Positions 1 to 64,000 of a stretch of 64,000 nucleotides of DNA are shown here, piece by piece; positions within the stretch are counted from its first letter, which is position 1; each line of letters begins with the position of its first letter. The stretch is from an uncultured bacterium (lineage in GTDB: Bacteria > Patescibacteriota > Patescibacteriia > SG8-24 > DYFX01): contig CALCDZ010000001.1 in assembly GCA_937900255.1 (NCBI GenBank), positions 57,988 through 121,987 on the forward strand. The letters are read 5' to 3'. The translations under genes were made by a program, and so were the position numbers. Under the pieces are notes generated by a model that saw only the letters and a program-made list of their open reading frames with translations, was not told the origin of the DNA and did not search any database.

Positions 1-312
1 GAGCTCATCGAGGAACTGCGCCGCTTGGAGCCGTCCGGCGTCGGCAATCCGCGCCCGAAGTTCCTCCTGCGCGACGCCCGCGTCGCGGCCGCGCAGCTGA
101 TGGGCCAAGAAGGGAAGCACCTGCGCCTGACGGTCGCTGGCGGAAAGGGCGGCCGCCTGAAGCTGGTCGGTTTCGGCTTCGGCGGACGCTTCGGGGAAGT
201 CTCGCCGGGCCAACCGATCGAAGCGGTCGTGGAGCTTGAAATCAACGGATGGAACGGCCGGGTCGAACCGCAAGGACGGCTCATCGATTTCCGCATGGCA
301 GACGGCTCGTGA
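1..312 (+). CDS. recJ: ssDNA-specific exonuclease RecJ, C-terminal fragment (5' end lies upstream of the window)
   Basis: Frame 1 is open from nt 1 to the stop at 310-312. Translation (ELIEELRRLEPSGVGNPRPKF...HLRLTV...VELEINGWNGR) resembles the RecJ C-terminal OB-fold region. Confidence 0.6.
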   Translation, partial: ELIEELRRLEPSGVGNPRPKFLLRDARVAAAQLMGQEGKHLRLTVAGGKGGRLKLVGFGFGGRFGEVSPGQPIEAVVELEINGWNGRVEPQGRLIDFRMADGS

Positions 313-338
313 CGCCGCATGTTATACTCTTTCATGAT

Positions 339-752
339 ATGCCGAAGCATCTCATTACCTACACCGACGGCGGTTCGCGCGGTAACCCGGGTCCGTCGGC
401 GTTCGGTTACGTCGTGAAGACGCCTGATGGCGAGACGATCGCAGGGCACGGGGAATACATCGGCATCACCACCAACAACCAGGCGGAGTACAAGGCCATC
501 CTGGCGGCCATCCGCAAGGCGCGCGAGCTGGGCGCCGAGACGCTGGAGATGCGGATGGATTCGGAACTGGCGATGAAGCAGCTGACGGGGGAATACAAGG
601 TGAAGGATCCCGGCATCGCCACGCTCTACATGCTGATCCACAACGAACGCGTGGCCTTCAAGAAAGTCGCCTTCAAGCACGTCCGGCGCGAGTTCAACAA
701 GGAAGCCGACGCGCTGGTCAATCAGGCGCTGGATCGGCAGATGAAGAAATGA
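339..752 (+). CDS. rnhA: ribonuclease HI
   Basis: MPKHLITYTDGGSRGNPGPSAFGYVV...NNQAEY...DSEL...NKEADAL gives the RNase H DEDD motifs. ATG at 339 is preceded by TATACT (-10 like) at 323-328. Confidence 0.85.
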   Translation: MPKHLITYTDGGSRGNPGPSAFGYVVKTPDGETIAGHGEYIGITTNNQAEYKAILAAIRKARELGAETLEMRMDSELAMKQLTGEYKVKDPGIATLYMLIHNERVAFKKVAFKHVRREFNKEADALVNQALDRQMKK

Positions 753-783
753 GAAACCCTCCGGTGACGGAGGGTTTCGGTTT

Positions 784-2649
784 TCAGCGGACTCCATCGG
801 ATGCGGACTTGCCGTTCCGTTTGGCCTTGGCGTCGCGCAGCTTCACCAGGCGCTCGGCGTCGGCGATAAGGGCGCCCAGGCCGACATCAAGGCCGCTCCC
901 CCAGAACGCCGGCGTGCCAGGGTCGAGACCGAACGGCTTCATGAGGCCCTTGGCGTCCTGGGTTCCGCCCTTGCGGAGCAGGTTCAGGTAGAGCGGCTCG
1001 AAGCGCTTGCCGTACTCGTCCTTCCGAGCATAGAGGCTCTGCGTCAGCAGTTCGCCCACGGCATAGCTGTAGACGTAGAACGGTCGGTGGAAGTGGCCGA
1101 TGTAGGCCCAGAGGTTGGACATGTCGGCATAGGTGAAGACATCGCCGTCCTTGCCGTAAAGCTCGCGGGTCACGTCCAGCCAGATGCCGGAGAGCTCTTC
1201 CGCCGAGAGCTTCTTGCCGGTGCCGTGCAGCCGCCGTTCGAAGTTCGAGAAGCTGATCTGGCGGACGACGGTGTTGAGCATGTCGCCGATCTTTCCGGAT
1301 ACGAGCGCGAGCTGGGCATCGATGTCGCCGGACAGGGCCAGTTTCTGACGCAGGTGATGGAACGCGGTCATTTCGCCGAAGACCGAGGCGGTCTCGGCAT
1401 AGGCCATCGGCGCGTGCGCCATGAGCGTGCCTTGCGCCTCGCCGGCCAGGAGGCCGTGGACCGCGTGCCCTTCCTCATGCGCGATGGTCATGACGTCGCG
1501 GCCTGAACCTTTGTAGTTCAGGAAGTTGAACGACACGGGCCGTCCGTCCGGCAGGACGATCGACATGCAGTAAGCGCCGCTTTCGCGTCCGGGTCCGGCT
1601 GGGGCGTCGATGCGCCGGTCCTTTAACATGTCGCGGATGAGGTTGGCGAGCGTCGGGCTGAAGCTCTCGTAGGCCGGGAGCACGATTTCCTCTTGGGCGA
1701 CGTGGAACGGGATGACCGAGTGGTCCTCGAACGGCAACGGTGCGTTGCGATCGCTCCAGCGCAGCTTGGGCAAGCCCAAAAGTCCGGCCTTGAGCTTGTA
1801 CCAGCGGCGCGCAAGGGGGCCGCCGGTCGCCAGGACGGCTTCATGCAGGGCGTCAACGGCCTTGTCCGGCAGCATGTTATCCATGTTGCGGGACTGCATC
1901 GGATGGCGGTACTTGCGTTCCTTGCGTTCGAGCGCGCTCGAACCGGCCACCTGCCAAAGCACCTGCGCCGAGAACTTGCCGAAGCCGCCGCCCAGGCCGT
2001 CATTGACGACCTTGAGAGCGCGAGCCCGACGTCCAGCGTCGAGGTCGTCGCTCATGACGTGCAGGGCATCGGTCAGCGTGAGTTCCTGGCCTTCGAACGG
2101 GAAGCGCAGGTCGGCCTCGACCTCGTCGTAGAACTCGCTCCAGCTGCCGGGGCCGAAAGGGCTGCGTTTGGCGAGTGCGCCCTCCACGCCCTCGGCAAGG
2201 ACGTGCGGCTTGAACTTGCGCGCCTGGCGGATCCATGGCAGATGCTTGCGCACGAACGGATCCTTGGCGGCCTGGCGGGCGATCGACGCTTCGGGCAGGG
2301 CGAGCAACTCCAGTTCGAAGAAGGTCAGGTACGCGCCGCTGGCGGACGAAAGCGCCAGGTCTGCTTCGGCGCTCTTGGCGATGATCCGGCGATCGTTCAC
2401 GTCGGTGCTCTTGGTCATGTGCAGAAAGGCGCCGATCCTGCCCATGCGAGCGTTGATGTCGGCATAGGCGCGGAGGGCCTTCCCGAGCCCGGAGGAGAGC
2501 TTGCCGCGATACGTGGCATGGAGGCGCTTGGCGCGGACGATGATGTCCTTGAGGTCCTTGTCGAGGCCGGGATCATCGATGCTCTTGTAGAGTATGGACA
2601 GGTCCCAGCGGGTCTTTTCGGCTCCGGTCGTGGCGACTGACGTAGTCAT
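784..2649 (-). CDS. pepF: oligoendopeptidase F (M3B zinc metallopeptidase)
   Basis: 621-aa ORF with the HEEGHAVH zinc-binding motif and M3-family length and layout. Confidence 0.85.
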   Translation of the reverse strand: MTTSVATTGAEKTRWDLSILYKSIDDPGLDKDLKDIIVRAKRLHATYRGKLSSGLGKALRAYADINARMGRIGAFLHMTKSTDVNDRRIIAKSAEADLALSSASGAYLTFFELELLALPEASIARQAAKDPFVRKHLPWIRQARKFKPHVLAEGVEGALAKRSPFGPGSWSEFYDEVEADLRFPFEGQELTLTDALHVMSDDLDAGRRARALKVVNDGLGGGFGKFSAQVLWQVAGSSALERKERKYRHPMQSRNMDNMLPDKAVDALHEAVLATGGPLARRWYKLKAGLLGLPKLRWSDRNAPLPFEDHSVIPFHVAQEEIVLPAYESFSPTLANLIRDMLKDRRIDAPAGPGRESGAYCMSIVLPDGRPVSFNFLNYKGSGRDVMTIAHEEGHAVHGLLAGEAQGTLMAHAPMAYAETASVFGEMTAFHHLRQKLALSGDIDAQLALVSGKIGDMLNTVVRQISFSNFERRLHGTGKKLSAEELSGIWLDVTRELYGKDGDVFTYADMSNLWAYIGHFHRPFYVYSYAVGELLTQSLYARKDEYGKRFEPLYLNLLRKGGTQDAKGLMKPFGLDPGTPAFWGSGLDVGLGALIADAERLVKLRDAKAKRNGKSASDGVR

Positions 2650-2731
2650 ATCGGTCCTTCCAGTTAAGGTGCGATGTCCCCAGTTTGCGGTGCGTGCGCG
2701 GACGTGTCAATTCAGGTAAAATGGCTCGCAT

Positions 2732-4159
2732 ATGGGGATGCTCGGACGTATCGCGAGATTCACCGCCCTTCTTTTCGCAGTGGGAGCGTTTTGGCTGTTT
2801 TCGATGCCGAAAACCGCTTTCGCCGCCGCACATAACGTCAACGGCTGGGCGTGGTCGGGAACCACCGGCTGGATCTCGACGAACTGCAACACCGACCCGA
2901 GCGGTTGCGGAGGGGCGGCGGGGGATTATGGGTTGGATATCGATGCGACCGGAAACCTTTCCGGCTGGGCATGGTCGAGCCAGGCGGGTTGGATCTGCTT
3001 CGGCTCCACCTGCAACGGCGCGCCGGGCGCTCCTCCCGGAGGCACGCCATCGAGCCCCGCGTCCGCGGCCGATCACTATTGTCCGGGCTTCGTGCCGTGC
3101 GCCCGGTACGACTCGGCGACCGGCAAGCTGCACGGATGGGCGTACGTCATCAGCCAGACCGACGGCACGGACTATCGCGGCTGGATTTCGTTGAACTGCG
3201 AGGATGTCGGAACCAATACCGCTTCCCCGCATGCATGCCCTTCTTCCGACTACGCGGTATCGTTCGACGAGTCCGCCACGCAGGCGGCGGGAGAATTCTA
3301 CGGCTTCGCCTGGAACGGCAACGGCGACAATACCGGGAACGGCTGGATCGGTTTCAGTTGCGGACAGCCTTTCAGTTCTTGCGGCGCCGGCGGGCCCGGG
3401 CGTTGGGGCGTTACGAGCGGTTGGGTCAATACCGGCTGGTCGCAGATCCTCCCGATCGAAGGCGTCTACTCGCCTCCGGGAGGGGAGCCGACCTCCACGC
3501 TGTCCGACATCCCGATCGTCTTCAAGCAGTTTTCGGCGCCTGCGGGGTCGATCCTCGATTGCGTCTTCCGCATGTCGGACGGATCGTACCGGCAAATCGA
3601 GAGCGTTTTCCCGTCGCGCATCTCGCGCGTCGATCATGTGGAAACGTACTCGATCCTTGCGGGCGACGCGGTCGTCGATGGCGCCGGCAATCCCGTCCTA
3701 TGGACGTTCAGTTCCCAACCGCCGTCCCCGCCGTACGGCTGCGAAATCAGCGGGTCGCCATCCGTCCGCAAAGCCGTCTCGAACCCGATCGCCGTCCATC
3801 CGCAGACCTGGACGTTCGCCGGTCCGGGCGGAGCGGGGACGCTCGACGCGCTGCGGGCGAAATACTGCCTTGACGGCAATGTCGTCGCGGACCCATCGCG
3901 CGCCTACTTCCTGAACACGGCGCCAGATGGCACGGTCGTGCAATGCGATACGGAAGGCGATCTGGCCCTTACGTTGCTGCGCGCGCGCGGCGTACCGGTG
4001 GAGGTGAAGTGCTACGACAATATCGACAACGACGCCAACCTCCAGAAGGATTGCGCAGGCGGGACGCCCTCCACGGCTCCGGACCGGAACTGCCGCGGCA
4101 TCACGTACCTGTGCATCCCTCATCCTGCCGCTTCGTCACCGCAACCGCCCCGTCCATGA
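2732..4159 (+). CDS. secreted Trp/Cys-rich repeat protein (four G-W-A-W...G-W-I...C repeats plus one DND Cys repeat at the C-terminus)
   Basis: N-terminal signal peptide MGMLGRIARFTALLFAVGAFWLFSMPKTAFAAA. Repeats GWAWSGTTGWISTNC / GWAWSSQAGWICFGSTC / GWAYVISQTDGTDYRGWISLNC / GFAWNGNGDNTGNGWIGFSC. C-terminal KCYDNIDNDANLQKDCAGG. Stop overlaps the next start (ATGA at 4156-4159). Confidence 0.7.
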   Translation: MGMLGRIARFTALLFAVGAFWLFSMPKTAFAAAHNVNGWAWSGTTGWISTNCNTDPSGCGGAAGDYGLDIDATGNLSGWAWSSQAGWICFGSTCNGAPGAPPGGTPSSPASAADHYCPGFVPCARYDSATGKLHGWAYVISQTDGTDYRGWISLNCEDVGTNTASPHACPSSDYAVSFDESATQAAGEFYGFAWNGNGDNTGNGWIGFSCGQPFSSCGAGGPGRWGVTSGWVNTGWSQILPIEGVYSPPGGEPTSTLSDIPIVFKQFSAPAGSILDCVFRMSDGSYRQIESVFPSRISRVDHVETYSILAGDAVVDGAGNPVLWTFSSQPPSPPYGCEISGSPSVRKAVSNPIAVHPQTWTFAGPGGAGTLDALRAKYCLDGNVVADPSRAYFLNTAPDGTVVQCDTEGDLALTLLRARGVPVEVKCYDNIDNDANLQKDCAGGTPSTAPDRNCRGITYLCIPHPAASSPQPPRP

Positions 4160-7100
4160 AGAAACGCGTCCTTATCGCCGCCGCTCTCATCGCCGCCGCT
4201 TCGGCCTGGCGCGTTTTTTGGCCGCCCGCAGCCGAAGCGCTGACCGGGTCTTCCTGCCCAGGCAACATCTGTAACGGCACGGTGAAGGTCGGCGGACAGG
4301 ATGTCGGATACTCTTGGACGGAAAACCAGGGCGCTGCGGGCGCGAGCCTCAAATTCCGTTTTCGGAGCGGTCCATACGTGGCCAGCGCGGATCCGGTGCG
4401 TTTCATCGTCACCGTCAGCGCGCCGTTCACTTCGAACTCCAGCCTGAAGAATCCGAGCCCGAGCACGGCTTTGCCTCCGAACCAGGTCGTCAACGGCCCG
4501 AGGACGATCGTCGAGCGGTCTTCCGCGTCCGTGAGTGCCGGTACCAGTTACGATTTCGTCCAGGAACTTCAGTACGGCTCGGCATCTCCGGGAACCGTTT
4601 CCGTCACGCTTGAGTTCGACGCGTACGGCACCGCCAAATTCGTCGGGCCGTTCGACGTCTACTTCGACTCCGCTTCGCCGTCGAACCGCGATGAGGGCGG
4701 ATCGCTCGCCCCCATTTATGGGGGAGGGTATCGTCAATGCTACGACGCAGTGGATAACGATCTCGATTATCGGCAGGATTGCGCCGACGCGGATTGTTCC
4801 GGAAAGCCTATCGGGGCGACCAGCGTCTGCGAAGCCTCGGAAACGACCTGCAACGACGGATTGGACAACGACGGCAACGGCAAGACGGATTGCGCCGACC
4901 CGCTCTGCAACGGCAGGCCCGGCAACGCCGCCGGCACCAAATCCTGCGGGGTGGAGAACGGTGGCGCCGCTCATGCCAACTGTGCCGACGGCTTCGATAA
5001 CGACGGCAACGGCAAGATCGATTGTTCCGACGACGCGCCCGGGACCGGCTGCTGGAAGTCCGGCTTCCAGGATTGCGCCGCGACCGAGACGTCCTGCACC
5101 GACAACATCGACAACGATCGCGACCAGGATTACTCGTCGGCCGTCGATGCGAATCCCGGAACAGGCGTCGATTGCCGCGATTACGATTGCAAGGGGCGGG
5201 GTAACTGCACGACCGACGAACGCAAGCGCTGGGATGCCGGTTCCGGCACGTTCGTCGAGGACCCGGCCCAGTGCTTCGACGGCATCGATAACGATCTTGA
5301 CGGCATGAAGGACTGTGCCGATCCTGATTGTCTCGGAGCGACGAGCGGCGCCCAACGTTGCACTACGTATGAGGCCTACCTGCCTCCGCGTCCTCTCGAC
5401 CCGACAGGCGCTTCGGCGCCGGCTTTCTATTTCAACTACTGCAACGACGGCATCGACAACGACGGTAACGGACTGACTGATGCCCTTGACCCGGCTTGCA
5501 AGAACGTTTTCGGCGAATGCGGTCCATCTCCGGCCATCGAAGACTTCACCTCCCTCTCCTGTTCGGACGGCAAGGACAATGACCTGAACGGGCGGATCGA
5601 CTGCGGCGATGCCGCTTGCCGCGCGGGCGGGAAGATCGGACGCGCCGGCTGCTTGAACGGGACGTGCGGCCTCCCTGCCAAATATGCGACGACGCAAACG
5701 GACGCGGCCGCGTGCGCCGCTTCCGAAAACGCCGCCAGCGTCTGCGGTGACGGCATCGATAACGACGGCAACGGCAAGGCGGATTGTTCGGACGCCAGCT
5801 GCGCCGGGCTGCGGCATGGCCCGACCGTCGGTTCGGTCGGCGCGCCTTACGTATGCGGTGCGGAGTCCGGGCCGCTGACCTGCCATGACGGCGCCGACAA
5901 CGATTCGGACGGCGGCGCGGACTGTTTCGACGCGGCCTGCCAGGACGGCGCGCAATGCGCCAAGCGTCCCGGAGCCGGAGGTTGGGCGCTTGCGGCCAGC
6001 TGCCCCGTCATTCCGGAAACGACTGCCCTGGCGCCGATCGCGCCGGGGAGCTTGGTCCTGCAGTACGCCCATGATGACCGCATCTACGCCGGAAGCCCAT
6101 ACCGCGTCCGCTTCGTCGGATACGGCAGCTTCAGTTCGCTGACGATCGTCATCGGGGATGCGGCGGTGCCGGCCAATGCGTTTCCGTTCGATGCCGGAAC
6201 CGGCAACTGCACGCTGGCGGGAACGGGTTCAGCCAAGCTGCGGTACGGAAGCCCTTCCGCCGGAGTGGGCGTCATCACCGAGATTCCAGGGCAGGCTCCT
6301 TCGGATTTCGACGTGACGTTGACATGCGCTTCCTCTTCGGCCATGCCCCTGGGCCCGCGCAGCTACAAGCTTTCGGTCGTGGATACGCATGCCGGCAACG
6401 TCGAGTTCGGAGAGGCGTCTCCCGTCGTCCAAGTGTTCGAGCACATGCCGCCGACGCTCACGGATCCGGCCGTCGAGGCGGAGGCGATCGTCTCCGGCAA
6501 GGTGGACGTGCCGGTCGGCGGTACCGTCCGTTTCCAGGCGACGCCGTCATCCGACCCTTCCGGAATCTGCCGCTGCGACTTCAACCTGAACGGGATGTCG
6601 ACCAGCTCGCCAGACGGCAATTGCCTGGTGACGATCGGTCCGTTCGCGAACGACGCCCCCTCCTATGCGATTTCGGCGGCTGCCGTCGACGGGGCTTCCA
6701 ATAAAAGCGCGACCAGCACGATCCAGACGATTAACGTGAACGTCATCCCGTCGGTCGCGGAAGATCTCACGCTCGGCGTCGACGGGAACGGCGCGGCTGT
6801 CACCACCTATCGCGGAGGCGATGACATCAGCCTCTCGGCGAACTACCGGACCGACACGCTCAGCACCTTCCCGGCCGCCTCGAACTGCCGCGTCTATGTC
6901 TACGACAAATCCTGGACCGGCGGCCAGGCGGCCAGCGTCTCGATGACGCCGGTGCCGGTAGGCGATATGCTCGGTTGCCAGGGCGTCTATACCGTCCCGG
7001 CTGGCCTGGCGGCGGGCCGTTATTGGATTTTCGTCGAGGCGACGGATTCGAGCGGGGACATCGTGCGTTCCAACGTCCAAACGTTCCTGAAATGCGAGCC

Positions 7101-8367
7101 TTCGGATGTCGGTACCGGCGATTGCAAGGATGCCGACTTCGATCATGACGGGGTTCCGGAAGGCCGTTATACCCCCGGCGCGTACGCTTCGCCTCCGACG
7201 CCGACGTACCCAGGCGCACAGCCTCATGCATGCGATGATTGCGTCAACCTTTACAATCCGAACCAGACCGACCGGAACGCCAATGGCATCGGCGACGCCT
7301 GCGAAGCCGGCGCGGTCGGTCGCTGTCAGTACAAATACTGCGGTTCCGCCCCGAACGACGCGACGCCTGGCGCGGCTTGCTCGACCGATGCCGATTGCGC
7401 GGCGCCGGACCTCTGCATCGTCGTCGATCAGCCGATGTGCACCGTCAACTGCGCCGCGGACGCCGATTGCCAGCCGCCGAACCTCGCGCTTTCCGGCGTG
7501 TGCAAGCTCGATTGGGGCGTCTGCGACGGAACCGGCGCGGGGGCGGGGGATTGCTGCTTCTCGAACTCCGATTGCGTTTCCGGAACCTGCAAGGCGCTCG
7601 TCAAGCCGTTCATCGAGACGGTTTCCGGCCAGATCTACAGCGGGGGCGAACTGCAGGCCGGCGAGACGCCGCCCGTCTATAACGCGACGTTCTGCCTGCA
7701 GTCCAACGGCTCGATCACCAATTTCACGAGCGCGGGCGGCTGCTCGCTCTCCGGTATCCCTGAGTACCGGATACCTTCCAAGGAGACGGGGTATTCAGGC
7801 TCCTTCGGATCGATCGACGTCGACGGTATCCTGAACGGGAAATATGGAGCGCTGAAGACGCCGGCACAGCCACCTGACCAGCTCGGCGGCGGCATCTACT
7901 ATTATCCCTCAGGCCTGACCGTGAGCGCGCCGATCGTCTTCAAGAACTCCGCGGGCGTCGCTCGCGCCAACGGGCTTGTGGTCGTCAAAGGGGACTTGCA
8001 CATCGACGCTGACCTTGAATACCAGGACCGCAACGAAAGCGACCTCAAGAACCTGGCCTCGGTCGGGTGGATCGTGCTCAAGGATGCGGGCGGGTCCGGC
8101 GGCAACGTCTACGTGTCCGGCACGGTCCGCAAGCTGGTCGGTGCGTTCTATGCCGAAAACGGCATCGATACCGGTGAAGGGACGACCCAGCTTGAGGCAG
8201 CGGGCGCCTTCGTCGCCAGGAACTTCAGCTTCAAGCGGCAGTATGCGTCGCGGACGTCGGGTTCGGAGCGCGTGACGTTCGACGCGCGCCTCATCCTCAA
8301 TCCACCGCCGGGCCTTTCGGATGCCGGACGTTCCCTGCCCGGCTTCCGTTCCGTGTCGGGGGAATGA
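4156..8367 (+). CDS. giant secreted Cys-rich repeat protein (nine CxDGxDNDGNGKxDCxDxxC repeats; thrombospondin-type-3 / MopE-like metal-binding motif) - putative surface adhesin
   Basis: Start MKKRVLIAAALIAAASA (signal peptide) at 4156; the ORF-track start at 3943 is an upstream extension. Nine tandem Asp/Cys repeats at 4738-5950. A TSP3-like YNPNQTDRNANGIGDACE at ~7243-7308. Further Cys-rich modules lie at 7300-7600. About 1403 aa. Confidence 0.75.
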   Translation: MKKRVLIAAALIAAASAWRVFWPPAAEALTGSSCPGNICNGTVKVGGQDVGYSWTENQGAAGASLKFRFRSGPYVASADPVRFIVTVSAPFTSNSSLKNPSPSTALPPNQVVNGPRTIVERSSASVSAGTSYDFVQELQYGSASPGTVSVTLEFDAYGTAKFVGPFDVYFDSASPSNRDEGGSLAPIYGGGYRQCYDAVDNDLDYRQDCADADCSGKPIGATSVCEASETTCNDGLDNDGNGKTDCADPLCNGRPGNAAGTKSCGVENGGAAHANCADGFDNDGNGKIDCSDDAPGTGCWKSGFQDCAATETSCTDNIDNDRDQDYSSAVDANPGTGVDCRDYDCKGRGNCTTDERKRWDAGSGTFVEDPAQCFDGIDNDLDGMKDCADPDCLGATSGAQRCTTYEAYLPPRPLDPTGASAPAFYFNYCNDGIDNDGNGLTDALDPACKNVFGECGPSPAIEDFTSLSCSDGKDNDLNGRIDCGDAACRAGGKIGRAGCLNGTCGLPAKYATTQTDAAACAASENAASVCGDGIDNDGNGKADCSDASCAGLRHGPTVGSVGAPYVCGAESGPLTCHDGADNDSDGGADCFDAACQDGAQCAKRPGAGGWALAASCPVIPETTALAPIAPGSLVLQYAHDDRIYAGSPYRVRFVGYGSFSSLTIVIGDAAVPANAFPFDAGTGNCTLAGTGSAKLRYGSPSAGVGVITEIPGQAPSDFDVTLTCASSSAMPLGPRSYKLSVVDTHAGNVEFGEASPVVQVFEHMPPTLTDPAVEAEAIVSGKVDVPVGGTVRFQATPSSDPSGICRCDFNLNGMSTSSPDGNCLVTIGPFANDAPSYAISAAAVDGASNKSATSTIQTINVNVIPSVAEDLTLGVDGNGAAVTTYRGGDDISLSANYRTDTLSTFPAASNCRVYVYDKSWTGGQAASVSMTPVPVGDMLGCQGVYTVPAGLAAGRYWIFVEATDSSGDIVRSNVQTFLKCEPSDVGTGDCKDADFDHDGVPEGRYTPGAYASPPTPTYPGAQPHACDDCVNLYNPNQTDRNANGIGDACEAGAVGRCQYKYCGSAPNDATPGAACSTDADCAAPDLCIVVDQPMCTVNCAADADCQPPNLALSGVCKLDWGVCDGTGAGAGDCCFSNSDCVSGTCKALVKPFIETVSGQIYSGGELQAGETPPVYNATFCLQSNGSITNFTSAGGCSLSGIPEYRIPSKETGYSGSFGSIDVDGILNGKYGALKTPAQPPDQLGGGIYYYPSGLTVSAPIVFKNSAGVARANGLVVVKGDLHIDADLEYQDRNESDLKNLASVGWIVLKDAGGSGGNVYVSGTVRKLVGAFYAENGIDTGEGTTQLEAAGAFVARNFSFKRQYASRTSGSERVTFDARLILNPPPGLSDAGRSLPGFRSVSGE

Positions 8368-8404
8368 TCGGGTCCGTCCCATCCGTGACGGTCTTGCGCG
8401 CGAG

Positions 8405-8415
8405 TGTGCTATACT
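8405..8415 (+). promoter_or_regulatory. extended -10 (TGTGCTATACT) upstream of pilM
   Basis: TGn plus TATACT, 26 nt upstream of the pilM ATG. The same TATACT hexamer recurs before rnhA (323-328), the third pilin (16116-16121) and pgi (57362-57367). Confidence 0.4.
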
Positions 8416-8440
8416 CTTTGGGAATCCACATACGGAGGCT

Positions 8441-9499
8441 ATGGCGTTTCTTGCCCGATCAAAACCCAGCTATCTCGGCATCGACTTCGGCGCGGGCGGC
8501 ATCAAGCTCGTCGAGTTGATGAACGAGAAAGGACGGGCGCGCCTCGTCACCTACGCGTTCATCGAGCGCCCGGTGGCCGAAATGCCGCACGGTTACGTCG
8601 ACGATCCGACCGCGACGGCGGAGTTGCTGAAGAAGATGCTCAAGAAGGCGAAGACGACGACGAGAAAGGCCGTGTCGGCCCTGCCGATCGCCTCGGTCTT
8701 CAGTTCCATCATCAGCGTCCAGAAGTCCTCGAAACGGGAAGAACTGGAACAATCCGTCCAATACCAGGCCAAGAAGCTGATTCCGCTGCCGCTTGAAGAG
8801 ATGTCGGTCGACTGGAAACCGCTCGCGGCGCCCTCGCAGGATCCCGAGGAGAAATATCTCCAGGTGCTGCTGACGGGAGCGGCCAAGACGCTGATCGGGA
8901 AGTATACCGGCATTTTCGCGGCGGCCGGACTCGAACTGCTCAGTCTCGAGACGGAGGCGCTGGCGATGATCCGTTCCCTGATCGGGCGCGACCGTTCGCC
9001 GACGCTGGTGCTCGATATCGGGACCGTCCGGACGAACATCCTGATCGTCGAGAATGGCATCCCGCTCGTCAGCCGGAGCGTCGCGCAAGGGGGGGCGACC
9101 GTCACCAGGGAAATGTCTTCGGCGTTGGGCGTGCCCGAAGACCAGGCGGAGAGCATGAAGATCGACGCCTCCGCGATGGCGGCGATGTACGAAAACGGTT
9201 TCCCCAAGCTGTTCGAAAACGCGTTGGCTCCGATCCTTTCGGAACTCACGTATTCGACCAACCTGTTCCTCGGGCAGAAGGCCAACGAGAACAAGCGTCT
9301 GGACAAGATCATCCTGACCGGCGGCGGCGCCCTGCTGCCGCAATTGGCGGATCATCTTTCCAAGGCGATGAATCTGCGCGTCTATATCGGCGATCCTTGG
9401 GCCCGGGTCGTCTACCCGGAGGCCTTGCGTCCCGTGCTCAACCAGATCGGGCCGCGGTTCGCGGCTGCGGTCGGTTTGGCGATGCGCGACATCGATTGA
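8441..9499 (+). CDS. pilM: type IV pilus assembly ATPase-like protein PilM
   Basis: MAFLARSKPSYLGIDFGAGGIKLVEL... actin-like fold typical of PilM. RBS GGAGG at 8435-8439. Extended -10 TGTGCTATACT at 8405-8415. Confidence 0.85.
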   Translation: MAFLARSKPSYLGIDFGAGGIKLVELMNEKGRARLVTYAFIERPVAEMPHGYVDDPTATAELLKKMLKKAKTTTRKAVSALPIASVFSSIISVQKSSKREELEQSVQYQAKKLIPLPLEEMSVDWKPLAAPSQDPEEKYLQVLLTGAAKTLIGKYTGIFAAAGLELLSLETEALAMIRSLIGRDRSPTLVLDIGTVRTNILIVENGIPLVSRSVAQGGATVTREMSSALGVPEDQAESMKIDASAMAAMYENGFPKLFENALAPILSELTYSTNLFLGQKANENKRLDKIILTGGGALLPQLADHLSKAMNLRVYIGDPWARVVYPEALRPVLNQIGPRFAAAVGLAMRDID

Positions 9500-9500
9500 T

Positions 9501-10418
9501 ATGGACGACATCAACCTGCTCACGGGCGCTCATGCGCCGAAAGAAACCAAATCCGGCGTCCGTCCTTCTCCGACTCCGAGCGAGGATGAAATGGCCCTGC
9601 ATGTGCCGGAACCTGATCCTGGCGCGCCCGAACCTCCACCCGCCGATTTCCTGAAGCCCGAATCCGCCATATCCGGAAAAAAAAAGGAGCCTGATGCCCC
9701 CGCGGCGACCGTGCGCGAACCCGCTCTGGCGCGACCGTCCGTGAAGATGTCCGAACCGGCCGTGGCTGCCTCCGTACCGCCCATCGAAGAAGCCGGCGGA
9801 GGGACGCTGCGGGTAAGCCTGATCACGACCGGATCCGAAGCCGGTTTCTCGGAAATCGCGCTCAATCGGCGTCTCAGGTCTTTTGCCTTGGTCGGCGTGG
9901 CGGGACTTCTCGTCGATGCGCTGATTTTCGGCGGCCTGACCTTCCGACAGATCCAGGTGGAAGCACGGAACGCCGATATCGATCGTCAGGTGAAGGACGT
10001 CGATGCGCAGATCGCCGCGCGCGAAAAGGCGCTTTTCCCGGCGCGGGATTTCCAACAGTTGATCCGCGCCGAACAGTCGGTGCTGGAGAACCACGCGCAT
10101 TGGAGCGGGGTCCTCAGGCTCCTTGAGGAAACGGCCTTGCCGCAGGTGCAGTTCGGCGGGCTGTCCGGAGCGGAATCGGGTACCCTTAACTTCGAGGTCT
10201 TCGCCCGCGACTACACGACGCTGGCGAAACAGATCGTGGCGTTCCGCCAGGATTCCAGGGTGAGGAAGGTCGTCTCGGGGACGGCCTCCGCGGATTTCGG
10301 GGAAAACGACCTGCTGAAAGGCGTCCGTGCGGAGATGACCTTGACCGTCGACCCCGACGTCTTCAAATACGCGCCGGAACGCGAGATCACCGGATCCGCC
10401 ACGGCCACGACATCCTGA
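9501..10418 (+). CDS. pilN: PilN-like pilus assembly protein with a long Pro/Ala-rich N-terminal insertion
   Basis: Starts MDDINLLTG (PilN-type INLL motif), has a single TM (FALVGVAGLLVDALIFGGL) then a coiled region. Lies immediately after pilM. Confidence 0.7.
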   Translation: MDDINLLTGAHAPKETKSGVRPSPTPSEDEMALHVPEPDPGAPEPPPADFLKPESAISGKKKEPDAPAATVREPALARPSVKMSEPAVAASVPPIEEAGGGTLRVSLITTGSEAGFSEIALNRRLRSFALVGVAGLLVDALIFGGLTFRQIQVEARNADIDRQVKDVDAQIAAREKALFPARDFQQLIRAEQSVLENHAHWSGVLRLLEETALPQVQFGGLSGAESGTLNFEVFARDYTTLAKQIVAFRQDSRVRKVVSGTASADFGENDLLKGVRAEMTLTVDPDVFKYAPEREITGSATATTS

Positions 10419-10428
10419 TGACTCTCCC

Positions 10429-11001
10429 GTGATTACCCTGACGAGAAGCAAAAGCGCGGTCTGGATCGCCCGGCATCTCCTGGTTTCCTGCCTGGTCCTT
10501 TTCTTGGTGCTGCTCGCATTGGGGTACGCATTTCTCTTCCGTCCCCGGATCGCCGCCGTCGTGGCTGCGGACCGCACCGCGCTCCTGGATGAGGAGCGCC
10601 GTTCGAAACAGGCATACCTGGCGAAGCTCGACGAGCTCGGGAAGCGCTACGACGCGTTCGACCATGAAGACGTCGATCGCGTCCGGAAGATGATCCCCGC
10701 CGATGAAGACGTTCCGGGGCTCCTGGCGATGCTCGAGGCTTCCGCCGTCGCGAGCGACGTCCAACTGACCGCCATCAACTTCGCCGCCAGCGACACGACC
10801 GGGTTGCCCGGCATCCAAGGGCTTTCGGCCGTCAACGTTTCCGTTTCCATCCAGCATGGCGACTACGGGCGTTTCAAGCTGTTCCTCGACGCGCTTGAAT
10901 CCAACCTGCGCATCTTCGACGTGCGCAGCGCCAGCATCAACCCGGGTTCCGCCACCTACTCCCTGACCATCCGCACCTATATTTGGGGTAAGCTCACATG
11001 A
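10429..11001 (+). CDS. pilO: PilO-like pilus assembly protein
   Basis: GTG start. N-terminal TM, then a coiled-coil, then a PilO-like C-terminal domain. Position between pilN and pilB. Confidence 0.65.
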   Translation: MITLTRSKSAVWIARHLLVSCLVLFLVLLALGYAFLFRPRIAAVVAADRTALLDEERRSKQAYLAKLDELGKRYDAFDHEDVDRVRKMIPADEDVPGLLAMLEASAVASDVQLTAINFAASDTTGLPGIQGLSAVNVSVSIQHGDYGRFKLFLDALESNLRIFDVRSASINPGSATYSLTIRTYIWGKLT

Positions 11002-11261
11002 CTATGCGGAAATTCACCAAGAGCCAAAAGCAGATGATGGTCCTCGCCGCGCTCCTCGTCGCGATCGTGGTCGTCTTGGCGATCTTCGTCTTCAAACCGA
11101 CGGTCGCGGTCCGCTCTCCGTACGTGCCGAAGGTCGTCGATACCCGCATCCCGGATGATCTCCTGCGGCAGCCCGAATACCGGAAGCTCAATCTGCCGGT
11201 CGAGCTTCCGTTGGTGCCGGGGCGCACGGGCAGGAGCAATCCTTTCGAACCGTACCGTTAA
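10998..11261 (+). CDS. small membrane protein, possibly PilP-like (R-N-P-F motif near C-terminus)
   Basis: 87 aa with an N-terminal TM helix and a C-terminal GRSNPFEPYR. ATGA overlap with pilO. The PilP assignment is tentative. Confidence 0.45.
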   Translation: MTMRKFTKSQKQMMVLAALLVAIVVVLAIFVFKPTVAVRSPYVPKVVDTRIPDDLLRQPEYRKLNLPVELPLVPGRTGRSNPFEPYR

Positions 11262-11270
11262 GAATCCTCC

Positions 11271-13025
11271 ATGCCTGTCGCCCTCAAGACCGCCGCCGGC
11301 CTGCTTGAACTGCTTGCCGGCCAGGGAAAACTCGGCAAGGAATCGTTCGTGGCGTTGTCCACGGAGTTTTCAGGACAAGACGCGCTCAACCTCGAGCGCG
11401 CGCTGGTCGAACGCAAGCTGGTGCAGGAAGAGGATCTCGCACGGGCGAAGGCCGAGGGGTTGGGAGTGGAGTTCGTCGATCTCATCGGCCGCCAGGTGGA
11501 TGCCGAAACGCTCAACATCATCCCGAAATCCGTGGCGGAAACGTATCAAGTGCTGGCCTATGAGCTTTCCGGCCCTTCGATCAAGATCGCCTACGTCGAT
11601 CCCTTGGATGCCGGCGCCGTCGAAGCGATCGGGTTCCTGACGGCCGAGCGCAACCTGCAGCCGATCCCCGGCATCATCACCCCGACGGCCTTCATGGCGG
11701 TCCTCAAGCAGTACGGCACCCTCAAGAGGGAGGTCGCGACGGCGCTCGAGACGGCCAAGGAAGAACGGGAACCGGAAAAGGAAGACCGGTTGGCGGGCGA
11801 GGAAGCCAGGATCGAGGAGGTCATCAAGGGCGCTCCGGTATCCCGCATCGTTTCCGTCATCATGCGGTATGCGGTCGAATCGAAGGCGTCCGACATCCAC
11901 ATCGAGCCGAAAGGCAAGGAAACGAGGGTGCGGTACCGCGTCGACGGGCTGCTCCGGACGCTGCTCACGCTGCCAGGCTATCTCCATGGATCGATCATCT
12001 CGCGCGTGAAGGTGCTCGCGAACCTCAAGCTCGACGAGACGCGCATCCCCCAGGACGGGCGCATCACCCAGGTCATCGGCGGCAAGAACATCGATTTCCG
12101 CATCTCCACCCTGCCGGTGGTCGACAACGAGAAAGTCGTCATGCGCGTGCTCGACACTTCCACGGGCGTGCCGAGCCTCGAGCAGCTCGGTTTCCGCGGG
12201 AAGTACCGCGAAGCCATGGAGCAGGAGATCCGCCGCCCGCACGGCATGATCCTGATCACCGGCCCGACCGGATCGGGCAAGTCGACGACGCTCCTGACCA
12301 TGCTCAGCATGATCAACGACGAAGGCATGAACATCTCGACCTTGGAGGACCCGGTCGAGTATTTCCTGCCCGGCGTCAACCAGTCCCAGGTGCGTCCCGA
12401 GATCAATTTCACCTTCGCGAACGGGCTGCGCGCGCTGCTCCGCCAGGATCCCAACGTCATCATGGTCGGCGAGATCCGCGATCGTGAGACGGGTGAACTG
12501 GCCGTCCATGCCGCGCTGACGGGTCACCTGATCTTGAGCACGATCCATACCAACGACGCCATCGGCGTGATCCCGCGCCTGAACGACCTCGGCGTCGAGG
12601 CGTTCCTGCTGTCCGCCACGCTCAACCTGATCATCGCGCAGCGGCTCGCCCGCAAGATCTGCGAGCACTGCAAGGAGCCGGCCGAAACGCCGGCCAATCT
12701 GGTGGAAACGGTACGCGAAACCCTCAAACGGATCCCCGCGGAGTATCATCCGGCCGGCCTTGATCCGGACGGCGTCCTGCCGTTCTTCAGGGGCAGGGGA
12801 TGCCCGCGTTGCAGCGACACCGGATACCTGGGGCGCACCGTCATCGCCGAGCTGATCGACGTCACGCCGGAAATCCAACGATTGATGAACGCCGGGTTCC
12901 CGACCGATCAAGTCAAAGCCGAAGTCGAACGGCAGGGCTGGATCACCATGAGACAGGACGCCATGTTGAAGGTCGTCGAAGGCGTCACTACGATTGACGA
13001 GGTCCTCCGCCTCGCGCGAGAATAG
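11271..13025 (+). CDS. pilB: type IV pilus extension ATPase PilB (GspE family)
   Basis: 584 aa with Walker A GPTGSGKST and an N-terminal GSPII_E_N-like region. Confidence 0.9.
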   Translation: MPVALKTAAGLLELLAGQGKLGKESFVALSTEFSGQDALNLERALVERKLVQEEDLARAKAEGLGVEFVDLIGRQVDAETLNIIPKSVAETYQVLAYELSGPSIKIAYVDPLDAGAVEAIGFLTAERNLQPIPGIITPTAFMAVLKQYGTLKREVATALETAKEEREPEKEDRLAGEEARIEEVIKGAPVSRIVSVIMRYAVESKASDIHIEPKGKETRVRYRVDGLLRTLLTLPGYLHGSIISRVKVLANLKLDETRIPQDGRITQVIGGKNIDFRISTLPVVDNEKVVMRVLDTSTGVPSLEQLGFRGKYREAMEQEIRRPHGMILITGPTGSGKSTTLLTMLSMINDEGMNISTLEDPVEYFLPGVNQSQVRPEINFTFANGLRALLRQDPNVIMVGEIRDRETGELAVHAALTGHLILSTIHTNDAIGVIPRLNDLGVEAFLLSATLNLIIAQRLARKICEHCKEPAETPANLVETVRETLKRIPAEYHPAGLDPDGVLPFFRGRGCPRCSDTGYLGRTVIAELIDVTPEIQRLMNAGFPTDQVKAEVERQGWITMRQDAMLKVVEGVTTIDEVLRLARE

Positions 13026-13032
13026 AACCACT

Positions 13033-13422
13033 ATGGCCGACGATCGAAAAAACGTGAAGATCCTGCTGGTGGAAGATGACGCGTTCCTGGCGGGAGTCTA
13101 CGCGACCAAGTTCGAACTCGAGGGTTTTTCCGTCCTCCTGGCTTCGGATGGCGAGCAGGGGCTGAAGATGGCCGAGAAGCACGTGCCGGACCTCGTCCTG
13201 CTGGATATCCTCATGCCGAAGATGGACGGATTCGAGATGCTGCATCGCATCAAGCTCGACCCTAAGCTTGAGCATATTCCCGTCGTGATGCTGACCAATC
13301 TCGGGCAGAAGGAGGATGTCGAGCGTTGCCTGAAGGACGGCGCGGCCGACTACCTCATCAAGGCCCATTTCGTGCCGGGCGAAGCGGTCAAGAAGGTCAA
13401 GCGGATATTGAATCTGAAGTGA
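13033..13422 (+). CDS. single-domain response regulator (CheY/PilH-like receiver)
   Basis: KILLVEDD...LLDILMPKMDGFE...DYLIKA receiver motifs. Embedded between pilB and pilC. Confidence 0.8.
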   Translation: MADDRKNVKILLVEDDAFLAGVYATKFELEGFSVLLASDGEQGLKMAEKHVPDLVLLDILMPKMDGFEMLHRIKLDPKLEHIPVVMLTNLGQKEDVERCLKDGAADYLIKAHFVPGEAVKKVKRILNLK

Positions 13423-13425
13423 CGC

Positions 13426-14634
13426 ATGCCGATTTTCAGTTATAAGGTCAAGGACGCGCGCGGCGCCCAGCTCGATGGGGCGGTCGAAGCGGTCGACGAG
13501 ACCCAGGCATCGGAAGTCCTGCGCGAGCGCGGGTATCAGGTCATCTCCGTCATCGCGCGCGAGGAACCTTCGGTCGGCAACATGCGCTTCACGTTCCTTC
13601 AGCGCGTGACGCCCAAGGACGTCGTCGTCTTTTCGCGCCAGCTTTCGGTCATGGTCGGCGCCTCCGTCGCCATCGTCCGCGCGCTTCGCACGAGCGCGCG
13701 GCAGACGAGCAACTCCAAGCTTCGGGCCATTGTGCTGGACATCGCCAACGAAGTCGAAGGGGGCGTGCGCCTGTCGGAGGCGTTCAACAAGCACCCGCGC
13801 GTCTTCGGCAGCTTTTACGTCAACATGATCCGCTCCGGCGAGACGACCGGCAAGCTGGATGATGTCCTCCTGTACCTTGCCGAGCAGCAGGAAAAGGATT
13901 ACGACCTGCGGCAGCGGGTGCGCGGCGCGATGACGTACCCTATCTTCGTCCTCGCGATGCTTTTCGCGGTCGGCACGGTCATGATGATCTTCGTCGTCCC
14001 GAAACTGACCGCCGTGCTGTCCGAGTCCGGCGTCGGACTGCCGGTCTCCACGCGCATCCTGATCGCCGTGAGCGATGTCTTCGTCAACTTCTGGTACCTG
14101 ATCGTGGGCGGCGTCCTCGGCGCCGTCCTCGGCGTGCGCGCGGCGTATCGCACGCCGGTCGGACGGCGCATTTTCGACGGTTTCGTCCTGCGCCTGCCGG
14201 TGTTCGGCTCCCTGCTGCGCCGGATCTACATGACCCGCATCACGCATAGCCTTTCGACCTTGATCGAAGGCGGCGTCGATATGGTCACGAGCCTGAAGAT
14301 CGTCTCCGGCATCGTCGGCAACGAGGTCTATCGCGAGACGCTCGTGAGGACGGTGCAGGAAGTCGCGGCCGGGAACTCCATGACGACCGTCTGGAAAGGC
14401 AACAAGGCGATCCCGGACATGGTCACCCAGATGGTGGCGGTCGGGGAGGAGAGCGGAAAGCTGCAGCAGGTCCTCGAGCGGCTGACGGATTTTTATACCC
14501 GCGAAGTCAACGCTTCCGTCGCGAACCTCTCGACCGCCATCGAGCCGATCATCATGGTCGTCATGGGCGTCGCCGTCGGGGGCCTGGTCTCGGCCATCAT
14601 CTTGCCGATGTACACGTTAGCCCAACAGATGTGA
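13426..14634 (+). CDS. pilC: type IV pilus inner-membrane platform protein PilC (GspF family)
   Basis: 402 aa with two T2SSF-like repeats and three TM segments. Confidence 0.9.
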   Translation: MPIFSYKVKDARGAQLDGAVEAVDETQASEVLRERGYQVISVIAREEPSVGNMRFTFLQRVTPKDVVVFSRQLSVMVGASVAIVRALRTSARQTSNSKLRAIVLDIANEVEGGVRLSEAFNKHPRVFGSFYVNMIRSGETTGKLDDVLLYLAEQQEKDYDLRQRVRGAMTYPIFVLAMLFAVGTVMMIFVVPKLTAVLSESGVGLPVSTRILIAVSDVFVNFWYLIVGGVLGAVLGVRAAYRTPVGRRIFDGFVLRLPVFGSLLRRIYMTRITHSLSTLIEGGVDMVTSLKIVSGIVGNEVYRETLVRTVQEVAAGNSMTTVWKGNKAIPDMVTQMVAVGEESGKLQQVLERLTDFYTREVNASVANLSTAIEPIIMVVMGVAVGGLVSAIILPMYTLAQQM

Positions 14635-15008
14635 ACAAGGGCATGAGCGCGCTTGGCGCCGTATCTTCCGTGGCGGTCATCATCCTGGTCTCAGCCTTGA
14701 TGTTCTTGGGCGTGCGCGACCAGCAGCGTCGTTCGCGGGACGCGCAGACGGTGTCGCGCGTCCGCCAGATGCAAGCGGAAATCGAGAGATATCGCGCCAG
14801 GACCGCCTCGTATCCGTCCGCGGTCTCCGAACTCGGTACCGCAGGAGCGGACGGCTTCGGGTATCAAGCCGAGCCGTCGGGGTGCGGCGTCGACCGTCTC
14901 GAATCTTGCCGAAGCTACCTCTTGCGGTTCCGCTTGGAAGGCGACGTCGGTACGCTCGCCGGGAAAAATTGCGTCGCAAAACCCCTGGAGCTCTCGTGCT
15001 CCCGCTGA
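14631..15008 (+). CDS. pilin-like protein lacking a canonical prepilin (G/FTLIE) cleavage motif
   Basis: A hydrophobic N-terminal helix is followed by RDQQRRSRDAQTVSRVRQMQ, which parallels the NSARQRSRDAKRVSDI segment of the downstream pilins. There is no G-F-T-L-I-E. GTG at 14631 overlaps the pilC stop; an alternative ATG is at 14643. Confidence 0.45.
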   Translation: MNKGMSALGAVSSVAVIILVSALMFLGVRDQQRRSRDAQTVSRVRQMQAEIERYRARTASYPSAVSELGTAGADGFGYQAEPSGCGVDRLESCRSYLLRFRLEGDVGTLAGKNCVAKPLELSCSR

Positions 15009-15022
15009 AAGCGTGCTAGACT

Positions 15023-15046
15023 GTGGATAATCTCCTTTGAATATTC
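15023..15046 (+). promoter_or_regulatory. candidate pilin promoter region
   Basis: TGTGGATAAT and TTGAATATT -10-like elements lie 20-43 nt upstream of the first pilin ATG (15066). The choice between them is ambiguous. Confidence 0.3.
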
Positions 15047-15065
15047 CCGTAAACTTCCTCATCAT

Positions 15066-15548
15066 ATGATTGAGCCGCGGCGACGAAAAGCCGGCTTCAC
15101 CCTCATCGAGCTGCTGGTCGTCATCGCCATCATCGGCCTGCTCTCCACCCTGGCCGTGGTCGCCCTCAACAGCGCCCGTCAGCGTTCCCGCGACGCCAAG
15201 CGCGTGTCCGACATCAGCCAGATCCAGACGGCCTTCGAGCTGGCGTTCTCCGAAGTCGGGAACTATCCCACGGCATCAGGCCTCGTGTTGGGAGGGACTT
15301 CCTCCAAGGTGTTCTGCAATGTCGGCAATGCCCCGACGTTCCAGGCGACGGCATCAGGTTGCAGCACGGTCTACATGGGGCTCGTTCCGAGCAATCCCTC
15401 GCCGAACGGTGCCGACTACGTCTATACCAGCGCGACGGCATCAGGGCTTTACTCGCTGACCTTCACCTTGGAAGGCGCGACCGGACAGCTCGCGGCAGGC
15501 GCCAACTGCGCCAACCAGAACGGCATCCAGGCCGGTTCCAGCTGCTGA
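15066..15548 (+). CDS. pilA: type IV pilin (class III signal peptide)
   Basis: MIEPRRRKAGFTLIELLVVIAIIGLL shows the prepilin peptidase site G|FTLIE. Confidence 0.85.
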   Translation: MIEPRRRKAGFTLIELLVVIAIIGLLSTLAVVALNSARQRSRDAKRVSDISQIQTAFELAFSEVGNYPTASGLVLGGTSSKVFCNVGNAPTFQATASGCSTVYMGLVPSNPSPNGADYVYTSATASGLYSLTFTLEGATGQLAAGANCANQNGIQAGSSC

Positions 15549-15586
15549 CCACGTTTACTAAGTCTTAGGAAGACGCATCTTCATCT

Positions 15587-16060
15587 ATGAAGCGTTCCCA
15601 ATCGGGTTTCACCCTCATCGAGCTCTTGGTCGTCATCGCCATCATCGGCTTGCTCTCCACCCTGGCCGTGGTCGCTCTCAACAGCGCCCGTCAGCGCTCC
15701 CGTGACGCCAAGCGCGTGTCCGACATCCGCCAGGTCCAGACCGCGCTCGAGCTCGGCTTCTCCGAGACGAATAACTACCCGGTCGGTTCTGCGGTCGCCC
15801 TGGGCGGCGCGTCGACCAAAGTCCTGTGCAACGTCGCGAACGCGGCCACGTTCCAGGCTACGTCCGCCGGCTGCGGCACGATCTACATGGGTCTTGTCCC
15901 GACCAACCCGACGCCGAACGGTGCCGACTACGTCTATACCAGCGCTTCCGCCTCCGGCGCGTACTCGATCACCTTCACCCTTGAAGGCGCGACCGGACAG
16001 CTCGCGGCAGGCACCAACTGCGCCAACCAGAACGGCATCCAGGCCGGTTCCAGCTGCTGA
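15587..16060 (+). CDS. pilA: type IV pilin, tandem paralog of the preceding gene
   Basis: MKRSQSGFTLIELLVVIAIIGLL. Long stretches are identical at nucleotide level to 15066-15548 at the N- and C-terminal ends. RBS AGGAAG lies upstream. Confidence 0.85.
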   Translation: MKRSQSGFTLIELLVVIAIIGLLSTLAVVALNSARQRSRDAKRVSDIRQVQTALELGFSETNNYPVGSAVALGGASTKVLCNVANAATFQATSAGCGTIYMGLVPTNPTPNGADYVYTSASASGAYSITFTLEGATGQLAAGTNCANQNGIQAGSSC

Positions 16061-16085
16061 GGCTTGAACGGCGGCGGAAAACGGA

Positions 16086-16117
16086 CCCCCGCACCTCGCG
16101 TGCGGGGGTTTCGTGTT
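16086..16117 (+). terminator. rho-independent terminator after the tandem pilin genes
   Basis: CCCCCGCAC-CTCGC-GTGCGGGGG, a 9-bp GC stem, followed by TTTCGTGTT. Confidence 0.6.
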
Positions 16118-16135
16118 ATACTGGTGGCGTCGTTC

Positions 16136-16681
16136 ATGAGCCTTGTCCCGCTTATGCCTTATCACGAAAAAACCGAAGCTTTCACCCTCATCGAGCTCTT
16201 GGTCGTCATCGCCATCATCGGCCTGCTCGCGACCGTGACGGCCGTCTCCGTCAATGCGGCGCGCGCCAAGTCACGTGATTCCAAACGCGTGTCCGACATG
16301 AAGCAGATACAGAAGGCGTTGGAGCTCTCCTATGAGCCAGGCTCCGGCTATCCGGTCGTAAGCGCTCCGGTCACGATCGGGACGCCGTCGACCGACGTGC
16401 TTTGCGCCAAGGGGGCGAGCACGGGATTCGTCGCCGATACGACGGCCGCCAACTGCGACGCCGGAAAGGTCTTCATGGGACTGGTCCCTGGCAACGCCGT
16501 TCCGGGCGGAACGGCCTATACCTACAGGAGCACCGATGCCAACGGCGCCGCCTGCACGACGGCTCCCTGCAACGGCTATTGTCTGCAGGCCAACCTGGAA
16601 ACGGGCTTGCCTCAAGGCGGACTGGCGGCCGGCGGGATCATCGGCAACCAGACCGCCCTCAAGAACGGCACATGCCCATGA
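16136..16681 (+). CDS. type IV pilin (third, divergent paralog)
   Basis: ...KTEAFTLIELLVVIAIIGLLATV. An alternative start is at 16154. Preceded by the terminator hairpin and TATACT at 16116-16121. Confidence 0.75.
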   Translation: MSLVPLMPYHEKTEAFTLIELLVVIAIIGLLATVTAVSVNAARAKSRDSKRVSDMKQIQKALELSYEPGSGYPVVSAPVTIGTPSTDVLCAKGASTGFVADTTAANCDAGKVFMGLVPGNAVPGGTAYTYRSTDANGAACTTAPCNGYCLQANLETGLPQGGLAAGGIIGNQTALKNGTCP

Positions 16682-17457
16682 TGGCAGCCCTGATCATCAG
16701 CGCGCTGCTGGGCCTCGTGATCGGCAGTTTCCTGAACGTTGTCATCTGTCGCTTGCGTTCAGGGGAGTCGGGCTGGAGAAGCCGTTCGCGATGCCCGGAG
16801 TGCCGCACGACGCTCCGACCTTCGGAACTCGTCCCTGTCGTCAGTTTCCTGATGCTGCGCGGGCGATGCCGTTCCTGCCGCAAGACGATTTCCTGGCAGT
16901 ACCCCGCCGTCGAGCTTTCGACAGCGGTACTTTTCGTGTCTGCATACCTGTCCCATGGCGGTGCCGGCATCACGGGGCTTGGCGCGTGGCTTCCGATCCT
17001 GAGGGACTGGTTATTCATCGCCGGCCTGACCGTGGTCTTCGTCATCGATCTTCTGGACATGGTCGTCTTCGATTCCGTCACGATCCCGATGGCCGCGATC
17101 GCGTTCTTCCTCAACTGGGCCGCCGGAAGCCGTCCGCTCGGCTTGGTCCTGGCGGCGGCGGTCGGGGGAGGTTTCTTCCTGGCGCAATACCTGGTTTCGC
17201 GGGGCAGATGGATCGGCGGCGGGGACATCCGCATCGGTGCGATGATGGGGTTCATGTTGGGGTTTCCCGGCATCCTGCTGGCGCTTTTCTTTTCGTACGT
17301 GAGCGGCGCCATCGTCGCGGTCTCCCTGCTTTCCGCCGGAAAGGCGAAGTGGACGAGCCAGATGGCGTTTGGGACCTTCTTGAGCCTTGGGACGGTTTTC
17401 ACTTTGTTTTTCGGCCGGTTCGTGCTGTCATGGTATGCGGGCCTCTTGGGTGCGTGA
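16672..17457 (+). CDS. pilD: prepilin peptidase PilD (A24 family)
   Basis: N-terminal tetra-Cys (CPECRT...CRSCRK), multiple TM segments, and a GGGDIRIGAMMG-type motif. The start overlaps the pilin stop. Confidence 0.85.
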   Translation: MPMMAALIISALLGLVIGSFLNVVICRLRSGESGWRSRSRCPECRTTLRPSELVPVVSFLMLRGRCRSCRKTISWQYPAVELSTAVLFVSAYLSHGGAGITGLGAWLPILRDWLFIAGLTVVFVIDLLDMVVFDSVTIPMAAIAFFLNWAAGSRPLGLVLAAAVGGGFFLAQYLVSRGRWIGGGDIRIGAMMGFMLGFPGILLALFFSYVSGAIVAVSLLSAGKAKWTSQMAFGTFLSLGTVFTLFFGRFVLSWYAGLLGA

Positions 17458-18061
17458 GGGAGCCCGGAGCGGCTTCACGCTCGTCGAGTTCCTGGTCTCG
17501 ATCGCCATCATCGGCGTCATGACCGGGATGATGATGGCGAACTTCCATGGCGGGCAGCAGAGTTCCGAAATCCGATTATCGGCCGACCTGCTCGTCTCGC
17601 AACTGAGGTCGATCCAGACTTCCAGTTACTCCGGCCGCCTCGTGGCCGTCTGCAGCGGAGGTTCGAACGACCTCGCCGTCTGCGAACCGGGCAGCGGATC
17701 GGCCCTGGGCTGTCCTGGCGGCATCTGTCAAAAGCGCGTGCCGAGCGGCTACGGGGTCCATTTCAATGCGGGATCGGCCTCTGAGTATACGCTGTTCTAC
17801 GACACCGACGGCGACAAGCGTTATGAGGCGGGGGAGCGGGCGTACGGCGTCCCGTTCGTCTCGAGCGGTACCGTCCGACTGACCGATTCGAGCGCCGGGT
17901 TGCCGCTCGATCTGGTCTACGTCCCGCCCTACGGCCAGTTGTACGTCAACGGTTCCGCATCGGGAACCGTCACGGTGACGCTCACGCTCGGTCATCGGTA
18001 TGGAGGGCTCATCCGGCACGTCAATATCCACCGGCTTTCAGGGAAAATCGATCATGACTAG
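17435..18061 (+). CDS. minor pilin / pseudopilin
   Basis: SGFTLVEFLVSIAIIGVM prepilin motif. A possible GTG start at 17450 would give the leader MREGARSG. Confidence 0.7.
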   Translation: MRASWVREGARSGFTLVEFLVSIAIIGVMTGMMMANFHGGQQSSEIRLSADLLVSQLRSIQTSSYSGRLVAVCSGGSNDLAVCEPGSGSALGCPGGICQKRVPSGYGVHFNAGSASEYTLFYDTDGDKRYEAGERAYGVPFVSSGTVRLTDSSAGLPLDLVYVPPYGQLYVNGSASGTVTVTLTLGHRYGGLIRHVNIHRLSGKIDHD

Positions 18062-18656
18062 AAACGTCCCGCGCGGACAATCCTTCATCGAGGCGATGGT
18101 GGCGATCGGCGTCATCATCTCTTCGGTTTCCAGCTCGCTGGCGCTGGTGCAGTCCTCGATCACGGCCACGACGAAAGGCGGCGCGCAGGTCGTCGCCGCC
18201 AATCTGGCGCGCGAGGGTGTGGAAGTGGTCCGCGCGGCGCGCGACACGAATTGGCTCAAGGGCCGGGGATTCCAAGTCGGCTTGATCGACCCCGGCGGCG
18301 ACAAGACCGTCCGTCCGATCCTCGACAGGGCCGCCGGCACGTGGACGCTCTCGTTCCTCCCCACGTCGCTTTCATCTTCGAACGCCGACGTTTACGTCAC
18401 GGATGAAGGCCTCTATCTGCAGGCGGACGCTCAACCGAGCGGCAGCGCGGTCAGCCCGTACGCGCGCACGGTCACGCTGCTGCATCTCTGCCGGGACGAC
18501 GCATCGGGGACGGAGCGTGCGGTCGGAGGGTCCGGGACGTGCTCTGGGTCCGAGACGTTGGTCGGCCTGCTGGTCGATTCCGACGTCCGGTGGCGCGGTG
18601 TCGGAGGCCGGTTTCAGACGTTGACGGTCGAAGAACGCCTCTATGATTGGCGCTAG
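18054..18656 (+). CDS. minor pilin / pseudopilin
   Basis: MTRNVPRGQSFIEAMVAIGVI (G|QSFIE with E at +5). Overlaps neighbouring genes. Confidence 0.65.
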   Translation: MTRNVPRGQSFIEAMVAIGVIISSVSSSLALVQSSITATTKGGAQVVAANLAREGVEVVRAARDTNWLKGRGFQVGLIDPGGDKTVRPILDRAAGTWTLSFLPTSLSSSNADVYVTDEGLYLQADAQPSGSAVSPYARTVTLLHLCRDDASGTERAVGGSGTCSGSETLVGLLVDSDVRWRGVGGRFQTLTVEERLYDWR

Positions 18657-19219
18657 GCGCGGTCTCACTCTGATGGAACTCCTGGTCGTCATGGGCGTCT
18701 TCAGCCTGACGGTCACGATCGCTTCCGCCATCTTCATCCAATCGAACCGCGCGCAGCGGCGGGTCTTGGCGTTGACGACGGCGCAGGCCGATGTCCGGTT
18801 CGCGCTGGAGGCGATCGTCCGCGAGGTCCGCGGCGGGCAGGTCGATTATGCGACCTATGAACGTTCCGGCGGCGTGCCTATTCCCGCGGCTGCGCTGCTG
18901 ATCAAGAGCGCCGATGGACGCCACTTGAAATTCCACGCCTCGACCGACCCCACGGTCTGTCCCGGGAACGTGGCCGGATGCTTGGCGGTCGACGTCGATG
19001 GCCAGACCCAGAGCGTCACTTCTTCCGGCGTCAACCTCCAGTCCCTGACGTTTTTCATCAGTCCTCAGGCCGACCCCTTCTCCGTCGACGAAGCGAGCGG
19101 CCTCTACAAGGCCGACAGCCAACCGCTCGTGACCGTCTCCATGAAAGTCAAGGTGGCGGGATCGAAGACGGAAGACGCAGCCGTCCTGTCCGCCCAGACG
19201 ACCGTAGCCTCGAGAGCCT

Positions 19220-19230
<11 letters not shown>
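18643..19230 (+). CDS. minor pilin / pseudopilin (PilW-like)
   Basis: MIGARRGLTLMELLVVMGVFSL (G|LTLME with E at +5). Confidence 0.65.
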
Positions 19231-22160
<2,930 letters not shown>

Positions 22161-22162
22161 CT

Positions 22163-22456
22163 ATGCATCTCACGAAAGACGACGTCTTGCGCATCGCCGA
22201 GTTGGCCAACCTGCGGCTGACGGAAGAGGAAATCGGAACGTCCGGAGGACAGCTCTCCTCCATCTTGGAGTACGTCGGCCAGCTTTCAAAGGTGGATGTC
22301 GCCGGTCTCGAGCCGGTCGCGCACATCACGGACGTGAGCGGGGTCCTCAGGAACGACGAAGTGCGCCCGACCGACCGGATCGTCCGGGCGGCGCTCTTGG
22401 ATGCGGCGCCGGAGCGGGAAGGGGATCTCGTCAAGGTGAAAACGGTCTTCCAATGA
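22163..22456 (+). CDS. gatC: Asp/Glu-tRNA amidotransferase subunit C
   Basis: 97 aa, MHLTKDDVLRIAELANLRLTEEE..., a typical GatC. Confidence 0.85.
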   Translation: MHLTKDDVLRIAELANLRLTEEEIGTSGGQLSSILEYVGQLSKVDVAGLEPVAHITDVSGVLRNDEVRPTDRIVRAALLDAAPEREGDLVKVKTVFQ

Positions 22457-22457
22457 T

Positions 22458-23915
22458 ATGGCTTCCCTGAACCGAATGACTCTCAAGGAAGCGGCGGACG
22501 GCCTCCGCTCCAAGGCGTTTTCCAGCCAGGAATTGACCGAGGCTTGCTTGGGGCGCATGCGAGCCGTCGAAGGGCAAGTGCACTCCATGCTGCAGGTGCT
22601 CGAAACGCCGGCGATGGAGGCGGCCAAGGAGGCGGATGCCCGATTGTCCTCCGGCAAGGCATTGGGACCGCTCGACGGCATCCCTGCCGTCGTGAAGGAT
22701 AACTTGCTCCTGCGCGGCAGTCGGACCACCTCCGGTTCGAGGATTCTCGAAACCTATGAGTCGCCATACGACGCCACGTCCGTCGCTCTGTTGAAGGCCG
22801 CCGGAGCGGTGATCTTGGGGAAGTCCAACATGGACGAGTTCGCGATGGGTTCTTCCACCGAGTCATCGGCGTACGGCCCGACGCGCAACCCCTGGAACCT
22901 GGCCAAGATACCGGGCGGATCTTCCGGCGGTTCCGCGGCGGCCGTGGCGGCAGCTGAATGCCTGTTCGCGCTCGGATCCGACACGGGAGGTTCGATCCGT
23001 CAACCGGCCGCGATGTGCGGCGTGACGGGTTTCAAGCCGACCTATGGACGGGTCTCGCGCCACGGGCTCATGGCGATGGCGTCGTCGTTCGACCAGATCG
23101 GGCCGCTCGCGCGCTCCGCGGAAGACGCCCGTCTGGCGCTTTCGGCGATTGAGGGCGAAGACCCGCTCGACGCGACCAGCGCCGGTCGTTTCAGGTATGT
23201 CGAGCCGCGCCTGCCCTCGGAAGGGCTTCAAGGCCTTCGTATCGGACTGCCGGACGAGTTTTTCACGCCCGGCATGGATGCTGACGTCAAGGACAGGACC
23301 ATGGAAGCGGCGGCGAAATTGGAGGCGCTGGGCGCCGAAATCGTGCCGGTGAGGTTCCCGTCCGCGGCGTACGGCTTGCCGGTCTATTACGTCATCGTCC
23401 CTTGTGAAGTCAGCGCCAACCTTTCTCGTTATGACGGCGTACGGTTCGGGATGTCCGTCCCGGCACCGACGTTGAAGGAGACGTACTCCGTCACGCGCGC
23501 CGAAGGGTTCGGACGGGAAGTGCGGCGTCGCATCATGCTCGGCGCCCATGCGCTGTCGTCCGGCTATTACGAGGCATATTATCTCCAAGCGCAGAAGGTG
23601 CGCGCGAAGATGCGGAGGGAGTTCGACGCGCTGATGCAGGACGTCGATCTCCTGCTTTCCCCGACATCGCCATCGGTGGCGTGGGATATCGGCGAGAAGT
23701 TCGACGATCCGATCGCCATGTACCTGACCGACATCTACACCGTGACCGCCAACGTGGTCGGCGCGCCGGCCATTTCCGCCCCGTGCGGATTCGTGCGTGA
23801 CCTGCCCGTGGGCTTCCAGCTCATCGGGCGGCCGTTCGAAGATGGGCTTGTCCTCGAGACGGCGAAGCGCTTCCAGGACACAACGGACTTCCACCTCAAG
23901 ATGCCGATGCTTTGA
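22458..23915 (+). CDS. gatA: Asp/Glu-tRNA amidotransferase subunit A (amidase signature family)
   Basis: 485 aa with the amidase signature GGSSGGSAAAVAA, immediately after gatC. Confidence 0.9.
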   Translation: MASLNRMTLKEAADGLRSKAFSSQELTEACLGRMRAVEGQVHSMLQVLETPAMEAAKEADARLSSGKALGPLDGIPAVVKDNLLLRGSRTTSGSRILETYESPYDATSVALLKAAGAVILGKSNMDEFAMGSSTESSAYGPTRNPWNLAKIPGGSSGGSAAAVAAAECLFALGSDTGGSIRQPAAMCGVTGFKPTYGRVSRHGLMAMASSFDQIGPLARSAEDARLALSAIEGEDPLDATSAGRFRYVEPRLPSEGLQGLRIGLPDEFFTPGMDADVKDRTMEAAAKLEALGAEIVPVRFPSAAYGLPVYYVIVPCEVSANLSRYDGVRFGMSVPAPTLKETYSVTRAEGFGREVRRRIMLGAHALSSGYYEAYYLQAQKVRAKMRREFDALMQDVDLLLSPTSPSVAWDIGEKFDDPIAMYLTDIYTVTANVVGAPAISAPCGFVRDLPVGFQLIGRPFEDGLVLETAKRFQDTTDFHLKMPML

Positions 23916-23940
23916 GCAGGACGCTTGTCTTGGCGTTTTC

Positions 23941-23949
23941 TGCTATAAT
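23941..23949 (+). promoter_or_regulatory. extended -10 (TGCTATAAT)
   Basis: A perfect TGnTATAAT 10 nt upstream of the ATG at 23959, suggesting a leaderless or short-leader transcript. Confidence 0.45.
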
Positions 23950-23958
23950 AGACCCATT

Positions 23959-24543
23959 ATGCCATCCAAGAAACCCTACGTCGCCGTCCGGAGCGCCAAA
24001 AAGAAGCAGACCAGGTCATCCGTCAATCGTCAGGAGACCCATTGGTGGCAAAAGGAGACGCGCAAGCTCTCTGCCGCCCAGTTGTGCGAACGTTGCAACG
24101 CCGTCTGGTTCGACGGTCATTGGCACACCGCACCGGCCATGGCCGCTGCCTTGAGAGCCAAGAAGAAACTCGCCGGGAAGTCCGGCAAGGCGGGCAAGCA
24201 GGTCCTGTGCCATGAGTGCCACTTGGCGGCCAACGGCCCGGCCGACCCGACCAAGCAGGCACTTGAAGGGGCGTTGACCCTCGACGGCCTGACCGATCCG
24301 GCAGAAAAGGCCAAGATCCTGTCCACCTGCCGTAATTTTTCGGCGAGGGCCAGCAAGCGCGACCCGGAAGACCGCATCATCAGCATCGACGATCGAGGCA
24401 AGCGGGTCGTGATCACCACCACCGAAAACCAGATGGCCGTCGGCATGGGCAAGGCCGTCGATGCGGCCTTCAAGGGAGGCAAATTGCGCATCGTCTGGTC
24501 GAAGGACGATATGCCGGCCCGCGTCTTCTGGGTCCACAAATAG
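23959..24543 (+). CDS. hypothetical basic protein with a putative zinc ribbon (C-x2-C ... C-x2-C)
   Basis: ATG at 23959 is preceded by the extended -10 TGCTATAAT at 23941-23949. Contains CERC...CHEC. No family recognised. Confidence 0.55.
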   Translation: MPSKKPYVAVRSAKKKQTRSSVNRQETHWWQKETRKLSAAQLCERCNAVWFDGHWHTAPAMAAALRAKKKLAGKSGKAGKQVLCHECHLAANGPADPTKQALEGALTLDGLTDPAEKAKILSTCRNFSARASKRDPEDRIISIDDRGKRVVITTTENQMAVGMGKAVDAAFKGGKLRIVWSKDDMPARVFWVHK

Positions 24544-24551
24544 GCTCCGAG

Positions 24552-25007
24552 ATGTTGACCGTCACTTTCGACGTCGTCGGTCTCGGGAAATTCGCGGCCG
24601 TCCTTGTCGGTCTTGCGATCGTCTTTCTTCTTATCCGCGGAGCGCGTCGTCTCATCGGAGGCCTCTTCGCTCCCAAGCTTCAAGGATCGGATCGCGGCGT
24701 CATCCGTGCCCGTTGGAACGAGATCGAACGGATGGCCGACGGCGGCGGCATCAATTTGAAGGTCGCTGTCATGGAGGCCGATGCGCTGCTCGATCACGCC
24801 CTCAAGTCCCTGGCCATGCCCGGGGCGACCATGGGTGAACGCCTGAAGTTCGCCGCTTACAAGTACCCGAAAATCAGCCGCGTCTGGAACGCGCACCGCT
24901 TGCGTAACCAGTTGGCGCACGAGGCTTCATTTTACCTGGACCCCTCCATGGCCAAATCCGCCATCAGGGACTTCAAGGACGCGCTCCGGTTGATGAGCGT
25001 CCTGTGA
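24552..25007 (+). CDS. hypothetical membrane protein
   Basis: 151 aa with an N-terminal TM helix. Its stop overlaps the lgt GTG start. Confidence 0.5.
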   Translation: MLTVTFDVVGLGKFAAVLVGLAIVFLLIRGARRLIGGLFAPKLQGSDRGVIRARWNEIERMADGGGINLKVAVMEADALLDHALKSLAMPGATMGERLKFAAYKYPKISRVWNAHRLRNQLAHEASFYLDPSMAKSAIRDFKDALRLMSVL

Positions 25008-25771
25008 TCCCGTTCTTCGAATGGAGGGTCATTCCTGCAGGACCTTTCGCCATCCAGGTCTGGGGGCTTTGGGCGGCCATCGGGGTCATCTCCGGCACCT
25101 GGTTCGCGGTGCGGACGGCAAGGCGCACCGGTCTTGACGGCGATAAGGTCGAGGCTCTGGCGTTCCGGATGATCGTGGCCGCATTCCTTGGCGCGCGGCT
25201 TTTCCACGTGCTGTTTTATGAGCCCGGCCATTATCTGAGCCATCCGCTCGAGGTCTTGGAAGTCTGGAAAGGAGGGCTGTCCTCTTTCGGCGGCTTCGTC
25301 GGGGCGGCCATCGTCTTTTTTTGGCGAGTACGCGCTTCCAAGCTGCCGATCCTTAAGACGGCGGATGTCTTCATGACCGCGCTGCCGCTCGGTTTGGGTT
25401 GCGGACGCATCGGCTGCTTCCTCATCCACGATCATCCGGGTACCTTGGCGCATGGCTTTTGGCGCTGGCTGGCCGTAAGCTATCCCGGCGGTGCCCGTTA
25501 CGACCTCGGCCTGCTATTGGGACTCTTTGACTTTTTGGCGTTCTCGGCGTTCCTCGCGCTGTCGCGACGGCCGCGCAAGGACGGTTTTTTCGCGATCTCC
25601 TTCGTCGTCGCCTACGCTCCAGCCCGTTTTTTCCTCGACTTCCTTCGTGAAATCGACATCCGGTACTTCGGGTTGACGCCCGGGCAGTATGGGGCCGTCG
25701 CCATGCTGATTTTCGGCCTCGCATCCTTGCTGCGCTTGCGGTATGCTGAAAGGGTTATGCCACGCGCATGA
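25004..25771 (+). CDS. lgt: prolipoprotein diacylglyceryl transferase
   Basis: GTG start. Multi-TM protein with Lgt-like motifs (FEW..., GARLFHVLFYEPGHY, GGFVGA). Confidence 0.8.
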   Translation: MIPFFEWRVIPAGPFAIQVWGLWAAIGVISGTWFAVRTARRTGLDGDKVEALAFRMIVAAFLGARLFHVLFYEPGHYLSHPLEVLEVWKGGLSSFGGFVGAAIVFFWRVRASKLPILKTADVFMTALPLGLGCGRIGCFLIHDHPGTLAHGFWRWLAVSYPGGARYDLGLLLGLFDFLAFSAFLALSRRPRKDGFFAISFVVAYAPARFFLDFLREIDIRYFGLTPGQYGAVAMLIFGLASLLRLRYAERVMPRA

Positions 25772-27540
25772 AATCGGATGGACGCCAAGCGTTCTGGCTC
25801 GCGATAGGGATGCCCGCCATCGTCCTGTTGGGATCGCTTTGGATTTGGTCGCAAGACCGGATCTTCAGGGGTACCGTCGTGGCACGCCTGGGCGCTTCCG
25901 TGGAGGCGGCCGCTATCGGAGTCGATCCTGACGCGTTCGGTGTCCTGCAGGCACGTCCTGAAGATGCGTCGACCGGGGAATACGCGAAGCTGCGCGGGCG
26001 GCTGGCCAGCATGGCTAAAGTCTTCAAGAGCGAAGGCGTCCGCGGTTTTTACGTGATGAAAGTAGGCATGGATGAAACGCGCTTTTACGTGGACTCAGCT
26101 CCCGCCGACGACCCATGGCACAGCGAGCCCGGAGTGATCTACCGCGAGCCGCCCGCGGCTGTCGCCGAAGCGTCCACAGGCGGAAAGCTCGTTTTTGCCG
26201 GTCCGTATACCGACGAGTATGGACGGTATTACTCCTCCTTCGTGCCGATTTTTGATCCTTCAGGCAGGGTCGCGGCCGTGATGGGGGCGGATATCGAAGT
26301 CTCAGCCTATGACGCCACGTTGTGGGGCGAGCGCTTGCCGGCGATCGGGGTGACGCTGTTCGCGCTCGCCGTCTGCGTCACGTTCTTCCTGCTCGCGAGC
26401 AAGCGCCGTCAGGAGGTCGCGCTCATCAGGAGGTATACCAAACGGCTGGAGATCCTGATCGATCAGATGCCGGTCGGCATCTTGATCCTGGAAGGCCGCA
26501 AGGGCTTCGCGACCATGTCGAATGAGGCTGCCGTCAGGCTGCTCGGGAAAGAGATCGATTCGACCGCCGCTTCGGGAAATTTCGCGGCGACATACGGTAT
26601 CGTGCGCGAGGACGGAAGCCCGTATCCTGAATCCGACCTTCCGCTCGCCGAGACGATGGCGAACGGCCGTCAAGCCGCAAAGGCGGGCCTGTTCGTGAAA
26701 AGGGGAGGCGTCGAACGACCGCTCGCGATCCGGATGGCCAGCATGCCCATCAGGGACGAGGCGGAAAGGGTCGCGGCGGTCCTTGTGGTGCTGGAGGATA
26801 TGGCCAAGGAGTATGAGATCGACCGTCAGAAGTCCGAGTTCATCTCCATCGCTTCCCATGAGCTGCGGGCGCCTCTCACCGCCATCCGTTGGAATACCGA
26901 CCTTCTCCTGGATAAGACCGAAGGCGCCTTGAATCGGGATCAGCGTGCCTACGCTTCGCATATCAAGGAAATCAACGGACGTCTCGTCAAATTGGTCAAC
27001 GAACTGCTTGATGTCTCGCGGCTGGAAACCGGGACGGTCGGCGTGGCGCCGGTCAAGACGGACGTTTCGGAGCTGCTGGCCCAGACGGTCCAGGACTTCG
27101 CCGGGCTGGCAGGGAAGAAGCGTCAGAAGCTTTCTTACGATCGCGGGAACCTTCCGGAAATCGAACTTGATCCGAGACTCATCCGGGAGGTCGTCACGAA
27201 CTTGGTCTCCAATGCCATCAAGTATACGCCGGAAGGGGGGTCCATCGCCGTCACGGCCGTGGCGGAAGCTTCGGGCATCCGCGTTTCCGTCAGCGACACG
27301 GGCATCGGTATCCCGAAGATCCAACAGGCGCAATTGTTCAAGAAATTCTTCCGCGCCTCGAACGCTTCAGACTTGAATGTCGAGGGGACGGGTCTGGGGC
27401 TCTATATCTGCAAGCAGGCGGTCGAGCTTTCCGGCGGCACGATCGGTTTCCTTTCCGACGAGGGGAAAGGGTCGACGTTCTGGTTCACGCTGCCGTTCAC
27501 GGGAAGCCGGCCCAAAGCGGGGACGAAGAAACTTTCCTGA
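25768..27540 (+). CDS. sensor histidine kinase (periplasmic Cache-like domain, PAS, HisKA, HATPase_c)
   Basis: Two TM segments bracket a ~180-aa extracytoplasmic domain. H-box ISIASHELRAPLTAI. G-boxes GTGLGL. No cognate response regulator is adjacent. Confidence 0.85.
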   Translation: MKSDGRQAFWLAIGMPAIVLLGSLWIWSQDRIFRGTVVARLGASVEAAAIGVDPDAFGVLQARPEDASTGEYAKLRGRLASMAKVFKSEGVRGFYVMKVGMDETRFYVDSAPADDPWHSEPGVIYREPPAAVAEASTGGKLVFAGPYTDEYGRYYSSFVPIFDPSGRVAAVMGADIEVSAYDATLWGERLPAIGVTLFALAVCVTFFLLASKRRQEVALIRRYTKRLEILIDQMPVGILILEGRKGFATMSNEAAVRLLGKEIDSTAASGNFAATYGIVREDGSPYPESDLPLAETMANGRQAAKAGLFVKRGGVERPLAIRMASMPIRDEAERVAAVLVVLEDMAKEYEIDRQKSEFISIASHELRAPLTAIRWNTDLLLDKTEGALNRDQRAYASHIKEINGRLVKLVNELLDVSRLETGTVGVAPVKTDVSELLAQTVQDFAGLAGKKRQKLSYDRGNLPEIELDPRLIREVVTNLVSNAIKYTPEGGSIAVTAVAEASGIRVSVSDTGIGIPKIQQAQLFKKFFRASNASDLNVEGTGLGLYICKQAVELSGGTIGFLSDEGKGSTFWFTLPFTGSRPKAGTKKLS

Positions 27541-27989
27541 TGAAATTCAATAGCCGTCCTTGCGGGACGGCTTGAGAAGCTACAGAAAGTGCGCTTGGAT
27601 GCTCTTCATTCCCAACTCCTTTCCAGAGCGTTTGAGATGTTTTCGTCATGCCGCCCCGCCCCTTGCCAGACCGGGCGAGCGGAGCCGCATGACGTGACGC
27701 TAGAAGAACTGAAATACGACCGATCTTTTCTTTTGCACGGATTCCCCGGCGGGTTGGTGGTGACCGACTTTCGTCGATCGGTTTGGCCATGCGCGAGGAG
27801 AGAGCGGTATGTCCGCTCGCGCCGACCGCTCGTTGATCCCCGGGGTGTTCCCGGTTCGGATGTGAGAGTAGCATATATGGCATTCCCTGTCAAGTCCCGG
27901 ACTGGAGCGGGGCGGTCGTCTCGTGAAACATGAGCTTCCCATCGAATTTCCATCCTGGAATCGCCATTTCCATGAATCAGGTCATCTCG

Positions 27990-28020
27990 GGAAAACAAAA
28001 ATCCCATGAAATCATGGGAT
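27990..28020 (-). terminator. rho-independent terminator downstream of tRNA-Ser (minus strand)
   Basis: Plus-strand ATCCCATG-aaat-CATGGGAT hairpin at 28001-28020, preceded on the plus strand by GAAAACAAAAA (a T-tract on the minus strand). Confidence 0.5.
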
Positions 28021-28025
28021 TCTTG

Positions 28026-28113
28026 TGGCGGAGGGGAGGAGATTCGAACTCCTGATACCTTGCGGTATACTCGCTTTCCAAGCGAGCGCACTCGACCACT
28101 ATGCGACCCCTCC
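28026..28113 (-). tRNA. tRNA-Ser (anticodon GGA), CCA encoded
   Basis: Minus-strand sequence GGAGGGGTCGCATAGTGGTCGAGTGCGCTCGCTTGGAAAGCGAGTATACCGCAAGGTATCAGGAGTTCGAATCTCCTCCCCTCCGCCA. It has a 7-bp acceptor stem, anticodon loop TTGGAAA, a long variable arm and a T-loop TTCGAAT. Confidence 0.85.
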
Positions 28114-28220
28114 GCGGGCGTGGCGGTACGGAGGCAGTCTACCGGATAGCCTTCGTTTGGGCAAGGTGGGTCCGGGCATTGCGCGGACGGGGATTTGCGC
28201 TAGTATGGACGGGAAGCCTT

Positions 28221-30065
28221 ATGACGCCTGCCGAAGAAGTAAAACAGAAGCTGGACCTGACGGAGGTGATCGGTGAGTACGTCCGGCTGCAGCCGGCCGG
28301 CGGCCAATCGCTCCGGGGCCTTTGCCCATTCCATGGCGAGAAGACGCCGAGTTTCTACGCGCATCGCGACAAGCAGTTCTGGCATTGTTTCGGCTGCGGC
28401 GAGGGCGGCGACGTCTATACCTTCTATCAGAAGATCGAAGGCGTGGATTTCCGCGACGCCCTCAAGGAACTGGCCGCCCGTGCAGGCGTGGCGCTGCCGG
28501 AATACGACCCGAAGGCCGACTCCGAGCGGTCGGCCGTGCTGGCCGTCTTGGAAGACGCGGCGAAGTATTATGAGGCCGCGTTGAAGCACGAGACGGTCGG
28601 CGCGCGCGGGCGGTCGTATCTGTCCAAACGGAAACTGAACGCGGCGACCATCGCCGAGTTCCGGCTCGGCTACGCGCCGGCGGCATGGGACGCCCTCGTC
28701 AAGGGCCTGCTCGGCAAAGGGCACATGATCGAGAAGATCGTCGCGGCCGGTCTTGCCATCCCGAGCGACCGCCAACGCAGCCACTACGACCGCTTCCGCG
28801 ACCGCGTCATGGTGCCGCTCATGGATCACAAGGGGACGGTCGTCGGTTTCACCGGCCGCATCCTGCCCGACAGTCCCGAAGCGGACAAGGCGGGCAAATA
28901 CATCAACACGCCAGAAACCGCCGTCTATCGGAAGCGCGAATTGGTCTTCGGGTTTCCGCAGGCCAAGCCGCATATCCGCGCCGCGAACTTCGCCGTCCTG
29001 GTGGAAGGCAACCTGGACGTGATTTCCTCGCACCAGGCGGGAGTCAAGAACGTGGTGGCGATCTCCGGCACCGCGCTCACCGGCGGCCAGCTCAAGCAGC
29101 TCTTCGGGAGCCGCGGCGAGGATGGCGGGCATTTCAAGATCGGCTTGGCTTTCGACAACGACGAGGCGGGACGCAAGACCATGAAGAGCAATCTTCCTGC
29201 CGTGCACGAGGCGCTTCGTGCCGCCTGGGGCAATCACGTCCAGGTCTATGGCTACCTCCTGCCGGACGGCTATAAGGATCCGGACGATCTCATCCAGAAG
29301 GACCCTGAGCTTTGGAAGGCTTTGCTGCGGGAAGCCAAGGATTGGGCCGAGATCTCGTTTTCCTTGGCGATGAAGGACTACGTCCCGCGCGACCCGTACT
29401 CGGCCGGTCGCGTCATCGCGAAGTTCAAGCCGGTGCTCGCGATCTTGCGCGAACAGGATCCGGTCATCTTCGATTTCTGGACGCACCGGTTGGGACAGGC
29501 CCTTGGCGTGACGGATGAGGCGCTCCGGAGGGAAATCGGCCAGGCCTCGGTCCTCGAAGGGCGTTCGCTCGCCATCCCGCAGAATGCCGCCGTGCCGAGG
29601 ATCGAAACGCGCGAGGGGCGGCTGGCCGAACGCCTCTTATGCCTGATGTTGCAGGAGGAGGGGTTCTTCGCCAAGCACATCGGTGCCCTGGATGGCCGTT
29701 TTCCGGAAGGCCCTCTGCGGACTCTAGCGGAAAAAATGAGGGCGTATTATACTGATTTCGGCAAAGCCCCCATCCTTCAAGACGCTTTCATCGCCTGGTA
29801 CTTCGATGCCAGGCTGGCCGATCCGGCACTGCCGGCCCTCGAACCGATCCTGCTTCTCAAGGATCGCGACATGGCCGGATGGACCCCGGAACAACTGGCC
29901 GAAGAAGCGGACGTCTGCGCGCGGGAACTCGAAAAAACCGCGGTCAAGAAGACGGAAAAGGAGCTCGTGGGCGCCCTCGCCGAGGCGGAACAGCGCGGTG
30001 ATCGCGCAGCGGCAACCCAAATCGCCAAACGCCTCGAGGCACTCGCCAAACGCCTGCACAATTGA
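28221..30065 (+). CDS. dnaG: DNA primase
   Basis: Zinc-binding [11 protein letters not shown]...[19 protein letters not shown], about 614 aa. The ORF-track start at 28101 is an upstream extension that overlaps the tRNA. Confidence 0.9.
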
Positions 30066-30094
30066 GACGAGGAGCGTTATTTTTTACGTTACGT

Positions 30095-31348
30095 ATGGCG
30101 AAAGCATCACCGAAAAAGAAGACGTCCAAAAAACCCGTCGTCAAGAAAAAGGCCCCCGTGGCCAAGAAAAAGCCCGCTCCGAAGGAAAAAGCTCCCAAGA
30201 AAGGTCCGGAACCGAAGACGAAGCGCTTGAAAGTCGAACCGCCGGCCATCGAGGCCGTCGACAACCTCTTCAAGAAAGGGTTGGCGCGCGGGTTCGTCAC
30301 CGAGATGGAAATCCTGTCGGTCTTCAACGAGGTGGAGGAATACCTGCCCGTCTATGACGAGTTCCTGAACCGCCTCGACAAAGGCGGCATCCAGATCATC
30401 GAGATGAAGGAAGGCCTGCTCGGGAAGAGCTCCGAGCGCGAAGGCGCCATGGCGATGATCCGCGTCGTCAACAAGGAGAAGGATCTCAAGAGGGACGCCA
30501 AGAAGTCGCCGCTCGACATGGAGATCTCGACCGACTCCATCCAGATGTACCTGCGCGAGATCGGCAAGATCCCGCTCCTCACCGGCGCCGAGGAAGTCGA
30601 GCTCGCCAAGCGCAAGGAGCGCAACGACCGCGAGGCCGAACGCCGCCTGATCGAAGCCAACCTGCGCCTGGTCGTCTCGATCGCCAAGAAGTTCGTGGGC
30701 AAGTCGCTTTCGCTGCTCGACCTGATCCAGGAAGGCAACATCGGCCTCTTCCGCGCGGTCAAGAAGTTCGAATACCGCAAGGGCTACAAGTTCTCGACCT
30801 ACGCCACCTGGTGGATCCGCCAGGCCATCACGCGCGCCTTGGCCGACCAGTCGCGCACCATCCGCATCCCGGTGCACATGGTCGAGACCATCAACCGCTT
30901 CCAGCAGATCGAGCGCCAGCTCATCCAGGACCTCGGCCGCGAGCCGCTGCCGGAAGAGATCGCCGCCGAGATGGGCGAGTCGGTCGAGAAGGTCCGCCAC
31001 ATCATCCAGATCTCGCAGGACACGGTCTCGCTCGAAGCCTCCGTCGGTGAAGACGACGAGGACTCCACGCTCGAGGACTTCATCGAGGACGTGAAGAACG
31101 TCTCTCCCGACCGCGCCGCCGCGCTGCAGCTGCTGCGCGATTACGTCGGAGAGATCACCAAGGACCTCTCGCCCCGCGAGCAGAAGATCCTGGAGATGCG
31201 CTTCGGCCTGACCGACGGCGTCGCCCATACGCTGGAAGAGGTCGGCAAGGAGTTCGACGTCACCCGCGAACGCATCCGCCAGATCGAAGCCAAGGCATTG
31301 GAAAAGATCCAGGCGCACTCGGGCATCGCCCGCCTGCGCGACTATTAG
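30095..31348 (+). CDS. rpoD: RNA polymerase sigma-70 factor RpoD
   Basis: Lys-rich N-terminus. Regions 2-4 ([24 protein letters not shown], and the region 4 HTH). Conserved dnaG-rpoD order. Confidence 0.9.
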
Positions 31349-31357
31349 AACGGATAC

Positions 31358-31396
31358 GGAAAAGGCCCCGGCGGAAGCCGAGGCCTTTTTCTTTCG
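31358..31396. terminator. bidirectional terminator between convergent rpoD and the surface-protein gene
   Basis: GC-rich hairpin AAAGGCCCCGGCGGAAGCCGAGGCCTTT flanked by an A-run on one side and TTTTTCTTTC on the other. Confidence 0.55.
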
Positions 31397-31400
31397 CCGT

Positions 31401-33173
31401 TCAATCCTGATAGCCGGCGGGGCGTTCGCCGTCCTGGAGCGGCGAGCCGATCCGATAATCGGCGAAGAGGCTGACGTCGACGTCACGTACGCGCGTGTTC
31501 CAGGCGGTGCCGTAGAGCGCCTTGGCTTGCGCTTCGGTCTGGACCCAGCGGAGCAGGCCATCGGGCTCGACCGCGTAGGTCTTCGGATCGCTCTGGATCT
31601 TGATCAGGTAGGCGCCTTCGCGCAACCGGACGTTGCCACCGATCACGAGGCCGCTCAGCTGGTCGGCGGGCACGGTGACGACCTTGGAGAAGTCCTGCCC
31701 GAACCAGGACCGATAGCTGGTCTCGTTCGGGAAGACGTAGCGTTTCCCGTTCTTGTACCAGTAGACGGCTGGGGAGGCAGAGGCCTTGATGAGGTCTCCG
31801 TCCTTCAAAGGAAGGAAACCGACGCCCTGCGGCGCCGAAGCCTGGGCGGTGATAGGAGCCGACTCGATTGAGAGGGCATCCTTGACTCCGTCGGAAACGG
31901 CGAAGCGGCAGGTGACGGGAGTCGCGGTCAGGCCTTCTGCCAGCGTCGCCAGGCGCGCCGGTCGGTCGCCGACCACCGTGACGGTGGAGGGCCTGCCTCC
32001 GCAAGAGGCGGTGACGGAGGTCGGCGCCCGGTCGAGTTCAACGGAAACCTGCGCGGCGGAGTCCGTGAGGCGGGCGACGTCGGGTCCAGAGACGACCCTC
32101 GGGGCCGCGGTAGCCGGCGTCGAGATCATCACCGGGCTGACGACCGAAACGTTCATCACTGCGCCGGCGGCGTTCAGCGCTTCGGCCTTGAGCGTGAGCG
32201 CGCCGTTCACGGCGGGCGGATACCAGACGTAGGCGCCGTCGGTCACCGGCCGTTCGACGATGGGGCGATAGCTGCCGCTGCCGTCCGTCGAGTAACTGAG
32301 CCGTACCTTCACGACGCCCGCTTCGTTGGCGTACCAAGCCAGCGGGCTCGGCGCCCCGGCTTGGAAGGACGGAAGGCCATGGGGCGACGTCAAGGCGAAG
32401 ACGGTATCCTTGGAAGGCGTGGGGTCGTTCGAAGTGCCGGTCCGGAAACTGAAAGGATTCGGATAGCTGCCGAGCGCGACGGAGTTCCCGGCCGCGTCCT
32501 TCGCGTCGATCCCGAAAGTTTCGGCCGCTCCGCGCGCGTACGGCGCATGCGAGATCGTCAGTACGTTTCCGGAGAAGGCGTAGCCCCACCCATCAGGATT
32601 CTTTTCGGAGAAGGGGACGACGCTGCCTGACAAGACCGGCTCGCTGAAGGTGAGGACGAGGTCAGCGTCACGCGAAGCGTCGATCGTCCCGGCGGCTGGG
32701 TTGGAGGAAAGCAGCACCGGCGGAGCCTGGTCGATTTCCGTGTCGGAAGCGCCGGTGTCTCCGATGGCGATCGCCGAAAGTTCGGTCGTGCCGTCGCTCA
32801 CGCCCGCGTTCGCGCCCTGTGGCGCATAGGTGACTTCAAAACCCTGGGCAGAAGTCGTGACCGGCAAGCGCGCGTCGGACTCATCCAACGCGATTTCCAG
32901 CGACGCCGGGTCGCCCGAAACGGCCACGAAGGCGGAGCGGACGGCCAACGCCTGCCCTTGATAGCTCACGCCGATCCCTTTCGTGCCGCGAACGCGCCAA
33001 TCCGTCTTAGCGGGGTTGGCGAAGGCGATGACGGCATGGTCGATCCGTCCGTCGTGATTGAGGTCCCGGAGGGCGATGGACGTGACGTTCCCCGCCGCCG
33101 GGGCGGCAAGGGCCGGCAGGGCGGTCACCGCAAGCAAGGCGGCGAAAGAGCCCAAAAGAAGTTTGTTGCGCAT
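31401..33173 (-). CDS. secreted surface protein with Ig-like regions and a C-terminal ~100-aa domain shared with two other proteins in the window
   Basis: Start at MRNKLLLGSFAALLAVTALPALAA (signal peptide); the ORF-track start at 33329 is an extension. The C-terminus (AVYWYKNGKRYVFPNETSYRSWF...KIQSDPKTYAV...LRWV) matches domains in 54059-56668 and 49982-51391. Confidence 0.65.
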   Translation of the reverse strand: MRNKLLLGSFAALLAVTALPALAAPAAGNVTSIALRDLNHDGRIDHAVIAFANPAKTDWRVRGTKGIGVSYQGQALAVRSAFVAVSGDPASLEIALDESDARLPVTTSAQGFEVTYAPQGANAGVSDGTTELSAIAIGDTGASDTEIDQAPPVLLSSNPAAGTIDASRDADLVLTFSEPVLSGSVVPFSEKNPDGWGYAFSGNVLTISHAPYARGAAETFGIDAKDAAGNSVALGSYPNPFSFRTGTSNDPTPSKDTVFALTSPHGLPSFQAGAPSPLAWYANEAGVVKVRLSYSTDGSGSYRPIVERPVTDGAYVWYPPAVNGALTLKAEALNAAGAVMNVSVVSPVMISTPATAAPRVVSGPDVARLTDSAAQVSVELDRAPTSVTASCGGRPSTVTVVGDRPARLATLAEGLTATPVTCRFAVSDGVKDALSIESAPITAQASAPQGVGFLPLKDGDLIKASASPAVYWYKNGKRYVFPNETSYRSWFGQDFSKVVTVPADQLSGLVIGGNVRLREGAYLIKIQSDPKTYAVEPDGLLRWVQTEAQAKALYGTAWNTRVRDVDVSLFADYRIGSPLQDGERPAGYQD

Positions 33174-33262
33174 ATGCCCATATCTTAGCAGTTTTTCCGA
33201 GACATGGCACATCCACGTTTGAAACGCTGTCCCGACCTTTAAATATGAGGTGCACAGGGGCC

Positions 33263-33291
33263 TTGATGCGCTCGGGCCCCTCGTGTATAGT
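33263..33291 (+). promoter_or_regulatory. sigma-70-like promoter for tRNA-Asn (TTGATG-N17-TATAGT)
   Basis: TTGATG at 33263-33268, a 17-nt spacer, TATAGT at 33286-33291, about 38 nt upstream of the tRNA 5' end. Confidence 0.5.
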
Positions 33292-33329
33292 GTGCCTGGT
33301 ACCGACCGCCCATCCGGGGCGTGAGCCAT

Positions 33330-33404
33330 TCCGAGGTAGCTCAGCGGTAGAGCAGTGGACTGTTAATCCATTGGTCCTGGGTTCGAATCCCAGCCTCGGA
33401 GCCA
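33330..33404 (+). tRNA. tRNA-Asn (anticodon GTT), CCA encoded
   Basis: TCCGAGGTAGCTCAGCGGTAGAGCAGTGGACTGTTAATCCATTGGTCCTGGGTTCGAATCCCAGCCTCGGAGCCA. Acceptor TCCGAGG/CCTCGGA, anticodon loop CTGTTAA, T-loop TTCGAAT. Confidence 0.85.
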
Positions 33405-33441
33405 TGAGCAGGCGTGTGGGGCGACCCACGTGCTTGGTCAA
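33394..33441 (+). repeat. 48-bp direct repeat copy 1 (tRNA-Asn 3' end plus 37 nt downstream)
   Basis: cctcggagccatgagcaggcgtgtggggcgacccacgtgcttggtcaa. Copy 2 at 35157-35204 is identical except for one mismatch. Confidence 0.75.
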
Positions 33442-33443
33442 AA

Positions 33444-33478
33444 GCCAGCCAAAAAATTGGCTGGCTTTTGTGTTTTTT
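33444..33478 (+). terminator. rho-independent terminator after tRNA-Asn
   Basis: GCCAGCCAA-aaaa-TTGGCTGGC hairpin followed by TTTTGTGTTTTTT. Confidence 0.6.
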
Positions 33479-33708
33479 AGGTCGTTCGGATTAGCGACCT
33501 GAACCAGTGTGATTTCGCATTGGAAACGCACCCACGTGGGAATCAAGAACTTTAACCTTATTTCCTGGTTCGAATCCCACGTGTTTTCACGCGCCGTCAC
33601 TGCATGACCTCGGGCGCATTGGTTGACCCAATGCATCAGAAAAGCTACTCTTAAAGGAGGATTTCCAACGTAATTCGATATAGCACCTATTTTGCAAATG
33701 ATAATGTT

Positions 33709-34305
33709 ATGAAGCGAGCATATATTTTGCTGCTTGTCGTTACGTATAGCCTTGGACTGATCGGGGTGACATCCTGGTTTTGGTTGCGGCAAAATCGGAA
33801 TAATCAAACCGGATCTTCCTGCTTCGACTCCGCGATTTTTTGCAGGCCCGCGGAATACATGGCGGAGGACGGCATCGTTTATGCTCATCTGCGTCGGGGC
33901 GAAGAGGAGGCAATGATTGAACGTATCCGCGAGTATTACACTGCAGACTATCGCAAGACGCTACCTAAGAAGTTCGAAGCGGAATTGACCTCTGCCGATA
34001 CTCCTCAGGAAAAGCAAAAGTACGCAGACGCCCTTGCGTCCCTGAAAAAGTGGATTGACGTGGATACGTCCTTTAGCGCGCCTCGTACTTATAAGGACTT
34101 GGACGGCGTCGTGGCTGTGGTCACGGGCGCCTCGGCATTCGTACCGGGCGTAGGATACGTTGAGTCGAGAGCTAACGTTTTTTTCTTCCGCCGCGATGAT
34201 ACGTCGTACCGGCTCGCGGCTGTCACGCCCGTCGGGGAAGATGCAAGGACGTATGAATCGGCGCCGGTCGACATGTTCAAGAGGGGTGTGGGGGCTATAG
34301 AATAG
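33709..34305 (+). CDS. hypothetical membrane-anchored protein (island cargo)
   Basis: 198 aa with an N-terminal TM helix. It sits in an AT-richer segment and is convergent with the CHAP-like gene. Confidence 0.5.
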   Translation: MKRAYILLLVVTYSLGLIGVTSWFWLRQNRNNQTGSSCFDSAIFCRPAEYMAEDGIVYAHLRRGEEEAMIERIREYYTADYRKTLPKKFEAELTSADTPQEKQKYADALASLKKWIDVDTSFSAPRTYKDLDGVVAVVTGASAFVPGVGYVESRANVFFFRRDDTSYRLAAVTPVGEDARTYESAPVDMFKRGVGAIE

Positions 34306-34360
34306 CTTACCGAACAAAAAAGAGGCATTCTGACAGTGGATGCCTCTGATGATCTCGATC

Positions 34361-35041
34361 CTAGTACGTGTACGTGGCCTTGAGCCTGAATCCCTGGAAG
34401 ATGACGTTGGGGAAATAGTTCTGCCGTACCTGCCTGAGTGACATGTCGCCACAACGATTCGTCGTGTGCGCGGCGAGCCAGACGTCGTCCCCGTTTTGTC
34501 CCGTCACGAAGTAGGCGTGATCCCAGCTGCCGTCTCCGGTCCAGTCCGCTAGGATCACATCCCCGGCATAGAAGCGCGGAATGGTCGAGAGGCTCTGTGG
34601 AATGGACACGGCGCCATATGTCCTTCCGGAGTTAAGCATGAAGGTGCGGAACTCGCTGACACCGGCCCAGGAGTTGCTTCGGTTGTGATCACCGGCGCTG
34701 AGGTAGTACCAGGCATCGCTACACCACCAACACGTTCCGCCGACCGGCTGCCAACCGCCGAATGCGAGTGCTTGAGACACGAAGTTGGTGCAGTCGCTTG
34801 AGTATGCCTCGTAAGCCTTGTTGTACCCAGTGGTGAGTGACGTGTTGGTTATTCCGCAGTAGTGCAGCGCGTACGTGACTGCGGAACTCGCGGAATAGGT
34901 GCCGGTCGTGACCGACTGCACCACGGACCCCGTGTCGCTGCCGTCGCTGTCTCCGGACGTCGAGGCGTCCATGTCGGCAACGCACGACATCGATACCGAT
35001 CCAATGAGCGCGAAGACCAAAAGAGCTGTTCCTAGTCGCAT
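34361..35041 (-). CDS. secreted CHAP/NlpC-P60-like cysteine amidase (putative peptidoglycan hydrolase)
   Basis: Signal peptide MRLGTALLVFALIGSVSMSC. Cys motif SDCTNFVSQALAFGGW and downstream His GSWDHAYFV give the papain-fold Cys/His arrangement. RBS GGAAGAGGA before ATG 35041; an alternative start is at 35059. Confidence 0.55.
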   Translation of the reverse strand: MRLGTALLVFALIGSVSMSCVADMDASTSGDSDGSDTGSVVQSVTTGTYSASSAVTYALHYCGITNTSLTTGYNKAYEAYSSDCTNFVSQALAFGGWQPVGGTCWWCSDAWYYLSAGDHNRSNSWAGVSEFRTFMLNSGRTYGAVSIPQSLSTIPRFYAGDVILADWTGDGSWDHAYFVTGQNGDDVWLAAHTTNRCGDMSLRQVRQNYFPNVIFQGFRLKATYTY

Positions 35042-35156
35042 CTGTCCTCTTCCTTTCATGCAATGCCATCGACACTATGTCGATGCGGGAGGAGACTAGC
35101 ACGCGGTTGGCGTTGGCGTCAACCGTGCCTAGGGACTCCAGTGGGAATCGCTACCT

Positions 35157-35204
35157 GGGAGCCATGAGCAGGCGTGTGGGGCGACCCACGTGCTTGGTCA
35201 ATAG
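35157..35204 (+). repeat. 48-bp direct repeat copy 2 (att-like duplicate of the tRNA-Asn 3' end)
   Basis: cctgggagccatgagcaggcgtgtggggcgacccacgtgcttggtcaa, preceded by a degenerate T-arm-like gggaatcgctacc. Confidence 0.75.
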
Positions 35205-35250
35205 ATCATCAAATCATTGGTGGGCTGTTGACTGATAGCAACACGAGTCT

Positions 35251-35847
35251 ATGTGGTTCCACAAGGAGGAAAACCAAATAGATAAAATGTCAAAAGTTTT
35301 TATTGACGAATTTCCTTCTTGGGCGATTAAGCACTCGGCCAAATTGATTTCGGAACTTAAGGAATCACGAAACGAGTATGAGAAGAGTTGGGCCAATCTT
35401 CTCAAGGAACAAAATGCACTTGGAGATACTCTAATTGATTATTTTACGGCCGCGCACGCCATCTACATCAATTCACTGCCTGATGCTTATATTCAATTAT
35501 TGGGAGGTGGCAAAAAAATTGCATCAGCGCTCTCCCTGTGGCCAAGTCGATCCCAAAACTTTTTCCTAATAGCATCGAAGTTCCATCAAAAAGTTTCGTC
35601 TGATGTAGGTCGCGGCGGCAAGAGTTCACTGGTTGAATCATTTGAAAAAGTGTTTTCAAGCGGTGGAAATCTTGAACCCTTGGCTGTGCACATCAGCACT
35701 GCAATTGCGCATTCAATTTCCCAAGAAATGGGCGTGGACACAGATGACCCATTTTCAGCTGCAGGCCTATACTCAACTCTTTTTCGATTATCGCAGGAGC
35801 AACTGGAGTGGGTTTCCAGCCACATTATCAAGCGGGATGCCCGTTGA
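35251..35847 (+). CDS. hypothetical all-alpha protein, low-GC orphan gene
   Basis: 198 aa with markedly AT-rich coding sequence. Lies between the tRNA-end repeat (35157-35204) and the R-M flanking repeat (35935). No family recognised. Confidence 0.5.
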   Translation: MWFHKEENQIDKMSKVFIDEFPSWAIKHSAKLISELKESRNEYEKSWANLLKEQNALGDTLIDYFTAAHAIYINSLPDAYIQLLGGGKKIASALSLWPSRSQNFFLIASKFHQKVSSDVGRGGKSSLVESFEKVFSSGGNLEPLAVHISTAIAHSISQEMGVDTDDPFSAAGLYSTLFRLSQEQLEWVSSHIIKRDAR

Positions 35848-35934
35848 GACCCAAGTACGGCAGTGGCCCACAAATTGACCCCTTCAAAAGCCCTAAGGTG
35901 CCCACAGGAATTGGGCACCAGACCCACCAGCGGA

Positions 35935-36040
35935 GCCAGCAAGACCCATCACGCAAGTGGCGGGTCTTTGCTTTCCGTAAGTCGATTTCCCTTTGGGGGT
36001 GTCGTCTGCTAAAATTGGTCAACATCAGCCAAGGCCGCCT
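35935..36040 (+). repeat. ~105-bp imperfect direct repeat, copy A (immediately upstream of hsdM)
   Basis: gccagcaagacccatcacgcaagtggcgggtctttgctttccgtaagtcgatttccctttgggggtgtcgtctgctaaaattggtcaacatcagccaagg... is about 90% identical to copy B. Confidence 0.75.
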
Positions 36041-36070
36041 CTTTTTTGCTGAAATCAGCGACATACCGCT

Positions 36071-37522
36071 ATGTTCGAGCAAGCCTTCAAGAACATCGAC
36101 GACATCCTCCGCACGGATTCCGGTTCGGCTACGGAGCTGGACTACGTGGAGCAGACTTCCTGGATCATTTTCCTGAAGTACCTGCATGACCTGGAGCTCG
36201 AGAACGCGAAGAAGGCGGAGCTCTCCGGCAAGAAGCACGAGCATACCTTTGAACCGAAGTTCCGCTGGGATACCTGGGCCTGCCCACGGACACCCGACGG
36301 CAAGATCGACCACCATAAAGCGCTCGACGGTAAGGACCTCAAGGAGTTCGTCGACGAAAAGCTTTTCCCGTACCTCAAGAAGTTCAAGAGCGCAGATCCG
36401 GACACCGTCGAATACAAAGTCGGTGAGATCTTCAGCGAACTCAAGAATAAAATCACGAGCGGCTACAAGCTCCGCGAGATTTTGAACATCGTCTGCGATT
36501 TGCACTTCCAGCGTAGCGAGGAGAAGCATGAGCTCTCGCATCTGTACGAGGCCCGAATCGCCAAGATGGGCAACGCGGGACGGAACGGCGGCGAGTACTA
36601 CACGCCTCGCCCCCTCATCCGCACCATCGTGCAAGTGGTCAGGCCTGAAATCGGCGACAAGATCTACGACGGCGCCTGCGGCTCAGCCGGCTTCCTGGTC
36701 GAGGCCTTCAAGTACCTGACGGAAAACAGCGCCAAGCTCTCCACGGCCGAAATGCGCACGCTCCAGACCAAGACCTTCTACGGCAAGGAGATCAAGTCCT
36801 TGGCCTACATCATCGGCGTGATGAACATGATCCTGCACGGGGTCGAGGCGCCGCACATCCGGCACATGGACACGCTGTCCCAGAACGTCAACGACATCCA
36901 GGAGAAGGACCGCTTCGAGGTCATCCTGGCCAACCCGCCGTTCGGCGCCGGTATCGGCAAGGAAGTCCAGCAGAACTTCCCGATCAAGACCGGCGAGACG
37001 GCCTACCTGTTCCTCCAGCACTTCATCAAGAGCCTCAAGGCCGGCGGCCGGGCGGGCATCGTCATCAAGAACACCTTCCTTTCCAACACCGATGACGCCT
37101 CCGTGCGCCTGCGCAGGCACTTGCTTGAGAGCTGCAATCTCCACACCGTGCTGGACTTGCCGGGCGGCGTCTTTTCAGGCGCTGGGGTGAAAACTGTGGT
37201 GCTGTTCTTCGAGAAAGGCGCGCCCACCAAGAAGGTCTGGTACTACCAGCTCAAGCTCGACCGCAATCTCGGCAAGACCAACCCGATCAACGAGAAGGAT
37301 CTGGCGGACTTCGTGAAGCTCCAGAAGACCAAGGCCGATTCCTCCAACGCCTGGTCGGTCAAGGTTTCGGATCTCGATCAGGAAACGCTTGATTTGTCGG
37401 TGAAGAACCCTAAGGGCACCGAGACTGTCGCGCACCGCAGCCCCAAGGACATTCTCAAGGAGATGGTGAAATTGGATGCAGAGAGCGCGAAAGCGTTGGC
37501 TGGTATCAAGGGGTTGCTATGA
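36071..37522 (+). CDS. hsdM: type I restriction-modification system methyltransferase subunit
   Basis: MFEQAFKNIDDILRTDSG... N-terminus. N6-adenine MTase motif NPPFG. AdoMet motif DGACGSAGFL. Confidence 0.9.
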   Translation: MFEQAFKNIDDILRTDSGSATELDYVEQTSWIIFLKYLHDLELENAKKAELSGKKHEHTFEPKFRWDTWACPRTPDGKIDHHKALDGKDLKEFVDEKLFPYLKKFKSADPDTVEYKVGEIFSELKNKITSGYKLREILNIVCDLHFQRSEEKHELSHLYEARIAKMGNAGRNGGEYYTPRPLIRTIVQVVRPEIGDKIYDGACGSAGFLVEAFKYLTENSAKLSTAEMRTLQTKTFYGKEIKSLAYIIGVMNMILHGVEAPHIRHMDTLSQNVNDIQEKDRFEVILANPPFGAGIGKEVQQNFPIKTGETAYLFLQHFIKSLKAGGRAGIVIKNTFLSNTDDASVRLRRHLLESCNLHTVLDLPGGVFSGAGVKTVVLFFEKGAPTKKVWYYQLKLDRNLGKTNPINEKDLADFVKLQKTKADSSNAWSVKVSDLDQETLDLSVKNPKGTETVAHRSPKDILKEMVKLDAESAKALAGIKGLL

Positions 37523-38679
37523 GTGGTGAGTGGCCCACGAGAAAATTGGGCGCTGTTTTGCAGATAATCAATGGTTACGCGTTTGATTCCAAACATTTTG
37601 ATGCCACAAATGGAATGCCGCTGATTAGGATCCGTGATTTAAAATCTGGTACTCACACGGAAACGCGATTTGCAGGGGCATACGACAAAAAATATATAGT
37701 TAAAGCAGGAGATTTGCTCATTGGAATGGATGGTGAGTTTGGTTGCTACGAATGGGGTGGTGAACCCGGCTTATTAAATCAGCGAGTATGCAAGTTACAG
37801 TCGTTTGCAACATCGCTAGCGCCGCGCTTCTTATTTTACGGAGTTAACAGTTACCTTAAGGACATTGAGAATGAGACTGGATATACCACAGTAAAGCACC
37901 TGTCTTCAAAACAAATCCTCGACATCGAATTTCCAATTCCGCCGCTACCGGAGCAACGGCGGCTCATTAAGTTACTCGACCAAGCTTTTTTGGATATCGC
38001 CATCGCCAAGGCGAATGCCGAAAGGAACTTGCAAAATGCGCGCGATCTTTTTGAGAGCCGTCTCAATGAGATTTTTACCAAGCGGGGACTGGGGTGGGTG
38101 GAAAAACGGCTCGATCAGATTGGAACAACACAAACCGGTTCGACTCCGTCGACTTCCGATAAAGAAAACTACGGCAACTTCATTCCTTTTATAAAGCCGG
38201 CAGACTTTAATGAAGATGGCTCATTGAACTATGGCAATGCTGGTCTTACCGAAAAGGGATTATTGAAAGCGCGCAAAGTGCGAGCTGGATCAGTCCTAAT
38301 GGTGTGCATCGGTGCGACTATCGGGAAATGTGGTTATTGTGATCGTGATGTAACCACAAATCAGCAAGTTAACTCACTCACCCCATTCAAAGGTACTTTC
38401 TACAAGCTTGTTTATTATCAGATGCGTACCAGAGACTTTCAAAGACGCATGCTTTTGAGTTCTGCTCAGGCCACGTTGCCGATAATAAACAAGTCTAAGT
38501 GGGAGGCTTTAACAATTTTGCTGCCACAAAAGACGGGAGAACAATCACGTATCGTTATGGAGCTGGCCGGCTTGGACAAAGAAGCAGCCCGCCTCAAGTC
38601 CACCTATCAGAAAAAGCTCCACGCATTGGAAGCGCTAAAGAAATCCTTGCTCAACAAGGCTTTTCGTGGTGAGCTGTAG
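37519..38679 (+). CDS. hsdS: type I restriction-modification system specificity subunit
   Basis: 386 aa with two target-recognition-domain halves separated by conserved helical repeats. ATGA overlap with hsdM. AT-rich relative to hsdM and hsdR. Confidence 0.85.
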   Translation: MSGEWPTRKLGAVLQIINGYAFDSKHFDATNGMPLIRIRDLKSGTHTETRFAGAYDKKYIVKAGDLLIGMDGEFGCYEWGGEPGLLNQRVCKLQSFATSLAPRFLFYGVNSYLKDIENETGYTTVKHLSSKQILDIEFPIPPLPEQRRLIKLLDQAFLDIAIAKANAERNLQNARDLFESRLNEIFTKRGLGWVEKRLDQIGTTQTGSTPSTSDKENYGNFIPFIKPADFNEDGSLNYGNAGLTEKGLLKARKVRAGSVLMVCIGATIGKCGYCDRDVTTNQQVNSLTPFKGTFYKLVYYQMRTRDFQRRMLLSSAQATLPIINKSKWEALTILLPQKTGEQSRIVMELAGLDKEAARLKSTYQKKLHALEALKKSLLNKAFRGEL

Positions 38680-38685
38680 GCGCAT

Positions 38686-40989
38686 ATGAACGAAGCCGAA
38701 ACGCGCGCGGAATACGTCGACCCCAAGCTTAAGGCGAGCGGGTGGGGCGAAATCGAAGGATCGAAGGTCCTGCGCGAGTTTCGGATCACCGAGGGCAAGA
38801 TCCAGACGGGCGGCACGCGCGGGAAGCCGGAGATCGCCGATTATGTGCTGGTCTACAAGAACCGCAAGCTCGCCGTCGTCGAAGCTAAACCGGAAGGGAT
38901 GGAGGCGACGGAGGGCGCAGTCCAGGCCAAGGCCTATGCGGCGAAGCTCGGTTTGGAATACACCTACGCCACCAATGGTCGGGACATCTACGAGGTGTCG
39001 ATGAAGACCGGGCACGAAGGTGCCGTGGGCAGCTTCCCGACGCCTGACGAACTCTGGGCCCGCACCTTCGCCGAGCAGAACGCCTGGCGCGAGAAGTTCG
39101 CCGCCGTCCCGACGGAGGGCGAAAAGGGCCGCCGGTATTATCAGGAGCTGGCCATTGACAACGCGCTCGAGGCCGTGGCCGAGGGCAAGAAGCGGATCCT
39201 GGTGACCATGGCCACCGGTACCGGCAAGACGGCCGTGGCGGCGCAGTTCTCCTGGAAGCTGTTCCAGTCGCGTTGGAACCTCCGGGGCGACGGCGCGCGC
39301 CGGCCGAGGATCCTGTTCCTGGCCGACCGCAACATCCTCGCGGACCAGGCCTTCACGAACGACTTCGCGATCTTCGAGCGCGACGCCCGGGTGCGCATCA
39401 ACCCGCTCGACATCCGCAAGAAGGGCGGCGTGCCGACCGGCGGCAGCGTCTTCTTCACCATCTTCCAGACGTTCATGAGCGGGCCGGGCGATACGCCGTA
39501 CTTCGGCGAGTACCCGCCGGATTTCTTCGACCTCGTCATCATCGACGAGTGCCATCGCGGCGGCGCCAACGACGAGGGCAACTGGCGCGGCATCTTGGAA
39601 TACTTCGCCCCGGCCGTGCAGCTCGGTCTGACGGCGACGCCGAAGCGCAAGGACAACGTGGATACTTATAGATATTTCGGCGAGCCGGTCTACACGTATT
39701 CCCTCAAACAAGGCATCAATGACGGCTTCCTGACGCCGTTCAAGGTCAAGCGCATTCAGACGACGCTGGACGAGTACGTCTACACCTCGGACGACCAGGT
39801 CATCGAGGGCGAAGTCGAGGAGGGCAAGATCTACGAGGAAGTTGACTTCAACAGGATCATCTTCATCAAGGAACGCGAAGCCAAGCGCGTGCGCATCGTG
39901 CTGGACGAGATCGACCAGGACGAGAAGACGATCGTCTTCTGCGCGACCCAGGACCACGCCTTGGCCGTCCGCGACCTGATCAACCAATACAAGGACAGCC
40001 GAGACCCGAATTACTGCGTCCGCGTGACCGCCAACGACGGCGCGCGCGGCGAGCAGTTCCTGCGGGAGTTCCAGGACAACGAGAAGACCATCCCGACCGT
40101 CCTGACCACTTCGCAGAAGCTCTCGACGGGCGTGGACGCCCGCAACGTCCGCAACATCGTGCTGATGCGGCCGGTCAACTCCATGATCGAGTTCAAGCAG
40201 ATCATCGGGCGCGGCACGCGGCTTTTCGACGGCAAGGAGTATTTCACCATCTACGACTTCGTCGACGCCTATCACCACTTTTCGGACCCGGAGTGGGACG
40301 GCGAACCGATCGAGGAAACGGAAGAGAAACCCCGCCACTCCAAGGAGTCCCAAGGAGATCCCAAGAAACCGCGCCAGGTGTCCGAACAGCCGGAAGACCA
40401 GCCGGCGAAAAAGCTTCGGATCAAGTTGCGTGACGGCAAGGAACGCGAGATCCAGCACATGATCTCGACCTCGTTCTGGAGCGCCGACGGCAAACCGCTT
40501 TCGATCCAGGAGTTCATGGACAACCTGTTCGGGGCGATGCCTGAGTTCTTCAGAGACGAGGAGGAGCTCCGCAAGATCTGGTCCGACCCGCGCACGCGCC
40601 AGGCCTTCCTCGATAAGATCGCAGAACTCGGCTACGGCAAGGATGCGCTGGAGACGCTCCAGAAGATGATCGACGCTGAGGACAGTGACCTGTTCGACGT
40701 GCTTTCGTATGTCTCGTTCCTGACGCCGCCGATCACGCGCGAGGAGCGCGTCAGCCACGCGAAGGATCGCATCTACCAAGGCCTCGGCGAACTCCAGCAG
40801 GATTTCCTCGGGTTCGTCCTCGGGAAGTACGAGGAGAGCGGGGTCGACGAGCTCGGCGAGCACCAACTGCCGATCCTGCTGAACCTGAAATACCAGGCCA
40901 TCGCTGACGCCGAGCAGGCGCTCGGGAATGTCGGCACAATCCGCACGCTCTTCCTGGATCTGCAGAGGAAGCTGTATGCTAAGATGTGA
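38686..40989 (+). CDS. hsdR: type I restriction enzyme R subunit (shorter than usual at 767 aa)
   Basis: N-terminal MNEAETRAEYVDPKLKASGW, helicase motifs ATGTGKT and DECHRG, then a C-terminal helical region. Confidence 0.85.
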   Translation: MNEAETRAEYVDPKLKASGWGEIEGSKVLREFRITEGKIQTGGTRGKPEIADYVLVYKNRKLAVVEAKPEGMEATEGAVQAKAYAAKLGLEYTYATNGRDIYEVSMKTGHEGAVGSFPTPDELWARTFAEQNAWREKFAAVPTEGEKGRRYYQELAIDNALEAVAEGKKRILVTMATGTGKTAVAAQFSWKLFQSRWNLRGDGARRPRILFLADRNILADQAFTNDFAIFERDARVRINPLDIRKKGGVPTGGSVFFTIFQTFMSGPGDTPYFGEYPPDFFDLVIIDECHRGGANDEGNWRGILEYFAPAVQLGLTATPKRKDNVDTYRYFGEPVYTYSLKQGINDGFLTPFKVKRIQTTLDEYVYTSDDQVIEGEVEEGKIYEEVDFNRIIFIKEREAKRVRIVLDEIDQDEKTIVFCATQDHALAVRDLINQYKDSRDPNYCVRVTANDGARGEQFLREFQDNEKTIPTVLTTSQKLSTGVDARNVRNIVLMRPVNSMIEFKQIIGRGTRLFDGKEYFTIYDFVDAYHHFSDPEWDGEPIEETEEKPRHSKESQGDPKKPRQVSEQPEDQPAKKLRIKLRDGKEREIQHMISTSFWSADGKPLSIQEFMDNLFGAMPEFFRDEEELRKIWSDPRTRQAFLDKIAELGYGKDALETLQKMIDAEDSDLFDVLSYVSFLTPPITREERVSHAKDRIYQGLGELQQDFLGFVLGKYEESGVDELGEHQLPILLNLKYQAIADAEQALGNVGTIRTLFLDLQRKLYAKM

Positions 40990-41120
40990 CGACGTGGGTA
41001 CGATCGTCGATTGCTGATTCGCCGGAATCAATAAACCGAATCCGCCCCTGTGAGGCGGGGGAGATGGACGTACTCGGCCTGTCTCCGTATCGAGGTTTCA
41101 ACGTCCTCCACGACGTGGAA

Positions 41121-41226
41121 GCCAGCAAGACACATCACGCAAGTGGTGTGTTTTGCTTTCCATAAGTCGATTTCCCTTTGGGGGTGTCGTCTGCTAAAAT
41201 TAGTCGACATCAGCCAAGACGCATTT
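41121..41226 (+). repeat. ~105-bp imperfect direct repeat, copy B (immediately downstream of hsdR)
   Basis: gccagcaagacacatcacgcaagtggtgtgttttgctttccataagtcgatttccctttgggggtgtcgtctgctaaaattagtcgacatcagccaagac... Confidence 0.75.
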
Positions 41227-41240
41227 TTTCCAAGTCCTAG

Positions 41241-41705
41241 GTGAAGGTTCATGGTCAACCTTATGAAACGGTGCCGTATATTCACATGACCAAAAGCCCC
41301 CTCAAAAATATACCTGCCGATTTTCGTAAAGCACTTGCGGCTGCGCCCAAAGCCAGGGAGCAATGGGAATCGTTGACGGCGATCGCGCGGAGGGATTTCA
41401 TCAGTTGGATCGCATCGGCCAAGCAAGAGAAGACGCATGCGCGTCGGATCGAGGTGGCGTGTTCGAAGCTTGCCGCCGGGCAGCGTCGTCCTTGCTGCTA
41501 CGCGGTCGTGCCGATGGATCTTTATAAGGCGCTTGCCACGGCGCCGAAGGCCAGGACGCAGTGGAGCGGCCTCACGCCGGATGAGCGCCGGGATCTTGTC
41601 GGTTGGATCGGGATATCCGGGAAACCGGGGGCGAGGGTGGGCCGAATCGCCGAAGCTTGCGCGATGCTCGCAGCCAGGAAAAGACGTTTTAAACCAGCGA
41701 AATAG
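41241..41705 (+). CDS. YdeI/OmpD-associated-family-like protein with an internal duplication
   Basis: Two ~55-aa repeats (ALAAAPKAREQWESLTAIARRDFISWIASAK / ALATAPKARTQWSGLTPDERRDLVGWIGISGK). GTG start at 41241; an alternative ATG is at 41286. Confidence 0.5.
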   Translation: MKVHGQPYETVPYIHMTKSPLKNIPADFRKALAAAPKAREQWESLTAIARRDFISWIASAKQEKTHARRIEVACSKLAAGQRRPCCYAVVPMDLYKALATAPKARTQWSGLTPDERRDLVGWIGISGKPGARVGRIAEACAMLAARKRRFKPAK

Positions 41706-41779
41706 CTTGCGAACGTTCCCGCCACACGGCATGGCACCGAACGTTTGATATTTCGGCCTCTTTCGGGCAAAATAGGGCC

Positions 41780-43219
41780 ATGTCGAACGGCGTGGCCAAG
41801 AACATCTTTCACCTGCTGACCTCCTCGGTCCTCCAAAAGGGCATCGCTTTCGTGTACTTCGCGCTCATCGCCCGTTGGGCCGGCGTCGCGCATACGGGGG
41901 CGTATTTCTTCGCCCTCTCCTGGACGTTGATGTTCACGACGATCACCGACATGGGCCTCACGCCCGTCCTGATCCGCGAATCGGCCAAAGACCACGCCAA
42001 TACCGAGAAGTTCCTGAACCAGACGCTTTCGCTCAAGCTTCCGCTCACGGCCGTGGCGGTACTCTCCGCCATCGTCGGCGCCTGGCTGTTCCATATCGAA
42101 CCGGTCACGCGTACGCTCGTCATGCTCTCCACCATCGTCATTTCGCTGGATGCCGTCTCCCTTACATTCTACGGCGTCCTGCGCGGGCACCATGTCCTGA
42201 AGCACGAAGGCCTCGGGCTGGTCATCGGCCAGTCCGTCACCATGCTCATCGGCCTCGCATCCTTGAAGCTCCACATGCCGCTCTGGGTGCTGGTCGTCGC
42301 GCTCATCGCCGGCAGTTCCTGGAACGCGCTGGCGTCCTGGTGGGTCGTGACCCGCAAGCTCCGTATCCGCGTCCGTCCGAGCTGGGACCGGAACTTCGCC
42401 CTGACGATCCTGCGTACCGCCTTCCCGTTCGCGCTCGCGGGCTTTTTCGTGAAGATCTACACCAGCGCCGACGCCGTGCTGCTCACGCACTTCCATGGAG
42501 AGGCGGCGGCCGGCCTTTACAGCGTCCCGTATAAGCTGACCTTCGCCTTCCAGTTCGTGCCAATGACGTTCACGGCGGCGTTCTACCCGGCCATGAGCCG
42601 CGCCTTCGCGACGGACAAGAAGGCGCTCGGCGATCTCCTGTACCAGGCGCTGCGGTCGCTGACGCTGATCGTCGCCCCGATCGTCTCCGGCATCGCCGCC
42701 CTGGCGCCGCAATTGGTGCAATCCGTTTTCGGCAAGGAGTACCTGCCGTCCGTCCTTGCGGTCGAGACGCTTATTTTCGTACTCGTCCCGATCTTCCTGG
42801 ATTTCCCGATCGGCTCGCTCCTGAACGCCTCCGACCGCCAGATGACGCAGACGAAACTGATGGCGGCTGCGACCGCCGTCTCGCTCGCGCTCAACCTCGC
42901 CCTCATCCGGGATTACGGCTTGGTCGGGGTCGTCGTCGCATCGATCGTCAGCCACATGGTCCTGATCGTCGGCGGCCTCATCGTCATCGGGAAGTTCCTG
43001 GAATGGCCGGCGGCCCGGTTCGCCGGGGCTGCCGTCCGCACGGGTCTGGCGGCCGGCGCGATGGCGCTCGTCGTGACGTTCACGAAGTCGCTCCTGCCTC
43101 TTCCGGCCGTGGTGTTCCTCGGTGCGCTCAGTTACCCGGCCGCTGCCTTCGCGTTCGGCGCGATCGGCGTGAAGGATCTCAAGATGCTGGCCGCGGGGGT
43201 GCTGAAGCCAAGCGCATGA
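41780..43219 (+). CDS. polysaccharide/oligosaccharide flippase (Wzx / MOP superfamily)
   Basis: 479 aa with about 12-14 TM helices. The N-terminus has the typical polysaccharide-biosynthesis-protein layout. Confidence 0.75.
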   Translation: MSNGVAKNIFHLLTSSVLQKGIAFVYFALIARWAGVAHTGAYFFALSWTLMFTTITDMGLTPVLIRESAKDHANTEKFLNQTLSLKLPLTAVAVLSAIVGAWLFHIEPVTRTLVMLSTIVISLDAVSLTFYGVLRGHHVLKHEGLGLVIGQSVTMLIGLASLKLHMPLWVLVVALIAGSSWNALASWWVVTRKLRIRVRPSWDRNFALTILRTAFPFALAGFFVKIYTSADAVLLTHFHGEAAAGLYSVPYKLTFAFQFVPMTFTAAFYPAMSRAFATDKKALGDLLYQALRSLTLIVAPIVSGIAALAPQLVQSVFGKEYLPSVLAVETLIFVLVPIFLDFPIGSLLNASDRQMTQTKLMAAATAVSLALNLALIRDYGLVGVVVASIVSHMVLIVGGLIVIGKFLEWPAARFAGAAVRTGLAAGAMALVVTFTKSLLPLPAVVFLGALSYPAAAFAFGAIGVKDLKMLAAGVLKPSA

Positions 43220-44253
43220 GACTGCTTCTCGCCACCTACGAATATCCGCCGGACAAAGGCGGCATCGCCAGTTACCTGGGCGGTCTGTTCGGTGCCATGC
43301 CCGAGCATGATGTCAGGGTCCTGAAATTGAGAATACCGGCCAGGCGGCTCGGCTGGCTCCTGCAGCTGCCGAAGCTTTGGATCGCTTCGAGATGGGCGGA
43401 CGCCGTGGTCGTCTCGCATGTGCTGCCGCTCGGCACCGCCGCGGCCTTGATCGGAAAACCGTACGCCGTCATCGTGCACGGGCTTGATTTGCGTGCGGCC
43501 GCCGCGCAGCCGCGGAAAAGACCGACGGCCGCCCGCGTGCTGAAGGCCGCAAAATTGATCGTCGCCAACAGCCGCGCGACCGCCGATGAGCTGGCGGGTT
43601 TCGGAGTGGATCCCGCATCCGCGCTCGTCGTGACGCCCTGTCCGGACCCGGAACTGGAACGGAAAGGGCTGGGCATCGATGCACGAGAGATATTCGATCT
43701 CAGCGGAAAGAAAGTACTGCTCTCGGTCGGACGTCTCGTCGGGCGCAAAGGCTTCGATCGGCTCGTCCGCCTGCTTCCGGAACTCCGCAAGGCATGCGAG
43801 GATGTGGTGCTCGTCATCGCGGGGGCGGGGCCGGAGGAGGGGAGGCTCCGCAGCGAAGCCGCCTTGTCCGGCATGGAACCCTACGTGCGCTTCGTCATCG
43901 GTCCCGACCAGGAGACGCTCGCGGCTTTGTATCGCGCCGCCGACGTCTTCGCGCTCGCGGTGCGCGCGTCGAAGGGTGACGTCGAAGGGTTCGGGATCGT
44001 CTTCCTGGAAGCGGCGCTCTTCGGCGTACCGTCCGTCGGTTCGCGGGTCGGAGGCGTGCCGGAAGCGATCGTGGATGGGCGCACCGGCCTCCTGACGGAT
44101 CCGGATTCCGAAAGCGATCTCCATGAGAAACTCCGGCGCTTGCTGAACGATGCGGACGGCGCCACGCGCCTTGGTGCGGCCGCCCGCGCCCGCGCCCTTG
44201 AAGATTTCCGGTGGCCGGAGCGGGCAGCTCGGTTGATCGAAAGGCTTTCATGA
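43216..44253 (+). CDS. glycosyltransferase family 4
   Basis: MRLLLATYEYPPDKGGIASY... plus the C-terminal EGFGIVFLEA...G.P GT4 motif. ATGA overlap with the flippase. Confidence 0.8.
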   Translation: MRLLLATYEYPPDKGGIASYLGGLFGAMPEHDVRVLKLRIPARRLGWLLQLPKLWIASRWADAVVVSHVLPLGTAAALIGKPYAVIVHGLDLRAAAAQPRKRPTAARVLKAAKLIVANSRATADELAGFGVDPASALVVTPCPDPELERKGLGIDAREIFDLSGKKVLLSVGRLVGRKGFDRLVRLLPELRKACEDVVLVIAGAGPEEGRLRSEAALSGMEPYVRFVIGPDQETLAALYRAADVFALAVRASKGDVEGFGIVFLEAALFGVPSVGSRVGGVPEAIVDGRTGLLTDPDSESDLHEKLRRLLNDADGATRLGAAARARALEDFRWPERAARLIERLS

Positions 44254-44954
44254 GACGCATTTCCGTCATCATCCCGTGCTACAACCACGCGTCTTCCATC
44301 GGGAAGTGCCTTGGGAGCGTTTTTGCGCAGACGTATCCGGAGATCGAGGTCATCGTGGTGGATGACGGGTCGACGGACGATCTCGAAACCGCCCTCAAAC
44401 CGTTCCAAGGCCGTTTCCGATTCATCCGGCAAGAGAACCGCGGCGGGCCCGCGGCGCGCAATCGCGGATTCAGAGAGAGCTCGGGCGCATTCGTCATCTT
44501 CTGCGACGCGGACATCATCTGGACCAAGGATGCGCTTTCCAGCATGATCGCGGCGCTCGATGCGCATCCGGAGGCCGCCTATGCCTATGCCTCCTTCAGG
44601 TTCGGTTGGAAGAGCTTCCGGGGGGGGTCGTTCGACTCGGAGCGCTTGAAGCGTCATAACTACATCCATACCGGTTCGCTCATCCGCAGGGAGAAGTTCC
44701 CGGGTTTCGACGAATCGCTGCGCCGCTTCCAGGATTGGGACCTATGGCTTACGATGTCCGAGAGGGGAGACGCCGGCGTCTGGATCCCGCGCGAACTCTG
44801 CCGGGTGATGACGAGGCGCGGCGGCATCTCGAGCTGGTTGCCGAAGGTCGCCTACCGCATCCCATGGGCGCGCCTGGGCTGGAAGCCCGCCCGCGTGCGC
44901 GCGTACGAGGAAGCGGCCGCCGTCATCAGGAAGAAGCATCATCTTTCGCCATGA
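44250..44954 (+). CDS. glycosyltransferase family 2
   Basis: ISVIIPCYNHA...VVDDGSTDD DxD-type GT2 N-terminus. ATGA overlap. Confidence 0.8.
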   Translation: MRRISVIIPCYNHASSIGKCLGSVFAQTYPEIEVIVVDDGSTDDLETALKPFQGRFRFIRQENRGGPAARNRGFRESSGAFVIFCDADIIWTKDALSSMIAALDAHPEAAYAYASFRFGWKSFRGGSFDSERLKRHNYIHTGSLIRREKFPGFDESLRRFQDWDLWLTMSERGDAGVWIPRELCRVMTRRGGISSWLPKVAYRIPWARLGWKPARVRAYEEAAAVIRKKHHLSP

Positions 44955-45844
44955 GCCGTCCCGCCGATCTCAGCATCATCACGGTCAATTGGAAGGTCGC
45001 CGATCTGGTCGGCGAGCTTTTGGGATCGATCCAAGCGAACCGTGAAGGCTTGTCGATCGAGATTTTCGTCGTCGACAACGATTCCGGCGACCGCATCGAG
45101 GACGTCGTCGCCGGGTTCCGCTCCCGTTCCGACATCCCCGTCACGTTCATCCGTAACGGACGGAACCTCGGTTTCGCCGCCGCCAACAATCAGGCGATCC
45201 GTCGCTCTTCCGGGCGGGTAGTCGCGCTCTTGAATCCGGACGCGCGCGTCATGAAAGGCGCCTTGAAGCGGATGGTCGAATGGATGGACGCGCACCCCCG
45301 CGTCGGCATCGCTGGTCCGCGGCTCCTCGAGACCGACGGATCGACCCAACGCTCCGTCCGCCGGGACCCGTGGTTGTCCGACCAGATCCTCATCCTGCTC
45401 AAGACGCATCATCTTTGGCCGGCCGCTCCGCCGTTCCGACGCTACTTGGCCGACGGTTTCGATTACGGCAAGGAACAGGACGTCGAGCAGCTGATGGGCG
45501 CGGCGCTCTTCATCCGTCGGGAGGTCTTCACCGGCATCGGTCTGCTCGACGAGTCGTTCTTCATCTGGTTCGAGGAGGTCGACTTCTGCAAGCGGGCTCG
45601 TGATGCCGGTTGGCGGGTGTCATACGTGCCTTCCGCCGCCGTCGTTCATCATGGGGGGGCCAGTTTCGCCAAGGCGATGACGCTCAGGAAGCAGCGGTAT
45701 TTTTCCGGCAGCATGCGAACGTACTTCAAGAAGCACCGCGGCGCATGGACCGGCGCGGTGCTGGCCTTGCCGGTCCTGCTCGGTCTTGCGGCGGCTGCCA
45801 TGCTTTCGCTATGGAACAACCTGCAAAAAAAAACGAAGGCCTGA
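44951..45844 (+). CDS. glycosyltransferase family 2
   Basis: LSIITVNWKVADL...FVVDNDSGD. ATGA overlap with the preceding GT2. Confidence 0.75.
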   Translation: MSRPADLSIITVNWKVADLVGELLGSIQANREGLSIEIFVVDNDSGDRIEDVVAGFRSRSDIPVTFIRNGRNLGFAAANNQAIRRSSGRVVALLNPDARVMKGALKRMVEWMDAHPRVGIAGPRLLETDGSTQRSVRRDPWLSDQILILLKTHHLWPAAPPFRRYLADGFDYGKEQDVEQLMGAALFIRREVFTGIGLLDESFFIWFEEVDFCKRARDAGWRVSYVPSAAVVHHGGASFAKAMTLRKQRYFSGSMRTYFKKHRGAWTGAVLALPVLLGLAAAAMLSLWNNLQKKTKA

Positions 45845-47361
45845 ACGCCTCAAGGGCCGTTTTCCTGCTCTGCGTGGCGGCTGAGCTGCTTTCTTTCCTC
45901 ACGTTCTACCGTCCCTGGCTCGCGGCCCCGTTCCTGTACGCGCTGGGTCTCGGAGCGATCGCATTGGCGTTCACGGACCTAAGGAAACTCTTTTCGGTCG
46001 TCGTGGTGGAGGCGATCATCGGCAGTCATGGGCGGCTCTTCTCCGCCGAAGTCGCAGGTTTTTCGGTCTCCGTCCGCATGGTCCTCTTCGCCGTCCTAGT
46101 CATCGGATGGGCGCTTCATACGGTTCATGGGCGTTCGCGCATCCTGCATTTCCGGCATGTCGGGATAGGCGCCCCGCTGACGCTGCTGCTTTCGGCGCTG
46201 GCGCTTGCCGCCGCACGCGGGTTGGAGCGCGGGGTGGGCGCGGCCTTTTCCGACGCGAACGGGTACGCCTTCCTTCTCATGCTGCCGATAGGCCTCGACC
46301 TGTTCGCTGGGCGCGAACCTTTCGCGAAGCTGCTCGGCGTCATGGCCGGTGCCGCGGCCTGGCTGGCGGCCAAGAGCCTGATCCTGCTCTATCTTTTTTC
46401 GCACGACTTCGGCCCGTTCCTGAAAGACCTGTTCAGATGGCAGAGAACGTACGGCCTGAGCGAGATGACGCGCCTTGCGGGGGGTGCCGTCCGTGTCTTC
46501 GCCGCTTCCGACCTCTTCCTGATCCCGGCCGTGGCCCTCGGAATCCTTCTCTCCTGGAAATTCCGGCGCCGTTGGACCTTTGCCTGGACCATCCTCGTCA
46601 CGGCCGCCTTCCTTCTCAGCCTTTCCAGAAGTTTCTGGCTCGGCATCGCGTTTTCCGCGGCGATCATGCTGCCCGCGCTCGTGAAACATGAAACCAGGCC
46701 GCTCCGGGAGATCGGGCGGCTGTCCGGGAGCGCTTTTGTCGCCCTGGCGATCGGAACGGCGCTGCTTGCCGGGCTGCTGTTCCTCCCCTCACCGAAGCGT
46801 CTTCAGGATGCCGGGGCATGGGGTGCATACGGCGGGCGCTTCCTGAACGCCTCCGACGCAGCCGTTTCCAGCCGTTGGAACATGATCGCGCCGCTCCGCC
46901 AGGCGATCTCCGTTTCACCGGTCTTCGGATCCGGTTTTGGATCGGTCATCAGCTATCAGTCGGACGATCCGCGCATGCATGACCTCTACCCGGGCGGGCG
47001 CGTCACGACCGGAGCGATCGAATGGCAGTACTTGGAAATCTGGCTGAAGACGGGACTCTTCGGCCTCTTCGCCGTCCTGTGGCTCTGGTGGCGCATCGCG
47101 ATATTCCTCTGGAAATCGATCGGGGGGGCATCACGGGAAACGGGCCGGCTCATGGCGTCAGGAGCGATGCTGTCGTTCCTCGCTTTCGTGATCGCCAACG
47201 TCTTCACCCCTTACATCAATCATCCGCTCGGATGGATGTATCTGGCACTCGTCGTCGTCGGGGCGCATGCCTACGGCGGTCACGAGGCTCCGGAGCGCGA
47301 ATTTCCGGCTAGTCCAATTCCGCGTTGGCGAAGTCAGGATAGCCGTTCAGGAAACTCTTGA
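45811..47361 (+). CDS. O-antigen ligase-like (Wzy_C) membrane protein; candidate O-oligosaccharyltransferase
   Basis: Multi-TM protein with a large loop, a Wzy_C-type layout. The ATG at 45811 overlaps the GT2 3' end; the ORF-track start at 45610 is probably too far upstream. The start is uncertain. Confidence 0.6.
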   Translation: MEQPAKKNEGLNASRAVFLLCVAAELLSFLTFYRPWLAAPFLYALGLGAIALAFTDLRKLFSVVVVEAIIGSHGRLFSAEVAGFSVSVRMVLFAVLVIGWALHTVHGRSRILHFRHVGIGAPLTLLLSALALAAARGLERGVGAAFSDANGYAFLLMLPIGLDLFAGREPFAKLLGVMAGAAAWLAAKSLILLYLFSHDFGPFLKDLFRWQRTYGLSEMTRLAGGAVRVFAASDLFLIPAVALGILLSWKFRRRWTFAWTILVTAAFLLSLSRSFWLGIAFSAAIMLPALVKHETRPLREIGRLSGSAFVALAIGTALLAGLLFLPSPKRLQDAGAWGAYGGRFLNASDAAVSSRWNMIAPLRQAISVSPVFGSGFGSVISYQSDDPRMHDLYPGGRVTTGAIEWQYLEIWLKTGLFGLFAVLWLWWRIAIFLWKSIGGASRETGRLMASGAMLSFLAFVIANVFTPYINHPLGWMYLALVVVGAHAYGGHEAPEREFPASPIPRWRSQDSRSGNS

Positions 47362-48292
47362 GATCTGAGGCGTTCTTCCCTTCGAGCTGGACCGTCTTGA
47401 GGATGAGCGAACCTTCACCGCAGTTCACTCCGACGGTGCCGTCCGAAAGCTTGCAGACGGTTCCCGGCCTTTCCGGGTTTCCGCAGCGGCTGACGGGATG
47501 CAGCACGGTTGCTTTCTTGATCGTCAGCTTGAGCGGCGTCTTGCCGCCGCGCGCCCAGCGGGTGAACGCCTCGGGCCACGGTTGCATGGCCCGTACCAGA
47601 CGCTCGATCTCTACGGCGCTTCTTGACCAGTCGATGCGGCCGTCTTCCCGCGTGAGGATGCCGCAGACGGTGGCCTTGGACGGATCCTGCGGTTCCGGGA
47701 CGAGCGTGCCCTCGAAGTAGCCTTTGAGCGTCGGTCCGATGAGCATGGATGCCGCCCGCGAGAGCTTGGCGGCGAGCGAGGCGGTCGTATCTTCATCGTC
47801 GATCGGAAGGCGCTGCACGGCCAGGATCGGGCCTTCGTCCATCTTGGCATCCATCCGCATGATGCTGTTGCCCGTTTCCTTTTCGCCGGCGGCGATGGCG
47901 GCATTGATGGGGGAAGCGCCGCGATAACGGGGCAGGAGCGAGGCATGCACGTTCACTCCGCCGAAGCGCGGGATGTCCAACAGCTTTCCAGGCAAGATCT
48001 TCCCGTACGACACCACGACGTACGCGTCGGCCTGCAGCGCCTTGAAGTGGGAGATCGCCGCTTCGTCGCGGAGCGACTCCGGCTGATGGACCTTGATGCC
48101 CAGCGAGAGCGCGGCGCGCTTGACGTCCGGGGCGGTCAGCAGCCGCTTGCGCCCGGCCGGGCGGTCCGGCTGCGTCACGGCCTCCAAGACAGAAAAACCG
48201 CCGTCATGATGGAGGCGTTCGAGGATAGGGACGGCGAAATCCGACGTGCCGAAGAAGACGATCCTGTAGGGTTTCTCCGGTGGACGGCTCAT
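47309..48292 (-). CDS. fmt: methionyl-tRNA formyltransferase
   Basis: MSRPPEKPYRIVFFGTSDFAVPIL... typical Fmt. 3' end convergently overlaps the ligase-like gene. Confidence 0.85.
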   Translation of the reverse strand: MSRPPEKPYRIVFFGTSDFAVPILERLHHDGGFSVLEAVTQPDRPAGRKRLLTAPDVKRAALSLGIKVHQPESLRDEAAISHFKALQADAYVVVSYGKILPGKLLDIPRFGGVNVHASLLPRYRGASPINAAIAAGEKETGNSIMRMDAKMDEGPILAVQRLPIDDEDTTASLAAKLSRAASMLIGPTLKGYFEGTLVPEPQDPSKATVCGILTREDGRIDWSRSAVEIERLVRAMQPWPEAFTRWARGGKTPLKLTIKKATVLHPVSRCGNPERPGTVCKLSDGTVGVNCGEGSLILKTVQLEGKNASDLKSFLNGYPDFANAELD

Positions 48293-48756
48293 GGCTGCGG
48301 ATCGATGATCTTTTTCGCCCGATCGACGAAGAGCACGCCGTCAAGATGGTCGAGTTCGTGCTGCAGCACGCGCGCGAAGAACCCGTGCGCGTCATGGGTC
48401 ACTTGGGCGCCATTGCGGTCGAGCCCCCTGATCTTGAAATCCCGATAACGCCGCACGATCCCGTAGGTGCCCGGAACGGACAGGCAACCCTCTTCGCCAT
48501 CCTCCATGCGCCAGGACTTCCTGACGACCACGGGGTTGATGACGACATGCGGCGTCGTGCCGTCGACCGCCACGAAGACTCGCGCCGGACGGCCGACCTG
48601 GGGCGCGGCGATCCCCACGCCGTCGGCCTTCCACATCGTCTCCACGAGATCATCAATCCAGCCCTGGAACTCCTTAGTCAGGATCGTCGGGTGATCGACT
48701 TCCACGGAGCGCTTGCGCAACTCTGGGTTCGGCAGCGTGATGATAGGGAGAAGCAT
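48289..48756 (-). CDS. def: peptide deformylase
   Basis: GCLSVPG, EGCLS and HELDHLDG motifs. ATGA overlap with fmt. Confidence 0.9.
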   Translation of the reverse strand: MLLPIITLPNPELRKRSVEVDHPTILTKEFQGWIDDLVETMWKADGVGIAAPQVGRPARVFVAVDGTTPHVVINPVVVRKSWRMEDGEEGCLSVPGTYGIVRRYRDFKIRGLDRNGAQVTHDAHGFFARVLQHELDHLDGVLFVDRAKKIIDPQP

Positions 48757-48765
48757 GCGCTCAGA

Positions 48766-49185
48766 TTAGCCTAAAAAAACGTTCATGTCAAGCTGCTTGC
48801 CCGGACGTTTTTTCTTCGGGCCTCTCTTTTTTTCCGGCTTCGGGGAAGCGGCTTCCTCTTTTCCCGACTTCGAGAGCCACATGAAGAACTTGCGGGGGCT
48901 CCGGACGTCGGCGTGATCGGACTTCACCGATGAGAACAAGGCGCGCGCCTGGGCGATTCCCAGCCGCCTGACGATCCCGAGATAGAGCCCGAACTTCGCC
49001 CGTTCGGCGAAATAGGCGCTGATTTCCGCCGCGAGCGCGTGCTCGCCGCTATGGATGCGCCGCTCTTTCCTGGCGTCCGGCGACTCGAGTCCTGGCAACT
49101 GGCCTTTCTTTCCAGGCGGCGGATCTCCCGCTTGCCGCGCCGGGCGCCGTTTGATGACGCCGCCGATGCCTTCCATGGCGGTCAT
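48766..49185 (-). CDS. hypothetical basic protein
   Basis: The ATG at 49185 overlaps the upstream stop in ATGA fashion; the ORF-track start at 49308 would overlap the upstream gene by 126 nt. Lys/Pro-rich C-terminus. Confidence 0.4.
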   Translation of the reverse strand: MTAMEGIGGVIKRRPARQAGDPPPGKKGQLPGLESPDARKERRIHSGEHALAAEISAYFAERAKFGLYLGIVRRLGIAQARALFSSVKSDHADVRSPRKFFMWLSKSGKEEAASPKPEKKRGPKKKRPGKQLDMNVFLG

Positions 49186-49976
49186 GCGAAGCGATAATGG
49201 ATCGCCGCGCAGCCGATGCCGAACGGGCTTTCGTAGCTGAGAAGTTCCGGCACGGCGTCGATCTTGTCGAGGATGCCGGAGAGGATGGTCAGGACGGGCA
49301 ATCCGCACTGCGCGGCCTTTTCGGCCAGCTCGGTCTCGAAGGAAAGCAGCGCCGAGAACTTCCTTTCGCTGAAGATGTCCAGGATCTTCTGGTCGAACTT
49401 CTTCCCGAAGGGCGAGTACCCGGCCGGAGCGGAACGGGTCAGTCGATGCGAGAGGTCCGCCGAAGCGATGACCGCGACGCGCCGGTCGGTGTGCAGAAGG
49501 ACTTCCTGCACGGCTTGTCCGAACTCGAACTGCGCTTTGGGCGGCAGGGAAGCTGGAGTGATCGGGACGATCTGCATGGATGGCAAGTGCGCCGTCAGGT
49601 AGCTGAGCGGTACCGCGACGCCATAATCGAGTCCCGGTTCGGACCGGAGCATGAGCGGGATACCGCGGTCTTCCAGGTGCTCCTGCAAGGCGCTGGCCAG
49701 CCGCATGTCCGCGCGGAAGGTCATGTCGGAATCCATGATCCCGAACTCCTTGAGGTCGCAGATGTACCGTTCGTTCAGGTCGATCGTGAAATGCCCGTCA
49801 GCAGCCGCGCCATGCGGGGAAATCAGGAGGATCGTGTCCGGGTGCGCGGCGTACAGTTCCTGCTCGAGACGGCGCATGGCCGTCACGGTCTTGCGGAGCT
49901 TCTTCAAGTGCTCCTTGCCGATCGACGGCAGGAGGACGGGGGAATGCGGCGTGACGGCGGCGAAGACGATCGGCAT
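49182..49976 (-). CDS. Memo/LigB-like class III extradiol-dioxygenase-fold protein
   Basis: MPIVFAAVTPHSPVL...ISPHGAAADG...ASADLSHRL resembles the Memo1/AmmeMemoRadiSam-B and LigB family. Confidence 0.6.
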   Translation of the reverse strand: MPIVFAAVTPHSPVLLPSIGKEHLKKLRKTVTAMRRLEQELYAAHPDTILLISPHGAAADGHFTIDLNERYICDLKEFGIMDSDMTFRADMRLASALQEHLEDRGIPLMLRSEPGLDYGVAVPLSYLTAHLPSMQIVPITPASLPPKAQFEFGQAVQEVLLHTDRRVAVIASADLSHRLTRSAPAGYSPFGKKFDQKILDIFSERKFSALLSFETELAEKAAQCGLPVLTILSGILDKIDAVPELLSYESPFGIGCAAIHYRFA

Positions 49977-49981
49977 GGCGA

Positions 49982-51391
49982 TCAGTTGGAGGCGAGCGTC
50001 GCCTGGATCGATGCATCGCTGGGCGCCGAAGGGGCCGTGACGGCCGGGCCGAGCGGATGCAAGAGCAGCGCATCAGCCGTGGTCCATACGACGCGCTTCC
50101 ACGAGTACCCGAGCTGCTCGAAGGCCTGGCCCGAGACGATCGGGCGGCGTTGTCCGTTCGAAATCACGTAGACCGTCCGATCGGCTCCGGAGGCGGTGAC
50201 GAGATCGCCGTCCTTGAAGCGGATCGGGTCAGTCGATTCGTATTTTGCGAGCGTCGAAGGCGAGACCTTCGTAGGCTTCTTTCCGGGATAGTCCGCTTTC
50301 ATGATGGCATCGTCGACGACAGGGGATTTCCGGCCGTTCTCCACGAAATAGACGGCTCCAGTCTTCGAGTCCTTCAGGAAGGCGCCGGTCGGATAAGCGC
50401 TTTTCAGGGTGATCATGTCGCCATCCTCGTAGCCGTCCAGGTCGGCCGGGTCGACATCATCGATCTCCTCCGGATTGAAGCCGATCGAACGGAAGACCGT
50501 CATTGACTGGATCGGCCTCTTCCGGTCGCCGACGAGGAGGTAGACCGTTCCGGCGGGAACACGCACCAAAGAGTACTCCGCGAACCTGATAGGCGCACCT
50601 TCCTGGTAAGCGGCCAGGACCGCATCCGAGACCTGGATGATCTTCCCGGCATCGACACGGGTGTGCAGGGCGCTTTTGTTTTCAAAGCGCCTCTTCAAGC
50701 CGCCTTGAATCAGGTACACCTTGCCGTCGGGGCCGGAAAGCGCCGAGCCGTCCGGATAGTCGAGCGCGAACCAATCGGACCAGATGGACTTCAGGTTCTG
50801 GTTGCCATGGAGATGCGGCGTATACGTATAGAGGATGGCCGTGGCCGTGTTCGCCGGCGTGACATCGCGCCCGTCGATCGTGGCCTGCACGCCCGGGAAA
50901 AAGCCGAAGGTGCGTTTCGCGTTCATCCGCTCCTGGTCGTAAATGAAACGGACGAAGGCGGCCGCATTCACGATCTGCGAGGTGAACCCGCGATATCGTT
51001 GCCAGCTCGGGTCGTCGCATGTCGAACCGTCCGGTCGGCCATATCCGGCCGCCCAGTCGATCTGGCAACGGCTTGGATCGCGGTCTTCCACGAGGCTTTG
51101 TTCCTTCTGGATGAGGGCCAGCAGGAAACGCGGGTTCACCCCCGATGCCTTGCCATAATAGTCGATGATGTACCCGGGCGATCTCTGGGAACCGTCCAGG
51201 TCGGGGAAGGTCATCTTCGCCAATGCGCCTCCATGCGCTTCCAGGAACTTCTGCGAAAAACCGGCCGGCACGTCCGTGTCGGTCAAGTCCTGGTCGGAGA
51301 GGACATAGCCTGGATCCGTATCGGCGGCGCGGGCCGGCAACGCTCCGGCCAGCAGGCAGATTTGGAGCAAGATCAGCGGGAATTTCTTCAT
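49982..51391 (-). CDS. secreted protein with four tandem copies of a ~55-aa G-x-V-Y-(L/F)-(I/V)-x-x-G-x-(K/R)-R-P-(I/V) repeat
   Basis: Signal peptide MKKFPLILLQICLLAGALPARA. Repeats GKVYLIQGGLKRRF / GTVYLLVGDRKRPI / GAVYFVENGRKSPV / RTVYVISNGQRRPI. Confidence 0.65.
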   Translation of the reverse strand: MKKFPLILLQICLLAGALPARAADTDPGYVLSDQDLTDTDVPAGFSQKFLEAHGGALAKMTFPDLDGSQRSPGYIIDYYGKASGVNPRFLLALIQKEQSLVEDRDPSRCQIDWAAGYGRPDGSTCDDPSWQRYRGFTSQIVNAAAFVRFIYDQERMNAKRTFGFFPGVQATIDGRDVTPANTATAILYTYTPHLHGNQNLKSIWSDWFALDYPDGSALSGPDGKVYLIQGGLKRRFENKSALHTRVDAGKIIQVSDAVLAAYQEGAPIRFAEYSLVRVPAGTVYLLVGDRKRPIQSMTVFRSIGFNPEEIDDVDPADLDGYEDGDMITLKSAYPTGAFLKDSKTGAVYFVENGRKSPVVDDAIMKADYPGKKPTKVSPSTLAKYESTDPIRFKDGDLVTASGADRTVYVISNGQRRPIVSGQAFEQLGYSWKRVVWTTADALLLHPLGPAVTAPSAPSDASIQATLASN

Positions 51392-51446
51392 ATCTGCCGA
51401 TAGGATAGCATGACGTCAGGTCTCCTGACAATCGTGCGCGGTCATC

Positions 51447-52655
51447 ATGCCGACGACCGCGTTGCCCTTCCCGTCCATCCCGGATACAATCTCTCATATG
51501 CTGATTTCCCGCGCTCATTTCCGCACGATCGGCCTCGTGGGGCTGAACTTGATCGTCGCTGTTGCCGTACACTCCGCTTGGACGGCATGGCTGCCCGCAG
51601 CTGACGCTGCCCAAAAGCCGTCCTCGACAGCCGTCCTCGACAGCGAGGAACAGTTGATTCGCATGGTCGCGAAAGCATCGCCGGCCGTCGTTTCCATCCT
51701 GATAGAAAAGCGGCAGCAGACCGCCCCCGGAGAGGAAGGCGGTTCGGGATCATCGACGGACGGCCTCGCCGAGGTCGGTCGCGGGACCGGTTTCCTGGTC
51801 GATCCGGGCGGCATGATCGTGACGAATCGCCACGTGGCAGGAGACCGGGCGGCGGCGTACACGGTCTTCTTGACGGATGGGCGCTCCTTCAAGGCGGATG
51901 TCGTCGACATCGACCCCGTCAATGACCTGGCCCTGCTCAAGATCGATGCGAACGGCCTGCCGACCGTGCCGCTCGCGGCGGCGGACGACGTACGGATCGG
52001 GCAGACGACCGTCGCGATCGGGAACGCCTTGGGAAAATACGCGAACACCGTCACGCGCGGCATCCTTTCCGGCCTCGGCAGGGACCTCGACGCCACCGAC
52101 GGCCTCACCGGGACGTCCGAACGGCTTGAAGAGCTCCTGCAGACCGACGCCGCTATCAACGCCGGAAATTCCGGTGGGCCGCTCCTGAACAGTCGCGGTG
52201 AAGTCATCGGCGTCGATACGGCGGTGGAGAACGGAGCGCATGGCCTCGGATTCGCGATTCCCGTTTCCGAAGTCCGGAAGGTGCTCGGCTCGTACGCCCG
52301 GTACGGAGCCATCGCCCGGCCTCGTTTCGGAGTGCGGTACGTGGCGATCACGCCCGAACTGGTCCGGGAGCGCGCGCTCCCGTATACATACGGCGCACTG
52401 GTCGACGCGGATGACCCGAACGACGCTTCCGTCCTGCCCGGCAGCCCCGCGTATGCGGCGGGGGTACGCCAAGGCGACATCATCCTGGAAGTCGACGGCA
52501 AGAGGCTGGAAGGGAAGCGCACGCTCGCCAAGGTCATCCAATCGAAAGAAGTCGGTGACGCGGTGACGCTGAAGATCGCGCGCGGCGGCGAGCTCCTGGC
52601 GCTTTCGGCGCAGCTCGATGCCTTTCCGCCGTACGCGCCCGCGCAGACCCGGTAA
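51447..52655 (+). CDS. htrA: HtrA/DegP-family serine protease with PDZ domain
   Basis: Catalytic triad context TNRHV, DLALLKI, GNSGGPLLN, plus a C-terminal PDZ. An alternative start is at 51498. Confidence 0.85.
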   Translation: MPTTALPFPSIPDTISHMLISRAHFRTIGLVGLNLIVAVAVHSAWTAWLPAADAAQKPSSTAVLDSEEQLIRMVAKASPAVVSILIEKRQQTAPGEEGGSGSSTDGLAEVGRGTGFLVDPGGMIVTNRHVAGDRAAAYTVFLTDGRSFKADVVDIDPVNDLALLKIDANGLPTVPLAAADDVRIGQTTVAIGNALGKYANTVTRGILSGLGRDLDATDGLTGTSERLEELLQTDAAINAGNSGGPLLNSRGEVIGVDTAVENGAHGLGFAIPVSEVRKVLGSYARYGAIARPRFGVRYVAITPELVRERALPYTYGALVDADDPNDASVLPGSPAYAAGVRQGDIILEVDGKRLEGKRTLAKVIQSKEVGDAVTLKIARGGELLALSAQLDAFPPYAPAQTR

Positions 52656-52686
52656 GAAACGCCTGACTCATCCGTCTCAACAAGGC

Positions 52687-54015
52687 ATGACACCTATGCG
52701 GAACCTCTCGCGTTTCTCCATCGCCTTCTTCTTCCTCATTTCCATCTCCGGCGCTGCCGGGGTCGCGCACGCGGAAGAGCCGTATTCCGATTCTCTCGGC
52801 CTTTCCGTCCCTCTTGCGGCACCTGCCGCGGAAACCTCCGCATCGGACCAGCCCGCGACCTCGGATGCCGGTAACAGGGCGGCGCTGCCTTCGGAGCCGC
52901 CGTTGATTTCCGCGATCCAAAGGGCCCGCACCCTTTTGCGGGAACGGATCGACACCGATGTCGAGCGGCGGACGAAGCCTGAGGTGGTGAGCGGGTACGA
53001 CGTCTGGGTGAACGTGACCCTGGCCGTATGGGATGCCCGCACTGACGGGATTTCCTTGATCGAAGCGCGCAAGAACGGCACGAAACTGAAGTTCGAAGGC
53101 CTGGAAGACCCCGGCATCAGGGTGCGTTTCAATAACGGCGTCAATACGCAGTTCGCGGTCGACGACGGCGACAAGGTCGTCGTAGCCATCCGTTACCCGA
53201 TCTTCAAGGACGTCACCGTAAAAAAGAAGCATCCTCGGTATGAGCTGCAGGATGTCGTGTACGCGCCGTATTCTCCCGCATTGCGGCAGCCGGAAGTCGT
53301 TTCCTATGGAAGGGGCACCTTGAAAAGCTACATCACCCAGGCGTTCGACGCATATCGGGCCGCAGGCATCCGTTCGCGTGCGTTCCCCGACAAGCTGATG
53401 GCCGACGTGGTCGACCCACAGCTCGTCGAATCGATCGCCCTCATCGAGCACTTGAACGTGGGAGCGCTGGACGGACAGAACGCCCAGGCGGCCCTGGAGT
53501 CCGTGTACGTCACCGTGGCGGCCAACCAGGAAGACGCGTTCGATTATTCGCGTTCTCCCGCCGGAGCGCTCGGGATGGTCCAGTTCATCCCGAGCACCTA
53601 TGCACTCATGGCCAAACGCGCGGAGCTCGGCCTCATCAAGGACTTCACGGCCGGCATGTCCGATCCGGTGAACGCCATCAAGGCGGAGATCGCCTACCTC
53701 GATGCGGAACTGGCCTCGATGCCGCTCTCCGTCAAAGACCTGTACTACGTGGATAACGACCGGGTGAAGGAGTATCTCGCGGCCGGTTACAATGCCGGCG
53801 ATACGCGGGTCAAACGCGCCATCGCCTTGTGGGGCGACGCCTGGTCCGAGACGCATGAAGAGGAGATCGCCACGCTCGCCAAGAAGAAAGGGACGCGCAG
53901 CGCGGCCGTGAAGGCGATGAAGAACGCGACCTTGCGTGCGGAGACCATCGGCTACGTGCGGAAGATGCGCCAGGCGCTCAAGATGCTGAGACCGCCGGAA
54001 CTTCCCATGACCTGA
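52687..54015 (+). CDS. secreted SLT (lytic transglycosylase)-like domain protein
   Basis: Signal peptide MTPMRNLSRFSIAFFFLISISGAAGVAHA. SLT-like SPAGALGMVQFIPSTYA, but the usual catalytic E-S is replaced by D-Y-S. Confidence 0.55.
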   Translation: MTPMRNLSRFSIAFFFLISISGAAGVAHAEEPYSDSLGLSVPLAAPAAETSASDQPATSDAGNRAALPSEPPLISAIQRARTLLRERIDTDVERRTKPEVVSGYDVWVNVTLAVWDARTDGISLIEARKNGTKLKFEGLEDPGIRVRFNNGVNTQFAVDDGDKVVVAIRYPIFKDVTVKKKHPRYELQDVVYAPYSPALRQPEVVSYGRGTLKSYITQAFDAYRAAGIRSRAFPDKLMADVVDPQLVESIALIEHLNVGALDGQNAQAALESVYVTVAANQEDAFDYSRSPAGALGMVQFIPSTYALMAKRAELGLIKDFTAGMSDPVNAIKAEIAYLDAELASMPLSVKDLYYVDNDRVKEYLAAGYNAGDTRVKRAIALWGDAWSETHEEEIATLAKKKGTRSAAVKAMKNATLRAETIGYVRKMRQALKMLRPPELPMT

Positions 54016-54058
54016 CGCGCGCCGGACGTGATAGGCCCGTGTGATACACTGTGGAAAT

Positions 54059-56668
54059 ATGCCGAGACATCGTCTGTACGCCGCCAGTGCGCTCCTGGCA
54101 GGGTTGTTGCCTTTTTCCGTTCATGCGTCCGGCCTCATCAAGGGTTCTTCTTCTGCCGTCTATTACGTCGAGGAAGGCAGGCGGTATGTCTTCCCGAACG
54201 AAAGCGTCTACCGTTCTTGGTATCAGGATTTCTCCGGGGTCGAGACCGTCGACGACCGCGAACTGGCTTCATACCTGATCGGAGGGAACGTGACGTATAA
54301 GCCCGGTTCGCGGCTGGTCAAGATCCAGAGCGACCCGAAAGTCTACGCGGTTGGTCCCGGAGGGGCCTTGCGATGGATAGCGTCGGAAGACGCGGCGCGC
54401 GCCCTCTACGGCGACGGATGGCCGAAGCGCGTGGACGACATCCCGGACGGGCAGTTTCCGGACTATCGCCAAGGGTCGTCGGTCGCGGGCGCGCCCGATT
54501 TCGACATGAACGCCGCAAAGGCGGTCTCTTCCATTTCCGACGATCTGGCGGCACGTACAGGCGCTCCGGCGCCGCAGGATTTCACGGCGGTCAGGTCCGG
54601 GGCCTGGAGCGAGAATTCCACGTGGGGAGGAAAACGCCCTTCGTCCGGCGCGCACGTGACGATCCCCTCGGGCATCAAGGTCCTTTATGACCTGGCGGAT
54701 GCTCCCAGCGTGAAATCGCTTGATGTCGATGGTGCTCTTGAATTTTATCCGGGCATGTCGACCAGGCTTTCCGTCCGGAAGATCGCCGTACGGGGCGCGC
54801 TGACGATCGGCACGAGCGAAGCGCCTCTTCCTTCCGACGTGCAAGCGGAGATCTTCTTGACCGCCGATGCGCCGGGAGACGATGGATTCGTCATCGACGG
54901 CGGGCGTCTTTCCTTGCATGGAGCGGTGAGCGGTCCGTCTTGGACCCGGCTCTCAGCGCCAAGCGCGAACGGCGCTCGCTCGCTGGAAGTCGATCCGCCG
55001 GTCCGATGGCCGGTCGGCGGCGAAGTCGCGGTGCTTGGAGCGAAGGCGGGATCGGCACCGGAAATCCGCAAGATCGCCGCCATCGAAGGCGCGAAGATCG
55101 TCCTGGACGCGCCCCTCGCGGCAACACATCGGTCCGAAGAAGGGCTGCGCACGGAAATCGTCCTCTTGTCCCGCAACGTGACCATAAGAGGGGTAGGGGC
55201 AGGCAACGGAAGTTATGTCCGCGCTTTCGATCGTGCGAGCGTCGACGTATCCAGCGTCGCGTTCCGGGATCTCGGACGGAAGGGGACGGAAGGCCAGTAT
55301 CCGCTCGGGTTGGAAGGGCTGGAGGCCGGTTCGATCAAGGACAGCGTCATCCGATCTTCCGGCAACCGCTGCCTGACGCTCCGCCGTACGAGCGGCGTCA
55401 CGGTCGAAGGGGTCGTAGGCATCGACGCCTACGGCCATTGCTTCGCGACTGCCGAAGGAACGGAAACGGGGAACGTCTTCAGGCATGACCTGGCTGCGTA
55501 CATACATCCGGGCGCGATGGCGGAAGACGCGATTCCGGCCGCATTTTTCATGAAGAATCCGGATAACGTCCTTTCGGAAAATGTCGCGGTCGGCTCCGAA
55601 GGGCACGGTTACTGGTATGACCTGCCGGAAAACGCCATGAAGGACGGCGGTGCCGCGCTCAAGCCGCGCGAGACGGCGCTCGGCGCGTTCATGGGGAATT
55701 ACGCGCGGGGAAACAGGAAAGCCGGCCTCTATCTCGACGATGAGGCGAAGGGGCGCCTGAATTACGCGCCGGAACGGAAAGCAGTCTTTTCCAAGTTCTC
55801 ATCCGTCATGAACGGCGAGCGCGGTTTCTGGATCCGCGGATCGAACATCGAGGTTTCCGGGGCCTATCTGGCCGAAAATCCGATCGGCGGGACGTTCGCG
55901 GCGTTCGGGGCGGCGCTCAAGGATTCCGACGTCCTTGGGCGGCTAAAGGGGTCCGAGGCGCCAGGTCCCGCCCGATACGGTTTCACATATCTTGACGGTC
56001 CGGTCAGCGTGCAGGACGTGCGCTTCTCCCGTTTTGTCGCGCCTTCGGCGGCGCTCGGTTTCGAAGAGAAGGATCCTGCGTTGCCTGACCCTCGGAACAG
56101 TCTGCGCGGCGTGTCGTTCACGGATGCGCGGGCTTGGCGTTTCCAGGACCCGGTGACGCCGGGAGATGCCATGGCCATGGTGCGTGACCTCGACAACGGG
56201 GACGTGATCGCCGGAAGATCCGATTTCCTCGGGCCCCACTGCGTGCCGGACAAGGACAGCGGCGGCGTACGTTGCGCAGACGCCTATGCGCAGGTATCGG
56301 TGGCGCTCCGGGATTCCCCGGGCGACAAGAACATCACCTTCACCAACCTCTCGACGAAGGCTTCGGTGACGCTCGTTCCCGGCCCGGCTTTCGACGGACG
56401 CTACGCCTATGCCACCGTCGCCGAGGGAGGGTCTTATCGCGTGGAGGTCCCGAACGTGAACACGGTACGCGTGGAGTACGACGGCTTGAGCGCCCCTCTG
56501 AAGATACGCATCCCGGCAAGCCTCTCTGCGCAGGTGATTTCGGACGGGAGACTTTTGCCGAAAAAAGAGCTTCCGGACCTCGTACCGGGCGCATGGGCCT
56601 ATGACGCCGCCGCGAAAGAAGCGGCGCTTTGGCTCGCGCAGGGAGACGCTTACGAACTCAGCCGTTGA
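54059..56668 (+). CDS. secreted G8-domain / parallel beta-helix protein with an N-terminal shared ~100-aa domain
   Basis: Signal peptide MPRHRLYAASALLAGLLPFSVHASG. N-terminal AVYYVEEGRRYVFPNESVYRSW...KIQSDPKVYAV...LRWI. G8-like WSENSTWGGKRPSSGAHVTIPSGIKVLYD...LDVDGALEF, then PbH1-like repeats. Confidence 0.65.
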   Translation: MPRHRLYAASALLAGLLPFSVHASGLIKGSSSAVYYVEEGRRYVFPNESVYRSWYQDFSGVETVDDRELASYLIGGNVTYKPGSRLVKIQSDPKVYAVGPGGALRWIASEDAARALYGDGWPKRVDDIPDGQFPDYRQGSSVAGAPDFDMNAAKAVSSISDDLAARTGAPAPQDFTAVRSGAWSENSTWGGKRPSSGAHVTIPSGIKVLYDLADAPSVKSLDVDGALEFYPGMSTRLSVRKIAVRGALTIGTSEAPLPSDVQAEIFLTADAPGDDGFVIDGGRLSLHGAVSGPSWTRLSAPSANGARSLEVDPPVRWPVGGEVAVLGAKAGSAPEIRKIAAIEGAKIVLDAPLAATHRSEEGLRTEIVLLSRNVTIRGVGAGNGSYVRAFDRASVDVSSVAFRDLGRKGTEGQYPLGLEGLEAGSIKDSVIRSSGNRCLTLRRTSGVTVEGVVGIDAYGHCFATAEGTETGNVFRHDLAAYIHPGAMAEDAIPAAFFMKNPDNVLSENVAVGSEGHGYWYDLPENAMKDGGAALKPRETALGAFMGNYARGNRKAGLYLDDEAKGRLNYAPERKAVFSKFSSVMNGERGFWIRGSNIEVSGAYLAENPIGGTFAAFGAALKDSDVLGRLKGSEAPGPARYGFTYLDGPVSVQDVRFSRFVAPSAALGFEEKDPALPDPRNSLRGVSFTDARAWRFQDPVTPGDAMAMVRDLDNGDVIAGRSDFLGPHCVPDKDSGGVRCADAYAQVSVALRDSPGDKNITFTNLSTKASVTLVPGPAFDGRYAYATVAEGGSYRVEVPNVNTVRVEYDGLSAPLKIRIPASLSAQVISDGRLLPKKELPDLVPGAWAYDAAAKEAALWLAQGDAYELSR

Positions 56669-56669
56669 T

Positions 56670-57023
56670 ATGATCAGGATCATCCTGCACGCGCTGGCTT
56701 TCCCCGCCATGCTTTGGCTCGAACGGAAAGGCGGACCGAAGCTCCCTCCGCTCCGCGCGACGCTCGCATGGTATGCGCTCGGCATTCCGCTCATGACCGT
56801 CGAAGCTTCGGTGGGCGGACGCGATTGGCCGATCATCCTCCTGCAGAACCTGCTCATCGCCCTGTTCTTCCTGCCTCCGGCGTACCTGGCTTTCCGTTCC
56901 GCGCGCGGCAAGAAAGGGGTCGCCGGCCCCTTCGCGCTGTTCCTCGCCCTCTCGCTCCTGGCCGGTTTCGTCGTCGCTTCCATTCTCGCTCGCGCGCCTT
57001 CCGTGCAAGGGGTCGCGGACTGA
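56670..57023 (+). CDS. small multi-TM membrane protein
   Basis: 117 aa, 3-4 TM helices, stop/start overlap with the G8 gene. Confidence 0.45.
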   Translation: MIRIILHALAFPAMLWLERKGGPKLPPLRATLAWYALGIPLMTVEASVGGRDWPIILLQNLLIALFFLPPAYLAFRSARGKKGVAGPFALFLALSLLAGFVVASILARAPSVQGVAD

Positions 57024-57065
57024 CGCTTGCGTGGAAGGCGGAACGCCGGTACCCTAGCGGCATAT

Positions 57066-57335
57066 ATGGGATACGCCTCCGACGCAAAAATCGACATCCA
57101 GAGATCCTTGAGGGATTGCGGGGCGTGCGGGTCCGTAAAAGGTCACCTGCATCTTTTCGGCCAAGAGCGCATCGTCAGCGTGTCGTGCCGTTGCGTGTCA
57201 CCGCAATGCCCGCGCTGTGGGCGCCAGCTTCTCGTCGCTCCTGTCACCATGCTCATGAACGACACCGGGGGCATGAGCCGGGAGCATGATTTGCTTCGTG
57301 CGCGATGCGCCTCCTGCGGACCGATGTACGCCTGA
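57066..57335 (+). CDS. small Cys-rich (zinc-ribbon-like) protein
   Basis: CGACGS...CRCVSPQCPRCG...CASCG. The start is uncertain (TTG at 57027 or ATG at 57066). It is overlapped by a long antisense GC-shadow ORF. Confidence 0.35.
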   Translation: MGYASDAKIDIQRSLRDCGACGSVKGHLHLFGQERIVSVSCRCVSPQCPRCGRQLLVAPVTMLMNDTGGMSREHDLLRARCASCGPMYA

Positions 57336-57376
57336 AACCCGTCATTCGGCGGGTTTCGTGCTATACTTACGTCGGT

Positions 57377-58708
57377 ATGACCATGCGTTACGATTTCCTC
57401 AACATGATGCGCGGGCGGGTCGGATCCGAAGGCGTCGCGCCCGAGGAACTGCAGGCGCTCTCCGGCCGGTTGGAAATCGCCCGCCGAGCGTTGAAAGAGG
57501 CGAAGGCGGCGGGCAAGCTCGGTTTCTTCGACGTGCCGAAACGCCAACCGAGCCGCGAAGCCATGCGCACGCTGCTCCGAAAGCTCGACAAAGAGATCGA
57601 CACGCTGGTCGTGATCGGCATCGGCGGCTCCTTGCTCGGGGCCCAGGCCATCCATCAGGCGCTTGAAGGCTTGGATGCGCCGCGTCGGGGTGCGCGGATC
57701 CTGCGCCTGGTCTTCGCCGGAGACGCGACCGACCCGCGCGCCATCGCCGACACCATCGGTTCGGTCGATTGGAAACGGTCGGCCATCAACGTCATCTCGA
57801 AAAGCGGCGACACCATCGAACCGATGGCCGTCTTCACGTTGCTGAGAGCCGAACTCGTCAGGGCCGTCGGAGCGCGGAAGGCCGCCGCAAGGATTATCGC
57901 CACGACCGACGGCAAGAAGGGGACGCTGCGATGCATCGTGGAGCGCGAAGGGTACGCCGCGCTGCCGATCCCGGAAAACGTCGGCGGGCGTTTTTCCGTC
58001 TTCACGGAGGTCGGAGCGTTCCCGCTTTTGGCGGCCGGCATCGACGTCGACCGCCTCTGGAAAGGGGCCGCGGAGGCGGACGCTTCGTTCTGGAGGACGG
58101 TCCCGCTTCGGAACGTCCCGATGCTTTATGCGGGGCTGCACTACCTGCTGATGCGGAAGGGAAAGCCGCTCTCCGTCCTCATGCCTTATGCCAAACGGCT
58201 GACGCTCGTCGGTCAATGGTATCGCCAGCTATGGGCGGAAAGCCTCGGCAAGAAGACCGATCGCAGGGGCCGGCCTGCGGACCTCGGACCCACTCCGATC
58301 GCCGCCGTCGGTCCCGCGGACCAGCATTCGCAAATGCAGCTCTATAATGAAGGGCCGAACGACAAGACGGTCAGTTTCCTGGAAGTCGACGGATTCGGAG
58401 TCGACTGGAGGCTGCCGGAGCCATGGCCCGACATCGAGGGGGTGGCGTATTTCGCAGGCCACACTTTGGAGGAGATCGTCCACATCGAACGGCAGGCATC
58501 GGCGGAAGCCTTGACCGGAAATCGTCGACCGAACGGCACGCTCTTCATCCCTGATCTGACGGGACGTTCGATCGGCGGCCTGCTCCAGGACCTGATGTGC
58601 GCGGCCTCCGTCGCCGGAGAACTCATGGACATCGACGCCTTCGATCAGCCGGGCGTCGAGGCCGGCAAGCAGGCGATGTACCGACTCATGGGACGGAGAA
58701 AAAACTAA
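57377..58708 (+). CDS. pgi: glucose-6-phosphate isomerase (short bacterial/archaeal-type PGI)
   Basis: VIGIGGSLLGAQAI..., SKSGDTIEP, and the GGRFSV-type motif. TATACT at 57362-57367 lies 9 nt before the ATG. Confidence 0.85.
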   Translation: MTMRYDFLNMMRGRVGSEGVAPEELQALSGRLEIARRALKEAKAAGKLGFFDVPKRQPSREAMRTLLRKLDKEIDTLVVIGIGGSLLGAQAIHQALEGLDAPRRGARILRLVFAGDATDPRAIADTIGSVDWKRSAINVISKSGDTIEPMAVFTLLRAELVRAVGARKAAARIIATTDGKKGTLRCIVEREGYAALPIPENVGGRFSVFTEVGAFPLLAAGIDVDRLWKGAAEADASFWRTVPLRNVPMLYAGLHYLLMRKGKPLSVLMPYAKRLTLVGQWYRQLWAESLGKKTDRRGRPADLGPTPIAAVGPADQHSQMQLYNEGPNDKTVSFLEVDGFGVDWRLPEPWPDIEGVAYFAGHTLEEIVHIERQASAEALTGNRRPNGTLFIPDLTGRSIGGLLQDLMCAASVAGELMDIDAFDQPGVEAGKQAMYRLMGRRKN

Positions 58709-58716
58709 CGGACACT

Positions 58717-58986
58717 ATGCCCATCATCCTTGCGCTGCTCGTGCTCTACTTCCCGCGCCTCCTGCTCGCGTACCTCGCCATCTTCACGCACTGGTTCGAT
58801 GCCGCCAGGCTGTCCCTGCTTTGGCTCCTGCTCGGGTTCTTCTTCGCGCCGTTCTCCCTGCTCTGGTACTCTGCCGTGCACGGCTGGTTCGGCGGCTCCT
58901 GGGGCTTGGTCGAGAAGGTCGTGATGGCCATCGCCGTGGTGGTGGATCTGAGCGGAGGTTTCGGCGCGATGCGCAAGCGCAAGTGA
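58717..58986 (+). CDS. small Trp-rich membrane protein
   Basis: 89 aa with two TM helices. Confidence 0.4.
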   Translation: MPIILALLVLYFPRLLLAYLAIFTHWFDAARLSLLWLLLGFFFAPFSLLWYSAVHGWFGGSWGLVEKVVMAIAVVVDLSGGFGAMRKRK

Positions 58987-58987
58987 C

Positions 58988-59608
58988 ATGAAGATCATCG
59001 ACATCACCGTCCCGTACCACGAAGGGATGGCGACGTTCCCCGGGACGGAACCGCCGGAATTCGTCCAGTCGAAGTCGCTCGAACGTGACGGAAAGAGCCT
59101 TTGGACGATGCGGATGACGACCGTGACCGGCACCCACATCGAAGCGCCGTGCCATACGGTCAAGGATGCGGCTTGCGTCGACCAGATCGATCTCCATAAG
59201 TGTTACGGGCCGTGCGAGGTGCGCGAGGTCGCGGCGAAAGACGGCTTCATCCAATTCACCGACGTCCGCGACGTGAGAGCCGAGCGCGTGCTCTTCAAGA
59301 CGACGAATTCGGAAATGATCCGCCAGGACCGCTTCTTCGATGACTACGTGGCGCTCTCGCTCGAAGCGGCCGAAACCCTGGTCGCCAACGGGGTGAAGCT
59401 GGTCGGCCTGGATTATTACGGCATCGAAAGGCGCGGTTCGCTTGATCATCCGGTGCATACGACGCTGCTCAAGGCAGGGGTCGTCATCCTCGTCGGCATC
59501 GACCTCAGTTTCGTCACGCCGGGCCGTTACACGCTGGTCGCCATGCCGCAACGCCTGCGCGGACTGGACGGTTCTCCCGTGCGTGCGGCGCTGATCCAAG
59601 AAGAATGA
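58988..59608 (+). CDS. cyclase-family protein (kynurenine formamidase-like fold)
   Basis: MKIIDITVPYHEGMATFPG...GTHIEAPCH, the putative-cyclase motif pattern. Confidence 0.75.
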   Translation: MKIIDITVPYHEGMATFPGTEPPEFVQSKSLERDGKSLWTMRMTTVTGTHIEAPCHTVKDAACVDQIDLHKCYGPCEVREVAAKDGFIQFTDVRDVRAERVLFKTTNSEMIRQDRFFDDYVALSLEAAETLVANGVKLVGLDYYGIERRGSLDHPVHTTLLKAGVVILVGIDLSFVTPGRYTLVAMPQRLRGLDGSPVRAALIQEE

Positions 59609-59817
59609 CGTCGGAACACGGCGACAAACCGACCCTGTTCTCCCTGATGACGCGCCTCACGGCGGAGGAGCGCCAGAGGCTTGCGGAACGCCGACGGGCG
59701 CTGCTGGCGTCGGGCGATCTCGAAGAGCGCTTGGTCAAGACGGGGGAGGGTATCTGGAGCCTGGAATATTGGAACCGGGATGGGAAGGCGCACGAGATGC
59801 GGATCGCCCATACATGA
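59605..59817 (+). CDS. small hypothetical protein
   Basis: 70 aa; start/stop overlaps with its neighbours. No family recognised. Confidence 0.35.
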   Translation: MTSEHGDKPTLFSLMTRLTAEERQRLAERRRALLASGDLEERLVKTGEGIWSLEYWNRDGKAHEMRIAHT

Positions 59818-59824
59818 TTTACGT

Positions 59825-60478
59825 ATGAAGTGGAAACCTGGCCCGTCCGGACTCGTCACGTACGCATCCATCGCGGCCTCGACGGCCGTGACGGCCTTCT
59901 TTTACCGGGCCTTGCCGGAACGGCTCGCGACGCACTGGAACGCTTCCGGCCAGGCCGACGGGACGTCCGGCAAGGCTTTAGGCGCCTTCCTGCTGCCGGC
60001 GATTTCTGCGGCGCTCTCCCTGCTTCTCTTCGTGCTGCCGTCCATCGATCCCATGCGAGAGGGCTTTTCCGTTTCCAGGAAAGCTTACGATCGGATGGTC
60101 ATGGCGCTGGCCGTCTTCTTTTTCCTGCTGCAGATGATGATCCTCTCCTGGAACCTCGGCGTCCGTTTCGACTTCAGCCGATTCCTCATGCCCGCGCTCG
60201 GTGCCCTCTTCTTCTCCATCGGCACGTTCTTGCCAGGCATCAGGCGCAACTGGTTCGCGGGGATCCGCACCCCGTGGACCTTGTCCTCTGAAGAGGTCTG
60301 GACGAAGACGCACGTTCAGGCCGGTGCCGTCTTCCGCCTGATCGGGGTCGCGGCATGCTTCGGCGCCCTTTTCCCGCGAAGCGCCTTGGCGCTGCTGGTC
60401 ATCCCGACCCTCGTGGGACTCGCCTGGCTGACCTTCTATTCGTATCTGGCCTATCGCCGCGCCTTGACCGCCCGATGA
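59825..60478 (+). CDS. SdpI/YhfL-family-like membrane protein
   Basis: Multi-TM with NWFAGIRTPWTLSSEEVWTKTH, the SdpI-family signature region. Confidence 0.6.
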   Translation: MKWKPGPSGLVTYASIAASTAVTAFFYRALPERLATHWNASGQADGTSGKALGAFLLPAISAALSLLLFVLPSIDPMREGFSVSRKAYDRMVMALAVFFFLLQMMILSWNLGVRFDFSRFLMPALGALFFSIGTFLPGIRRNWFAGIRTPWTLSSEEVWTKTHVQAGAVFRLIGVAACFGALFPRSALALLVIPTLVGLAWLTFYSYLAYRRALTAR

Positions 60479-60512
60479 GTAGTTAGGTATCCTAAGTACC
60501 TTGAGCCTACGC

Positions 60513-62252
60513 ATGAAGCATCGTCCTACGCCCCAGAAACCTGCCGGTCTCGGATCGCTGCTCAGGCCCTACCGGGCGTCCTTGTCGCTCCTGGCGTTCT
60601 TGGCGATCGCCGGCAACCTCATCGGCTTGGCCGTGCCGCAGCTCATCGCGCGCGGCATCGACAGCTATTCCGCCGGGACTTTCCGGCCCTGGGCGAGCGC
60701 GCTCGGTCTCCTATCCGTGGCGATCGGAGTGCTGGTCTTCAGCTATTTCCAGAACATGGTCCAGACGCGCGTCTCCGAGAAAGTCGGACGTGACCTGCGC
60801 ACGCGCCTCATCGCCAAGCTCTCGCGGCAAAGCGCGATTTTCGTGGAACGCGCGGATCCATCGAAATTGCTGACCAACCTGACCGCGGACGTCGACGCCA
60901 TCAAGACGTACGTCGCCCAAGCGATCGCCTCGCTGATCTCATCGGCCGTCGTCATCATGGGAGTCAGCGTGCTCTTGCTCCTGACCGACTGGAAGCTGGC
61001 GCTCGCGGTCCTCGCGGTGCTGCCGATCATCGCCGTGACGTTCTTCACGGTCCTGAAGCGCGTGCGCGAGCTATTCCTCAAGAGCCGCGAGGTCATCGAC
61101 CGCCTCAACAAGGTCATCAACGAGAGCATCCTGGGCGCCGCCCTCATCCGTATCCTGCACGCCCAGAAGCGCGAGCAGGCCAAATTCGCCGTCACTAATG
61201 CGGAAGCGCGCGAGCTGAGCCTGCGCATCCTCGGGCTGTTTTCGGCCATGATCCCGGTCATCGTCTTCGTCTCGAACTTCGCCGTCCTGATCATCCTGGT
61301 CCTGGGAGGGCACTTCGTGATCCAGGGCGACCTCAGCCTCGGACAGTTCACGGCCTTCAACAGCTACGTGATGATCCTGATCTTCCCGATCCTGATCATC
61401 GGTTTCGTGAGCAACCTGATCGCCCAGGCGACCGCTTCTTATGGCCGCATCATCGGCGTGCTGGAAGCGCCTGAAGACCCGCAGGGAGGGGAGCTGAAGG
61501 CCGCGCTGCGCGGCGACATCGAAGTCAGGGACGTGAGCCTGGCCCATGGGGAGAGGCCGGCCCTGAAAGGCGTCTCGTTTTCCGCTCGAGCCGGCACCAA
61601 GACCGCCATCATCGGCCCCACGGCGGCAGGGAAGACTTCGCTCATGTACCTGCTGACGGGCCTGGGGCGTCCGGATGCGGGCAGCATCGAATACGACGGC
61701 CGGCCCATCGACGCTTACGACAGCGAAGACCTGCATCGGCAGATCGGGTTCGTCTTCCAGGACAGCGTGCTCTTCAACATGACGCTCCGCCAGAACATCG
61801 CCTTCAGCGAAACGACGACGGACGCTTCGCTCGCCAAGGCCATCGAGGCGTCCGAGCTTCTTGATTTCATCGGTACGCTGCCGGAAGGCCTGGAAACGGT
61901 GGTCTCCGAACGCGGCACCAGCCTTTCCGGCGGGCAGAAGCAGCGCATCATGCTGGCGCGCGCCCTGGCGCTCGACCCGAAAGTGCTGCTTCTCGACGAC
62001 TTCACCGCTCGCGTCGACGGCCGGACGGAACGGAAGATCCTCTCCAACCTGGAACGCCTCTACCCGGACCTGACCCTCATTTCCGTCACCCAGAAGATCG
62101 CTTCGGTCGAACATTACGACCAGATCCTCCTGCTCATGGAAGGCGAGCTGCTGGCCAAGGGCTCGCACGAGCAGCTGATGGCGTCCTCCCCCGAATACGT
62201 CCAGATCCACGAATCGCAACGCAGTACCGAGCAATATGAACTACGCGCTTGA
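60513..62252 (+). CDS. ABC exporter, fused permease/ATPase (half-transporter with a degenerate Walker B)
   Basis: 6-TM domain plus NBD. Walker A GPTAAGKTS, signature LSGGQKQR, Walker B LLLDDF (D where the catalytic E is expected). TTG at 60501 or ATG at 60513. Confidence 0.85.
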   Translation: MKHRPTPQKPAGLGSLLRPYRASLSLLAFLAIAGNLIGLAVPQLIARGIDSYSAGTFRPWASALGLLSVAIGVLVFSYFQNMVQTRVSEKVGRDLRTRLIAKLSRQSAIFVERADPSKLLTNLTADVDAIKTYVAQAIASLISSAVVIMGVSVLLLLTDWKLALAVLAVLPIIAVTFFTVLKRVRELFLKSREVIDRLNKVINESILGAALIRILHAQKREQAKFAVTNAEARELSLRILGLFSAMIPVIVFVSNFAVLIILVLGGHFVIQGDLSLGQFTAFNSYVMILIFPILIIGFVSNLIAQATASYGRIIGVLEAPEDPQGGELKAALRGDIEVRDVSLAHGERPALKGVSFSARAGTKTAIIGPTAAGKTSLMYLLTGLGRPDAGSIEYDGRPIDAYDSEDLHRQIGFVFQDSVLFNMTLRQNIAFSETTTDASLAKAIEASELLDFIGTLPEGLETVVSERGTSLSGGQKQRIMLARALALDPKVLLLDDFTARVDGRTERKILSNLERLYPDLTLISVTQKIASVEHYDQILLLMEGELLAKGSHEQLMASSPEYVQIHESQRSTEQYELRA

Positions 62253-63987
62253 TGCCCGGCCCAAGGAGACGTCCGGAGCGCTGACGGCCGTGAAGCGGCT
62301 CTGGCTTCTGATGCGTGACGAGAAACGGACGCTCATCCTGGCGCTCGCTTCGGTCATCGCCAATGCCGCGCTCAACCTGACGGCGCCGGTCCTGGTCGGC
62401 CGCGCGGTGGACCGCTACGTCATGACGAAGCAGTATCACGGCGTGCTCATGTACTCCGCGATCCTCCTGGGCGTCTATCTGACGGCGCTCATCACCCAGT
62501 ATCTCCAGACGCGCCTCATGGGCGGCGTCGGCCAGCGCGTGCTCTACAAGCTGCGCGACGCCATCTTCGCCAAGTTGCAGGCCTTGCCGATCGGCTTCTT
62601 CAACCAGAACAAGTCCGGCGACCTCATCTCCCGCATCAATAACGACACCGACAAGCTCAACCAGTTCTTTTCGCAGGCTTTGGTGCAGTTCGTCGGCAGC
62701 CTGTTCATCATGATCGGCGCCGGCATCTTCCTCATCAGCCTGAACCCGATGCTCGGTGCGGCTGCCTTGGCGCCGGCCGCTCTCGTCGTGATCTTTACGC
62801 GCGCGGTCTCGCCGTGGGTCAAGCGTCGCAACGCCTTGAGCCTCAAGAGCACCGGGGGATTGAGCGCCGAAATCCAGGAAAGCCTTGAGAACTTCAAGGT
62901 CATCGTCGCCTTCAACCGCCGGGATTTCTTCCGCCGACGTTTCGAGACGGCCAATGACGACAACTTCCGGGCCGCCGTCGGCGCCGGTGTCGCCAATAGC
63001 CTCTTCGTGCCGGTCTACACCTTTTCCTCGCAGCTGGCGCAACTGCTGGTACTGAGCTTCGGCGTCTACCTGATCCTGGTCGGACGTTCCACGCTCGGAT
63101 TGCTGATCAGTTTCCTGGCCTACGTCAACAGCTTCTACAATCCGATGCGCCAGTTGGCGGCGCTGTGGGCCAACTTCCAGGTGGCGCTGGCCGGATGGGA
63201 CCGCATCGCCGCCATCCTGTCGCTTGAAACGGACCTTGTACGCATGCCGGAGGTTTCGGCCGCCAAGACGGGGCCGCTCCTGGAGTTCGATCACGTGCGC
63301 TTCAGCTACGCGGGCGGGAGAGACGTCCTCCACCAGGTGAGTTTTTCGCTGGAGCGCGGCAAGACGTATGCGTTCGTCGGGCCGACCGGCGGCGGCAAGA
63401 CGACCACCGCTTCGCTCATGGCGCGCCTGTACGATCCGGACGAGGGGGCGGTACGGCTGGACGGCAGGGACATACGCGGCTACGCGGAGTCCGAACGCGC
63501 CGCCAGGATCGGATTCATCCTGCAGGAGCCGTTCCTGTTCTCCGGCACGGTCTGGGAGAACCTGGCCTACGGAAACGGCCGCCAGGAGGGCTTGGACAAG
63601 GCAGGCGTCGAGGGTCTGATCGCCAGGCACGACCTTCGGGAGCTGCTGAAGCGTTTCGATAACGGGCTCGATACGTCCGTGTCCGGGAACCAGGGACTGA
63701 GCCTCGGCCAGCGCCAACTGATCGCGTTCATGCGAGCGGTCATCAGGGAGCCGGAGTTATTGATCCTCGACGAGGCGACCGCCAACGTCGACACCGTCAC
63801 CGAGAAGCTGCTCGACGGGATCCTGAAGAAACTGCCGGCGACCACGACCCGCGTGATCATCGCGCATCGCCTCAGCACGATCGAGAATGCCGACGAGATC
63901 TTCTTCGTCAACGGCGGATCCATCACCCGCGCGGGTTCTATGGAGCACGCCGTCGAACTGCTCATGCACGATAAACGTCAAAGCTGA
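62236..63987 (+). CDS. ABC exporter, fused permease/ATPase (half-transporter with consensus Walker B, degenerate signature)
   Basis: Walker A GPTGGGKTT, signature LSLGQRQ (degenerate), Walker B LILDEAT. Overlaps the upstream paralog by 17 nt. Confidence 0.85.
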   Translation: MNYALDARPKETSGALTAVKRLWLLMRDEKRTLILALASVIANAALNLTAPVLVGRAVDRYVMTKQYHGVLMYSAILLGVYLTALITQYLQTRLMGGVGQRVLYKLRDAIFAKLQALPIGFFNQNKSGDLISRINNDTDKLNQFFSQALVQFVGSLFIMIGAGIFLISLNPMLGAAALAPAALVVIFTRAVSPWVKRRNALSLKSTGGLSAEIQESLENFKVIVAFNRRDFFRRRFETANDDNFRAAVGAGVANSLFVPVYTFSSQLAQLLVLSFGVYLILVGRSTLGLLISFLAYVNSFYNPMRQLAALWANFQVALAGWDRIAAILSLETDLVRMPEVSAAKTGPLLEFDHVRFSYAGGRDVLHQVSFSLERGKTYAFVGPTGGGKTTTASLMARLYDPDEGAVRLDGRDIRGYAESERAARIGFILQEPFLFSGTVWENLAYGNGRQEGLDKAGVEGLIARHDLRELLKRFDNGLDTSVSGNQGLSLGQRQLIAFMRAVIREPELLILDEATANVDTVTEKLLDGILKKLPATTTRVIIAHRLSTIENADEIFFVNGGSITRAGSMEHAVELLMHDKRQS

Positions 63988-64000
63988 TGAAATTCATCCT

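What the first reader, a model, noticed from the sequence alone, without database searches (positions are those of the whole stretch)
35251..35847. AT-rich orphan gene between the att-like repeat and the R-M cassette
A 198-aa predicted all-alpha protein with no recognisable motifs. Its coding sequence is strikingly AT-rich relative to the 64%-GC background. It is sandwiched between two different repeat families inside a defence-gene neighbourhood. This is the kind of context where uncharacterised defence or anti-defence genes are found.
Basis: partly seen in the sequence, partly recalled or inferred. Interest (0 to 1): 0.55.

Follow-up and report, generated by a model that had tools for sequence, protein, structure and literature searches.

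The report
Rare orphan gene in defence hot spot
The AT-rich ORF is a real, horizontally acquired gene of a very rare, uncharacterised all-helical protein family, sitting as a one-gene cargo module in a tRNA-Asn integration hot spot beside, but not functionally tied to, a type I restriction-modification cassette; its function is still unknown.

Summary
ORF 35251-35847 (+) encodes 198 aa at 43.7% GC in a 62-63% GC chromosome that is probably Patescibacteria/CPR. It lies between a tRNA-Asn 3'-fragment repeat and a ~100-nt repeat that brackets a complete hsdM-hsdS-hsdR cassette.

Across about 11 independent loci no neighbour is conserved and none has a type I R-M system. The gene moves as a single-gene cassette, occurs alone, and is truncated in one near-identical operon. 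Nearly half of the loci hold TA, nuclease or candidate-defence genes. The same tRNA-Asn site in two related genomes carries Ppl-like or PifA-like defence cargo.

Members either share an N-terminal M-G-[LFW]-F-S-K motif or carry a fused or adjacent 2-TM module, which suggests action at the membrane.

Verdict: an autonomous accessory cargo gene of a defence hot spot. A defence role is plausible but unproven, and coupling to the R-M system is not supported.

The parts
35251..35847 (+). 198-aa ORF, a member of a rare uncharacterised all-alpha protein family. It is the only copy in the window.
   Evidence: ORF and sequence. Relatives at 24-47% identity and the same length. dN/dS 0.09-0.31 among close relatives. 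AF2 pLDDT 89.9, 9 helices. GC 43.7% against 62.4%. Single copy by tblastn.
33330..33404 (+). tRNA-Asn(GTT), the anchor of the integration hot spot.
   Evidence: ARAGORN and Rfam. The same tRNA sits in the syntenic position in L026 and L027.
33385..33470 (+). Repeat copy 1: tRNA-Asn 3' end, the 44-nt core (33398-33441) and a terminator hairpin (33439-33470).
35145..35230 (+). Repeat copy 2 (att-like remnant): a diverged tRNA-Asn 3' fragment, the identical 44-nt core (35158-35201) and a degenerate hairpin (35196-35233). It ends 20 nt before the ORF start. The same remnant is conserved in the related genome L027 (1659-1712).
35934..36033 (+). Copy 1 of the ~100-nt repeat. It holds a strong hairpin followed by a T-rich tract (the likely terminator of the ORF), then a conserved 65 nt with an extended -10-like TGCTAAAAT ahead of hsdM.
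   Evidence: Fold -24.2 kcal/mol, z -4.6. The hairpin is 94% identical to the one that directly follows tRNA-Asn in L027.
41120..41218 (+). Copy 2 of the ~100-nt repeat, after hsdR and ahead of the OmdA/YdeI gene (41286-41705). Its hairpin carries compensatory substitutions relative to copy 1.
36071..40989 (+). Type I R-M cassette hsdM-hsdS-hsdR. It is neighbouring cargo bracketed by the ~100-nt repeat, and I do not consider it a functional partner of the ORF.
   Evidence: Pfam N6_Mtase/HsdM_N, Methylase_S, ResIII/EcoEI_R_C. No type I R-M is found next to any other family member.

Best explanation
The ORF is a functional-looking, horizontally acquired single-gene cassette. It encodes a member of a very rare, uncharacterised all-helical protein family that is seen only in uncultured bacteria, several of them Patescibacteria/CPR.

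In this genome it is one cargo module in a tandem array of insertions at a tRNA-Asn integration hot spot. The order is: tRNA-Asn, then an old shared module (unknown ORF plus Amidase_6), then the att-like tRNA remnant, then this gene, then a terminator/promoter repeat, then the type I R-M cassette, then the repeat again.

Its position next to the R-M system reflects co-localisation in a hot spot that collects defence cargo, not an operon or a functional pair.

The protein most likely works on its own: it needs no fixed partner, can stand alone and can be lost.

It probably acts at the cytoplasmic face of the membrane, tethered by its conserved N-terminal M-G-[LFW]-F-S-K motif or, in some members, by a fused or adjacent 2-TM module.

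My best guess for its role is a stand-alone, conflict-related function such as phage exclusion or abortive infection (about 0.3).

Shown: the gene is real, its composition is foreign, the family is rare, the cassette behaves as a mobile unit, no partner is conserved, and the hot spot has the architecture described. Inferred: membrane tethering and any defence role.
For: Real gene:
- Relatives have the same length, with invariant W24, A68-H69 and W187.
- dN/dS is 0.09-0.31.

Rarity and lack of relatives:
- 3 hits among 5.8 billion clusters with the single sequence, and 20 hits among 1.84 billion representatives with a profile.
- Nothing in phage records, plasmid records or viral contigs.
- No above-threshold Pfam, NCBIfam, PHROGs, PADLOC or PDB-sequence hit for the family.

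Foreign origin:
- The gene is more AT-rich than its surroundings in every locus, for example 0.437 against 0.624 here and 0.369 against 0.538 in L013.

Cassette behaviour and autonomy:
- L001 and L009 share 87.5% DNA identity only from 10 nt before the start codon to 77 nt after the stop. The upstream genes differ, and the breakpoint is at the TGAtATG junction.
- No neighbour is conserved by BLASTP.
- The gene is solitary here and in L020.
- In L025 it is truncated after about codon 32, although the operon is 98.4% identical to L001.

Hot spot:
- The window is syntenic with a Patescibacteria MAG (L027) from ligA to tRNA-Asn.
- ORF 33709-34305, the amidase gene and the tRNA remnant are shared with L027 at 72% nucleotide identity. 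This gene and the R-M cassette are not.
- The same site holds a serine recombinase plus a Ppl-like ATPase in L027, and a serine recombinase plus a PifA-like NTPase in L026.
- A strong hairpin separates the ORF from hsdM.

Membrane link:
- 18 of 21 members start M-[GSDK]-[LFW]-F-x-K. The three exceptions carry an N-terminal TM segment instead.
- The 2-TM extension of P0008 and P0027 is homologous to a separate 93-aa gene upstream of the family gene in L020.
Against: - No function has been demonstrated.
- Defence enrichment rests on about 5 of 11 loci, with loose categories (TA, PIN, HNH, DUF559) and mostly short contigs.
- Several loci are housekeeping contexts.
- The membrane-tether idea rests on sequence patterns only, and the window protein's own N-terminus (MWFHKEE) departs from the motif.
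- No sigma-70-like promoter or clear Shine-Dalgarno sequence lies upstream of the window copy, and a hairpin ends 17 nt before its ATG. Expression here is therefore unproven.
- No integrase and no third att copy delimit this module in the window.
- The AlphaFold database could not be searched, so 'no structural relative' covers only the PDB and viral models.
Confidence: 0.55

Rival explanations
1. The protein is a functional accessory of the adjacent type I R-M system, for example a regulator, an anti-restriction or restriction-alleviation factor, or an added effector that was acquired together with hsdMSR.
For: It lies immediately upstream of hsdM on the same strand. Both are AT-shifted relative to the host.
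Against: None of the other roughly 10 independent family loci has a type I R-M system. A strong hairpin plus a separate promoter-like element lies between the ORF and hsdM. The ~100-nt direct repeat brackets the R-M cassette alone and excludes the ORF. The family pI is 5.0-6.5 with net charge -1 to -10, unlike the DNA mimics Ocr and ArdA. There is no PADLOC or Pfam match to ArdA, KlcA or C-proteins.
Confidence: 0.07
2. The family is an immunity or antitoxin-type neutraliser that pairs with variable upstream effectors, such as the HIT-like enzymes in its closest relatives. The window copy would be an orphan neutraliser left after its partner was lost.
For: In the closest relatives the gene is translationally coupled (TGAtATG) to an upstream gene. 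HIT-like proteins with intact HxHxHxx motifs occur in both operon types. A constant gene with variable partners, which can also occur alone, fits orphan immunity genes.
Against: In L025 the family gene is truncated while the upstream operon is 98.4% identical and intact. A toxin could not tolerate this. The HIT-like proteins of L001 and L009 are barely related to each other, and in L001 one of them lies four genes away. The more distant loci fetched (L012, L013, L015, L016, L019, L020, L022, L023) show no HIT partner. No neighbour matches a known toxin family, apart from unrelated TA pairs nearby. The gene is solitary in L020 as well.
Confidence: 0.13
3. The family has a non-conflict accessory role, for example in membrane or envelope physiology or stress tolerance. 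It appears in variable regions only because it is dispensable and mobile.
For: Some loci are housekeeping contexts: the S10 ribosomal operon, greA-lysS, and beside PAP2, carbonic anhydrase and ahcY. It is linked to small membrane proteins by fusion or adjacency. There is no hit to any defence model.
Against: It is AT-rich relative to the host in every locus and swaps as a cassette. TA, nuclease or candidate-defence genes are frequent neighbours, and the window site is a defence hot spot.
Confidence: 0.2
4. The family is real, but the window copy is a silent or decaying remnant. It would be an intact reading frame without expression signals, left stranded after rearrangements at the hot spot.
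For: There is no sigma-70-like promoter or good Shine-Dalgarno sequence upstream, and a hairpin ends 17 nt before the ATG. The N-terminal motif is degenerate (MWFHKEE against MGLFSKK). In its closest relatives the gene depends on translational coupling to an upstream gene, and that gene is absent here.
Against: The frame is full-length and all invariant and nearly invariant family residues are retained. The identical sequence was recovered from two further assemblies. A dedicated terminator follows the gene.
Confidence: 0.1

Closest known systems
Cargo genes of tRNA-linked genomic (defence) islands / integration hot spots
   Same: It lies next to a tRNA gene, with a direct repeat of the tRNA 3' end. 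Its GC is strongly deviant. The cargo at this site varies between related genomes and includes R-M, Ppl-like and PifA-like systems next to serine recombinases.
   Different: The window has no integrase, and no att copy closes this particular module. The module is a single 0.6-kb gene. The tRNA remnant upstream is old and shared with a relative.
Single-protein abortive-infection / superinfection-exclusion factors (small, often membrane-associated, family-poor proteins of islands and prophages)
   Same: It is small, autonomous, AT-rich, mobile and probably membrane-proximal, with no recognisable enzymatic domain.
   Different: It has no sequence match to any Abi or other model in PADLOC or PHROGs, it is absent from phage and viral collections, and no phenotype is known.
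ESCRT-III / PspA / Vipp1 N-terminal membrane-binding motif (MG[LI]F...; recalled from my own knowledge)
   Same: The family's N-terminus, M-G-[LFW]-F-S-K, resembles the extreme N-termini of PspA, Vipp1 and CHMP proteins, which contact membranes. In this family it is mutually exclusive with a TM anchor.

Membership tests
Anti-restriction DNA mimics / type I R-M accessory proteins (Ocr, ArdA, ArdB/KlcA, C-proteins) | Sequence or profile match to the family | tested here: not met
   No Pfam, NCBIfam or PADLOC hit for the protein or for any of the 21 family members.
Anti-restriction DNA mimics / type I R-M accessory proteins (Ocr, ArdA, ArdB/KlcA, C-proteins) | Strongly acidic surface (pI about 4, large negative net charge) for the DNA mimics | tested here: not met
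   pI 6.16 and net charge -3 for the window protein. The family range is pI 5.0-6.5 and net charge -1 to -10.
Anti-restriction DNA mimics / type I R-M accessory proteins (Ocr, ArdA, ArdB/KlcA, C-proteins) | Recurrent genomic linkage to R-M systems or to the leading regions of mobile elements | tested here: not met
   Only the window locus, out of about 11, has an R-M system. There are no plasmid or phage matches.
Toxin-antitoxin / toxin-immunity pair | Conserved two-gene pairing with a cognate toxin | tested here: not met
   No neighbour is conserved by BLASTP. The gene is solitary in the window and in L020. It is truncated in L025 while the upstream operon is intact.
Toxin-antitoxin / toxin-immunity pair | Neutralisation of a partner's toxicity | not testable with these tools
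   Requires co-expression experiments.
Known anti-phage defence systems (PADLOC-DB v2) | Profile match to a component of a described or candidate system | tested here: not met
   0 hits for the window protein. Only two chance-level hits (E 0.019 and 0.027), each in one of the 21 members.
Known anti-phage defence systems (PADLOC-DB v2) | Enrichment next to known defence genes | tested here: inconclusive
   Defence, TA or nuclease neighbours occur in the window, L009, L013, L019 and L023. The tRNA-Asn site itself is a defence hot spot. The sample is about 11 loci, many contigs are short, and no background comparison was made.
tRNA-linked genomic island cargo | Adjacent to a tRNA gene, with a direct repeat of its 3' end | tested here: met
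   tRNA-Asn 33330-33404. Repeat 33385-33470 / 35145-35230 with a 44-nt identical core.
tRNA-linked genomic island cargo | Composition that deviates from the host, and absence from the syntenic site of relatives | tested here: met
   GC 0.437 against 0.624. L027 shares the flanks up to the tRNA remnant but lacks this gene and the R-M cassette.
tRNA-linked genomic island cargo | Integrase or recombinase within the island | tested here: not met
   No recombinase was seen between 33.4 and 41.3 kb. Large serine recombinases are present at the same site in L026 and L027.
ESCRT-III / PspA / Vipp1 superfamily | Long alpha1-alpha2 helical hairpin fold | tested here: not met
Integron-type gene cassette | attC recombination site at the cassette end, and an IntI integrase nearby | not tested
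   Cassette-like boundaries were seen between L001 and L009. No attC model was run, and no IntI-type integrase was seen in any fetched locus.

The most novel reading that the evidence does not exclude
The family is a new single-protein, membrane-acting anti-phage or anti-MGE factor with a previously unseen helical fold. It spreads as a one-gene cassette among Patescibacteria and other uncultured bacteria and lands in defence hot spots. It is tethered to the membrane by an N-terminal MGxFSK motif or by a fused or adjacent 2-TM module.
Probability: 0.15. Interest if true: 0.6.

Novelty: new member of a known kind. Interest (0 to 1): 0.3.

Why it matters
If the family proves to be a stand-alone defence or exclusion factor, it would add a new fold and mechanism to the defence repertoire of Patescibacteria/CPR, a group whose immune systems are poorly known.

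Two points stand already. The gene is a clean example of a rare, confidently modelled protein family with no structural or sequence relatives. And the tRNA-Asn locus is a well-defined defence-cargo hot spot, holding R-M, Ppl-like or PifA-like systems, that is comparable across three related genomes.

As it stands this is an ordinary kind of object, an island-borne hypothetical protein, and the suggested link to the R-M system does not hold.

Tried and rejected
- Curated libraries. Pfam, NCBIfam, PHROGs and PADLOC scans of the protein, of all 21 family members and of about 35 neighbours gave nothing for the family. The single Pfam SPV1_VP10 hit (E 0.0023, below the cut-off, 1 of 21 members) was rejected as chance.
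- PDB sequence-profile search: 0 hits at E up to 10.
- Mobile-element collections. Viral contigs, phage records and plasmid records gave no relatives.
- Conserved partner. All-against-all BLASTP of neighbours across loci found none. The HIT-like proteins of L001 and L009 share only the HxHxH motif.
- DNA-mimic idea: rejected on charge.
- ESCRT-III/PspA idea, raised by the N-terminal motif: rejected on fold.
- A third att copy closing the module: none found with blastn-short.
- Non-coding RNA in the region: no Rfam hit other than tRNAs.
- Alternative start at M13, behind the internal AAGGAGG: rejected. The spacing is 17 nt, and relatives align from residue 1.
- Literature. A search for HIT-domain defence partners found only ThsC of type II Thoeris (PMC8565338), and the HIT-like neighbours do not match PADLOC models.
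- The first alignment given to the search for related loci was too divergent to use.

Full report
**1. The observation**

The window has an ATG-initiated ORF at 35251-35847 (+) of 198 codons. Its GC is 43.7% (GC3 42.2%). The rest of the window is 62.4%, and the blocks at 1-33329 and 41780-64000 are 63%.

Upstream lies tRNA-Asn(GTT) at 33330-33404. A direct repeat at 33385-33470 / 35145-35230 consists of the tRNA 3' end followed by a core. The tRNA part has diverged in the second copy, while the 44-nt core is identical (33398-33441 = 35158-35201). The second copy ends 20 nt before the ORF.

Downstream, a ~100-nt repeat at 35934-36033 / 41120-41218 (89-96% identity) brackets a complete type I R-M cassette:
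- hsdM, 36071-37522
- hsdS, 37519-38679
- hsdR, 38686-40989

Both repeats have exactly two copies in the window, against zero expected by chance.

**2. It is a real gene of a very rare family**

The single-sequence search of 5.8 billion protein clusters returned only three proteins. One is the identical sequence from two other assemblies of the same population. The other two are 198-aa proteins at 44-47% identity.

An exhaustive HMMER profile search of 1.84 billion representatives found 20 proteins at E <= 1e-3, 16 of them below 1e-10. A second profile search added a few more.

The 21-member alignment (A5) has these conserved positions:
- Invariant: W24, A68-H69, W187.
- Nearly invariant: K5, P22, L32, G86, F104, S130, P143, L173, L180, Q184.

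Close relatives differ mostly at synonymous sites. dN/dS is 0.30 for L001/L009, 0.22 for L001/L019 and 0.09 for L022/L023. The reading frame is therefore under purifying selection. The short ORFs on the opposite strand need no explanation of their own.

**3. No known relatives by sequence or structure**

- NCBIfam, PHROGs and PADLOC give nothing meaningful for the window protein or for any of the 21 members. Pfam gives only a sub-threshold SPV1_VP10 hit in one member, which I take as chance. PADLOC gives only two chance-level hits among the 21.
- A profile search of all PDB sequences gives no hit even at E = 10.
- With three sequences AlphaFold2 gave a mediocre model (pLDDT 66). With the 21-sequence alignment it gave a confident one: pLDDT 89.9, pTM 0.88, all five models at 88 or above, nine helices and no strands.
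- Foldseek against viral models gave nothing at E <= 0.001.
- The AlphaFold database library was not available, so 'no structural relative' applies only to solved and viral structures.
- The family is only mildly acidic (pI 5.0-6.5, net charge -1 to -10), unlike DNA-mimic anti-restriction proteins.

**4. Genomic contexts of relatives**

I obtained about 10 independent loci besides the window.

| Locus | Context of the family gene |
|---|---|
| L001 | Last gene of an operon: HIT-like, 175 aa (TM), 177 aa, 239 aa, family gene; beside fabF-like genes |
| L004 / L009 | Coupled directly to a different HIT-like gene; flanked by a DUF559 endonuclease and a Gp49-like/PhdYeFM pair |
| L012 / L024 (a Candidatus Saccharibacteria MAG) | Between unknown 154-aa and 157-aa genes; near PAP2, carbonic anhydrase and ahcY |
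| L013 (an 876-kb contig) | Inside the S10 ribosomal-protein operon between rplB and rpsS, with a HATPase that matches the candidate defence protein PDC-M43B (E 4.8e-12) and unknown 80-aa and 150-aa genes |
| L015 | Fused to an N-terminal 2-TM segment |
| L016 | After a DnaA-like ATPase fragment |
| L019 | After unknown genes; next to a PIN gene |
| L020 | After greA-lysS and a small 2-TM gene |
| L022 / L023 | Coupled on both sides to unknown genes; near HNH and XRE genes |

No neighbour is conserved between divergent loci by BLASTP. The two HIT-like proteins share only the HxHxH motif. None of these loci has a type I R-M system. The family is absent from viral contigs, phage records and plasmid records.

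**5. The gene behaves as an autonomous single-gene cassette**

- L001 and L009 share 87.5% DNA identity only from 10 nt upstream of the start codon to 77 nt past the stop. The breakpoint is at the upstream gene's stop codon (TGAtATG), and the upstream genes are unrelated.
- L025 is 98.4% identical to L001 over 2.7 kb of the upstream operon. The family gene there breaks off after about codon 32 and is replaced by other DNA. The upstream genes therefore tolerate its loss. This argues against an antitoxin or immunity role for that operon, unless the contig is chimeric.
- In the window and in L020 the gene has no coupled partner.
- In every locus the gene is more AT-rich than its surroundings, for example 0.369 against 0.538 in L013 and 0.347 against 0.446 in L012.

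**6. The window locus is a tRNA-Asn integration hot spot that collects defence cargo**

The Big_5 protein next to the tRNA (31401-33329, minus strand) has a 46% homologue annotated 'Patescibacteria group bacterium'. Its 646-kb contig (L027) is syntenic with the window through ligA, gatC, gatA, dnaG, the Big_5 gene and tRNA-Asn. The window is therefore probably a Patescibacteria genome, as are at least some other carriers of the family.

In L027 the order after tRNA-Asn is:
1. The core and a strong hairpin.
2. A 6.3-kb insert with a large serine recombinase and a Ppl-like PHP/SMC ATPase (PADLOC E 1.7e-42).
3. A second copy of the hairpin.
4. Homologues of window ORF 33709-34305 and of the Amidase_6 gene (72% nucleotide identity to window 33620-35191).
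5. The same diverged tRNA fragment plus core as window 35145-35201.
6. Unrelated genes (NUDIX).

So the small segment between the two tRNA repeats is old and shared. The material beyond the remnant, which is this gene and the R-M cassette, is specific to the window lineage.

A second relative, L026 (63% Big_5 identity), has at the same tRNA-Asn a ClpP gene, a PifA-like KAP NTPase (E 1.5e-32), a serine recombinase and a methyltransferase.

The hairpin that directly follows tRNA-Asn in L027 is 94% identical to the hairpin at window 35941-35972. That hairpin recurs after hsdR with compensatory substitutions (-24.2 and -23.0 kcal/mol, z -4.6 and -6.8). The ~100-nt repeat is thus a displaced and duplicated terminator followed by a promoter-like segment (extended -10-like TGCTAAAAT). 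It brackets the R-M cassette alone.

The gene downstream of the second copy is a double OmdA/YdeI gene at 41286-41705 (+).

I read the region as a tandem array of small cargo modules separated by att-derived or terminator units, with the ORF as one module and the R-M cassette as the next. No recombinase and no third att copy remain in the window.

**7. Clues to how the protein works**

Eighteen of 21 members begin M-[GSDK]-[LFW]-F-x-K. The three that do not (P0008, P0027, P0014) carry an N-terminal transmembrane segment instead.

The 2-TM extension of P0008 and P0027 is homologous to the separate 93-aa 2-TM gene that lies upstream of the family gene in L020 (pairwise E 6e-7 and 4e-5). This is a fusion/split relationship. 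Small TM proteins also occur in the L001, L019, L022 and L023 operons.

I infer that the helical domain works at the cytoplasmic face of the membrane. The N-terminal motif recalls PspA, Vipp1 and ESCRT-III N-termini (from my own knowledge), but the fold does not.

The only invariant polar residue is H69.

The window copy's N-terminus (MWFHKEE) departs from the motif. No sigma-70-like promoter or good Shine-Dalgarno sequence precedes it, and a degenerate hairpin ends 17 nt before the ATG. Expression of this copy is therefore unproven, although all conserved residues are intact.

**8. Verdict**

The gene is real and foreign, and it sits in a true defence hot spot. Nearly half of the family's loci have conflict-type neighbours.

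Against that, there is no conserved link to type I R-M or to any partner, several contexts are housekeeping, and nothing ties the protein to a known defence or anti-defence family.

The best-supported account is an autonomous, mobile, probably membrane-proximal accessory protein carried as single-gene cargo. A stand-alone phage-exclusion or abortive role is my preferred guess (about 0.3), but nothing here tests it.

The rivals are:
- an orphan immunity or antitoxin-like neutraliser
- an R-M accessory
- non-conflict membrane physiology
- a silent remnant

All four are less well supported. They are listed with the tests that would decide between them.

Interest is modest (0.3): a rare family with an apparently new fold, but an ordinary kind of object with no demonstrated function.

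Noticed in passing
L027 5704-9718; L026 3567-7887 (sites syntenic to window 33405 onward): The same tRNA-Asn site in two related Patescibacteria-like genomes holds different cargo. L027 has a large serine recombinase plus a Ppl-like PHP/SMC ATPase (PADLOC E 1.7e-42). L026 has a large serine recombinase plus a PifA-like KAP NTPase (E 1.5e-32), ClpP and a methyltransferase. This looks like a lineage-wide defence hot spot.
   Followed up: partly
window 35934-36033 and 41120-41218: The type I R-M cassette is bracketed by a ~100-nt direct repeat. Its hairpin shows compensatory substitutions between the copies and is 94% identical to the hairpin that directly follows tRNA-Asn in L027. The repeat could allow precise loss of the cassette by recombination.
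   Followed up: partly
window 41286-41705 (+): A double OmdA/YdeI-domain gene (Pfam E 1.4e-33). The public gene call at this place (L007 6574-7278, a 234-aa ORF on the opposite strand, window 41028-41732) is probably spurious.
   Followed up: yes
L013 5890-11067: In an 876-kb genome the S10 ribosomal-protein operon is interrupted twice. A Gp49/HTH toxin-antitoxin pair lies between rplC and rplD. A PDC-M43B-like HATPase, an 80-aa gene, the family gene and a 150-aa gene lie between rplB and rpsS.
   Followed up: partly
L025 3886-3990 compared with L001 3261-3857: An operon 98.4% identical to L001 in which the family gene is cut off after about 32 codons and replaced by an unrelated 435-aa gene. 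This is either natural loss of the gene or an assembly chimera.
   Followed up: partly
L020 2280-2561; P0008 and P0027 N-termini: A 93-aa 2-TM protein encoded upstream of the family gene in L020 is homologous to the N-terminal extension fused to the family domain in P0008 and P0027. This is a split/fused gene pair.
   Followed up: yes
L009 5680-5740: A roughly 21-nt tandem duplication of the 3' end of the family gene (AAAGCCAAAGGACATAATTAGG / AAGCCAAAAGACATAATTAGG) lies just past the stop codon. It is absent from L001.
   Followed up: no
window 33567-33579; L027 1428-1573 and 3290-3435: A further 13-nt tRNA-Asn T-arm fragment lies inside the shared segment of the window. In L027 a 146-nt repeat (99% identity) duplicates the 3' end of the NUDIX gene on either side of the amidase block. 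Both look like more scars of repeated rearrangement at this site.
   Followed up: no
window 33709-34305 (+) and 34361-35059 (-): An unknown 198-aa ORF (coincidentally the same length as the target, and unrelated to it) and an Amidase_6 gene form an old block between the two tRNA-Asn repeats. The block is conserved in L027. The ORF has no family hit in any library.
   Followed up: partly
window 3943-8367 (+): A 1474-aa protein with acidic double-disulfide repeats (NCBIfam NF033662, E 1.6e-46).
   Followed up: no

Follow-up and report, generated by a model that had tools for sequence, protein, structure and literature searches.

A type I restriction-modification operon among probable small insertions stacked at a tRNA-Asn gene of an uncultured Patescibacteria-like bacterium

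The hsd operon and the repeats that bracket it

The DNA analysed here, a stretch of 64 kb that we call the window, carries a complete type I restriction-modification (R-M) system, with full-length matches of HsdM, HsdS and HsdR in Pfam and PADLOC and uninterrupted reading frames. These three genes, and no others, lie between two copies of a direct repeat of about 100 bp, and the first gene behind the second copy belongs to the YdeI/OmdA family:

35934-36033, forward strand: repeat copy A, with AGCCA, a hairpin followed by a T-rich tail, a second, small hairpin and an extended -10 element
36071-37522, forward strand: hsdM, type I methyltransferase (Pfam N6_Mtase and HsdM_N; PADLOC MTase_I, E 7e-156)
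37519-38679, forward strand: hsdS, specificity subunit (Pfam Methylase_S, twice; PADLOC; about 45% G+C)
38686-40989, forward strand: hsdR, restriction subunit (Pfam ResIII and EcoEI_R_C; PADLOC REase_I, E 9e-136)
41120-41218, forward strand: repeat copy B, with a hairpin at 41125-41156 and TGCTAAAAT at 41192-41200
41286-41705, forward strand: YdeI/OmdA-family gene (ydeI), two OmdA repeats (Pfam OmdA, E 2e-33), with an alternative GTG start at 41241

The closest other HsdM proteins are 75-77% identical and come mostly from Patescibacteria. HsdS contains two target-recognition domains, while the C-terminus of HsdR is EcoEI/EcoAI-like and the DNA of its gene is 78% identical to an EcoAI-family hsdR found on a Methylomagnum plasmid. 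The G+C content of hsdS and of a neighbouring low-GC ORF is 40-47%, against about 62% for the genome, and the best homologues of the YdeI/OmdA gene are at most 70% identical to it.

Copies A and B have the same orientation and agree in 93 of 100 aligned columns. They differ by 6 substitutions and 1 indel, share no identical run longer than 39 nt and are spaced by 5,086 bp (36034-41119). A sequence-only reading of this stretch had proposed direct repeats flanking hsdM-hsdS-hsdR, and these are real (blastn within the window, E 1e-37); the ends it gave, 36040 and 41226, lie about 7 nt too far, and the identity is 93% rather than about 90%. A second, independently made assembly (ENA ERZ650241 NODE_788, here L001) has the whole A-B layout without a single differing base, and the Logan contig L082 starts at 41172, as we would expect of a k=31 graph, a value of k that is assumed, breaking at the common 39-mer.

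Both copies open with (G)GA(A)GCCA, the final bases of tRNA-Asn, behind which come a hairpin terminator with a 14-bp stem and then the extended -10 element TGCTAAAAT, the terminator and promoter activities being predicted. The hairpin of copy A, at 35939-35971, has a GCAA loop and a T-rich tail behind it, and TGCTAAAAT follows at 36007-36015; the copy folds as RNA at -45.4 kcal/mol (z -3.5) and its 3' end stands 37 nt before the hsdM ATG. Copy B, which folds at -49.8 kcal/mol (z -6.4) and was flagged as terminator-like in a terminator scan, starts 130 nt past the hsdR stop and ends 22 nt before the GTG (41241) or 67 nt before the ATG (41286) of the YdeI/OmdA gene. The putative terminator and extended -10 element are thus so placed that copy A sits where the hsdM promoter is expected and copy B ahead of ydeI, as had been proposed.

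Hairpins are also present in many dispersed intergenic repeat families, REP- or MITE-like, and one might imagine that the R-M operon came by chance to lie between two members of such a family, a widespread repeat being what the sequence-only reading had itself set against its proposal. That view is largely refuted and hardly credible: blastn found no third copy in the 64-kb window beyond these two, Rfam gave no match to the repeat, neither JGI metagenome contigs nor IMG/VR contained a match to a 23-mer from it, and relatives carry the sequence a single time, at the end of tRNA-Asn only.

The tRNA-Asn gene and its downstream junctions

Upstream of copy A lies the tRNA-Asn gene itself, and the DNA that follows it holds further units and junctions:

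33330-33404, forward strand: tRNA-Asn (GTT), found by ARAGORN and Rfam (74.9 bits), with the 3' end ...CCTCGGAGCCA
33385-33470, forward strand: copy 1 of a repeat D1, the final 20 nt of tRNA-Asn plus 66 nt of its flank
33709-35059: cargo of islet 3, a 198-aa ORF (33709-34305, forward strand) and an Amidase_6 gene (34361-35059, reverse strand), by Pfam and PHROGs
35145-35230, forward strand: D1 copy 2, a decayed tRNA-Asn 3' end plus D1-type flank
35251-35847, forward strand: cargo of islet 2, a 198-aa ORF with no assigned function, 40-44% G+C
35912-35938, forward strand: decayed tRNA-Asn 3' end left of copy A, 19 of 27 positions identical, ending GGAGCCA
41097-41124, forward strand: tail arm of the hsd islet, TTTCAACGTCCTCCACGACGTGGAAGCCA

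The order along the window is therefore tRNA-Asn, a 1.7-kb islet bounded by D1, the low-GC ORF, copy A, hsdMSR, copy B and ydeI, and the genes that adjoin the stack are those for RpoD, a Big_5 protein and the tRNA. D1 is a second, independent repeat pair, which starts inside the same tRNA-Asn end: a 44-nt core of its copy 2 (35158-35201) is identical to 33398-33441, and its copy 1 includes a strong terminator hairpin at 33439-33470. Pfam and PHROGs assigned no function to the 198-aa ORF at 33709-34305, and it is not akin to the 198-aa ORF of islet 2.

The decayed tRNA end at 35912-35938 was recognised by an anchored, ungapped comparison together with an alignment. Compared with the tRNA-Asn 3' end, the left arms are identical at 19 of 27 positions for A, 18 of 27 for D1 copy 2, where GGAGCCA ends at 35164, and 11 of 27 for B. 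GGAGCCA is found at the genuine tRNA end and at all three downstream junctions, with GAAGCCA at B; the stack thus stands at a tRNA 3' end and its junctions repeat that end, as is the mark of tRNA-targeting islands, although the sequence common to A and B extends about 95 nt past the tRNA end, the usual att core being much shorter. We consider it likely that three small insertions, placed one behind another at the tRNA-Asn 3' end, make up the region from 33.4 to 41.2 kb. The isolated duplication envisaged by the sequence-only reading gives way to this, the repeat being the 3' flank of tRNA-Asn and the cassette one unit of a three-unit stack.

A further sequence, some 27 nt long, is common to the tail of the hsd cassette and to that of a creatininase islet in a relative, L101, both located at tRNA-Asn; apart from this arm, directly before the core, the creatininase islet is unrelated to the hsd cassette. 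A 14-mer from the arm, CGTCCTCCACGACG, occurs once in the window and, among 109 loci, in L001 (the same DNA in another assembly) and otherwise in L101 and L103 only, each occurrence directly preceding GGA(A)GCCA. Behind the creatininase islet stands a D1-type flank (L101:16521-16593), which is 97% identical to D1 copy 1 while the coding DNA of the two genomes is 70-89% identical.

Neither the islets nor any other ORF scanned in the 64-kb window yielded an integrase or another kind of recombinase, and Pfam, PHROGs and PADLOC revealed no recombinase domain in the cargo of islet 3 or in any ORF between 33.4 and 41.7 kb. An integrase-bearing partner element was likewise not seen in the window or in relatives. 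The islets nevertheless keep attL- and attR-like repeats, in the manner that defines a CIME, without integration and transfer genes.

Occupancy of the site in relatives

The genomes available for comparison are other species (RpoD 93-94% identical), and not hsd-free strains of the window's own species. Two of them, L104, whose tRNA-Asn is 98.7% identical to that of the window, and L108, carry the hairpin half of the repeat once, directly behind tRNA-Asn, with hsd genes absent nearby. There, GCAAGACACATCACGAAAGTGGTGTGTTTTGC stands directly 3' of the tRNA and matches the beginning of copy B at 95-98% identity (E 3e-11 to 3e-16); the part held by these relatives is the left 41-45 nt of the repeat, the identity of 95-98% applying to the first 41 nt of B. 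Of the right, promoter half, L104 shows only a faint trace (a 9-mer, shuffle p 0.008) and L108 nothing. We can therefore understand the repeats of about 100 bp as two copies of a terminator-plus-promoter stretch, so named from prediction, that is native to the tRNA-Asn 3' flank.

The two copies do not relate to this native sequence in the same way. The hairpin of copy B differs from that of the relatives at 1 of 38 nt, that of copy A at about 5 positions, with pairing kept by compensatory changes from C-G to A-T. This asymmetry, which amounts to some 5 substitutions, argues that A and B probably have different histories and did not arise by recent duplication in place.

This bears directly on the account first given of the locus, according to which a ydeI promoter or leader was duplicated in place upon insertion, and frequent homologous recombination between the copies then made the R-M operon a switchable cassette. 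Part of it stands, in that a pre-existing regulatory region has indeed been duplicated, as its single hairpin half in L104 and L108 indicates, and the direct orientation of the copies would permit a deletion leaving one functional module ahead of ydeI. Against a recent duplication in place speak the 7% difference between the copies and the asymmetry toward A, and switching is unsupported: the searches revealed no recombinase, the copies, 100 bp long and 93% identical, have no perfect match longer than 39 nt, and both assemblies show the filled form alone. An empty form as predicted, with ydeI directly behind a lone copy, did not turn up; the gene behind the single module of L104 is RibD_C, and the OmdA genes of relatives are 34-38% identical to the ydeI of the window. 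As the model does not address the tRNA hotspot stack either, we regard it as very improbable.

What the relatives do display is a site with variable content. The cargo at tRNA-Asn differs among L101, L104 and the window. L108 and L109 match at 99.65% along 13.45 kb of DNA that ends 3 nt behind tRNA-Asn, where all relationship between them stops. Since near-identical strains part company exactly there, the breakpoint at the tRNA-Asn end is active at strain level.

Insertion with long target duplication, which is known from R-M systems of Helicobacter, Haemophilus and other bacteria (Nobusato et al., 2000; PMC2853133), has to be weighed against these data. A target of about 100 bp would have been copied on both sides, with neither att site nor recombinase, and the copies, identical at first, would since have diverged by 7%. 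Several features recommend it: the insert contains the R as well as the M genes, is shorter than 20 kb and has no mobility gene, and the repeat exceeds 30 bp, all as in the criteria of Furuta, Abe and Kobayashi (2010; PMC2853133); the left half of the repeat is single-copy in a relative; and the absence of a recombinase agrees with it. Yet the junction lies exactly at the tRNA end where near-identical strains diverge, and the roughly 5 hairpin changes, compensatory as they are, all fall on A, B agreeing with the outgroups. No duplication of the module accompanied the entry of the adjacent islet 2, and the tail arm of about 27 nt recurs in the otherwise unrelated islet that occupies this tRNA in another genome, which would be unexpected of random inserted DNA. 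The repeat, moreover, begins with the terminal bases of tRNA-Asn and is its immediate flank, and tRNA-derived repeats are assigned by the Furuta authors to site-specific recombination (PMC2853133). We therefore judge this explanation distinctly unlikely.

Origin of the stack

The reading that we favour, and consider likely, is the serial insertion of integrase-less, CIME-like islets at the tRNA-Asn 3' end, each of which would carry or duplicate the tRNA-flank module. From this we infer an order of events and a mode of recombination. Islet 3, the ORF and amidase gene between the D1 repeats, islet 2, the low-GC ORF, and islet 1, hsdMSR between A and B, would have been laid down at junctions that each have GGAGCCA behind a decayed or tRNA-like arm. 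The hsdMSR unit would have entered by recombination at or beside the tRNA end, either bringing its own, divergent version of the flank module (copy A) or duplicating the resident one, and the resident module (copy B) would have been displaced downstream, ahead of ydeI. Because none of them encodes a recombinase, the islets would resemble cis-mobilizable (CIME-like) units produced by tandem accretion. Each module would stop the transcript coming from the left and start the next one, so that the R-M operon would form an insulated transcription unit and ydeI would keep a promoter.

An origin that is otherwise the same may be imagined through RecA, by Campbell-type integration of circular or transforming DNA bearing hsdMSR and a homologous tRNA-Asn flank from a related donor, the entire homology of about 100 bp ending up on both sides. 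The repeats, of 100 nt in the case of A/B and 86 nt in that of D1, would then span all of the homology, and the incoming head does resemble the resident head in both pairs. The searches revealed no recombinase, genomes that otherwise agree at 70-89% have flank modules that agree at 97%, and at 8.3-14.6 kb the window contains a type IV pilus cluster, a kind of system that takes part in DNA uptake in other bacteria. A homology of 100 bp at 93% is, however, a poor substrate for RecA, and the model leaves unexplained both the conserved tail arm and the invariant GGAGCCA at every junction, including that of islet 2, which has no long duplication. It seems to us an unlikely route.

Serial insertion of CIME-like islets finds counterparts in known systems. 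R-M units located at tRNA genes are known, as are ones that lie between long direct repeats, 46 to more than 400 bp in length and 87-100% identical, type I systems included (PMC2853133). The present cassette is like them in its complete R-M system of about 5 kb, its lack of a transposase, its repeats of about 100 bp at 93% and its adjoining tRNA 3' end. It differs in that the published tRNA-linked cases carry an integrase, that the repeat is the downstream flank of the tRNA and not the tRNA itself, and that the cassette belongs to a stack; the published long duplications were defined by an empty site in the same species, whereas the window is compared with other species. Integrase-less CIMEs arise by tandem accretion (Pavlovic, 2004; Bellanger, 2011; reviewed in PMC5704250), and in Dehalococcoides tandem islands at ssrA, 15 of which have no integration module, show a conserved motif upstream of each repeat (PMC3146451). 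As in those arrays, islands are here stacked behind one small-RNA gene whose 3' end is repeated at the boundary of each, integration genes are missing from many units, and the short Dehalococcoides motif is comparable to the 27-nt arm; in contrast, the units of the window are very small (0.8-5.2 kb), their repeats reach about 66-95 nt into the flank, and no integrase-bearing partner accompanies them. With integrase-mediated tRNA islands the locus shares the tRNA-end site and the variable occupancy, but not the integrase. The likeness to integron arrays is one of layout only, small promoter-proximal units in series at a fixed site with structured bounds resembling recombination sites: no IntI adjoins the site, there are no attC-type sites, and each unit has its own, predicted promoter.

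Turning to the hosts, we know of no description of such stacked arrays in Patescibacteria-like bacteria, and a literature search for them in these organisms found none.

Significance

The arrangement in this uncultured Patescibacteria-like bacterium, which we read as a series of small insertions at an integration hotspot behind a tRNA gene, is of a known kind; neither a new kind of mobile element nor a phase switch is established by it. It illustrates how a defence system can be slotted into the small genome of such an organism while its neighbours are left undisturbed: the inserted unit brings or regenerates a predicted terminator-promoter module, and the R-M operon and the downstream gene would therefore both keep their own transcription signals. 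We may go further and, quite tentatively, imagine tRNA-Asn as the fixed docking site of a family of very small, integrase-less cassettes in this Patescibacteria-like lineage, each with a terminator-promoter head and a tail arm of about 27 nt ending in GGAGCCA, inserted serially through RecA once DNA has been taken up, or through a recombinase whose gene lies elsewhere, a view that we hold to be doubtful. If it were true, defence and accessory genes would be collected at a tRNA gene in an integron-like manner, the R-M operon being one cassette among others. The tRNA-Asn downstream of dnaG-rpoD is in any case a hotspot polymorphic at strain level in this lineage, useful for finding more accessory and defence cargo in metagenomes, and the conserved tail arm provides a sequence handle with which to seek the recombinase or the donor element.

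A restriction-modification cassette set between two repeats

The type I restriction-modification cassette hsdM-hsdS-hsdR (hsdMSR) sits between two direct repeats, copy A and copy B, which enclose exactly these three genes, each of them full-length by Pfam and PADLOC.

35934-36033, copy A, ending 37 nt before the hsdM start
36071-37522, hsdM
37519-38679, hsdS
38686-40989, hsdR
41120-41218, copy B, starting 130 nt past the hsdR stop and preceding the YdeI/OmdA gene
41286-41705, plus strand, two-repeat YdeI/OmdA gene (ydeI; Pfam E 2e-33)

The alignment of A with B gives 93 identities in 100 columns, with a single indel, and its longest mismatch-free stretch is 39 nt (E 1e-37, blastn inside the window); the likeness stops sharply at both edges, and blastn found no third copy in the 64-kb window. 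The bracketing of the three genes that the sequence-only reading had reported is therefore borne out; of its coordinates, the pair itself stands, the right ends having been set about 7 nt too far. The whole layout is base for base identical in an independent ENA assembly, ERZ650241 (L001). Apart from that assembly, the window's DNA was found only in a single NCBI contig of 143.6 kb and in a single Logan run. The Logan contig begins at 41172, within copy B, the expected break of a k=31 graph at the common 39-mer, if that k, which we assume, is the assembler's. Within the cassette, hsdS has about 45% G+C (37400-38600) between hsdM and hsdR at 55-68%, which would fit an exchange of target-recognition domains.

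Both copies open with AGCCA, followed by a long hairpin with a T-rich tail (GCAAGACCCATCAC-GCAA-GTGGCGGGTCTTTGC in A, GCAAGACACATCAC-GCAA-GTGGTGTGTTTTGC in B), a second, small hairpin (CGATTTCCC-TTT-GGGGGTGTCG), and an extended -10 element, TGCTAAAAT (36007-36015 in A, 41192-41200 in B), after which the unit runs for some 18 nt more. Folding of the plus-strand RNA yields z values of -3.5 (A) and -6.4 (B), and a scan flagged copy B as terminator-like. About five of the seven differences between the copies fall in the hairpin half and keep its pairing (C-G to A-T, an A.C mismatch to A-T, G-C to G.T). From these elements we infer a terminator followed by a promoter. Rfam has no match in either repeat, and a 23-mer taken from it has none in JGI metagenome contigs or IMG/VR.

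The repeat as the probable native flank of tRNA-Asn

Relatives were chosen by an RpoD search (90-96% identity) and their contigs, which come from species other than that of the window, were compared with it. In two of them, L104 (RpoD 94%) and L108 (RpoD 93%), the sequence GCAAGACACATCACGAAAGTGGTGTGTTTTGC stands directly 3' of tRNA-Asn: it corresponds to the hairpin half of the repeat and shares 95-98% identity with copy B. This half is present once in L104, which has no direct repeats of any sort, and in all the relatives the 5-7 kb downstream of tRNA-Asn are free of hsd genes. As the hairpin half directly follows the tRNA gene where no hsd genes are found, the comparison indicates that the repeat is the native 3' flank of tRNA-Asn, its first five bases being the end of the tRNA. 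A and B agree at 52/54 positions of the right, or promoter, half, of which only a faint likeness is seen in L104 (TCCCTTTGG; shuffle p 0.008) and nothing in L108. The earlier proposal that a native promoter region now lies on either side of an inserted cassette is supported.

An anchored table of all junctions places the same heptamer, or a variant of it, at each of them.

33330-33404, tRNA-Asn, just downstream of dnaG-rpoD, with GGAGCCA at its end
35158-35164, GGAGCCA
35932-35938, GGAGCCA, left of copy A
41118-41124, variant GAAGCCA, left of copy B

The 27 nt to the left resemble the tRNA 3' end at copy A (19/27) and at a further repeat, the D1 copy (18/27), and at B in 11/27 positions only.

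When window 31348-33330 is set against L101:11248-15024, Rce1-like and adenosine-deaminase genes are seen between rpoD and tRNA-Asn in the relatives; the window has neither, and keeps only a Big_5 surface protein gene there. Uninterrupted in the window and in L104, tRNA-Asn has its anticodon loop broken in three relatives by some 535 bp of inserted sequence (L108:14599-15132, L109:12869-13402, L101:15062-15600), and ARAGORN therefore missed it in these three contigs. Rfam gives the insert a match to group I introns that stays below threshold (RF00028, 29 bits, E 2e-5); in L108 the insert also contains an ORF that matches HNH weakly.

An empty form of the locus, one repeat copy followed directly by ydeI, had also been anticipated. 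It was not found: the search for YdeI homologues returned nothing above 70% identity, hence no orthologous empty site, and the OmdA genes of the relatives, with identities of 34-38%, are located kilobases downstream. Exact-protein look-ups gave no match for YdeI (both starts) or RpoD (TTG start). Those for YdeI were empty because a 234-aa antisense ORF (41028-41732, minus strand) is called in its place in L001, the sole assembly whose gene calls were seen. Upstream of ydeI, a 12-codon ORF, MVNLMKRCRIFT (41251-41289), follows a Shine-Dalgarno-like AGGTGA; as its stop overlaps the ydeI ATG (ATGA), a coupled leader peptide may be encoded here.

A stack of islets at a polymorphic site

The cassette is one of several small units, or islets, stacked behind tRNA-Asn. 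The first is bounded by the D1 pair (33385-33470 and 35145-35230; 86 nt, 83% identical, with a 44-nt identical core), which starts inside the tRNA 3' end and encloses 1.7 kb with an ORF of no known function and an Amidase_6 gene, and no integrase. There follow a low-GC ORF (35251-35847), a decayed tRNA end with copy A, hsdMSR, a tail arm with copy B, and ydeI. The two 198-aa ORFs of the stack share no homology. The flank in D1 copy 1 shares 97% identity with L101:16521-16593, there 3' of a creatininase gene inserted after tRNA-Asn, whereas coding DNA of the window and L101 is only 70-89% identical.

The same L101 junction resembles the tail arm, the last stretch of the hsd cassette, which carries ACGTCCTCCACGACGYGGAGCCA: the roughly 27 nt that lead up to the core at copy B (TTTCAACGTCCTCCACGACGTGGAAGCCA) correspond to those that lead up to it at the creatininase junction (TTCTCACGTCCTCCACGACGCGGAGCCA). 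The 14-mer CGTCCTCCACGACG occurs once in the window and, among 109 loci, only in L001 and in L101/L103. A tail-arm 18-mer matched eight IMG/VR contigs; all eight matches fall within coding sequence of high-GC phages, with GCCA next in none, so that we rejected them as chance. The junction pattern AGCCAGCAAGACNCATCACG has no IMG/VR match.

Over 13.45 kb, as far as 3 nt beyond the end of tRNA-Asn, L108 and L109 share 99.65% identity, and from there on they are unrelated; by this comparison, the tRNA 3' end is a recombination point, polymorphic among near-identical strains. Both contigs stop about 100 nt after the divergence, a sign that assembly may have broken off where the site is polymorphic. 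In megablast, 33300-41300 matched no phage and, among plasmids, the conserved hsdR core only. A tRNA-Val called by ARAGORN at 42628-42701, within a polysaccharide flippase gene and without Rfam support, is probably a false positive.

Host, and other loci of the HsdM family

The window has 62% G+C, and its RpoD and HsdM are closest, among the matches listed, to proteins of Patescibacteria (CPR) MAGs. In an RpoD scan of genome contigs the relatives among the matches listed were at most 70% identical, and synteny was uninformative. Self-comparison of eight loci (L001 with L083, L085, L086, L089, L096, L097 and L098) revealed flanking direct repeats in one of the seven other HsdM-family loci, L098, with a sequence unrelated to that of the window. 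Flanking repeats are thus, on these comparisons, a property of the site and no general trait of the R-M family.

L098, which comes from IMG/VR, combines a related hsdM-S fusion with a truncated hsdR and a type III-like res/mod pair; this block lies between the copies of a 55-nt direct repeat (93%; 9870-9923 / 19814-19868), a 327-bp repeat (91%; 9490-9802 / 14292-14613) precedes both modules, and CRISPR-like arrays (34-nt repeats) adjoin it. In other Patescibacteria (L083-L091) the same HsdM family, 75-77% identical, occupies unrelated chromosomal sites (after rpsI; beside cysS), with extra genes (KAP NTPase, DUF87, Fic, an HTH/SocA pair) between hsdM, hsdS and hsdR.

Entry of the cassette

Compared with L104 and L108, the 38-nt hairpin of B is changed at one loop base, and that of A at about five positions, with compensatory changes. 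Small as these numbers are, they favour B as the resident flank and A as a foreign version brought with hsdMSR. If so, the crossover would have taken place near the GGAGCCA core; a crossover further right would reverse the assignment. Differences between A and B number 5/46 in the left half and 2/54 in the right, a contrast too small to place the crossover.

The repeats are probably copies of the tRNA flank that mark serial insertion at a hotspot; the order of events is also one that we infer. None of the ORFs in the stack or elsewhere in the window carries a recombinase domain. An invariant 7-nt core, left arms that resemble the tRNA, a tail arm in common with L101 and a breakpoint seen between near-identical strains speak for islets integrated site-specifically at tRNA-Asn by an enzyme encoded elsewhere; that the recombination was of this kind, with the enzyme acting in trans, we propose tentatively, at somewhat less than even chances. 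A Campbell-type insertion by RecA through the homology of about 100 bp is possible, and so is the 'long target duplication' known for R-M systems (PMC2853133), but both fit the tail arm and the core less well than site-specific integration does. Should the islets arrive by transformation, a type IV pilus cluster at 8321-14634 (PilM, a PilB-type ATPase, a PilC-type platform protein) would bear on the uptake of DNA.

Recombination between A and B would remove hsdMSR and leave one module, predicted to work. The cassette had been considered switchable; with 100 bp at 93% and no recombinase found, such a loss would be a rare deletion and no switch.

Relation to known systems

The literature describes R-M systems of all types with long direct repeats at their flanks and R-M units located at tRNA genes (PMC2853133), as well as island stacks at tRNA/tmRNA genes with integrase-less members (PMC5704250, PMC3146451). 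The tandem, integrase-less islands at Dehalococcoides ssrA, where a conserved motif likewise lies upstream of each repeat (PMC3146451), would be comparable to the islets if these were integrated site-specifically. The stack differs in that none of its three units has an integrase, in its very small units and Patescibacteria-like host, and in repeats made mostly of the predicted terminator-promoter module downstream of the tRNA rather than of the tRNA itself. The hsdMSR stack at tRNA-Asn is of an already documented kind, and islets formed by site-specific integration would be comparable to the CIMEs left by tandem accretion (PMC5704250).

Follow-up and report, generated by a model that had tools for sequence, protein, structure and literature searches.

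A Type I restriction-modification operon in a 63%-GC Patescibacteria (CPR) bacterium, placed in its phylum through RpoD, carries an AT-rich specificity gene, hsdS, between GC-rich hsdM and hsdR genes. This raises the question of whether hsdS was swapped in by horizontal exchange or whether such a contrast is a usual state of this gene. We analysed a stretch of 64 kb that contains the operon, referred to here as the window. All three genes lie on the plus strand. hsdM (36071-37522) encodes a Type I N6-adenine methyltransferase subunit of 483 aa with N6_Mtase (PF02384, 2e-62) and HsdM_N (PF12161, 2.3e-08) domains and the catalytic motif NPPF at aa 288. hsdS (37519-38679) encodes a specificity subunit of 386 aa with two stretches of Methylase_S (PF01420, 2.8e-37) and matches to the S-subunit structures 1YF2, 5YBB, 3OKG and 7BST in the PDB. 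hsdR (38686-40989) encodes a restriction/translocase subunit of 767 aa with the Pfam domains ResIII, Helicase_C, HSDR_N and EcoEI_R_C (PF08463, 3.8e-25, aa 608-764), the PD-(D/E)xK nuclease motif D52...EAK and the SF2 helicase/translocase motifs GTGKT, DECH, TAT and QIIGR. hsdM and hsdS overlap by 4 nt (ATGA), a spacer of 6 nt separates hsdS and hsdR, and all three ORFs are intact. The three products carry the sequence features of Type I HsdM, HsdS and HsdR, and, as judged from its sequence, the operon encodes an intact Type I restriction-modification system whose HsdR is EcoEI/EcoAI-like.

As is established for Type I systems, two target-recognition domains (TRDs) of HsdS recognise the two half-sites of the target, while two conserved helical regions dock the subunit to HsdM. 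Since a single S subunit guides methylation (M2S) and cutting (R2M2S) alike, a swap of S alters specificity safely. Neither a second hsdS-like ORF nor inverted repeats for phase-variable shuffling were found in the 64-kb window.

The compositional contrast is pronounced. hsdS has a GC content of 0.457 (0.50, 0.40 and 0.48 at the first, second and third codon positions), compared to 0.580 for hsdM, 0.620 for hsdR and 0.622 for the window overall. Its GC content at third codon positions (GC3) of 0.48 stands against 0.85 in hsdM and 0.87 in hsdR and lies about 8.6 sd below that of 29 host genes analysed in the correct frame (mean 0.791, sd 0.036, range 0.73-0.87). Among all 1161-nt sliding segments of the 64 kb, the one with the lowest GC (0.457) starts at 37501 and coincides with hsdS. 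Segments outside positions 33000-41800 have a mean of 0.632 (sd 0.015) and a minimum of 0.573, which leaves hsdS about 11 sd lower and outside the range of low-GC host genes. Scored with host usage, the synonymous-codon log-likelihood of hsdS gives z = -5.9. Amino-acid content was ruled out as the source of the low GC, as host codon usage predicts a GC3 of 0.79 for hsdS. A two-change-point likelihood fit to third codon positions (2ΔlnL = 234) places the switches in GC3 at 37471 (support 37453-37542) and 38673 (38670-38718), both within about 50 nt of the hsdS ends. The original prediction that an AT-rich hsdS sits next to hsdM and hsdR genes of host-like GC is hence confirmed, with GC3 of the latter two equal to or slightly above that of the host, and hsdS is compositionally foreign.

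Comparison with homologues points to different affinities of the three subunits. With locus GC controlled, both HsdM (over aa 1-443) and HsdR are more similar to homologues from CPR, the phylum of the host, than to others, with effects of +0.039 (p = 2e-7) and +0.054 (p = 2e-4), respectively; identities to CPR versus non-CPR homologues are 0.741 vs 0.694 for HsdM and 0.722 vs 0.656 for HsdR, which is CPR-type starting at its first residues. For the conserved regions of HsdS, the order of raw identities is reversed (0.47 vs 0.52, p = 5e-4), and the CPR effect after control for locus GC is -0.021 (p = 0.12), about 4 standard errors apart from the effects for the HsdM body and HsdR. The expectation that HsdS would not track HsdM was thus borne out in part, in that M and R are CPR-like and the S conserved regions are not; the GC-controlled effect for S itself is not significant. 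The nearest full-length HsdS proteins (62-69% identity) are encoded in non-CPR operons, and the HsdM proteins beside them share 65-72% identity with the HsdM of the window, compared to 75-78% for CPR homologues. The named top matches of HsdS are all non-CPR and those of HsdM mostly CPR. Furthermore, the 4-nt overlap of hsdM and hsdS is a non-CPR architecture, present in 78% of non-CPR loci versus 2 of 20 CPR loci; in the other 18 CPR loci, hsdM and hsdS are 0.75-2.7 kb apart.

This incongruence between M/R and S could partly be due to compositional convergence. With locus GC controlled, the similarity of the HsdS conserved regions and of the HsdM tail is to homologues of GC-rich hosts generally, not to non-CPR homologues specifically. 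The tail comprises the last ~40 aa of HsdM, and we considered it as a recombination tract (raw identities 0.47 vs 0.55, p = 2e-5); this signal is lost among low-GC loci and mostly reflects host GC, and the candidate was rejected as weak. Taken together, these comparisons of sequence make a separate history for hsdS likely, if not proven.

The reading that we favour, with a probability of roughly 0.6, is that hsdS was replaced by recombination, that turnover throughout the family keeps hsdS AT-rich, and that the operon is a cassette. hsdS would then be a separately evolving module of the operon. Recombination with a compact operon of non-CPR type would have replaced the sequence that begins at the very 3' end of hsdM and runs through the hsdS stop codon, whereas hsdM and hsdR would have stayed CPR-type. 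AT-richness is the normal state of hsdS across the family: these genes would be replaced and transferred horizontally more rapidly than hsdM and hsdR and, for this reason, never fully take on the base composition of their host. The locus in the window would show the gap most strongly because its host is very GC-rich. No relative with the same M and R and a different S was found among 5.8 billion proteins (best HsdM match 77%) or 185,579 species genomes (76%). We therefore infer the recombination event, with its direction and timing, which was neither directly observed nor can be dated. Synonymous sites are saturated between hsdS and the nearest hsdS (69% identity), so that the data neither point to a particular donor nor indicate a recent event. 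A plasmid-borne donor was also considered and rejected, the best plasmid HsdS match being only 32% identical.

The operon would itself have been inserted at a hot spot for insertions, anchored by a tRNA-Asn(GTT) gene (33330-33404, plus strand, detected with ARAGORN). The last 20 nt of this gene and 38 nt of its flank are repeated at 35145-35201 (plus strand, repeat family D1, 44-nt perfect core), and this second copy delimits a cassette A with orf33709 and an Amidase_6 gene. The hsd cassette is directly preceded by a cassette B, which holds an AT-rich orphan ORF of 198 aa (35251-35847, plus strand, GC3 0.42, codon-usage z = -6.7) with no match in Pfam or NCBIfam. The hsd cassette is flanked by two copies of a direct repeat of ~100 nt (families D2/D3) with 89-96% identity at 35934-36033 and 41120-41218, both on the plus strand. 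Between the copies lie hsdM, hsdS and hsdR only, and no integrase or transposase was found inside the hsd cassette. A 39-nt core of the repeat is confined to these two sites in the window, where chance would give 0 occurrences. The upstream copy is preceded by the tRNA-Asn 3'-end-like motif GGAGCCA, and the downstream copy contains a terminator-like hairpin (41136-41150). The first 41 nt of the downstream copy match the sequence directly after tRNA-Asn in the relative L089 at 95%, where they are present once and the remaining ~60 nt of the repeat are absent. Downstream of the second copy lies an OmdA/YdeI-family gene (41241-41705, plus strand; PF13376 in two stretches, 2.1e-33), which probably adjoined the repeat sequence originally; OmdA genes are also present in the variable region of the relatives L086 and L089. 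Relatives with 92-93% RpoD identity have kept the LigA...DnaG-RpoD synteny (L086 and L088 through Big_5) and lack hsd genes there. The whole operon appears to be an inserted cassette and as such accessory DNA in this CPR genome, and the assumption that hsdM and hsdR are the resident machinery of the host did not hold.

The same data bear on the possibility that the operon arrived as a mosaic, to which we assign somewhat less than an even chance. Here, hsdS would have been replaced, if at all, in a previous host, hsdMSR would have been inserted at this site as a complete unit, and a resident M/R pair would never have received a new S. The repeat brackets exactly hsdMSR and is found at no other site in the window, its tRNA-Asn-like start and the position of its first 41 nt in L089 argue for an insertion of the complete unit, and the relatives with conserved synteny are devoid of it. 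Moreover, the GC3 of both hsdM and hsdR exceeds the host mean of 0.79, and two GC-rich contigs with the nearest hsdS relatives (L083 and L084) already show the mosaic composition, with a GC3 of 0.85 in hsdM and of 0.54 and 0.61 in hsdS. On the other hand, the cassette lacks a mobility gene, and an exact empty site was not recovered in the relatives, where L089 offers only a partial one; the interrupted tRNA-Asn of L086 has no match in Rfam.

To place the composition of hsdS in context, we surveyed 55 related operons and expressed the deficit of each hsdS as its GC3 below the expectation from the codon usage of its own hsdM and hsdR. The deficit is positive in 93% of these operons, and hsdS GC3 is lower than hsdM GC3 in 94% of loci. 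In 15 GC-rich loci the mean deficit is 0.18 and the maximum 0.29; the deficit in the window, 0.39, is the most extreme. In low-GC loci (n = 23), hsdS lies below hsdM in 87% with a mean deficit of 0.06. A regression yields hsdS GC3 = 0.65 x hsdM GC3 + 0.05 (r = 0.92, n = 54), from which the hsdS of the window is off by about 2 residual sd. Slopes decrease from hsdR (0.90) over the conserved regions of hsdS (0.78) to the TRDs (0.60), an order that would be expected if TRDs were exchanged most often. An AT-rich hsdS beside host-like hsdM and hsdR genes is therefore real but ordinary, as most related systems and EcoKI are alike in this respect, and low GC on its own does not show that hsdS was swapped in this genome. 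Since the hsdS genes of L083 and L084 are AT-rich too, the AT-richness of a transferred hsdS could date back to its donor. The proposed horizontal swap of hsdS is accordingly upheld in part: foreign composition and the lack of an HsdM-like CPR affinity speak for it, but the low GC is family-wide and the replacement was not observed. Against the favoured reading, hsdS lies below hsdM even in very AT-rich hosts, which simple mixing from a shared pool would not predict. Full-text literature searches did not turn up any paper stating that hsdS generally exceeds hsdM and hsdR in AT content. For enterobacterial hsd genes, such a difference had reportedly been pointed out in the early 1990s. It has been described that hsd genes deviate in GC from recipient genomes (PMC12255300).

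The survey lends some weight to the idea that hsdS was always part of the operon and that hsdS genes have a low GC3 at equilibrium, without any swap, which we regard as possible but doubtful. Such a bias may arise if selection or GC-biased gene conversion is weaker at their synonymous sites, the latter because divergent TRDs seldom find homologous partners; alternatively, rare codons may throttle the translation of S. The deficit extends to low-GC loci, in which exchange with an average pool should raise hsdS GC, and it recurs in EcoKI. The nearest hsdS genes in GC-rich contigs have kept their low GC3 despite saturated synonymous sites, the conserved regions, as the likely substrates of recombination, have a higher GC than the TRDs, and the incongruence of M/R and S weakens once GC is controlled. 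What argues against it is the clear CPR signal in M and R that is absent from the S conserved regions, the compact M-S architecture that is atypical among CPR loci, and a deficit in the window that surpasses every other locus. Furthermore, in GC-rich bacteria, a low GC3 is usually taken for a mark of recent acquisition and not of weak selection. It may even be speculated, although we consider this unlikely, that AT-richness is an actively maintained and near-universal signature of Type I specificity genes and not just a footprint of transfer. In GC-rich hosts, rare codons could throttle S translation and thereby preserve the M2S/R2M2S stoichiometry; another possible cause is that TRDs, having no homologous partners, escape GC-biased gene conversion. 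If so, the difference in GC3 between hsdM and hsdS would follow host GC as a rule (slope ~0.65) and would not be an acquisition clock.

The extent of the foreign tract can be judged from the composition within hsdS. TRD1 (37519-37938, aa 1-140, GC3 ~0.33-0.50) was delimited by a PLPEQ...helix motif and conservation, and the central conserved region (37939-38088, aa 141-190, GC3 ~0.6) aligns to the central helices of all 55 HsdS proteins of the family. TRD2 (38089-38520, aa 191-334, GC3 ~0.30-0.47) and the C-terminal conserved region with the stop codon (38521-38679, aa 335-386, GC3 ~0.55-0.67) follow, and all four lie on the plus strand. The TRDs have the lowest GC3 (~0.43), and the two conserved regions are intermediate (~0.60). 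TRD1 is 64% identical to that of L082 and 63% to that of Estrella lausannensis (L085), while TRD2 shares 65% with Estrella and 11-23% with all other loci. TRDs are thus reassorted in the family, with L082 having only TRD1 in common with the window and Estrella both TRDs. This reassortment and the lower GC3 of the TRDs would fit an exchange of the two TRDs alone, by recombination within conserved regions that were themselves retained. However, the conserved regions are far below hsdM and hsdR in GC3 and without CPR affinity, the change points coincide with the gene ends and not with the borders between TRDs and conserved regions, and the difference between conserved regions and TRDs is generic in the family (0.66 vs 0.54 in GC-rich loci). 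Such an exchange is thus improbable, and the foreign tract extends over all of hsdS, conserved regions included, and not over the two TRDs alone, as had also been suggested. An assembly chimera, in which the metagenome assembler would have joined reads of two different organisms within the conserved sequence of hsdM and hsdR, can be dismissed, as contigs from two other assemblies, one from ENA (21.6 kb) and one from Logan (1.86 kb), span both junctions and are identical to the window over their full length, the overlap and the spacer are clean with all ORFs intact, and dozens of independent genomes show the same mosaic.

On these results, the recognition sequence of the system in the window is not predictable from relatives of its M and R subunits. 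For genome scans, a low-GC hsdS beside hsdM and hsdR of host-like composition should be regarded as the default of Type I systems; it is not, on its own, a sign of a recent transfer specific to the locus. How quickly specificity genes turn over relative to the enzymes could in turn be studied through the regular scaling of the gap with host GC.

Several aspects of the locus correspond to known systems. EcoKI, the Type IA system of E. coli K-12 (hsdRMS), shows the same contrast, with a GC of 0.404 and GC3 of 0.32 in hsdS compared to 0.548 and 0.66 in hsdM and 0.539 and 0.64 in hsdR. Its absolute gap of 0.33 is slightly smaller than the 0.37 in the window because its host has only ~51% GC. An overlap of hsdM and hsdS is also found in EcoKI, there with translational coupling (PMC3510504). 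However, EcoKI belongs to a different family, has an HsdR of 1170 aa without EcoEI_R_C and the gene order R-M-S. The short HsdR with a ResIII core and EcoEI_R_C and an HsdM of ~480 aa rather resemble the Type IB-like EcoAI and EcoEI and the HsdR of Vibrio vulnificus (PDB 3H1T, match 3e-143), the placement in the classical IB family (EcoAI/EcoEI) being by domain content only.

The cassette resembles restriction-modification units with long target duplications, which combine an insert of restriction-modification genes only, direct repeats of >30 bp (here ~100 nt) and the absence of an integrase or transposase; Type I examples and tRNA-linked cases have also been described (Furuta et al. 2010, PMC2853133). 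It differs from this pattern in that a tRNA 3'-end-like motif stands at the start of the repeat, a sign of site-specific integration (PMC2853133), yet no integrase is present, and in that no clean empty site was recovered.

Conserved M and R subunits combined with a variable S, as in the window, where TRD1 and TRD2 differ in their nearest relatives, are also a feature of systems studied at the level of strains. The Salmonella systems StySB, SP and SQ are examples of allelic hsdS genes or reassorted TRDs that act with conserved hsdM and hsdR genes. Recombining hsdS alleles on conserved hsdM/hsdR have been described in Xylella fastidiosa (bioRxiv 10.1101/2022.09.01.506293) and, as domain movement, in Helicobacter (PMC3077401). 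The conserved regions of hsdS are likely to be the substrates of recombination in the window as well. Unlike these cases, which come from strains of one species, the window has no close relative that carries the system, and its exchange appears to have taken place across phyla and to have involved the whole gene.

The AT-rich ORF (37519-38679, plus strand; 386 aa, Pfam Methylase_S in two stretches) is hsdS, which lies between the other two genes of a compact Type I restriction-modification operon, hsdMSR. It shares 4 nt (ATGA) with the end of hsdM (36071-37522, plus strand; Pfam N6_Mtase and HsdM_N) and is separated by a 6-nt spacer from hsdR (38686-40989, plus strand; Pfam ResIII, Helicase_C and EcoEI_R_C). 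The catalytic motifs are complete in HsdM (NPPF) and HsdR (D..EAK, GTGKT, DECH and QIIGR). HsdR matches a solved HsdR fragment of Vibrio vulnificus (3H1T) at 3e-143, and HsdS matches S subunits of solved structure. The 64-kb window contains one hsdS-like ORF and no inverted repeats hinting at a shufflon. RpoD (30062-31345) has its best named matches in Patescibacteria and Uhrbacteria, which makes the host a CPR bacterium. Its GC content of 62-63%, like the 63% of two relatives (L086 and L089), is high for CPR, most fetched CPR loci having 31-52% GC.

The original prediction that hsdS is AT-rich beside GC-rich neighbours was confirmed far beyond chance: GC and GC3 are 0.457 and 0.48 in hsdS versus 0.580 and 0.85 in hsdM and 0.620 and 0.87 in hsdR, with a GC of 0.622 for the whole window and a mean GC3 of 0.791 (sd 0.036) for 29 host genes. 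The sliding-window minimum of the 64 kb (1161-nt window) starts at 37501, approximately 11 sd under the level outside the island, and the likelihood of hsdS under host codon usage corresponds to z = -5.9. Amino-acid composition was ruled out as the cause, since a GC3 of 0.79 is expected for the same protein under host codon preferences. A two-change-point fit to third positions placed the switches at 37471 (37453-37542) and 38673 (38670-38718), which are the ends of hsdS.

We consider a modular replacement of hsdS the best explanation, with a probability of roughly 60%. The exchanged segment would begin about 16 codons before the end of hsdM and run through the hsdS stop codon; recombination would have brought it in from a compact operon belonging to this family, with M and R keeping their CPR type. 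The best HsdM identity among 5.8 billion proteins is at most 77%, with mostly CPR among the top matches; the HsdM family is strongly conserved across phyla and archaea (65-77% identity in CPR, Proteobacteria, Nitrospira, Planctomycetes and Woesearchaeota). The top HsdS matches, at 69%, 66% and then 62% (Estrella lausannensis, Chlamydiae), are non-CPR in every case with a taxon name. We further compared M, S and R from 80 fetched genome loci that share this hsdM family, the CPR members being L004-L035, L061, L064 and L070. Identities of the window proteins to CPR and non-CPR homologues were 0.741 and 0.694 for HsdM aa 1-443 (bootstrap CI of the difference +0.030 to +0.064), 0.722 and 0.656 for HsdR (+0.052 to +0.081), and 0.472 and 0.519 for the conserved regions of HsdS (-0.087 to -0.006). 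When locus GC was controlled for, the CPR effect persisted for HsdM (+0.039, p = 2e-7) and HsdR (+0.054, p = 2e-4) and became non-significant for the HsdS conserved regions (-0.021, p = 0.12), where host GC was the main predictor; the last 40 residues of HsdM behaved in the same way. From these sequence comparisons it is safe to say that HsdS appears to be without the CPR affinity seen in HsdM and HsdR; to call HsdS demonstrably non-CPR in origin would not be safe. Gene architecture agrees: other genes, spanning 0.75-2.7 kb, separate hsdS from hsdM at 18 of 20 CPR loci, and the 4-nt overlap found in the window occurs in 78% of non-CPR loci. Among individual loci, L084 (a GC-rich JGI contig outside the CPR set) has a KilA-N gene between hsdM and hsdS, and L083 a Fic gene downstream of hsdS.

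That hsdM and hsdR are resident, as originally assumed, did not hold up: the operon is a repeat-bracketed cassette in a mosaic insertion hot spot that extends from tRNA-Asn(GTT) (33330-33404), its anchor, to about 41700 (region 33330-41720). At 35145-35201 the terminal 20 nt of the tRNA recur together with 38 nt of its flank, so that the two copies bracket a 1.8-kb segment (orphan ORF, Amidase_6 gene). A direct repeat of about 100 nt (35934-36033 and 41120-41218; copies 89-96% identical) encloses exactly hsdMSR, its 39-nt core being found at these two sites alone. The tRNA 3'-terminal motif occurs four times (GGAGCCA at 33398, 35158 and 35929; GAAGCCA at 41118), each time with either of two flank types behind it, and stands ahead of both copies of the longer repeat. 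This delimits cassettes A (33405-35144; orphan ORF and Amidase_6), B (35202-35928; an AT-rich orphan ORF) and C (36034-41119; hsdMSR). No integrase or transposase was found in the hsdMSR cassette and no integrase across the hot spot. The first 41 nt of the repeat lie directly 3' of tRNA-Asn in L089 (95% identity). LigA-GatCA-Lgt-DnaG-RpoD synteny is kept in relatives with 92-93% identical RpoD, including Big_5 in L086 and L088; after this block they have other, unrelated genes and no hsd operon. A variant in timing, reasonably possible though less likely than not, is that the operon was already mosaic when it arrived ready-made as a repeat-flanked cassette.

The orphan ORF of cassette B (35251-35847, plus strand; 198 aa), directly upstream of the hsd cassette, is more AT-rich than hsdS (GC 0.437, GC3 0.42, codon-usage z = -6.7) and has no match in Pfam or NCBIfam. 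At 41028-41732 a minus-strand ORF (234 aa, without Pfam match) is the longest; antisense ORFs are common in the GC-rich window sequence, and the plus-strand OmdA/YdeI-family ORF 41241-41705 (PF13376 twice, 2e-33) is almost certainly the real gene there. The tRNA-Asn of the window is uninterrupted. In a related Patescibacteria MAG (L086, 15024-15645; same in L088, GCA_038062835.1), about 545 nt split tRNA-Asn in the anticodon loop and encode an HNH-type endonuclease-like ORF (CxxC...HH...CxxCH); ARAGORN calls no tRNA-Asn there and Rfam gives no match at E<=0.01. This insert could be a CPR tRNA intron carrying a homing endonuclease. The ARAGORN tRNA-Val at 42628-42701, within a Polysacc_synt ORF (41780-43219), is probably a false positive. 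ARAGORN also calls a tRNA-Ser(GGA) on the minus strand (28026-28113). As the longest dnaG ORF (28101) shares its first 13 nt with this tRNA, dnaG probably starts at a point downstream.

The main rival explains the composition of hsdS by an intrinsic equilibrium bias, without any swap. Across 54 related loci, hsdS GC3 equals 0.65 x hsdM GC3 + 0.05 (r = 0.92) and is below hsdM GC3 in 94%; slopes on hsdM are 0.90 for hsdR, 0.78 for the hsdS conserved regions and 0.60 for the TRDs. The deficit (GC3 predicted by the codon usage of M and R at the same locus minus observed GC3) exceeds zero in 93% of 55 loci, with means of 0.18 (maximum 0.29) among 15 GC-rich loci and 0.06 among 23 AT-rich loci, and its presence even in AT-rich hosts speaks for such a bias. 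The window has the largest deficit (0.39), its hsdS lying about 2 residual sd under the regression. Among loci with the closest HsdS, hsdM and hsdS GC3 are 0.85 and 0.54 (L083), 0.85 and 0.61 (L084), and 0.47 and 0.34 (Estrella, L085). EcoKI, the archetypal system of E. coli K-12, belongs to another Type I family and resembles the window (hsdS GC3 0.32 versus hsdM 0.66 and hsdR 0.64). Low GC alone can therefore neither date nor locate a transfer, and an hsdS coming from a GC-rich donor could already have been AT-rich. Synonymous sites have reached saturation between the window hsdS and its closest relatives (identity of 0.28-0.36 at conserved four-fold codons). Composition by itself thus does not argue for the predicted horizontal swap; the support comes from HsdS not sharing the CPR affinity of M and R, and from gene architecture. 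A bias without replacement appears less likely, although the two are not exclusive: AT-richness is the usual condition of hsdS, and under the replacement reading hsdS would be less fitted to host base composition because it is exchanged faster than M and R.

TRDs are clearly reassorted within the family: TRD1 is 64% identical to TRD1 of a Nitricoxidireducens locus whose TRD2 is unrelated, and Estrella HsdS has both TRDs in common with the window (63% and 65%). GC3 is lowest in the TRDs (~0.43) and between in the central and C-terminal conserved regions (~0.60); an exchange of the TRDs only is improbable. Since the window contains two other public assemblies as exact substrings across both junctions, an assembly chimera can practically be dismissed.

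That hsdS alleles recombine while hsdM and hsdR stay conserved is textbook biology. Such recombination has been documented within species (bioRxiv 10.1101/2022.09.01.506293; PMC3077401), and horizontal hsd transfer with GC deviation has been reported at large scale (PMC12255300). Our literature searches found no explicit statement of a family-wide rule that hsdS GC3 is below that of hsdM and hsdR; the pattern is visible already in EcoKI and would hardly surprise specialists. The repeats reach 38-95 nt past the tRNA end and in this resemble classical att sites less than they do long target duplications, and the cassette matches the published class of restriction-modification units inserted with long target duplications (PMC2853133). 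The tRNA-end motif of the repeat here, and a search of relatives that recovered no clean empty site, make that mechanism a candidate one. New here is the hsdS allele in an uncultured CPR bacterium; the kind of system is already known.

Follow-up and report, generated by a model that had tools for sequence, protein, structure and literature searches.

A flippase-glycosyltransferase-Wzy_C cassette in a Patescibacteria genome

What would a bacterium that probably lacks lipopolysaccharide (LPS) build with a Wzx-type flippase, a set of glycosyltransferases and a Wzy_C protein, and onto which acceptor would the glycan be placed? The question is raised by five plus-strand genes (41780-47361; G1 to G5, Table 1) in the window, that is, the whole stretch of 64,000 nt that was analysed, from an uncultured bacterium (GCA_937900255.1 CALCDZ010000001.1:57988-121987). 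Gene calls and Pfam matches bear out the gene content given in an earlier note on this DNA, namely a Wzx-type flippase, a GT4, two GT2 glycosyltransferases and a Wzy_C protein, with Pfam support for all five. The host is a Patescibacteria (CPR) bacterium, and homologues of G5 are found in Magasanik-, Uhr-, Falkow-, Komeili- and Buchananbacteria, Paceibacter and Minisyncoccota, all of them Patescibacteria lineages. To our knowledge, Patescibacteria have no outer membrane and do not synthesize LPS.

In addition to its main Pfam match, G1 matches Polysacc_synt_3 (70 bits), reaches just 24.7 bits with the MurJ model, which is under the cut-off, and weakly matches Wzx_EPS and TuaB in NCBIfam; its substrate would be a lipid-linked oligosaccharide. 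The closest solved relatives of G2 are the mannosyltransferase PimB' and MshA, those of G3 are chondroitin synthase and GalT1, and for G4 no solved relative was found at E ≤ 1e-5. The G5 gene call (516 aa) is identical to database protein P0001. The genes had been described as ATGA-coupled throughout, which holds for G1/G2, G2/G3 and G3/G4, where the junctions read as ATGA overlaps, but not for G4/G5, which overlap by 34 nt; a similar overlap of 28 nt is kept in relatives. Directly 3' of the cassette lie convergent fmt and def, and G5 overlaps the 3' end of fmt by 53 nt. The promoter-like site upstream of G1 is weak evidence by itself, since the consensus scan found 2 sites where 1.1 would be expected by chance.

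Table 1. Cassette features, with positions counted from the first letter of the window
Feature	Position	Strand	Description	Evidence
Promoter-like site	41745..41773	+	TTGATA-17-CAAAAT, 7 nt 5' of the G1 start codon; possible operon promoter	Consensus scan
G1	41780..43219	+	Wzx-type (MOP/Polysacc_synt) flippase, 479 aa	Pfam Polysacc_synt, 111 bits
G2	43216..44253	+	GT4 glycosyltransferase (retaining, GT-B fold), 345 aa	Pfam Glycos_transf_1, 123 bits
G3 (GT2a)	44250..44954	+	Soluble GT2 glycosyltransferase, 234 aa	Pfam Glycos_transf_2, 124 bits
G4 (GT2b)	44951..45844	+	GT2 glycosyltransferase with C-terminal hydrophobic helix, 297 aa	Pfam Glycos_transf_2, 81 bits
G5	45811..47361	+	Divergent WaaL-fold/Wzy_C-like membrane enzyme, 516 aa, ~14 TM helices	Pfam Wzy_C, 35.4 bits

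Conservation of the cassette across the CPR

Synteny was studied in 82 related loci, and gene order in the 59 distant CPR loci whose upstream sequence extended for 5.5 kb or more. In 49 of these 59, genes for Wzx, GT4 and at least one GT2, all sharing its strand, precede the Wzy_C gene in unchanged order, with identity of just ~30%, and the orthologue of G1 is likewise colinear in 49/59. Recurrence of this one gene order in dozens of distant genomes puts the cluster far beyond chance. Its glycosyltransferase complement is variable (G1-G2-G3-G4 in 22 loci, G1-G2-G3 in 21 and G1-G2-G4 in 5), with G4 as an optional member whose homologue accompanies Wzx and/or GT4 in 29/59 loci and is missing beside Wzx/GT4 in 22/59. 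At least four distinct representatives (P0018, P0290, P0303 and P0309) encode a fusion protein in which GT2a forms the N-terminal part ahead of Wzy_C, which suggests a tightly coupled system. Relatives of G5 are encoded by at least 556 species representatives, and the family comprises 1007 clusters at 50% identity (E ≤ 1e-30). A literature search found no paper describing the cassette.

The usual 5' flank of the cassette is a ribosomal-protein operon (S13, S11, S4, RpoA, L17, L13 and S9), and the usual 3' flank contains fmt, def, priA and a LigB-like gene. Unbiased clustering of the ORFs within 8 kb at the 82 loci returned housekeeping neighbours only, besides DUF192 (10 loci) and an extra GT4-like gene (9 loci). 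Within this local rather than genome-wide scope, no Wzz/PCP co-polymerase, tyrosine-kinase modulator, LCP or second Wzy-like gene is recurrent. No priming phosphoglycosyltransferase of the WecA, WbaP or PglC type occurs in the window or among the recurrent neighbours of the related loci, and one must therefore be encoded elsewhere.

Fold and invariant residues of G5

G5 belongs to the Wzy_C superfamily (PF04932) by a match over residues 261-422 that exceeds the cut-off of 31.7 bits. Among 25 family members, 22 match the same model at E ≤ 0.1 (best E 3e-14), and some, such as P0290 and P0300, miss it at E ≤ 0.001. The AF2 model (pLDDT 86.7) has the WaaL fold, with WaaL as its best structural match, and no PglL or Wzy structure is among its structural matches; at the sequence level, G5 matches no solved structure or PDB chain even at E ≤ 10. 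With WaaL (Cupriavidus metallidurans 7TPG/7TPJ; E. coli), G5 shares the Pfam Wzy_C core, a predicted extracytoplasmic active face and a presumed undecaprenyl-diphosphate (Und-PP)-linked glycan donor, but the protein is just 13-14% identical and longer by ~100 residues and two helices.

In a weak hhalign alignment of the family with an enterobacterial WaaL profile (probability 2.8%, E 0.016), R273 and R355 of G5 pair with the invariant WaaL arginines R215 and R288, respectively, and both are 100% conserved in 81 sequences, as expected of the two-arginine pattern of WaaL. The WaaL catalytic histidine (E. coli H338, in the motif HLHN, which precedes the helix after the large loop), on the other hand, falls in an alignment gap; not one of the 81 members has a histidine in the corresponding segment (396-420 in G5), and there is no conserved histidine column within 300-445. 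Instead, this segment holds an invariant glutamate, E404, and the family has further invariants of its own in D386, R89, E218, R228 and a C-terminal PYxNHPLG motif, the histidine of which is H471. Its invariant arginines on the outer face are R89, R212, R228, R273, R343, R355 and R388, and in our reading of the model, by DSSP helices and the positive-inside rule, the invariant polar residues are all in predicted outer loops. The active site thus appears to differ from that of classical ligases, with E404 and H471 invariant and the WaaL histidine position vacant.

Profile searches gave no finer assignment. NCBIfam returned no match for G5, polymerase models included, and hhalign against E. coli WzyE found nothing. 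The RfaL model PRK15487 was touched by just 3 of the 25 members, at E 0.008 and far under its cut-off. The HMM classification by which the earlier note proposed to place the protein came out negative for PglL, with PglL_A (PF15864) and Wzy_C_2 (PF11846) in 0/25 members at E ≤ 0.1 and generic Wzy_C alone matching. A ligase, an O-oligosaccharyltransferase (O-OTase) and a polymerase are indistinguishable by the fold and sequence of G5. The family appears to form a separate branch within the WaaL/Wzy_C superfamily, one whose invariant residues differ.

A proposed envelope glycosylation pathway

Our preferred reading, to which we assign a probability of about 0.45, is that these five genes represent, in this genome, a conserved CPR operon that makes an envelope glycoconjugate by a Wzx-dependent route, with G5 as an en bloc ligase for a non-LPS acceptor. 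A priming phosphoglycosyltransferase encoded elsewhere would start the glycan on undecaprenyl phosphate, and G2, G3 and, where present, G4, whose families are clear and whose substrates are presumed, would lengthen it at the cytoplasmic face. G1 would, as is typical of its family, flip the short Und-PP-linked oligosaccharide, and G5 would act as an extracytoplasmic transferase, passing this glycan en bloc to an acceptor that is conserved, while the two conserved arginines hold the diphosphate. The most probable acceptors are surface proteins at large or a glycolipid of the membrane, not lipid A-core; the cassette would then be a housekeeping envelope-glycosylation system rather than a TfpO/PglL system dedicated to pilins or an O-antigen or capsule locus that varies by strain. 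Although the glycosyltransferase sets vary, G5 keeps its outer-face motifs invariant, which fits a constant acceptor and a relaxed donor. That G5 is a ligase rather than a polymerase we infer from this pattern and from the lack of a recurrent co-polymerase, second Wzy-like or LCP gene within 8 kb.

Bacteria without LPS use Wzy_C enzymes to move Und-PP-linked glycans onto protein (WsfB) or onto a glycolipid anchor (TacL). The S-layer O-OTases WsfB/WsaB of Paenibacillus alvei and Geobacillus stearothermophilus and the lipoteichoic-acid ligase TacL of Streptococcus pneumoniae are, as far as their descriptions allow comparison, probably the closest functional precedents for a ligase. Unlike TacL systems, with their separate polymerase TarP, the CPR cassette shows no such gene, and it also lacks the priming transferase of S-layer glycosylation clusters. 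A lineage-wide flippase-glycosyltransferase set for one common glycan that is not serotype-variable is also known from the enterobacterial common antigen (ECA) cluster and from the Bacteroidota lfg cluster, a general O-glycosylation cluster without a Wzy_C gene inside; compared with both, the CPR cassette has fewer genes (4-5) and is seated among translation genes.

The ultra-small Patescibacteria account for a large share of bacterial diversity and are attached to other microbes, and their surface chemistry is almost unknown. A glycan operon of 4-5 genes that holds the same core-genome position in so many species representatives is thus a strong candidate for a basic, lineage-wide envelope component. 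As a distinct WaaL/Wzy_C branch with different invariant residues, G5 could inform the mechanism of the enzyme class and offer a tool for glycoengineering. At present the family and the operon are well defined and the mechanism stands as a proposal; being small, self-contained and conserved, the cassette is directly testable by heterologous expression, or in tractable Saccharibacteria if these are carriers.

Alternative roles

The strongest of the alternatives, which we nevertheless consider somewhat unlikely, is that G5 is a Wzy-type polymerase and that the product of the operon is a repeat-unit polysaccharide shared by CPR bacteria, a 'CPR common antigen' comparable to ECA, with the proteins for attachment or release encoded elsewhere. 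A Wzx protein, here represented by the flippase G1, together with several glycosyltransferases and one Wzy_C-type protein is the classical Wzx/Wzy set, and Wzy_C is also present in the monoderm polymerases TuaE and Cap5J. Wzy polymerases depend on arginines and are not known to need a histidine, so a polymerase would agree no less well with the missing histidine at the ligase position, and the many invariant outer-face arginines point the same way. The conservation of the cassette with its glycosyltransferases resembles that of the ECA cluster (wzxE-wecF-wzyE in the gene order seen) across Enterobacterales, and a conserved glycan would likewise keep its polymerase conserved, as with WzyE. However, ECA synthesis needs the co-polymerase WzzE, and neither Wzz/PCP, a tyrosine-kinase modulator nor LCP recurs within 8 kb at the 82 loci; G5 has no detectable profile similarity to WzyE and no match to NCBIfam polymerase models. 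Polymerases, moreover, usually track the structure of the repeat unit, whereas the outer motifs of G5 stay constant as the glycosyltransferase set shifts between lineages.

Protein O-glycosylation is one live possibility for the cassette. PglL of Neisseria and TfpO/PilO of P. aeruginosa are Wzy_C membrane enzymes that glycosylate pilins and other proteins at Ser/Thr from Und-PP-linked donors, and their loci typically combine a flippase with glycosyltransferases and no co-polymerase, as the CPR cassette does. The G5 family differs from them in the absence of PglL_A and Wzy_C_2, in the lack of the canonical histidine and in its gene neighbourhood, where a pilin-like ORF lies within 8 kb at 1/82 loci. 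A bolder version, which seems to us rather doubtful, would make the cassette a phylum-wide general protein O-glycosylation system for pilins, S-layer proteins and the adhesins of episymbiosis, served by a new class of O-OTase without the canonical histidine that uses E404 and the histidine of NHPLG. If so, the single exception, locus L071, would pair enzyme and substrate directly in its operon, where GT2b is replaced by a pilin-FISUMP adhesin. The pilin-like gene of L071 is located inside the operon, in the GT2b slot, and is translationally coupled to GT2a; its product has an N_methyl signal, a Ser/Thr/Pro-rich linker and a Fib_succ_major domain. This operon keeps the pilin idea alive but does not establish it.

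That G5 is a PglL/TfpO-type O-OTase with the type IV pilins of the host as its main targets, as the earlier note had it, is improbable. TfpO genes normally adjoin pilA, whereas the pilin gene nearest to G5 is 21.7 kb away. A type IV pilus cluster (8321-20071) that includes two major pilins in tandem does lie in the window, but the pilus- and surface-dominated neighbourhood described before was overstated: the cluster ends 21.7 kb upstream of the cassette, and ligA, gatA, lgt, a histidine kinase gene, dnaG, rpoD and two inserted islands (a tRNA-Asn island and a low-GC type I restriction-modification island) lie between them. In close relatives, the ribosomal-protein operon and fmt/def hold the flanking positions and pili are not found there; no homologue of PilB, PilC, PilM or PilD occurs within 8 kb of the cassette at the 82 related loci. 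Together with the missing PglL-type domains and histidine, this leaves a specific link to pilins without backing beyond L071, and a role dedicated to pilins has no support. In Saccharibacteria, O-glycosylation of pilins is a prediction rather than a demonstrated fact (PMC11623550), and the same 2024 study calls the glycosylation of their pili 'unexplored'.

The non-LPS role that the earlier note had leaned towards is likely. An ordinary O-antigen locus, with G5 as a WaaL joining O-antigen to lipid A-core, is scarcely credible: WaaL is the best structural match, relatives carry the NCBI name 'O-antigen ligase family protein' and RfaL is touched by a few members, but a lipid A-core acceptor is not expected in a Patescibacteria host, the pilus cluster of the window has no secretin gene, no LPS enzyme (lpx, waa or kds) was found among the ~45 scanned proteins of the 64-kb window, and G5 lacks both the WaaL histidine and any sequence-level match to solved structures. 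Very improbable, too, is a capsule/EPS island that varies between strains and was acquired horizontally, or a glycosylation island linked to defence, for which a match of G2 to PF20706 (GT4-conflict) and the restriction-modification island immediately 5' of the cassette might speak; the former (35.7 bits) is far below the generic GT4 matches, the latter has 53-59% GC and its own ~100-bp flanking direct repeats, the cassette is genome-typical in GC, and its conserved synteny in a core-genome context across the phylum already contradicts such an origin.

Organization and conservation of the cassette

The cassette comprises five co-directional genes on the + strand (41780-47361) encoding a Wzx-type flippase (G1), a GT4 glycosyltransferase (G2), two GT2 glycosyltransferases (G3 and G4, hereafter GT2a and GT2b) and a Wzy_C protein (G5), and each assignment is backed by Pfam (see table). 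Coordinates and Pfam assignments thus bear out the five-gene cluster described in the earlier note. The ATGA coupling proposed to run throughout was found at the G1/G2, G2/G3 and G3/G4 junctions, whereas the G4/G5 overlap is 34 nt long, making the initial observation correct except for the last junction. A promoter-like site lies immediately 5' of G1, the 3' end of G5 overlaps a convergent fmt that is followed by def, and the cassette has the same GC content (63-65%) as the window. MurJ, the lipid II flippase, was rejected as an identity for G1, as the MurJ model scored below its cut-off. A tRNA-Val called by ARAGORN inside the flippase ORF (42628-42701) is almost certainly spurious, as the coding context is high in GC.

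Close relatives, among them the complete 1.17-Mb genome CP129476.1, carry the same five genes between a ribosomal-protein operon (rpsM-rpsK-rpsD-rpoA-rplQ-rplM-rpsI) and fmt-def. Upstream sequence of 5.5 kb or more was available for 59 related loci, and at 49 of these a Wzx, a GT4 and one or more GT2 genes run colinear with the Wzy_C gene, even where G5 identity is only ~30%. The glycosyltransferase complement varies, with G1-G2-G3-G4 in 22 loci, G1-G2-G3 in 21 and G1-G2-G4 in 5, and a convergent fmt lies downstream in 31 of 62. When all ORFs within 8 kb at 82 loci were clustered without bias, the neighbours were otherwise housekeeping genes only (ribosomal proteins, RpoA, fmt, def, PriA, LigB-like, GreA, LysS, PrfA, MreB and ClpB), and no priming transferase, co-polymerase, LCP or pilus-machinery gene recurred. 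Two kinds of extra gene occasionally occur within the cassette, DUF192 in 10 loci and a GT4-like gene in 9. The DUF192 (PF02643) gene sits between the GT2a and Wzy_C genes in distant loci (e.g., 7494-7961 of locus L084), and its product is possibly an accessory component of the pathway. A PQ-loop gene that precedes Wzx in close relatives was rejected as a cassette member, being present in only 3 loci.

In at least four distinct representatives, GT2a and the Wzy_C protein form a single polypeptide. In the family proteins P0018, P0290, P0303 and P0309, and at 5277-7478 of locus L005, GT2a lies in frame at the N-terminus of the Wzy_C-like protein, giving products of 726-762 aa in several distinct lineages, which points to tight functional coupling of the two. 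GT2b is absent from L005 and from a second locus, L006.

The family is large and seems essentially confined to the Patescibacteria (CPR). G5 is identical to one database protein, encoded on a 143.6-kb contig, and a relative occurs in at least 556 species representatives. Searched with a profile, 1.84 billion cluster representatives yielded 1007 clusters at E<=1e-30, rising to 3184 at E<=0.001, and the relatives are named Patescibacteria or Parcubacteria, including Magasanik-, Uhr-, Falkow-, Komeili- and Buchananbacteria, Paceibacter and Minisyncoccota. Literature searches on Patescibacteria/CPR, including Parcubacteria, Saccharibacteria and Southlakia, yielded no description of the cassette. 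We regard the locus as a Wzx/WaaL-fold glycan operon of the core genome that occurs across the CPR and has a divergent terminal enzyme.

The terminal enzyme

The AF2 model of G5 is confident (pLDDT 86.7, pTM 0.86), and its sole Foldseek match was the O-antigen ligase WaaL (7tpg_B, E 6.9e-5). The modelled fold is that of WaaL, and the enzyme is predicted to act outside the membrane; as read from the model helices and the positive-inside rule, it would cross the membrane with 14 helices, its N- and C-termini lying inside, placing all invariant polar residues in outer loops. A SEDS peptidoglycan polymerase was rejected as an identity, since WaaL fitted much better than FtsW/RodA. The family profile matched no PDB chain by sequence, even at E<=10, and NCBIfam gave no match for G5. 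Membership of the PglL-type protein O-oligosaccharyltransferases, as suggested in the earlier note, was not upheld by HMM classification: 22 of 25 family members matched the generic Wzy_C model and none matched PglL_A or Wzy_C_2.

In hhalign comparisons the family profile gave no significant match to single sequences of E. coli WaaL or WzyE, and a weak one to a 23-sequence WaaL profile (probability 2.8%), though with consistent motif pairing: R273 and R355 align with R215 and R288, and the WaaL HLHN motif falls in a gap. The WaaL profile has invariant R215, R265, R288 and H338. G5 has no His in segment 396-420, nor is there a conserved His column there across 81 family members, in which G74, R89, E218, R228, R273, R355, G373, G375, D386, E404, G415, Y468, N470, H471, P472 and G474 are 100% conserved. 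As a set, the invariant active-site residues differ from those of classical ligases.

Proposed pathway and acceptor

Ordering the steps from family knowledge, we propose that a priming enzyme encoded elsewhere would start a glycan on undecaprenyl phosphate, that G2, G3 and optionally G4 would extend it, and that G1 would flip it across the membrane, where R273 and R355 of G5 may bind the diphosphate as the enzyme transfers the glycan. The solved relatives nearest to the glycosyltransferases G2-G4 are generic, and no sugar specificity can be predicted from them. We tentatively favour en-bloc ligation by G5 to a conserved non-LPS acceptor, because no gene for a co-polymerase or for attachment recurs within 8 kb of the cassette, and because the outer motifs of G5 stay constant while the glycosyltransferase complement varies. 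A serious, if doubtful, alternative is that G5 polymerizes the glycan, which would suit the missing His; a conserved glycan would also keep its polymerase conserved.

Ligation dedicated to pilins is improbable. The pilus cluster of the window lies 21.7 kb from the cassette, and a pilin-like ORF occurs within 8 kb of the cassette at only one of 82 loci, L071, from a distant relative. There, a 353-aa type IV pilin-like protein with an N_methyl signal, a Ser/Thr/Pro-rich linker and a Fib_succ_major domain is encoded in the GT2b slot (6948-8009); the start of its gene overlaps the GT2a stop, indicating translational coupling, and 3 nt separate its end from the Wzy_C start. Such an association is not typical of the cassette, and leaves protein glycosylation, pilin included, as a possibility. 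In a study of Saccharibacteria pili, pilin O-glycosylation was predicted only, and the process was termed unexplored (PMC11623550). A role for G5 as LPS ligase is very improbable. The original interpretation is borne out in part: a non-LPS role is probable and protein glycosylation may occur, but neither the pilin link nor PglL membership is supported. Should the cassette prove to be a general O-glycosylation system of the phylum, the interest of the locus would rise.

Genomic surroundings

The type IV pilus cluster encodes PilM, PilO, PilB, a response regulator, PilC, two tandem major pilins, PilD and minor pilins, and contains no secretin gene. It is separated from the cassette by unrelated genes (ligA, gatA, lgt, histidine kinase, dnaG, rpoD and a Big_5 surface protein) and by two putative inserted islands, so that the pilus argument amounts to distant co-location in a small genome. 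A tRNA-Asn follows these genes, with its 3' end and downstream flank repeated 1760 nt downstream; between the repeats lie a 198-aa ORF and an Amidase_6 protein, and the region is probably a small integrated element or a remnant of one. The type I restriction-modification system hsdMSR, of low GC (53-59%) and bracketed by ~100-bp direct repeats, looks like an inserted cassette, and relatives have the ribosomal-protein operon in its place. In relatives, the small OmdA/YdeI ORF that lies between this island and G1 was not seen ahead of the cassette. A downstream block is conserved with the cassette in many relatives.

Features of the window in and around the glycan cassette
Feature	Position	Strand	Length	Remarks
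Protein without Pfam match	3943-8367		1474 aa	Directly upstream of pilus cluster
Type IV pilus cluster	8321-20071
Response-regulator gene	12970-13422			Between pilB and pilC
Tandem major pilin genes	15066-15548, 15587-16060			Near-identical
Putative integrated element	33330-35230
tRNA-Asn	33330-33404
tRNA-Asn repeats	33385-33470, 35145-35230			83% identity
Amidase_6 protein	34361-35059
Restriction-modification region	35934-41218
Direct repeats	35934-36033, 41120-41218			89-96% identical
hsdMSR	36071-40989
hsdM	36071-37522
hsdS	37519-38679
hsdR	38686-40989
OmdA/YdeI ORF	41241-41705			Two repeats (PF13376, 114 bits)
G1	41780-43219	+	479 aa	Polysacc_synt/MOP flippase, Pfam 111 bits; MurJ 24.7 bits
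G2	43216-44253	+	345 aa	GT4 glycosyltransferase, Pfam
G3	44250-44954	+	234 aa	GT2 glycosyltransferase, Pfam
G4	44951-45844	+	297 aa	GT2 glycosyltransferase with C-terminal hydrophobic helix
G5	45811-47361	+	516 aa	Wzy_C, 35.4 bits (cut-off 31.7)
Downstream block	49182-56668
LigB/Memo-like protein	49182-49976			Downstream block
Protein without significant Pfam match	49982-51391		469 aa	Downstream block
HtrA; SLT transglycosylase	within 49182-56668			Downstream block
G8/CEMIP beta-helix protein	54041-56668		875 aa	Downstream block
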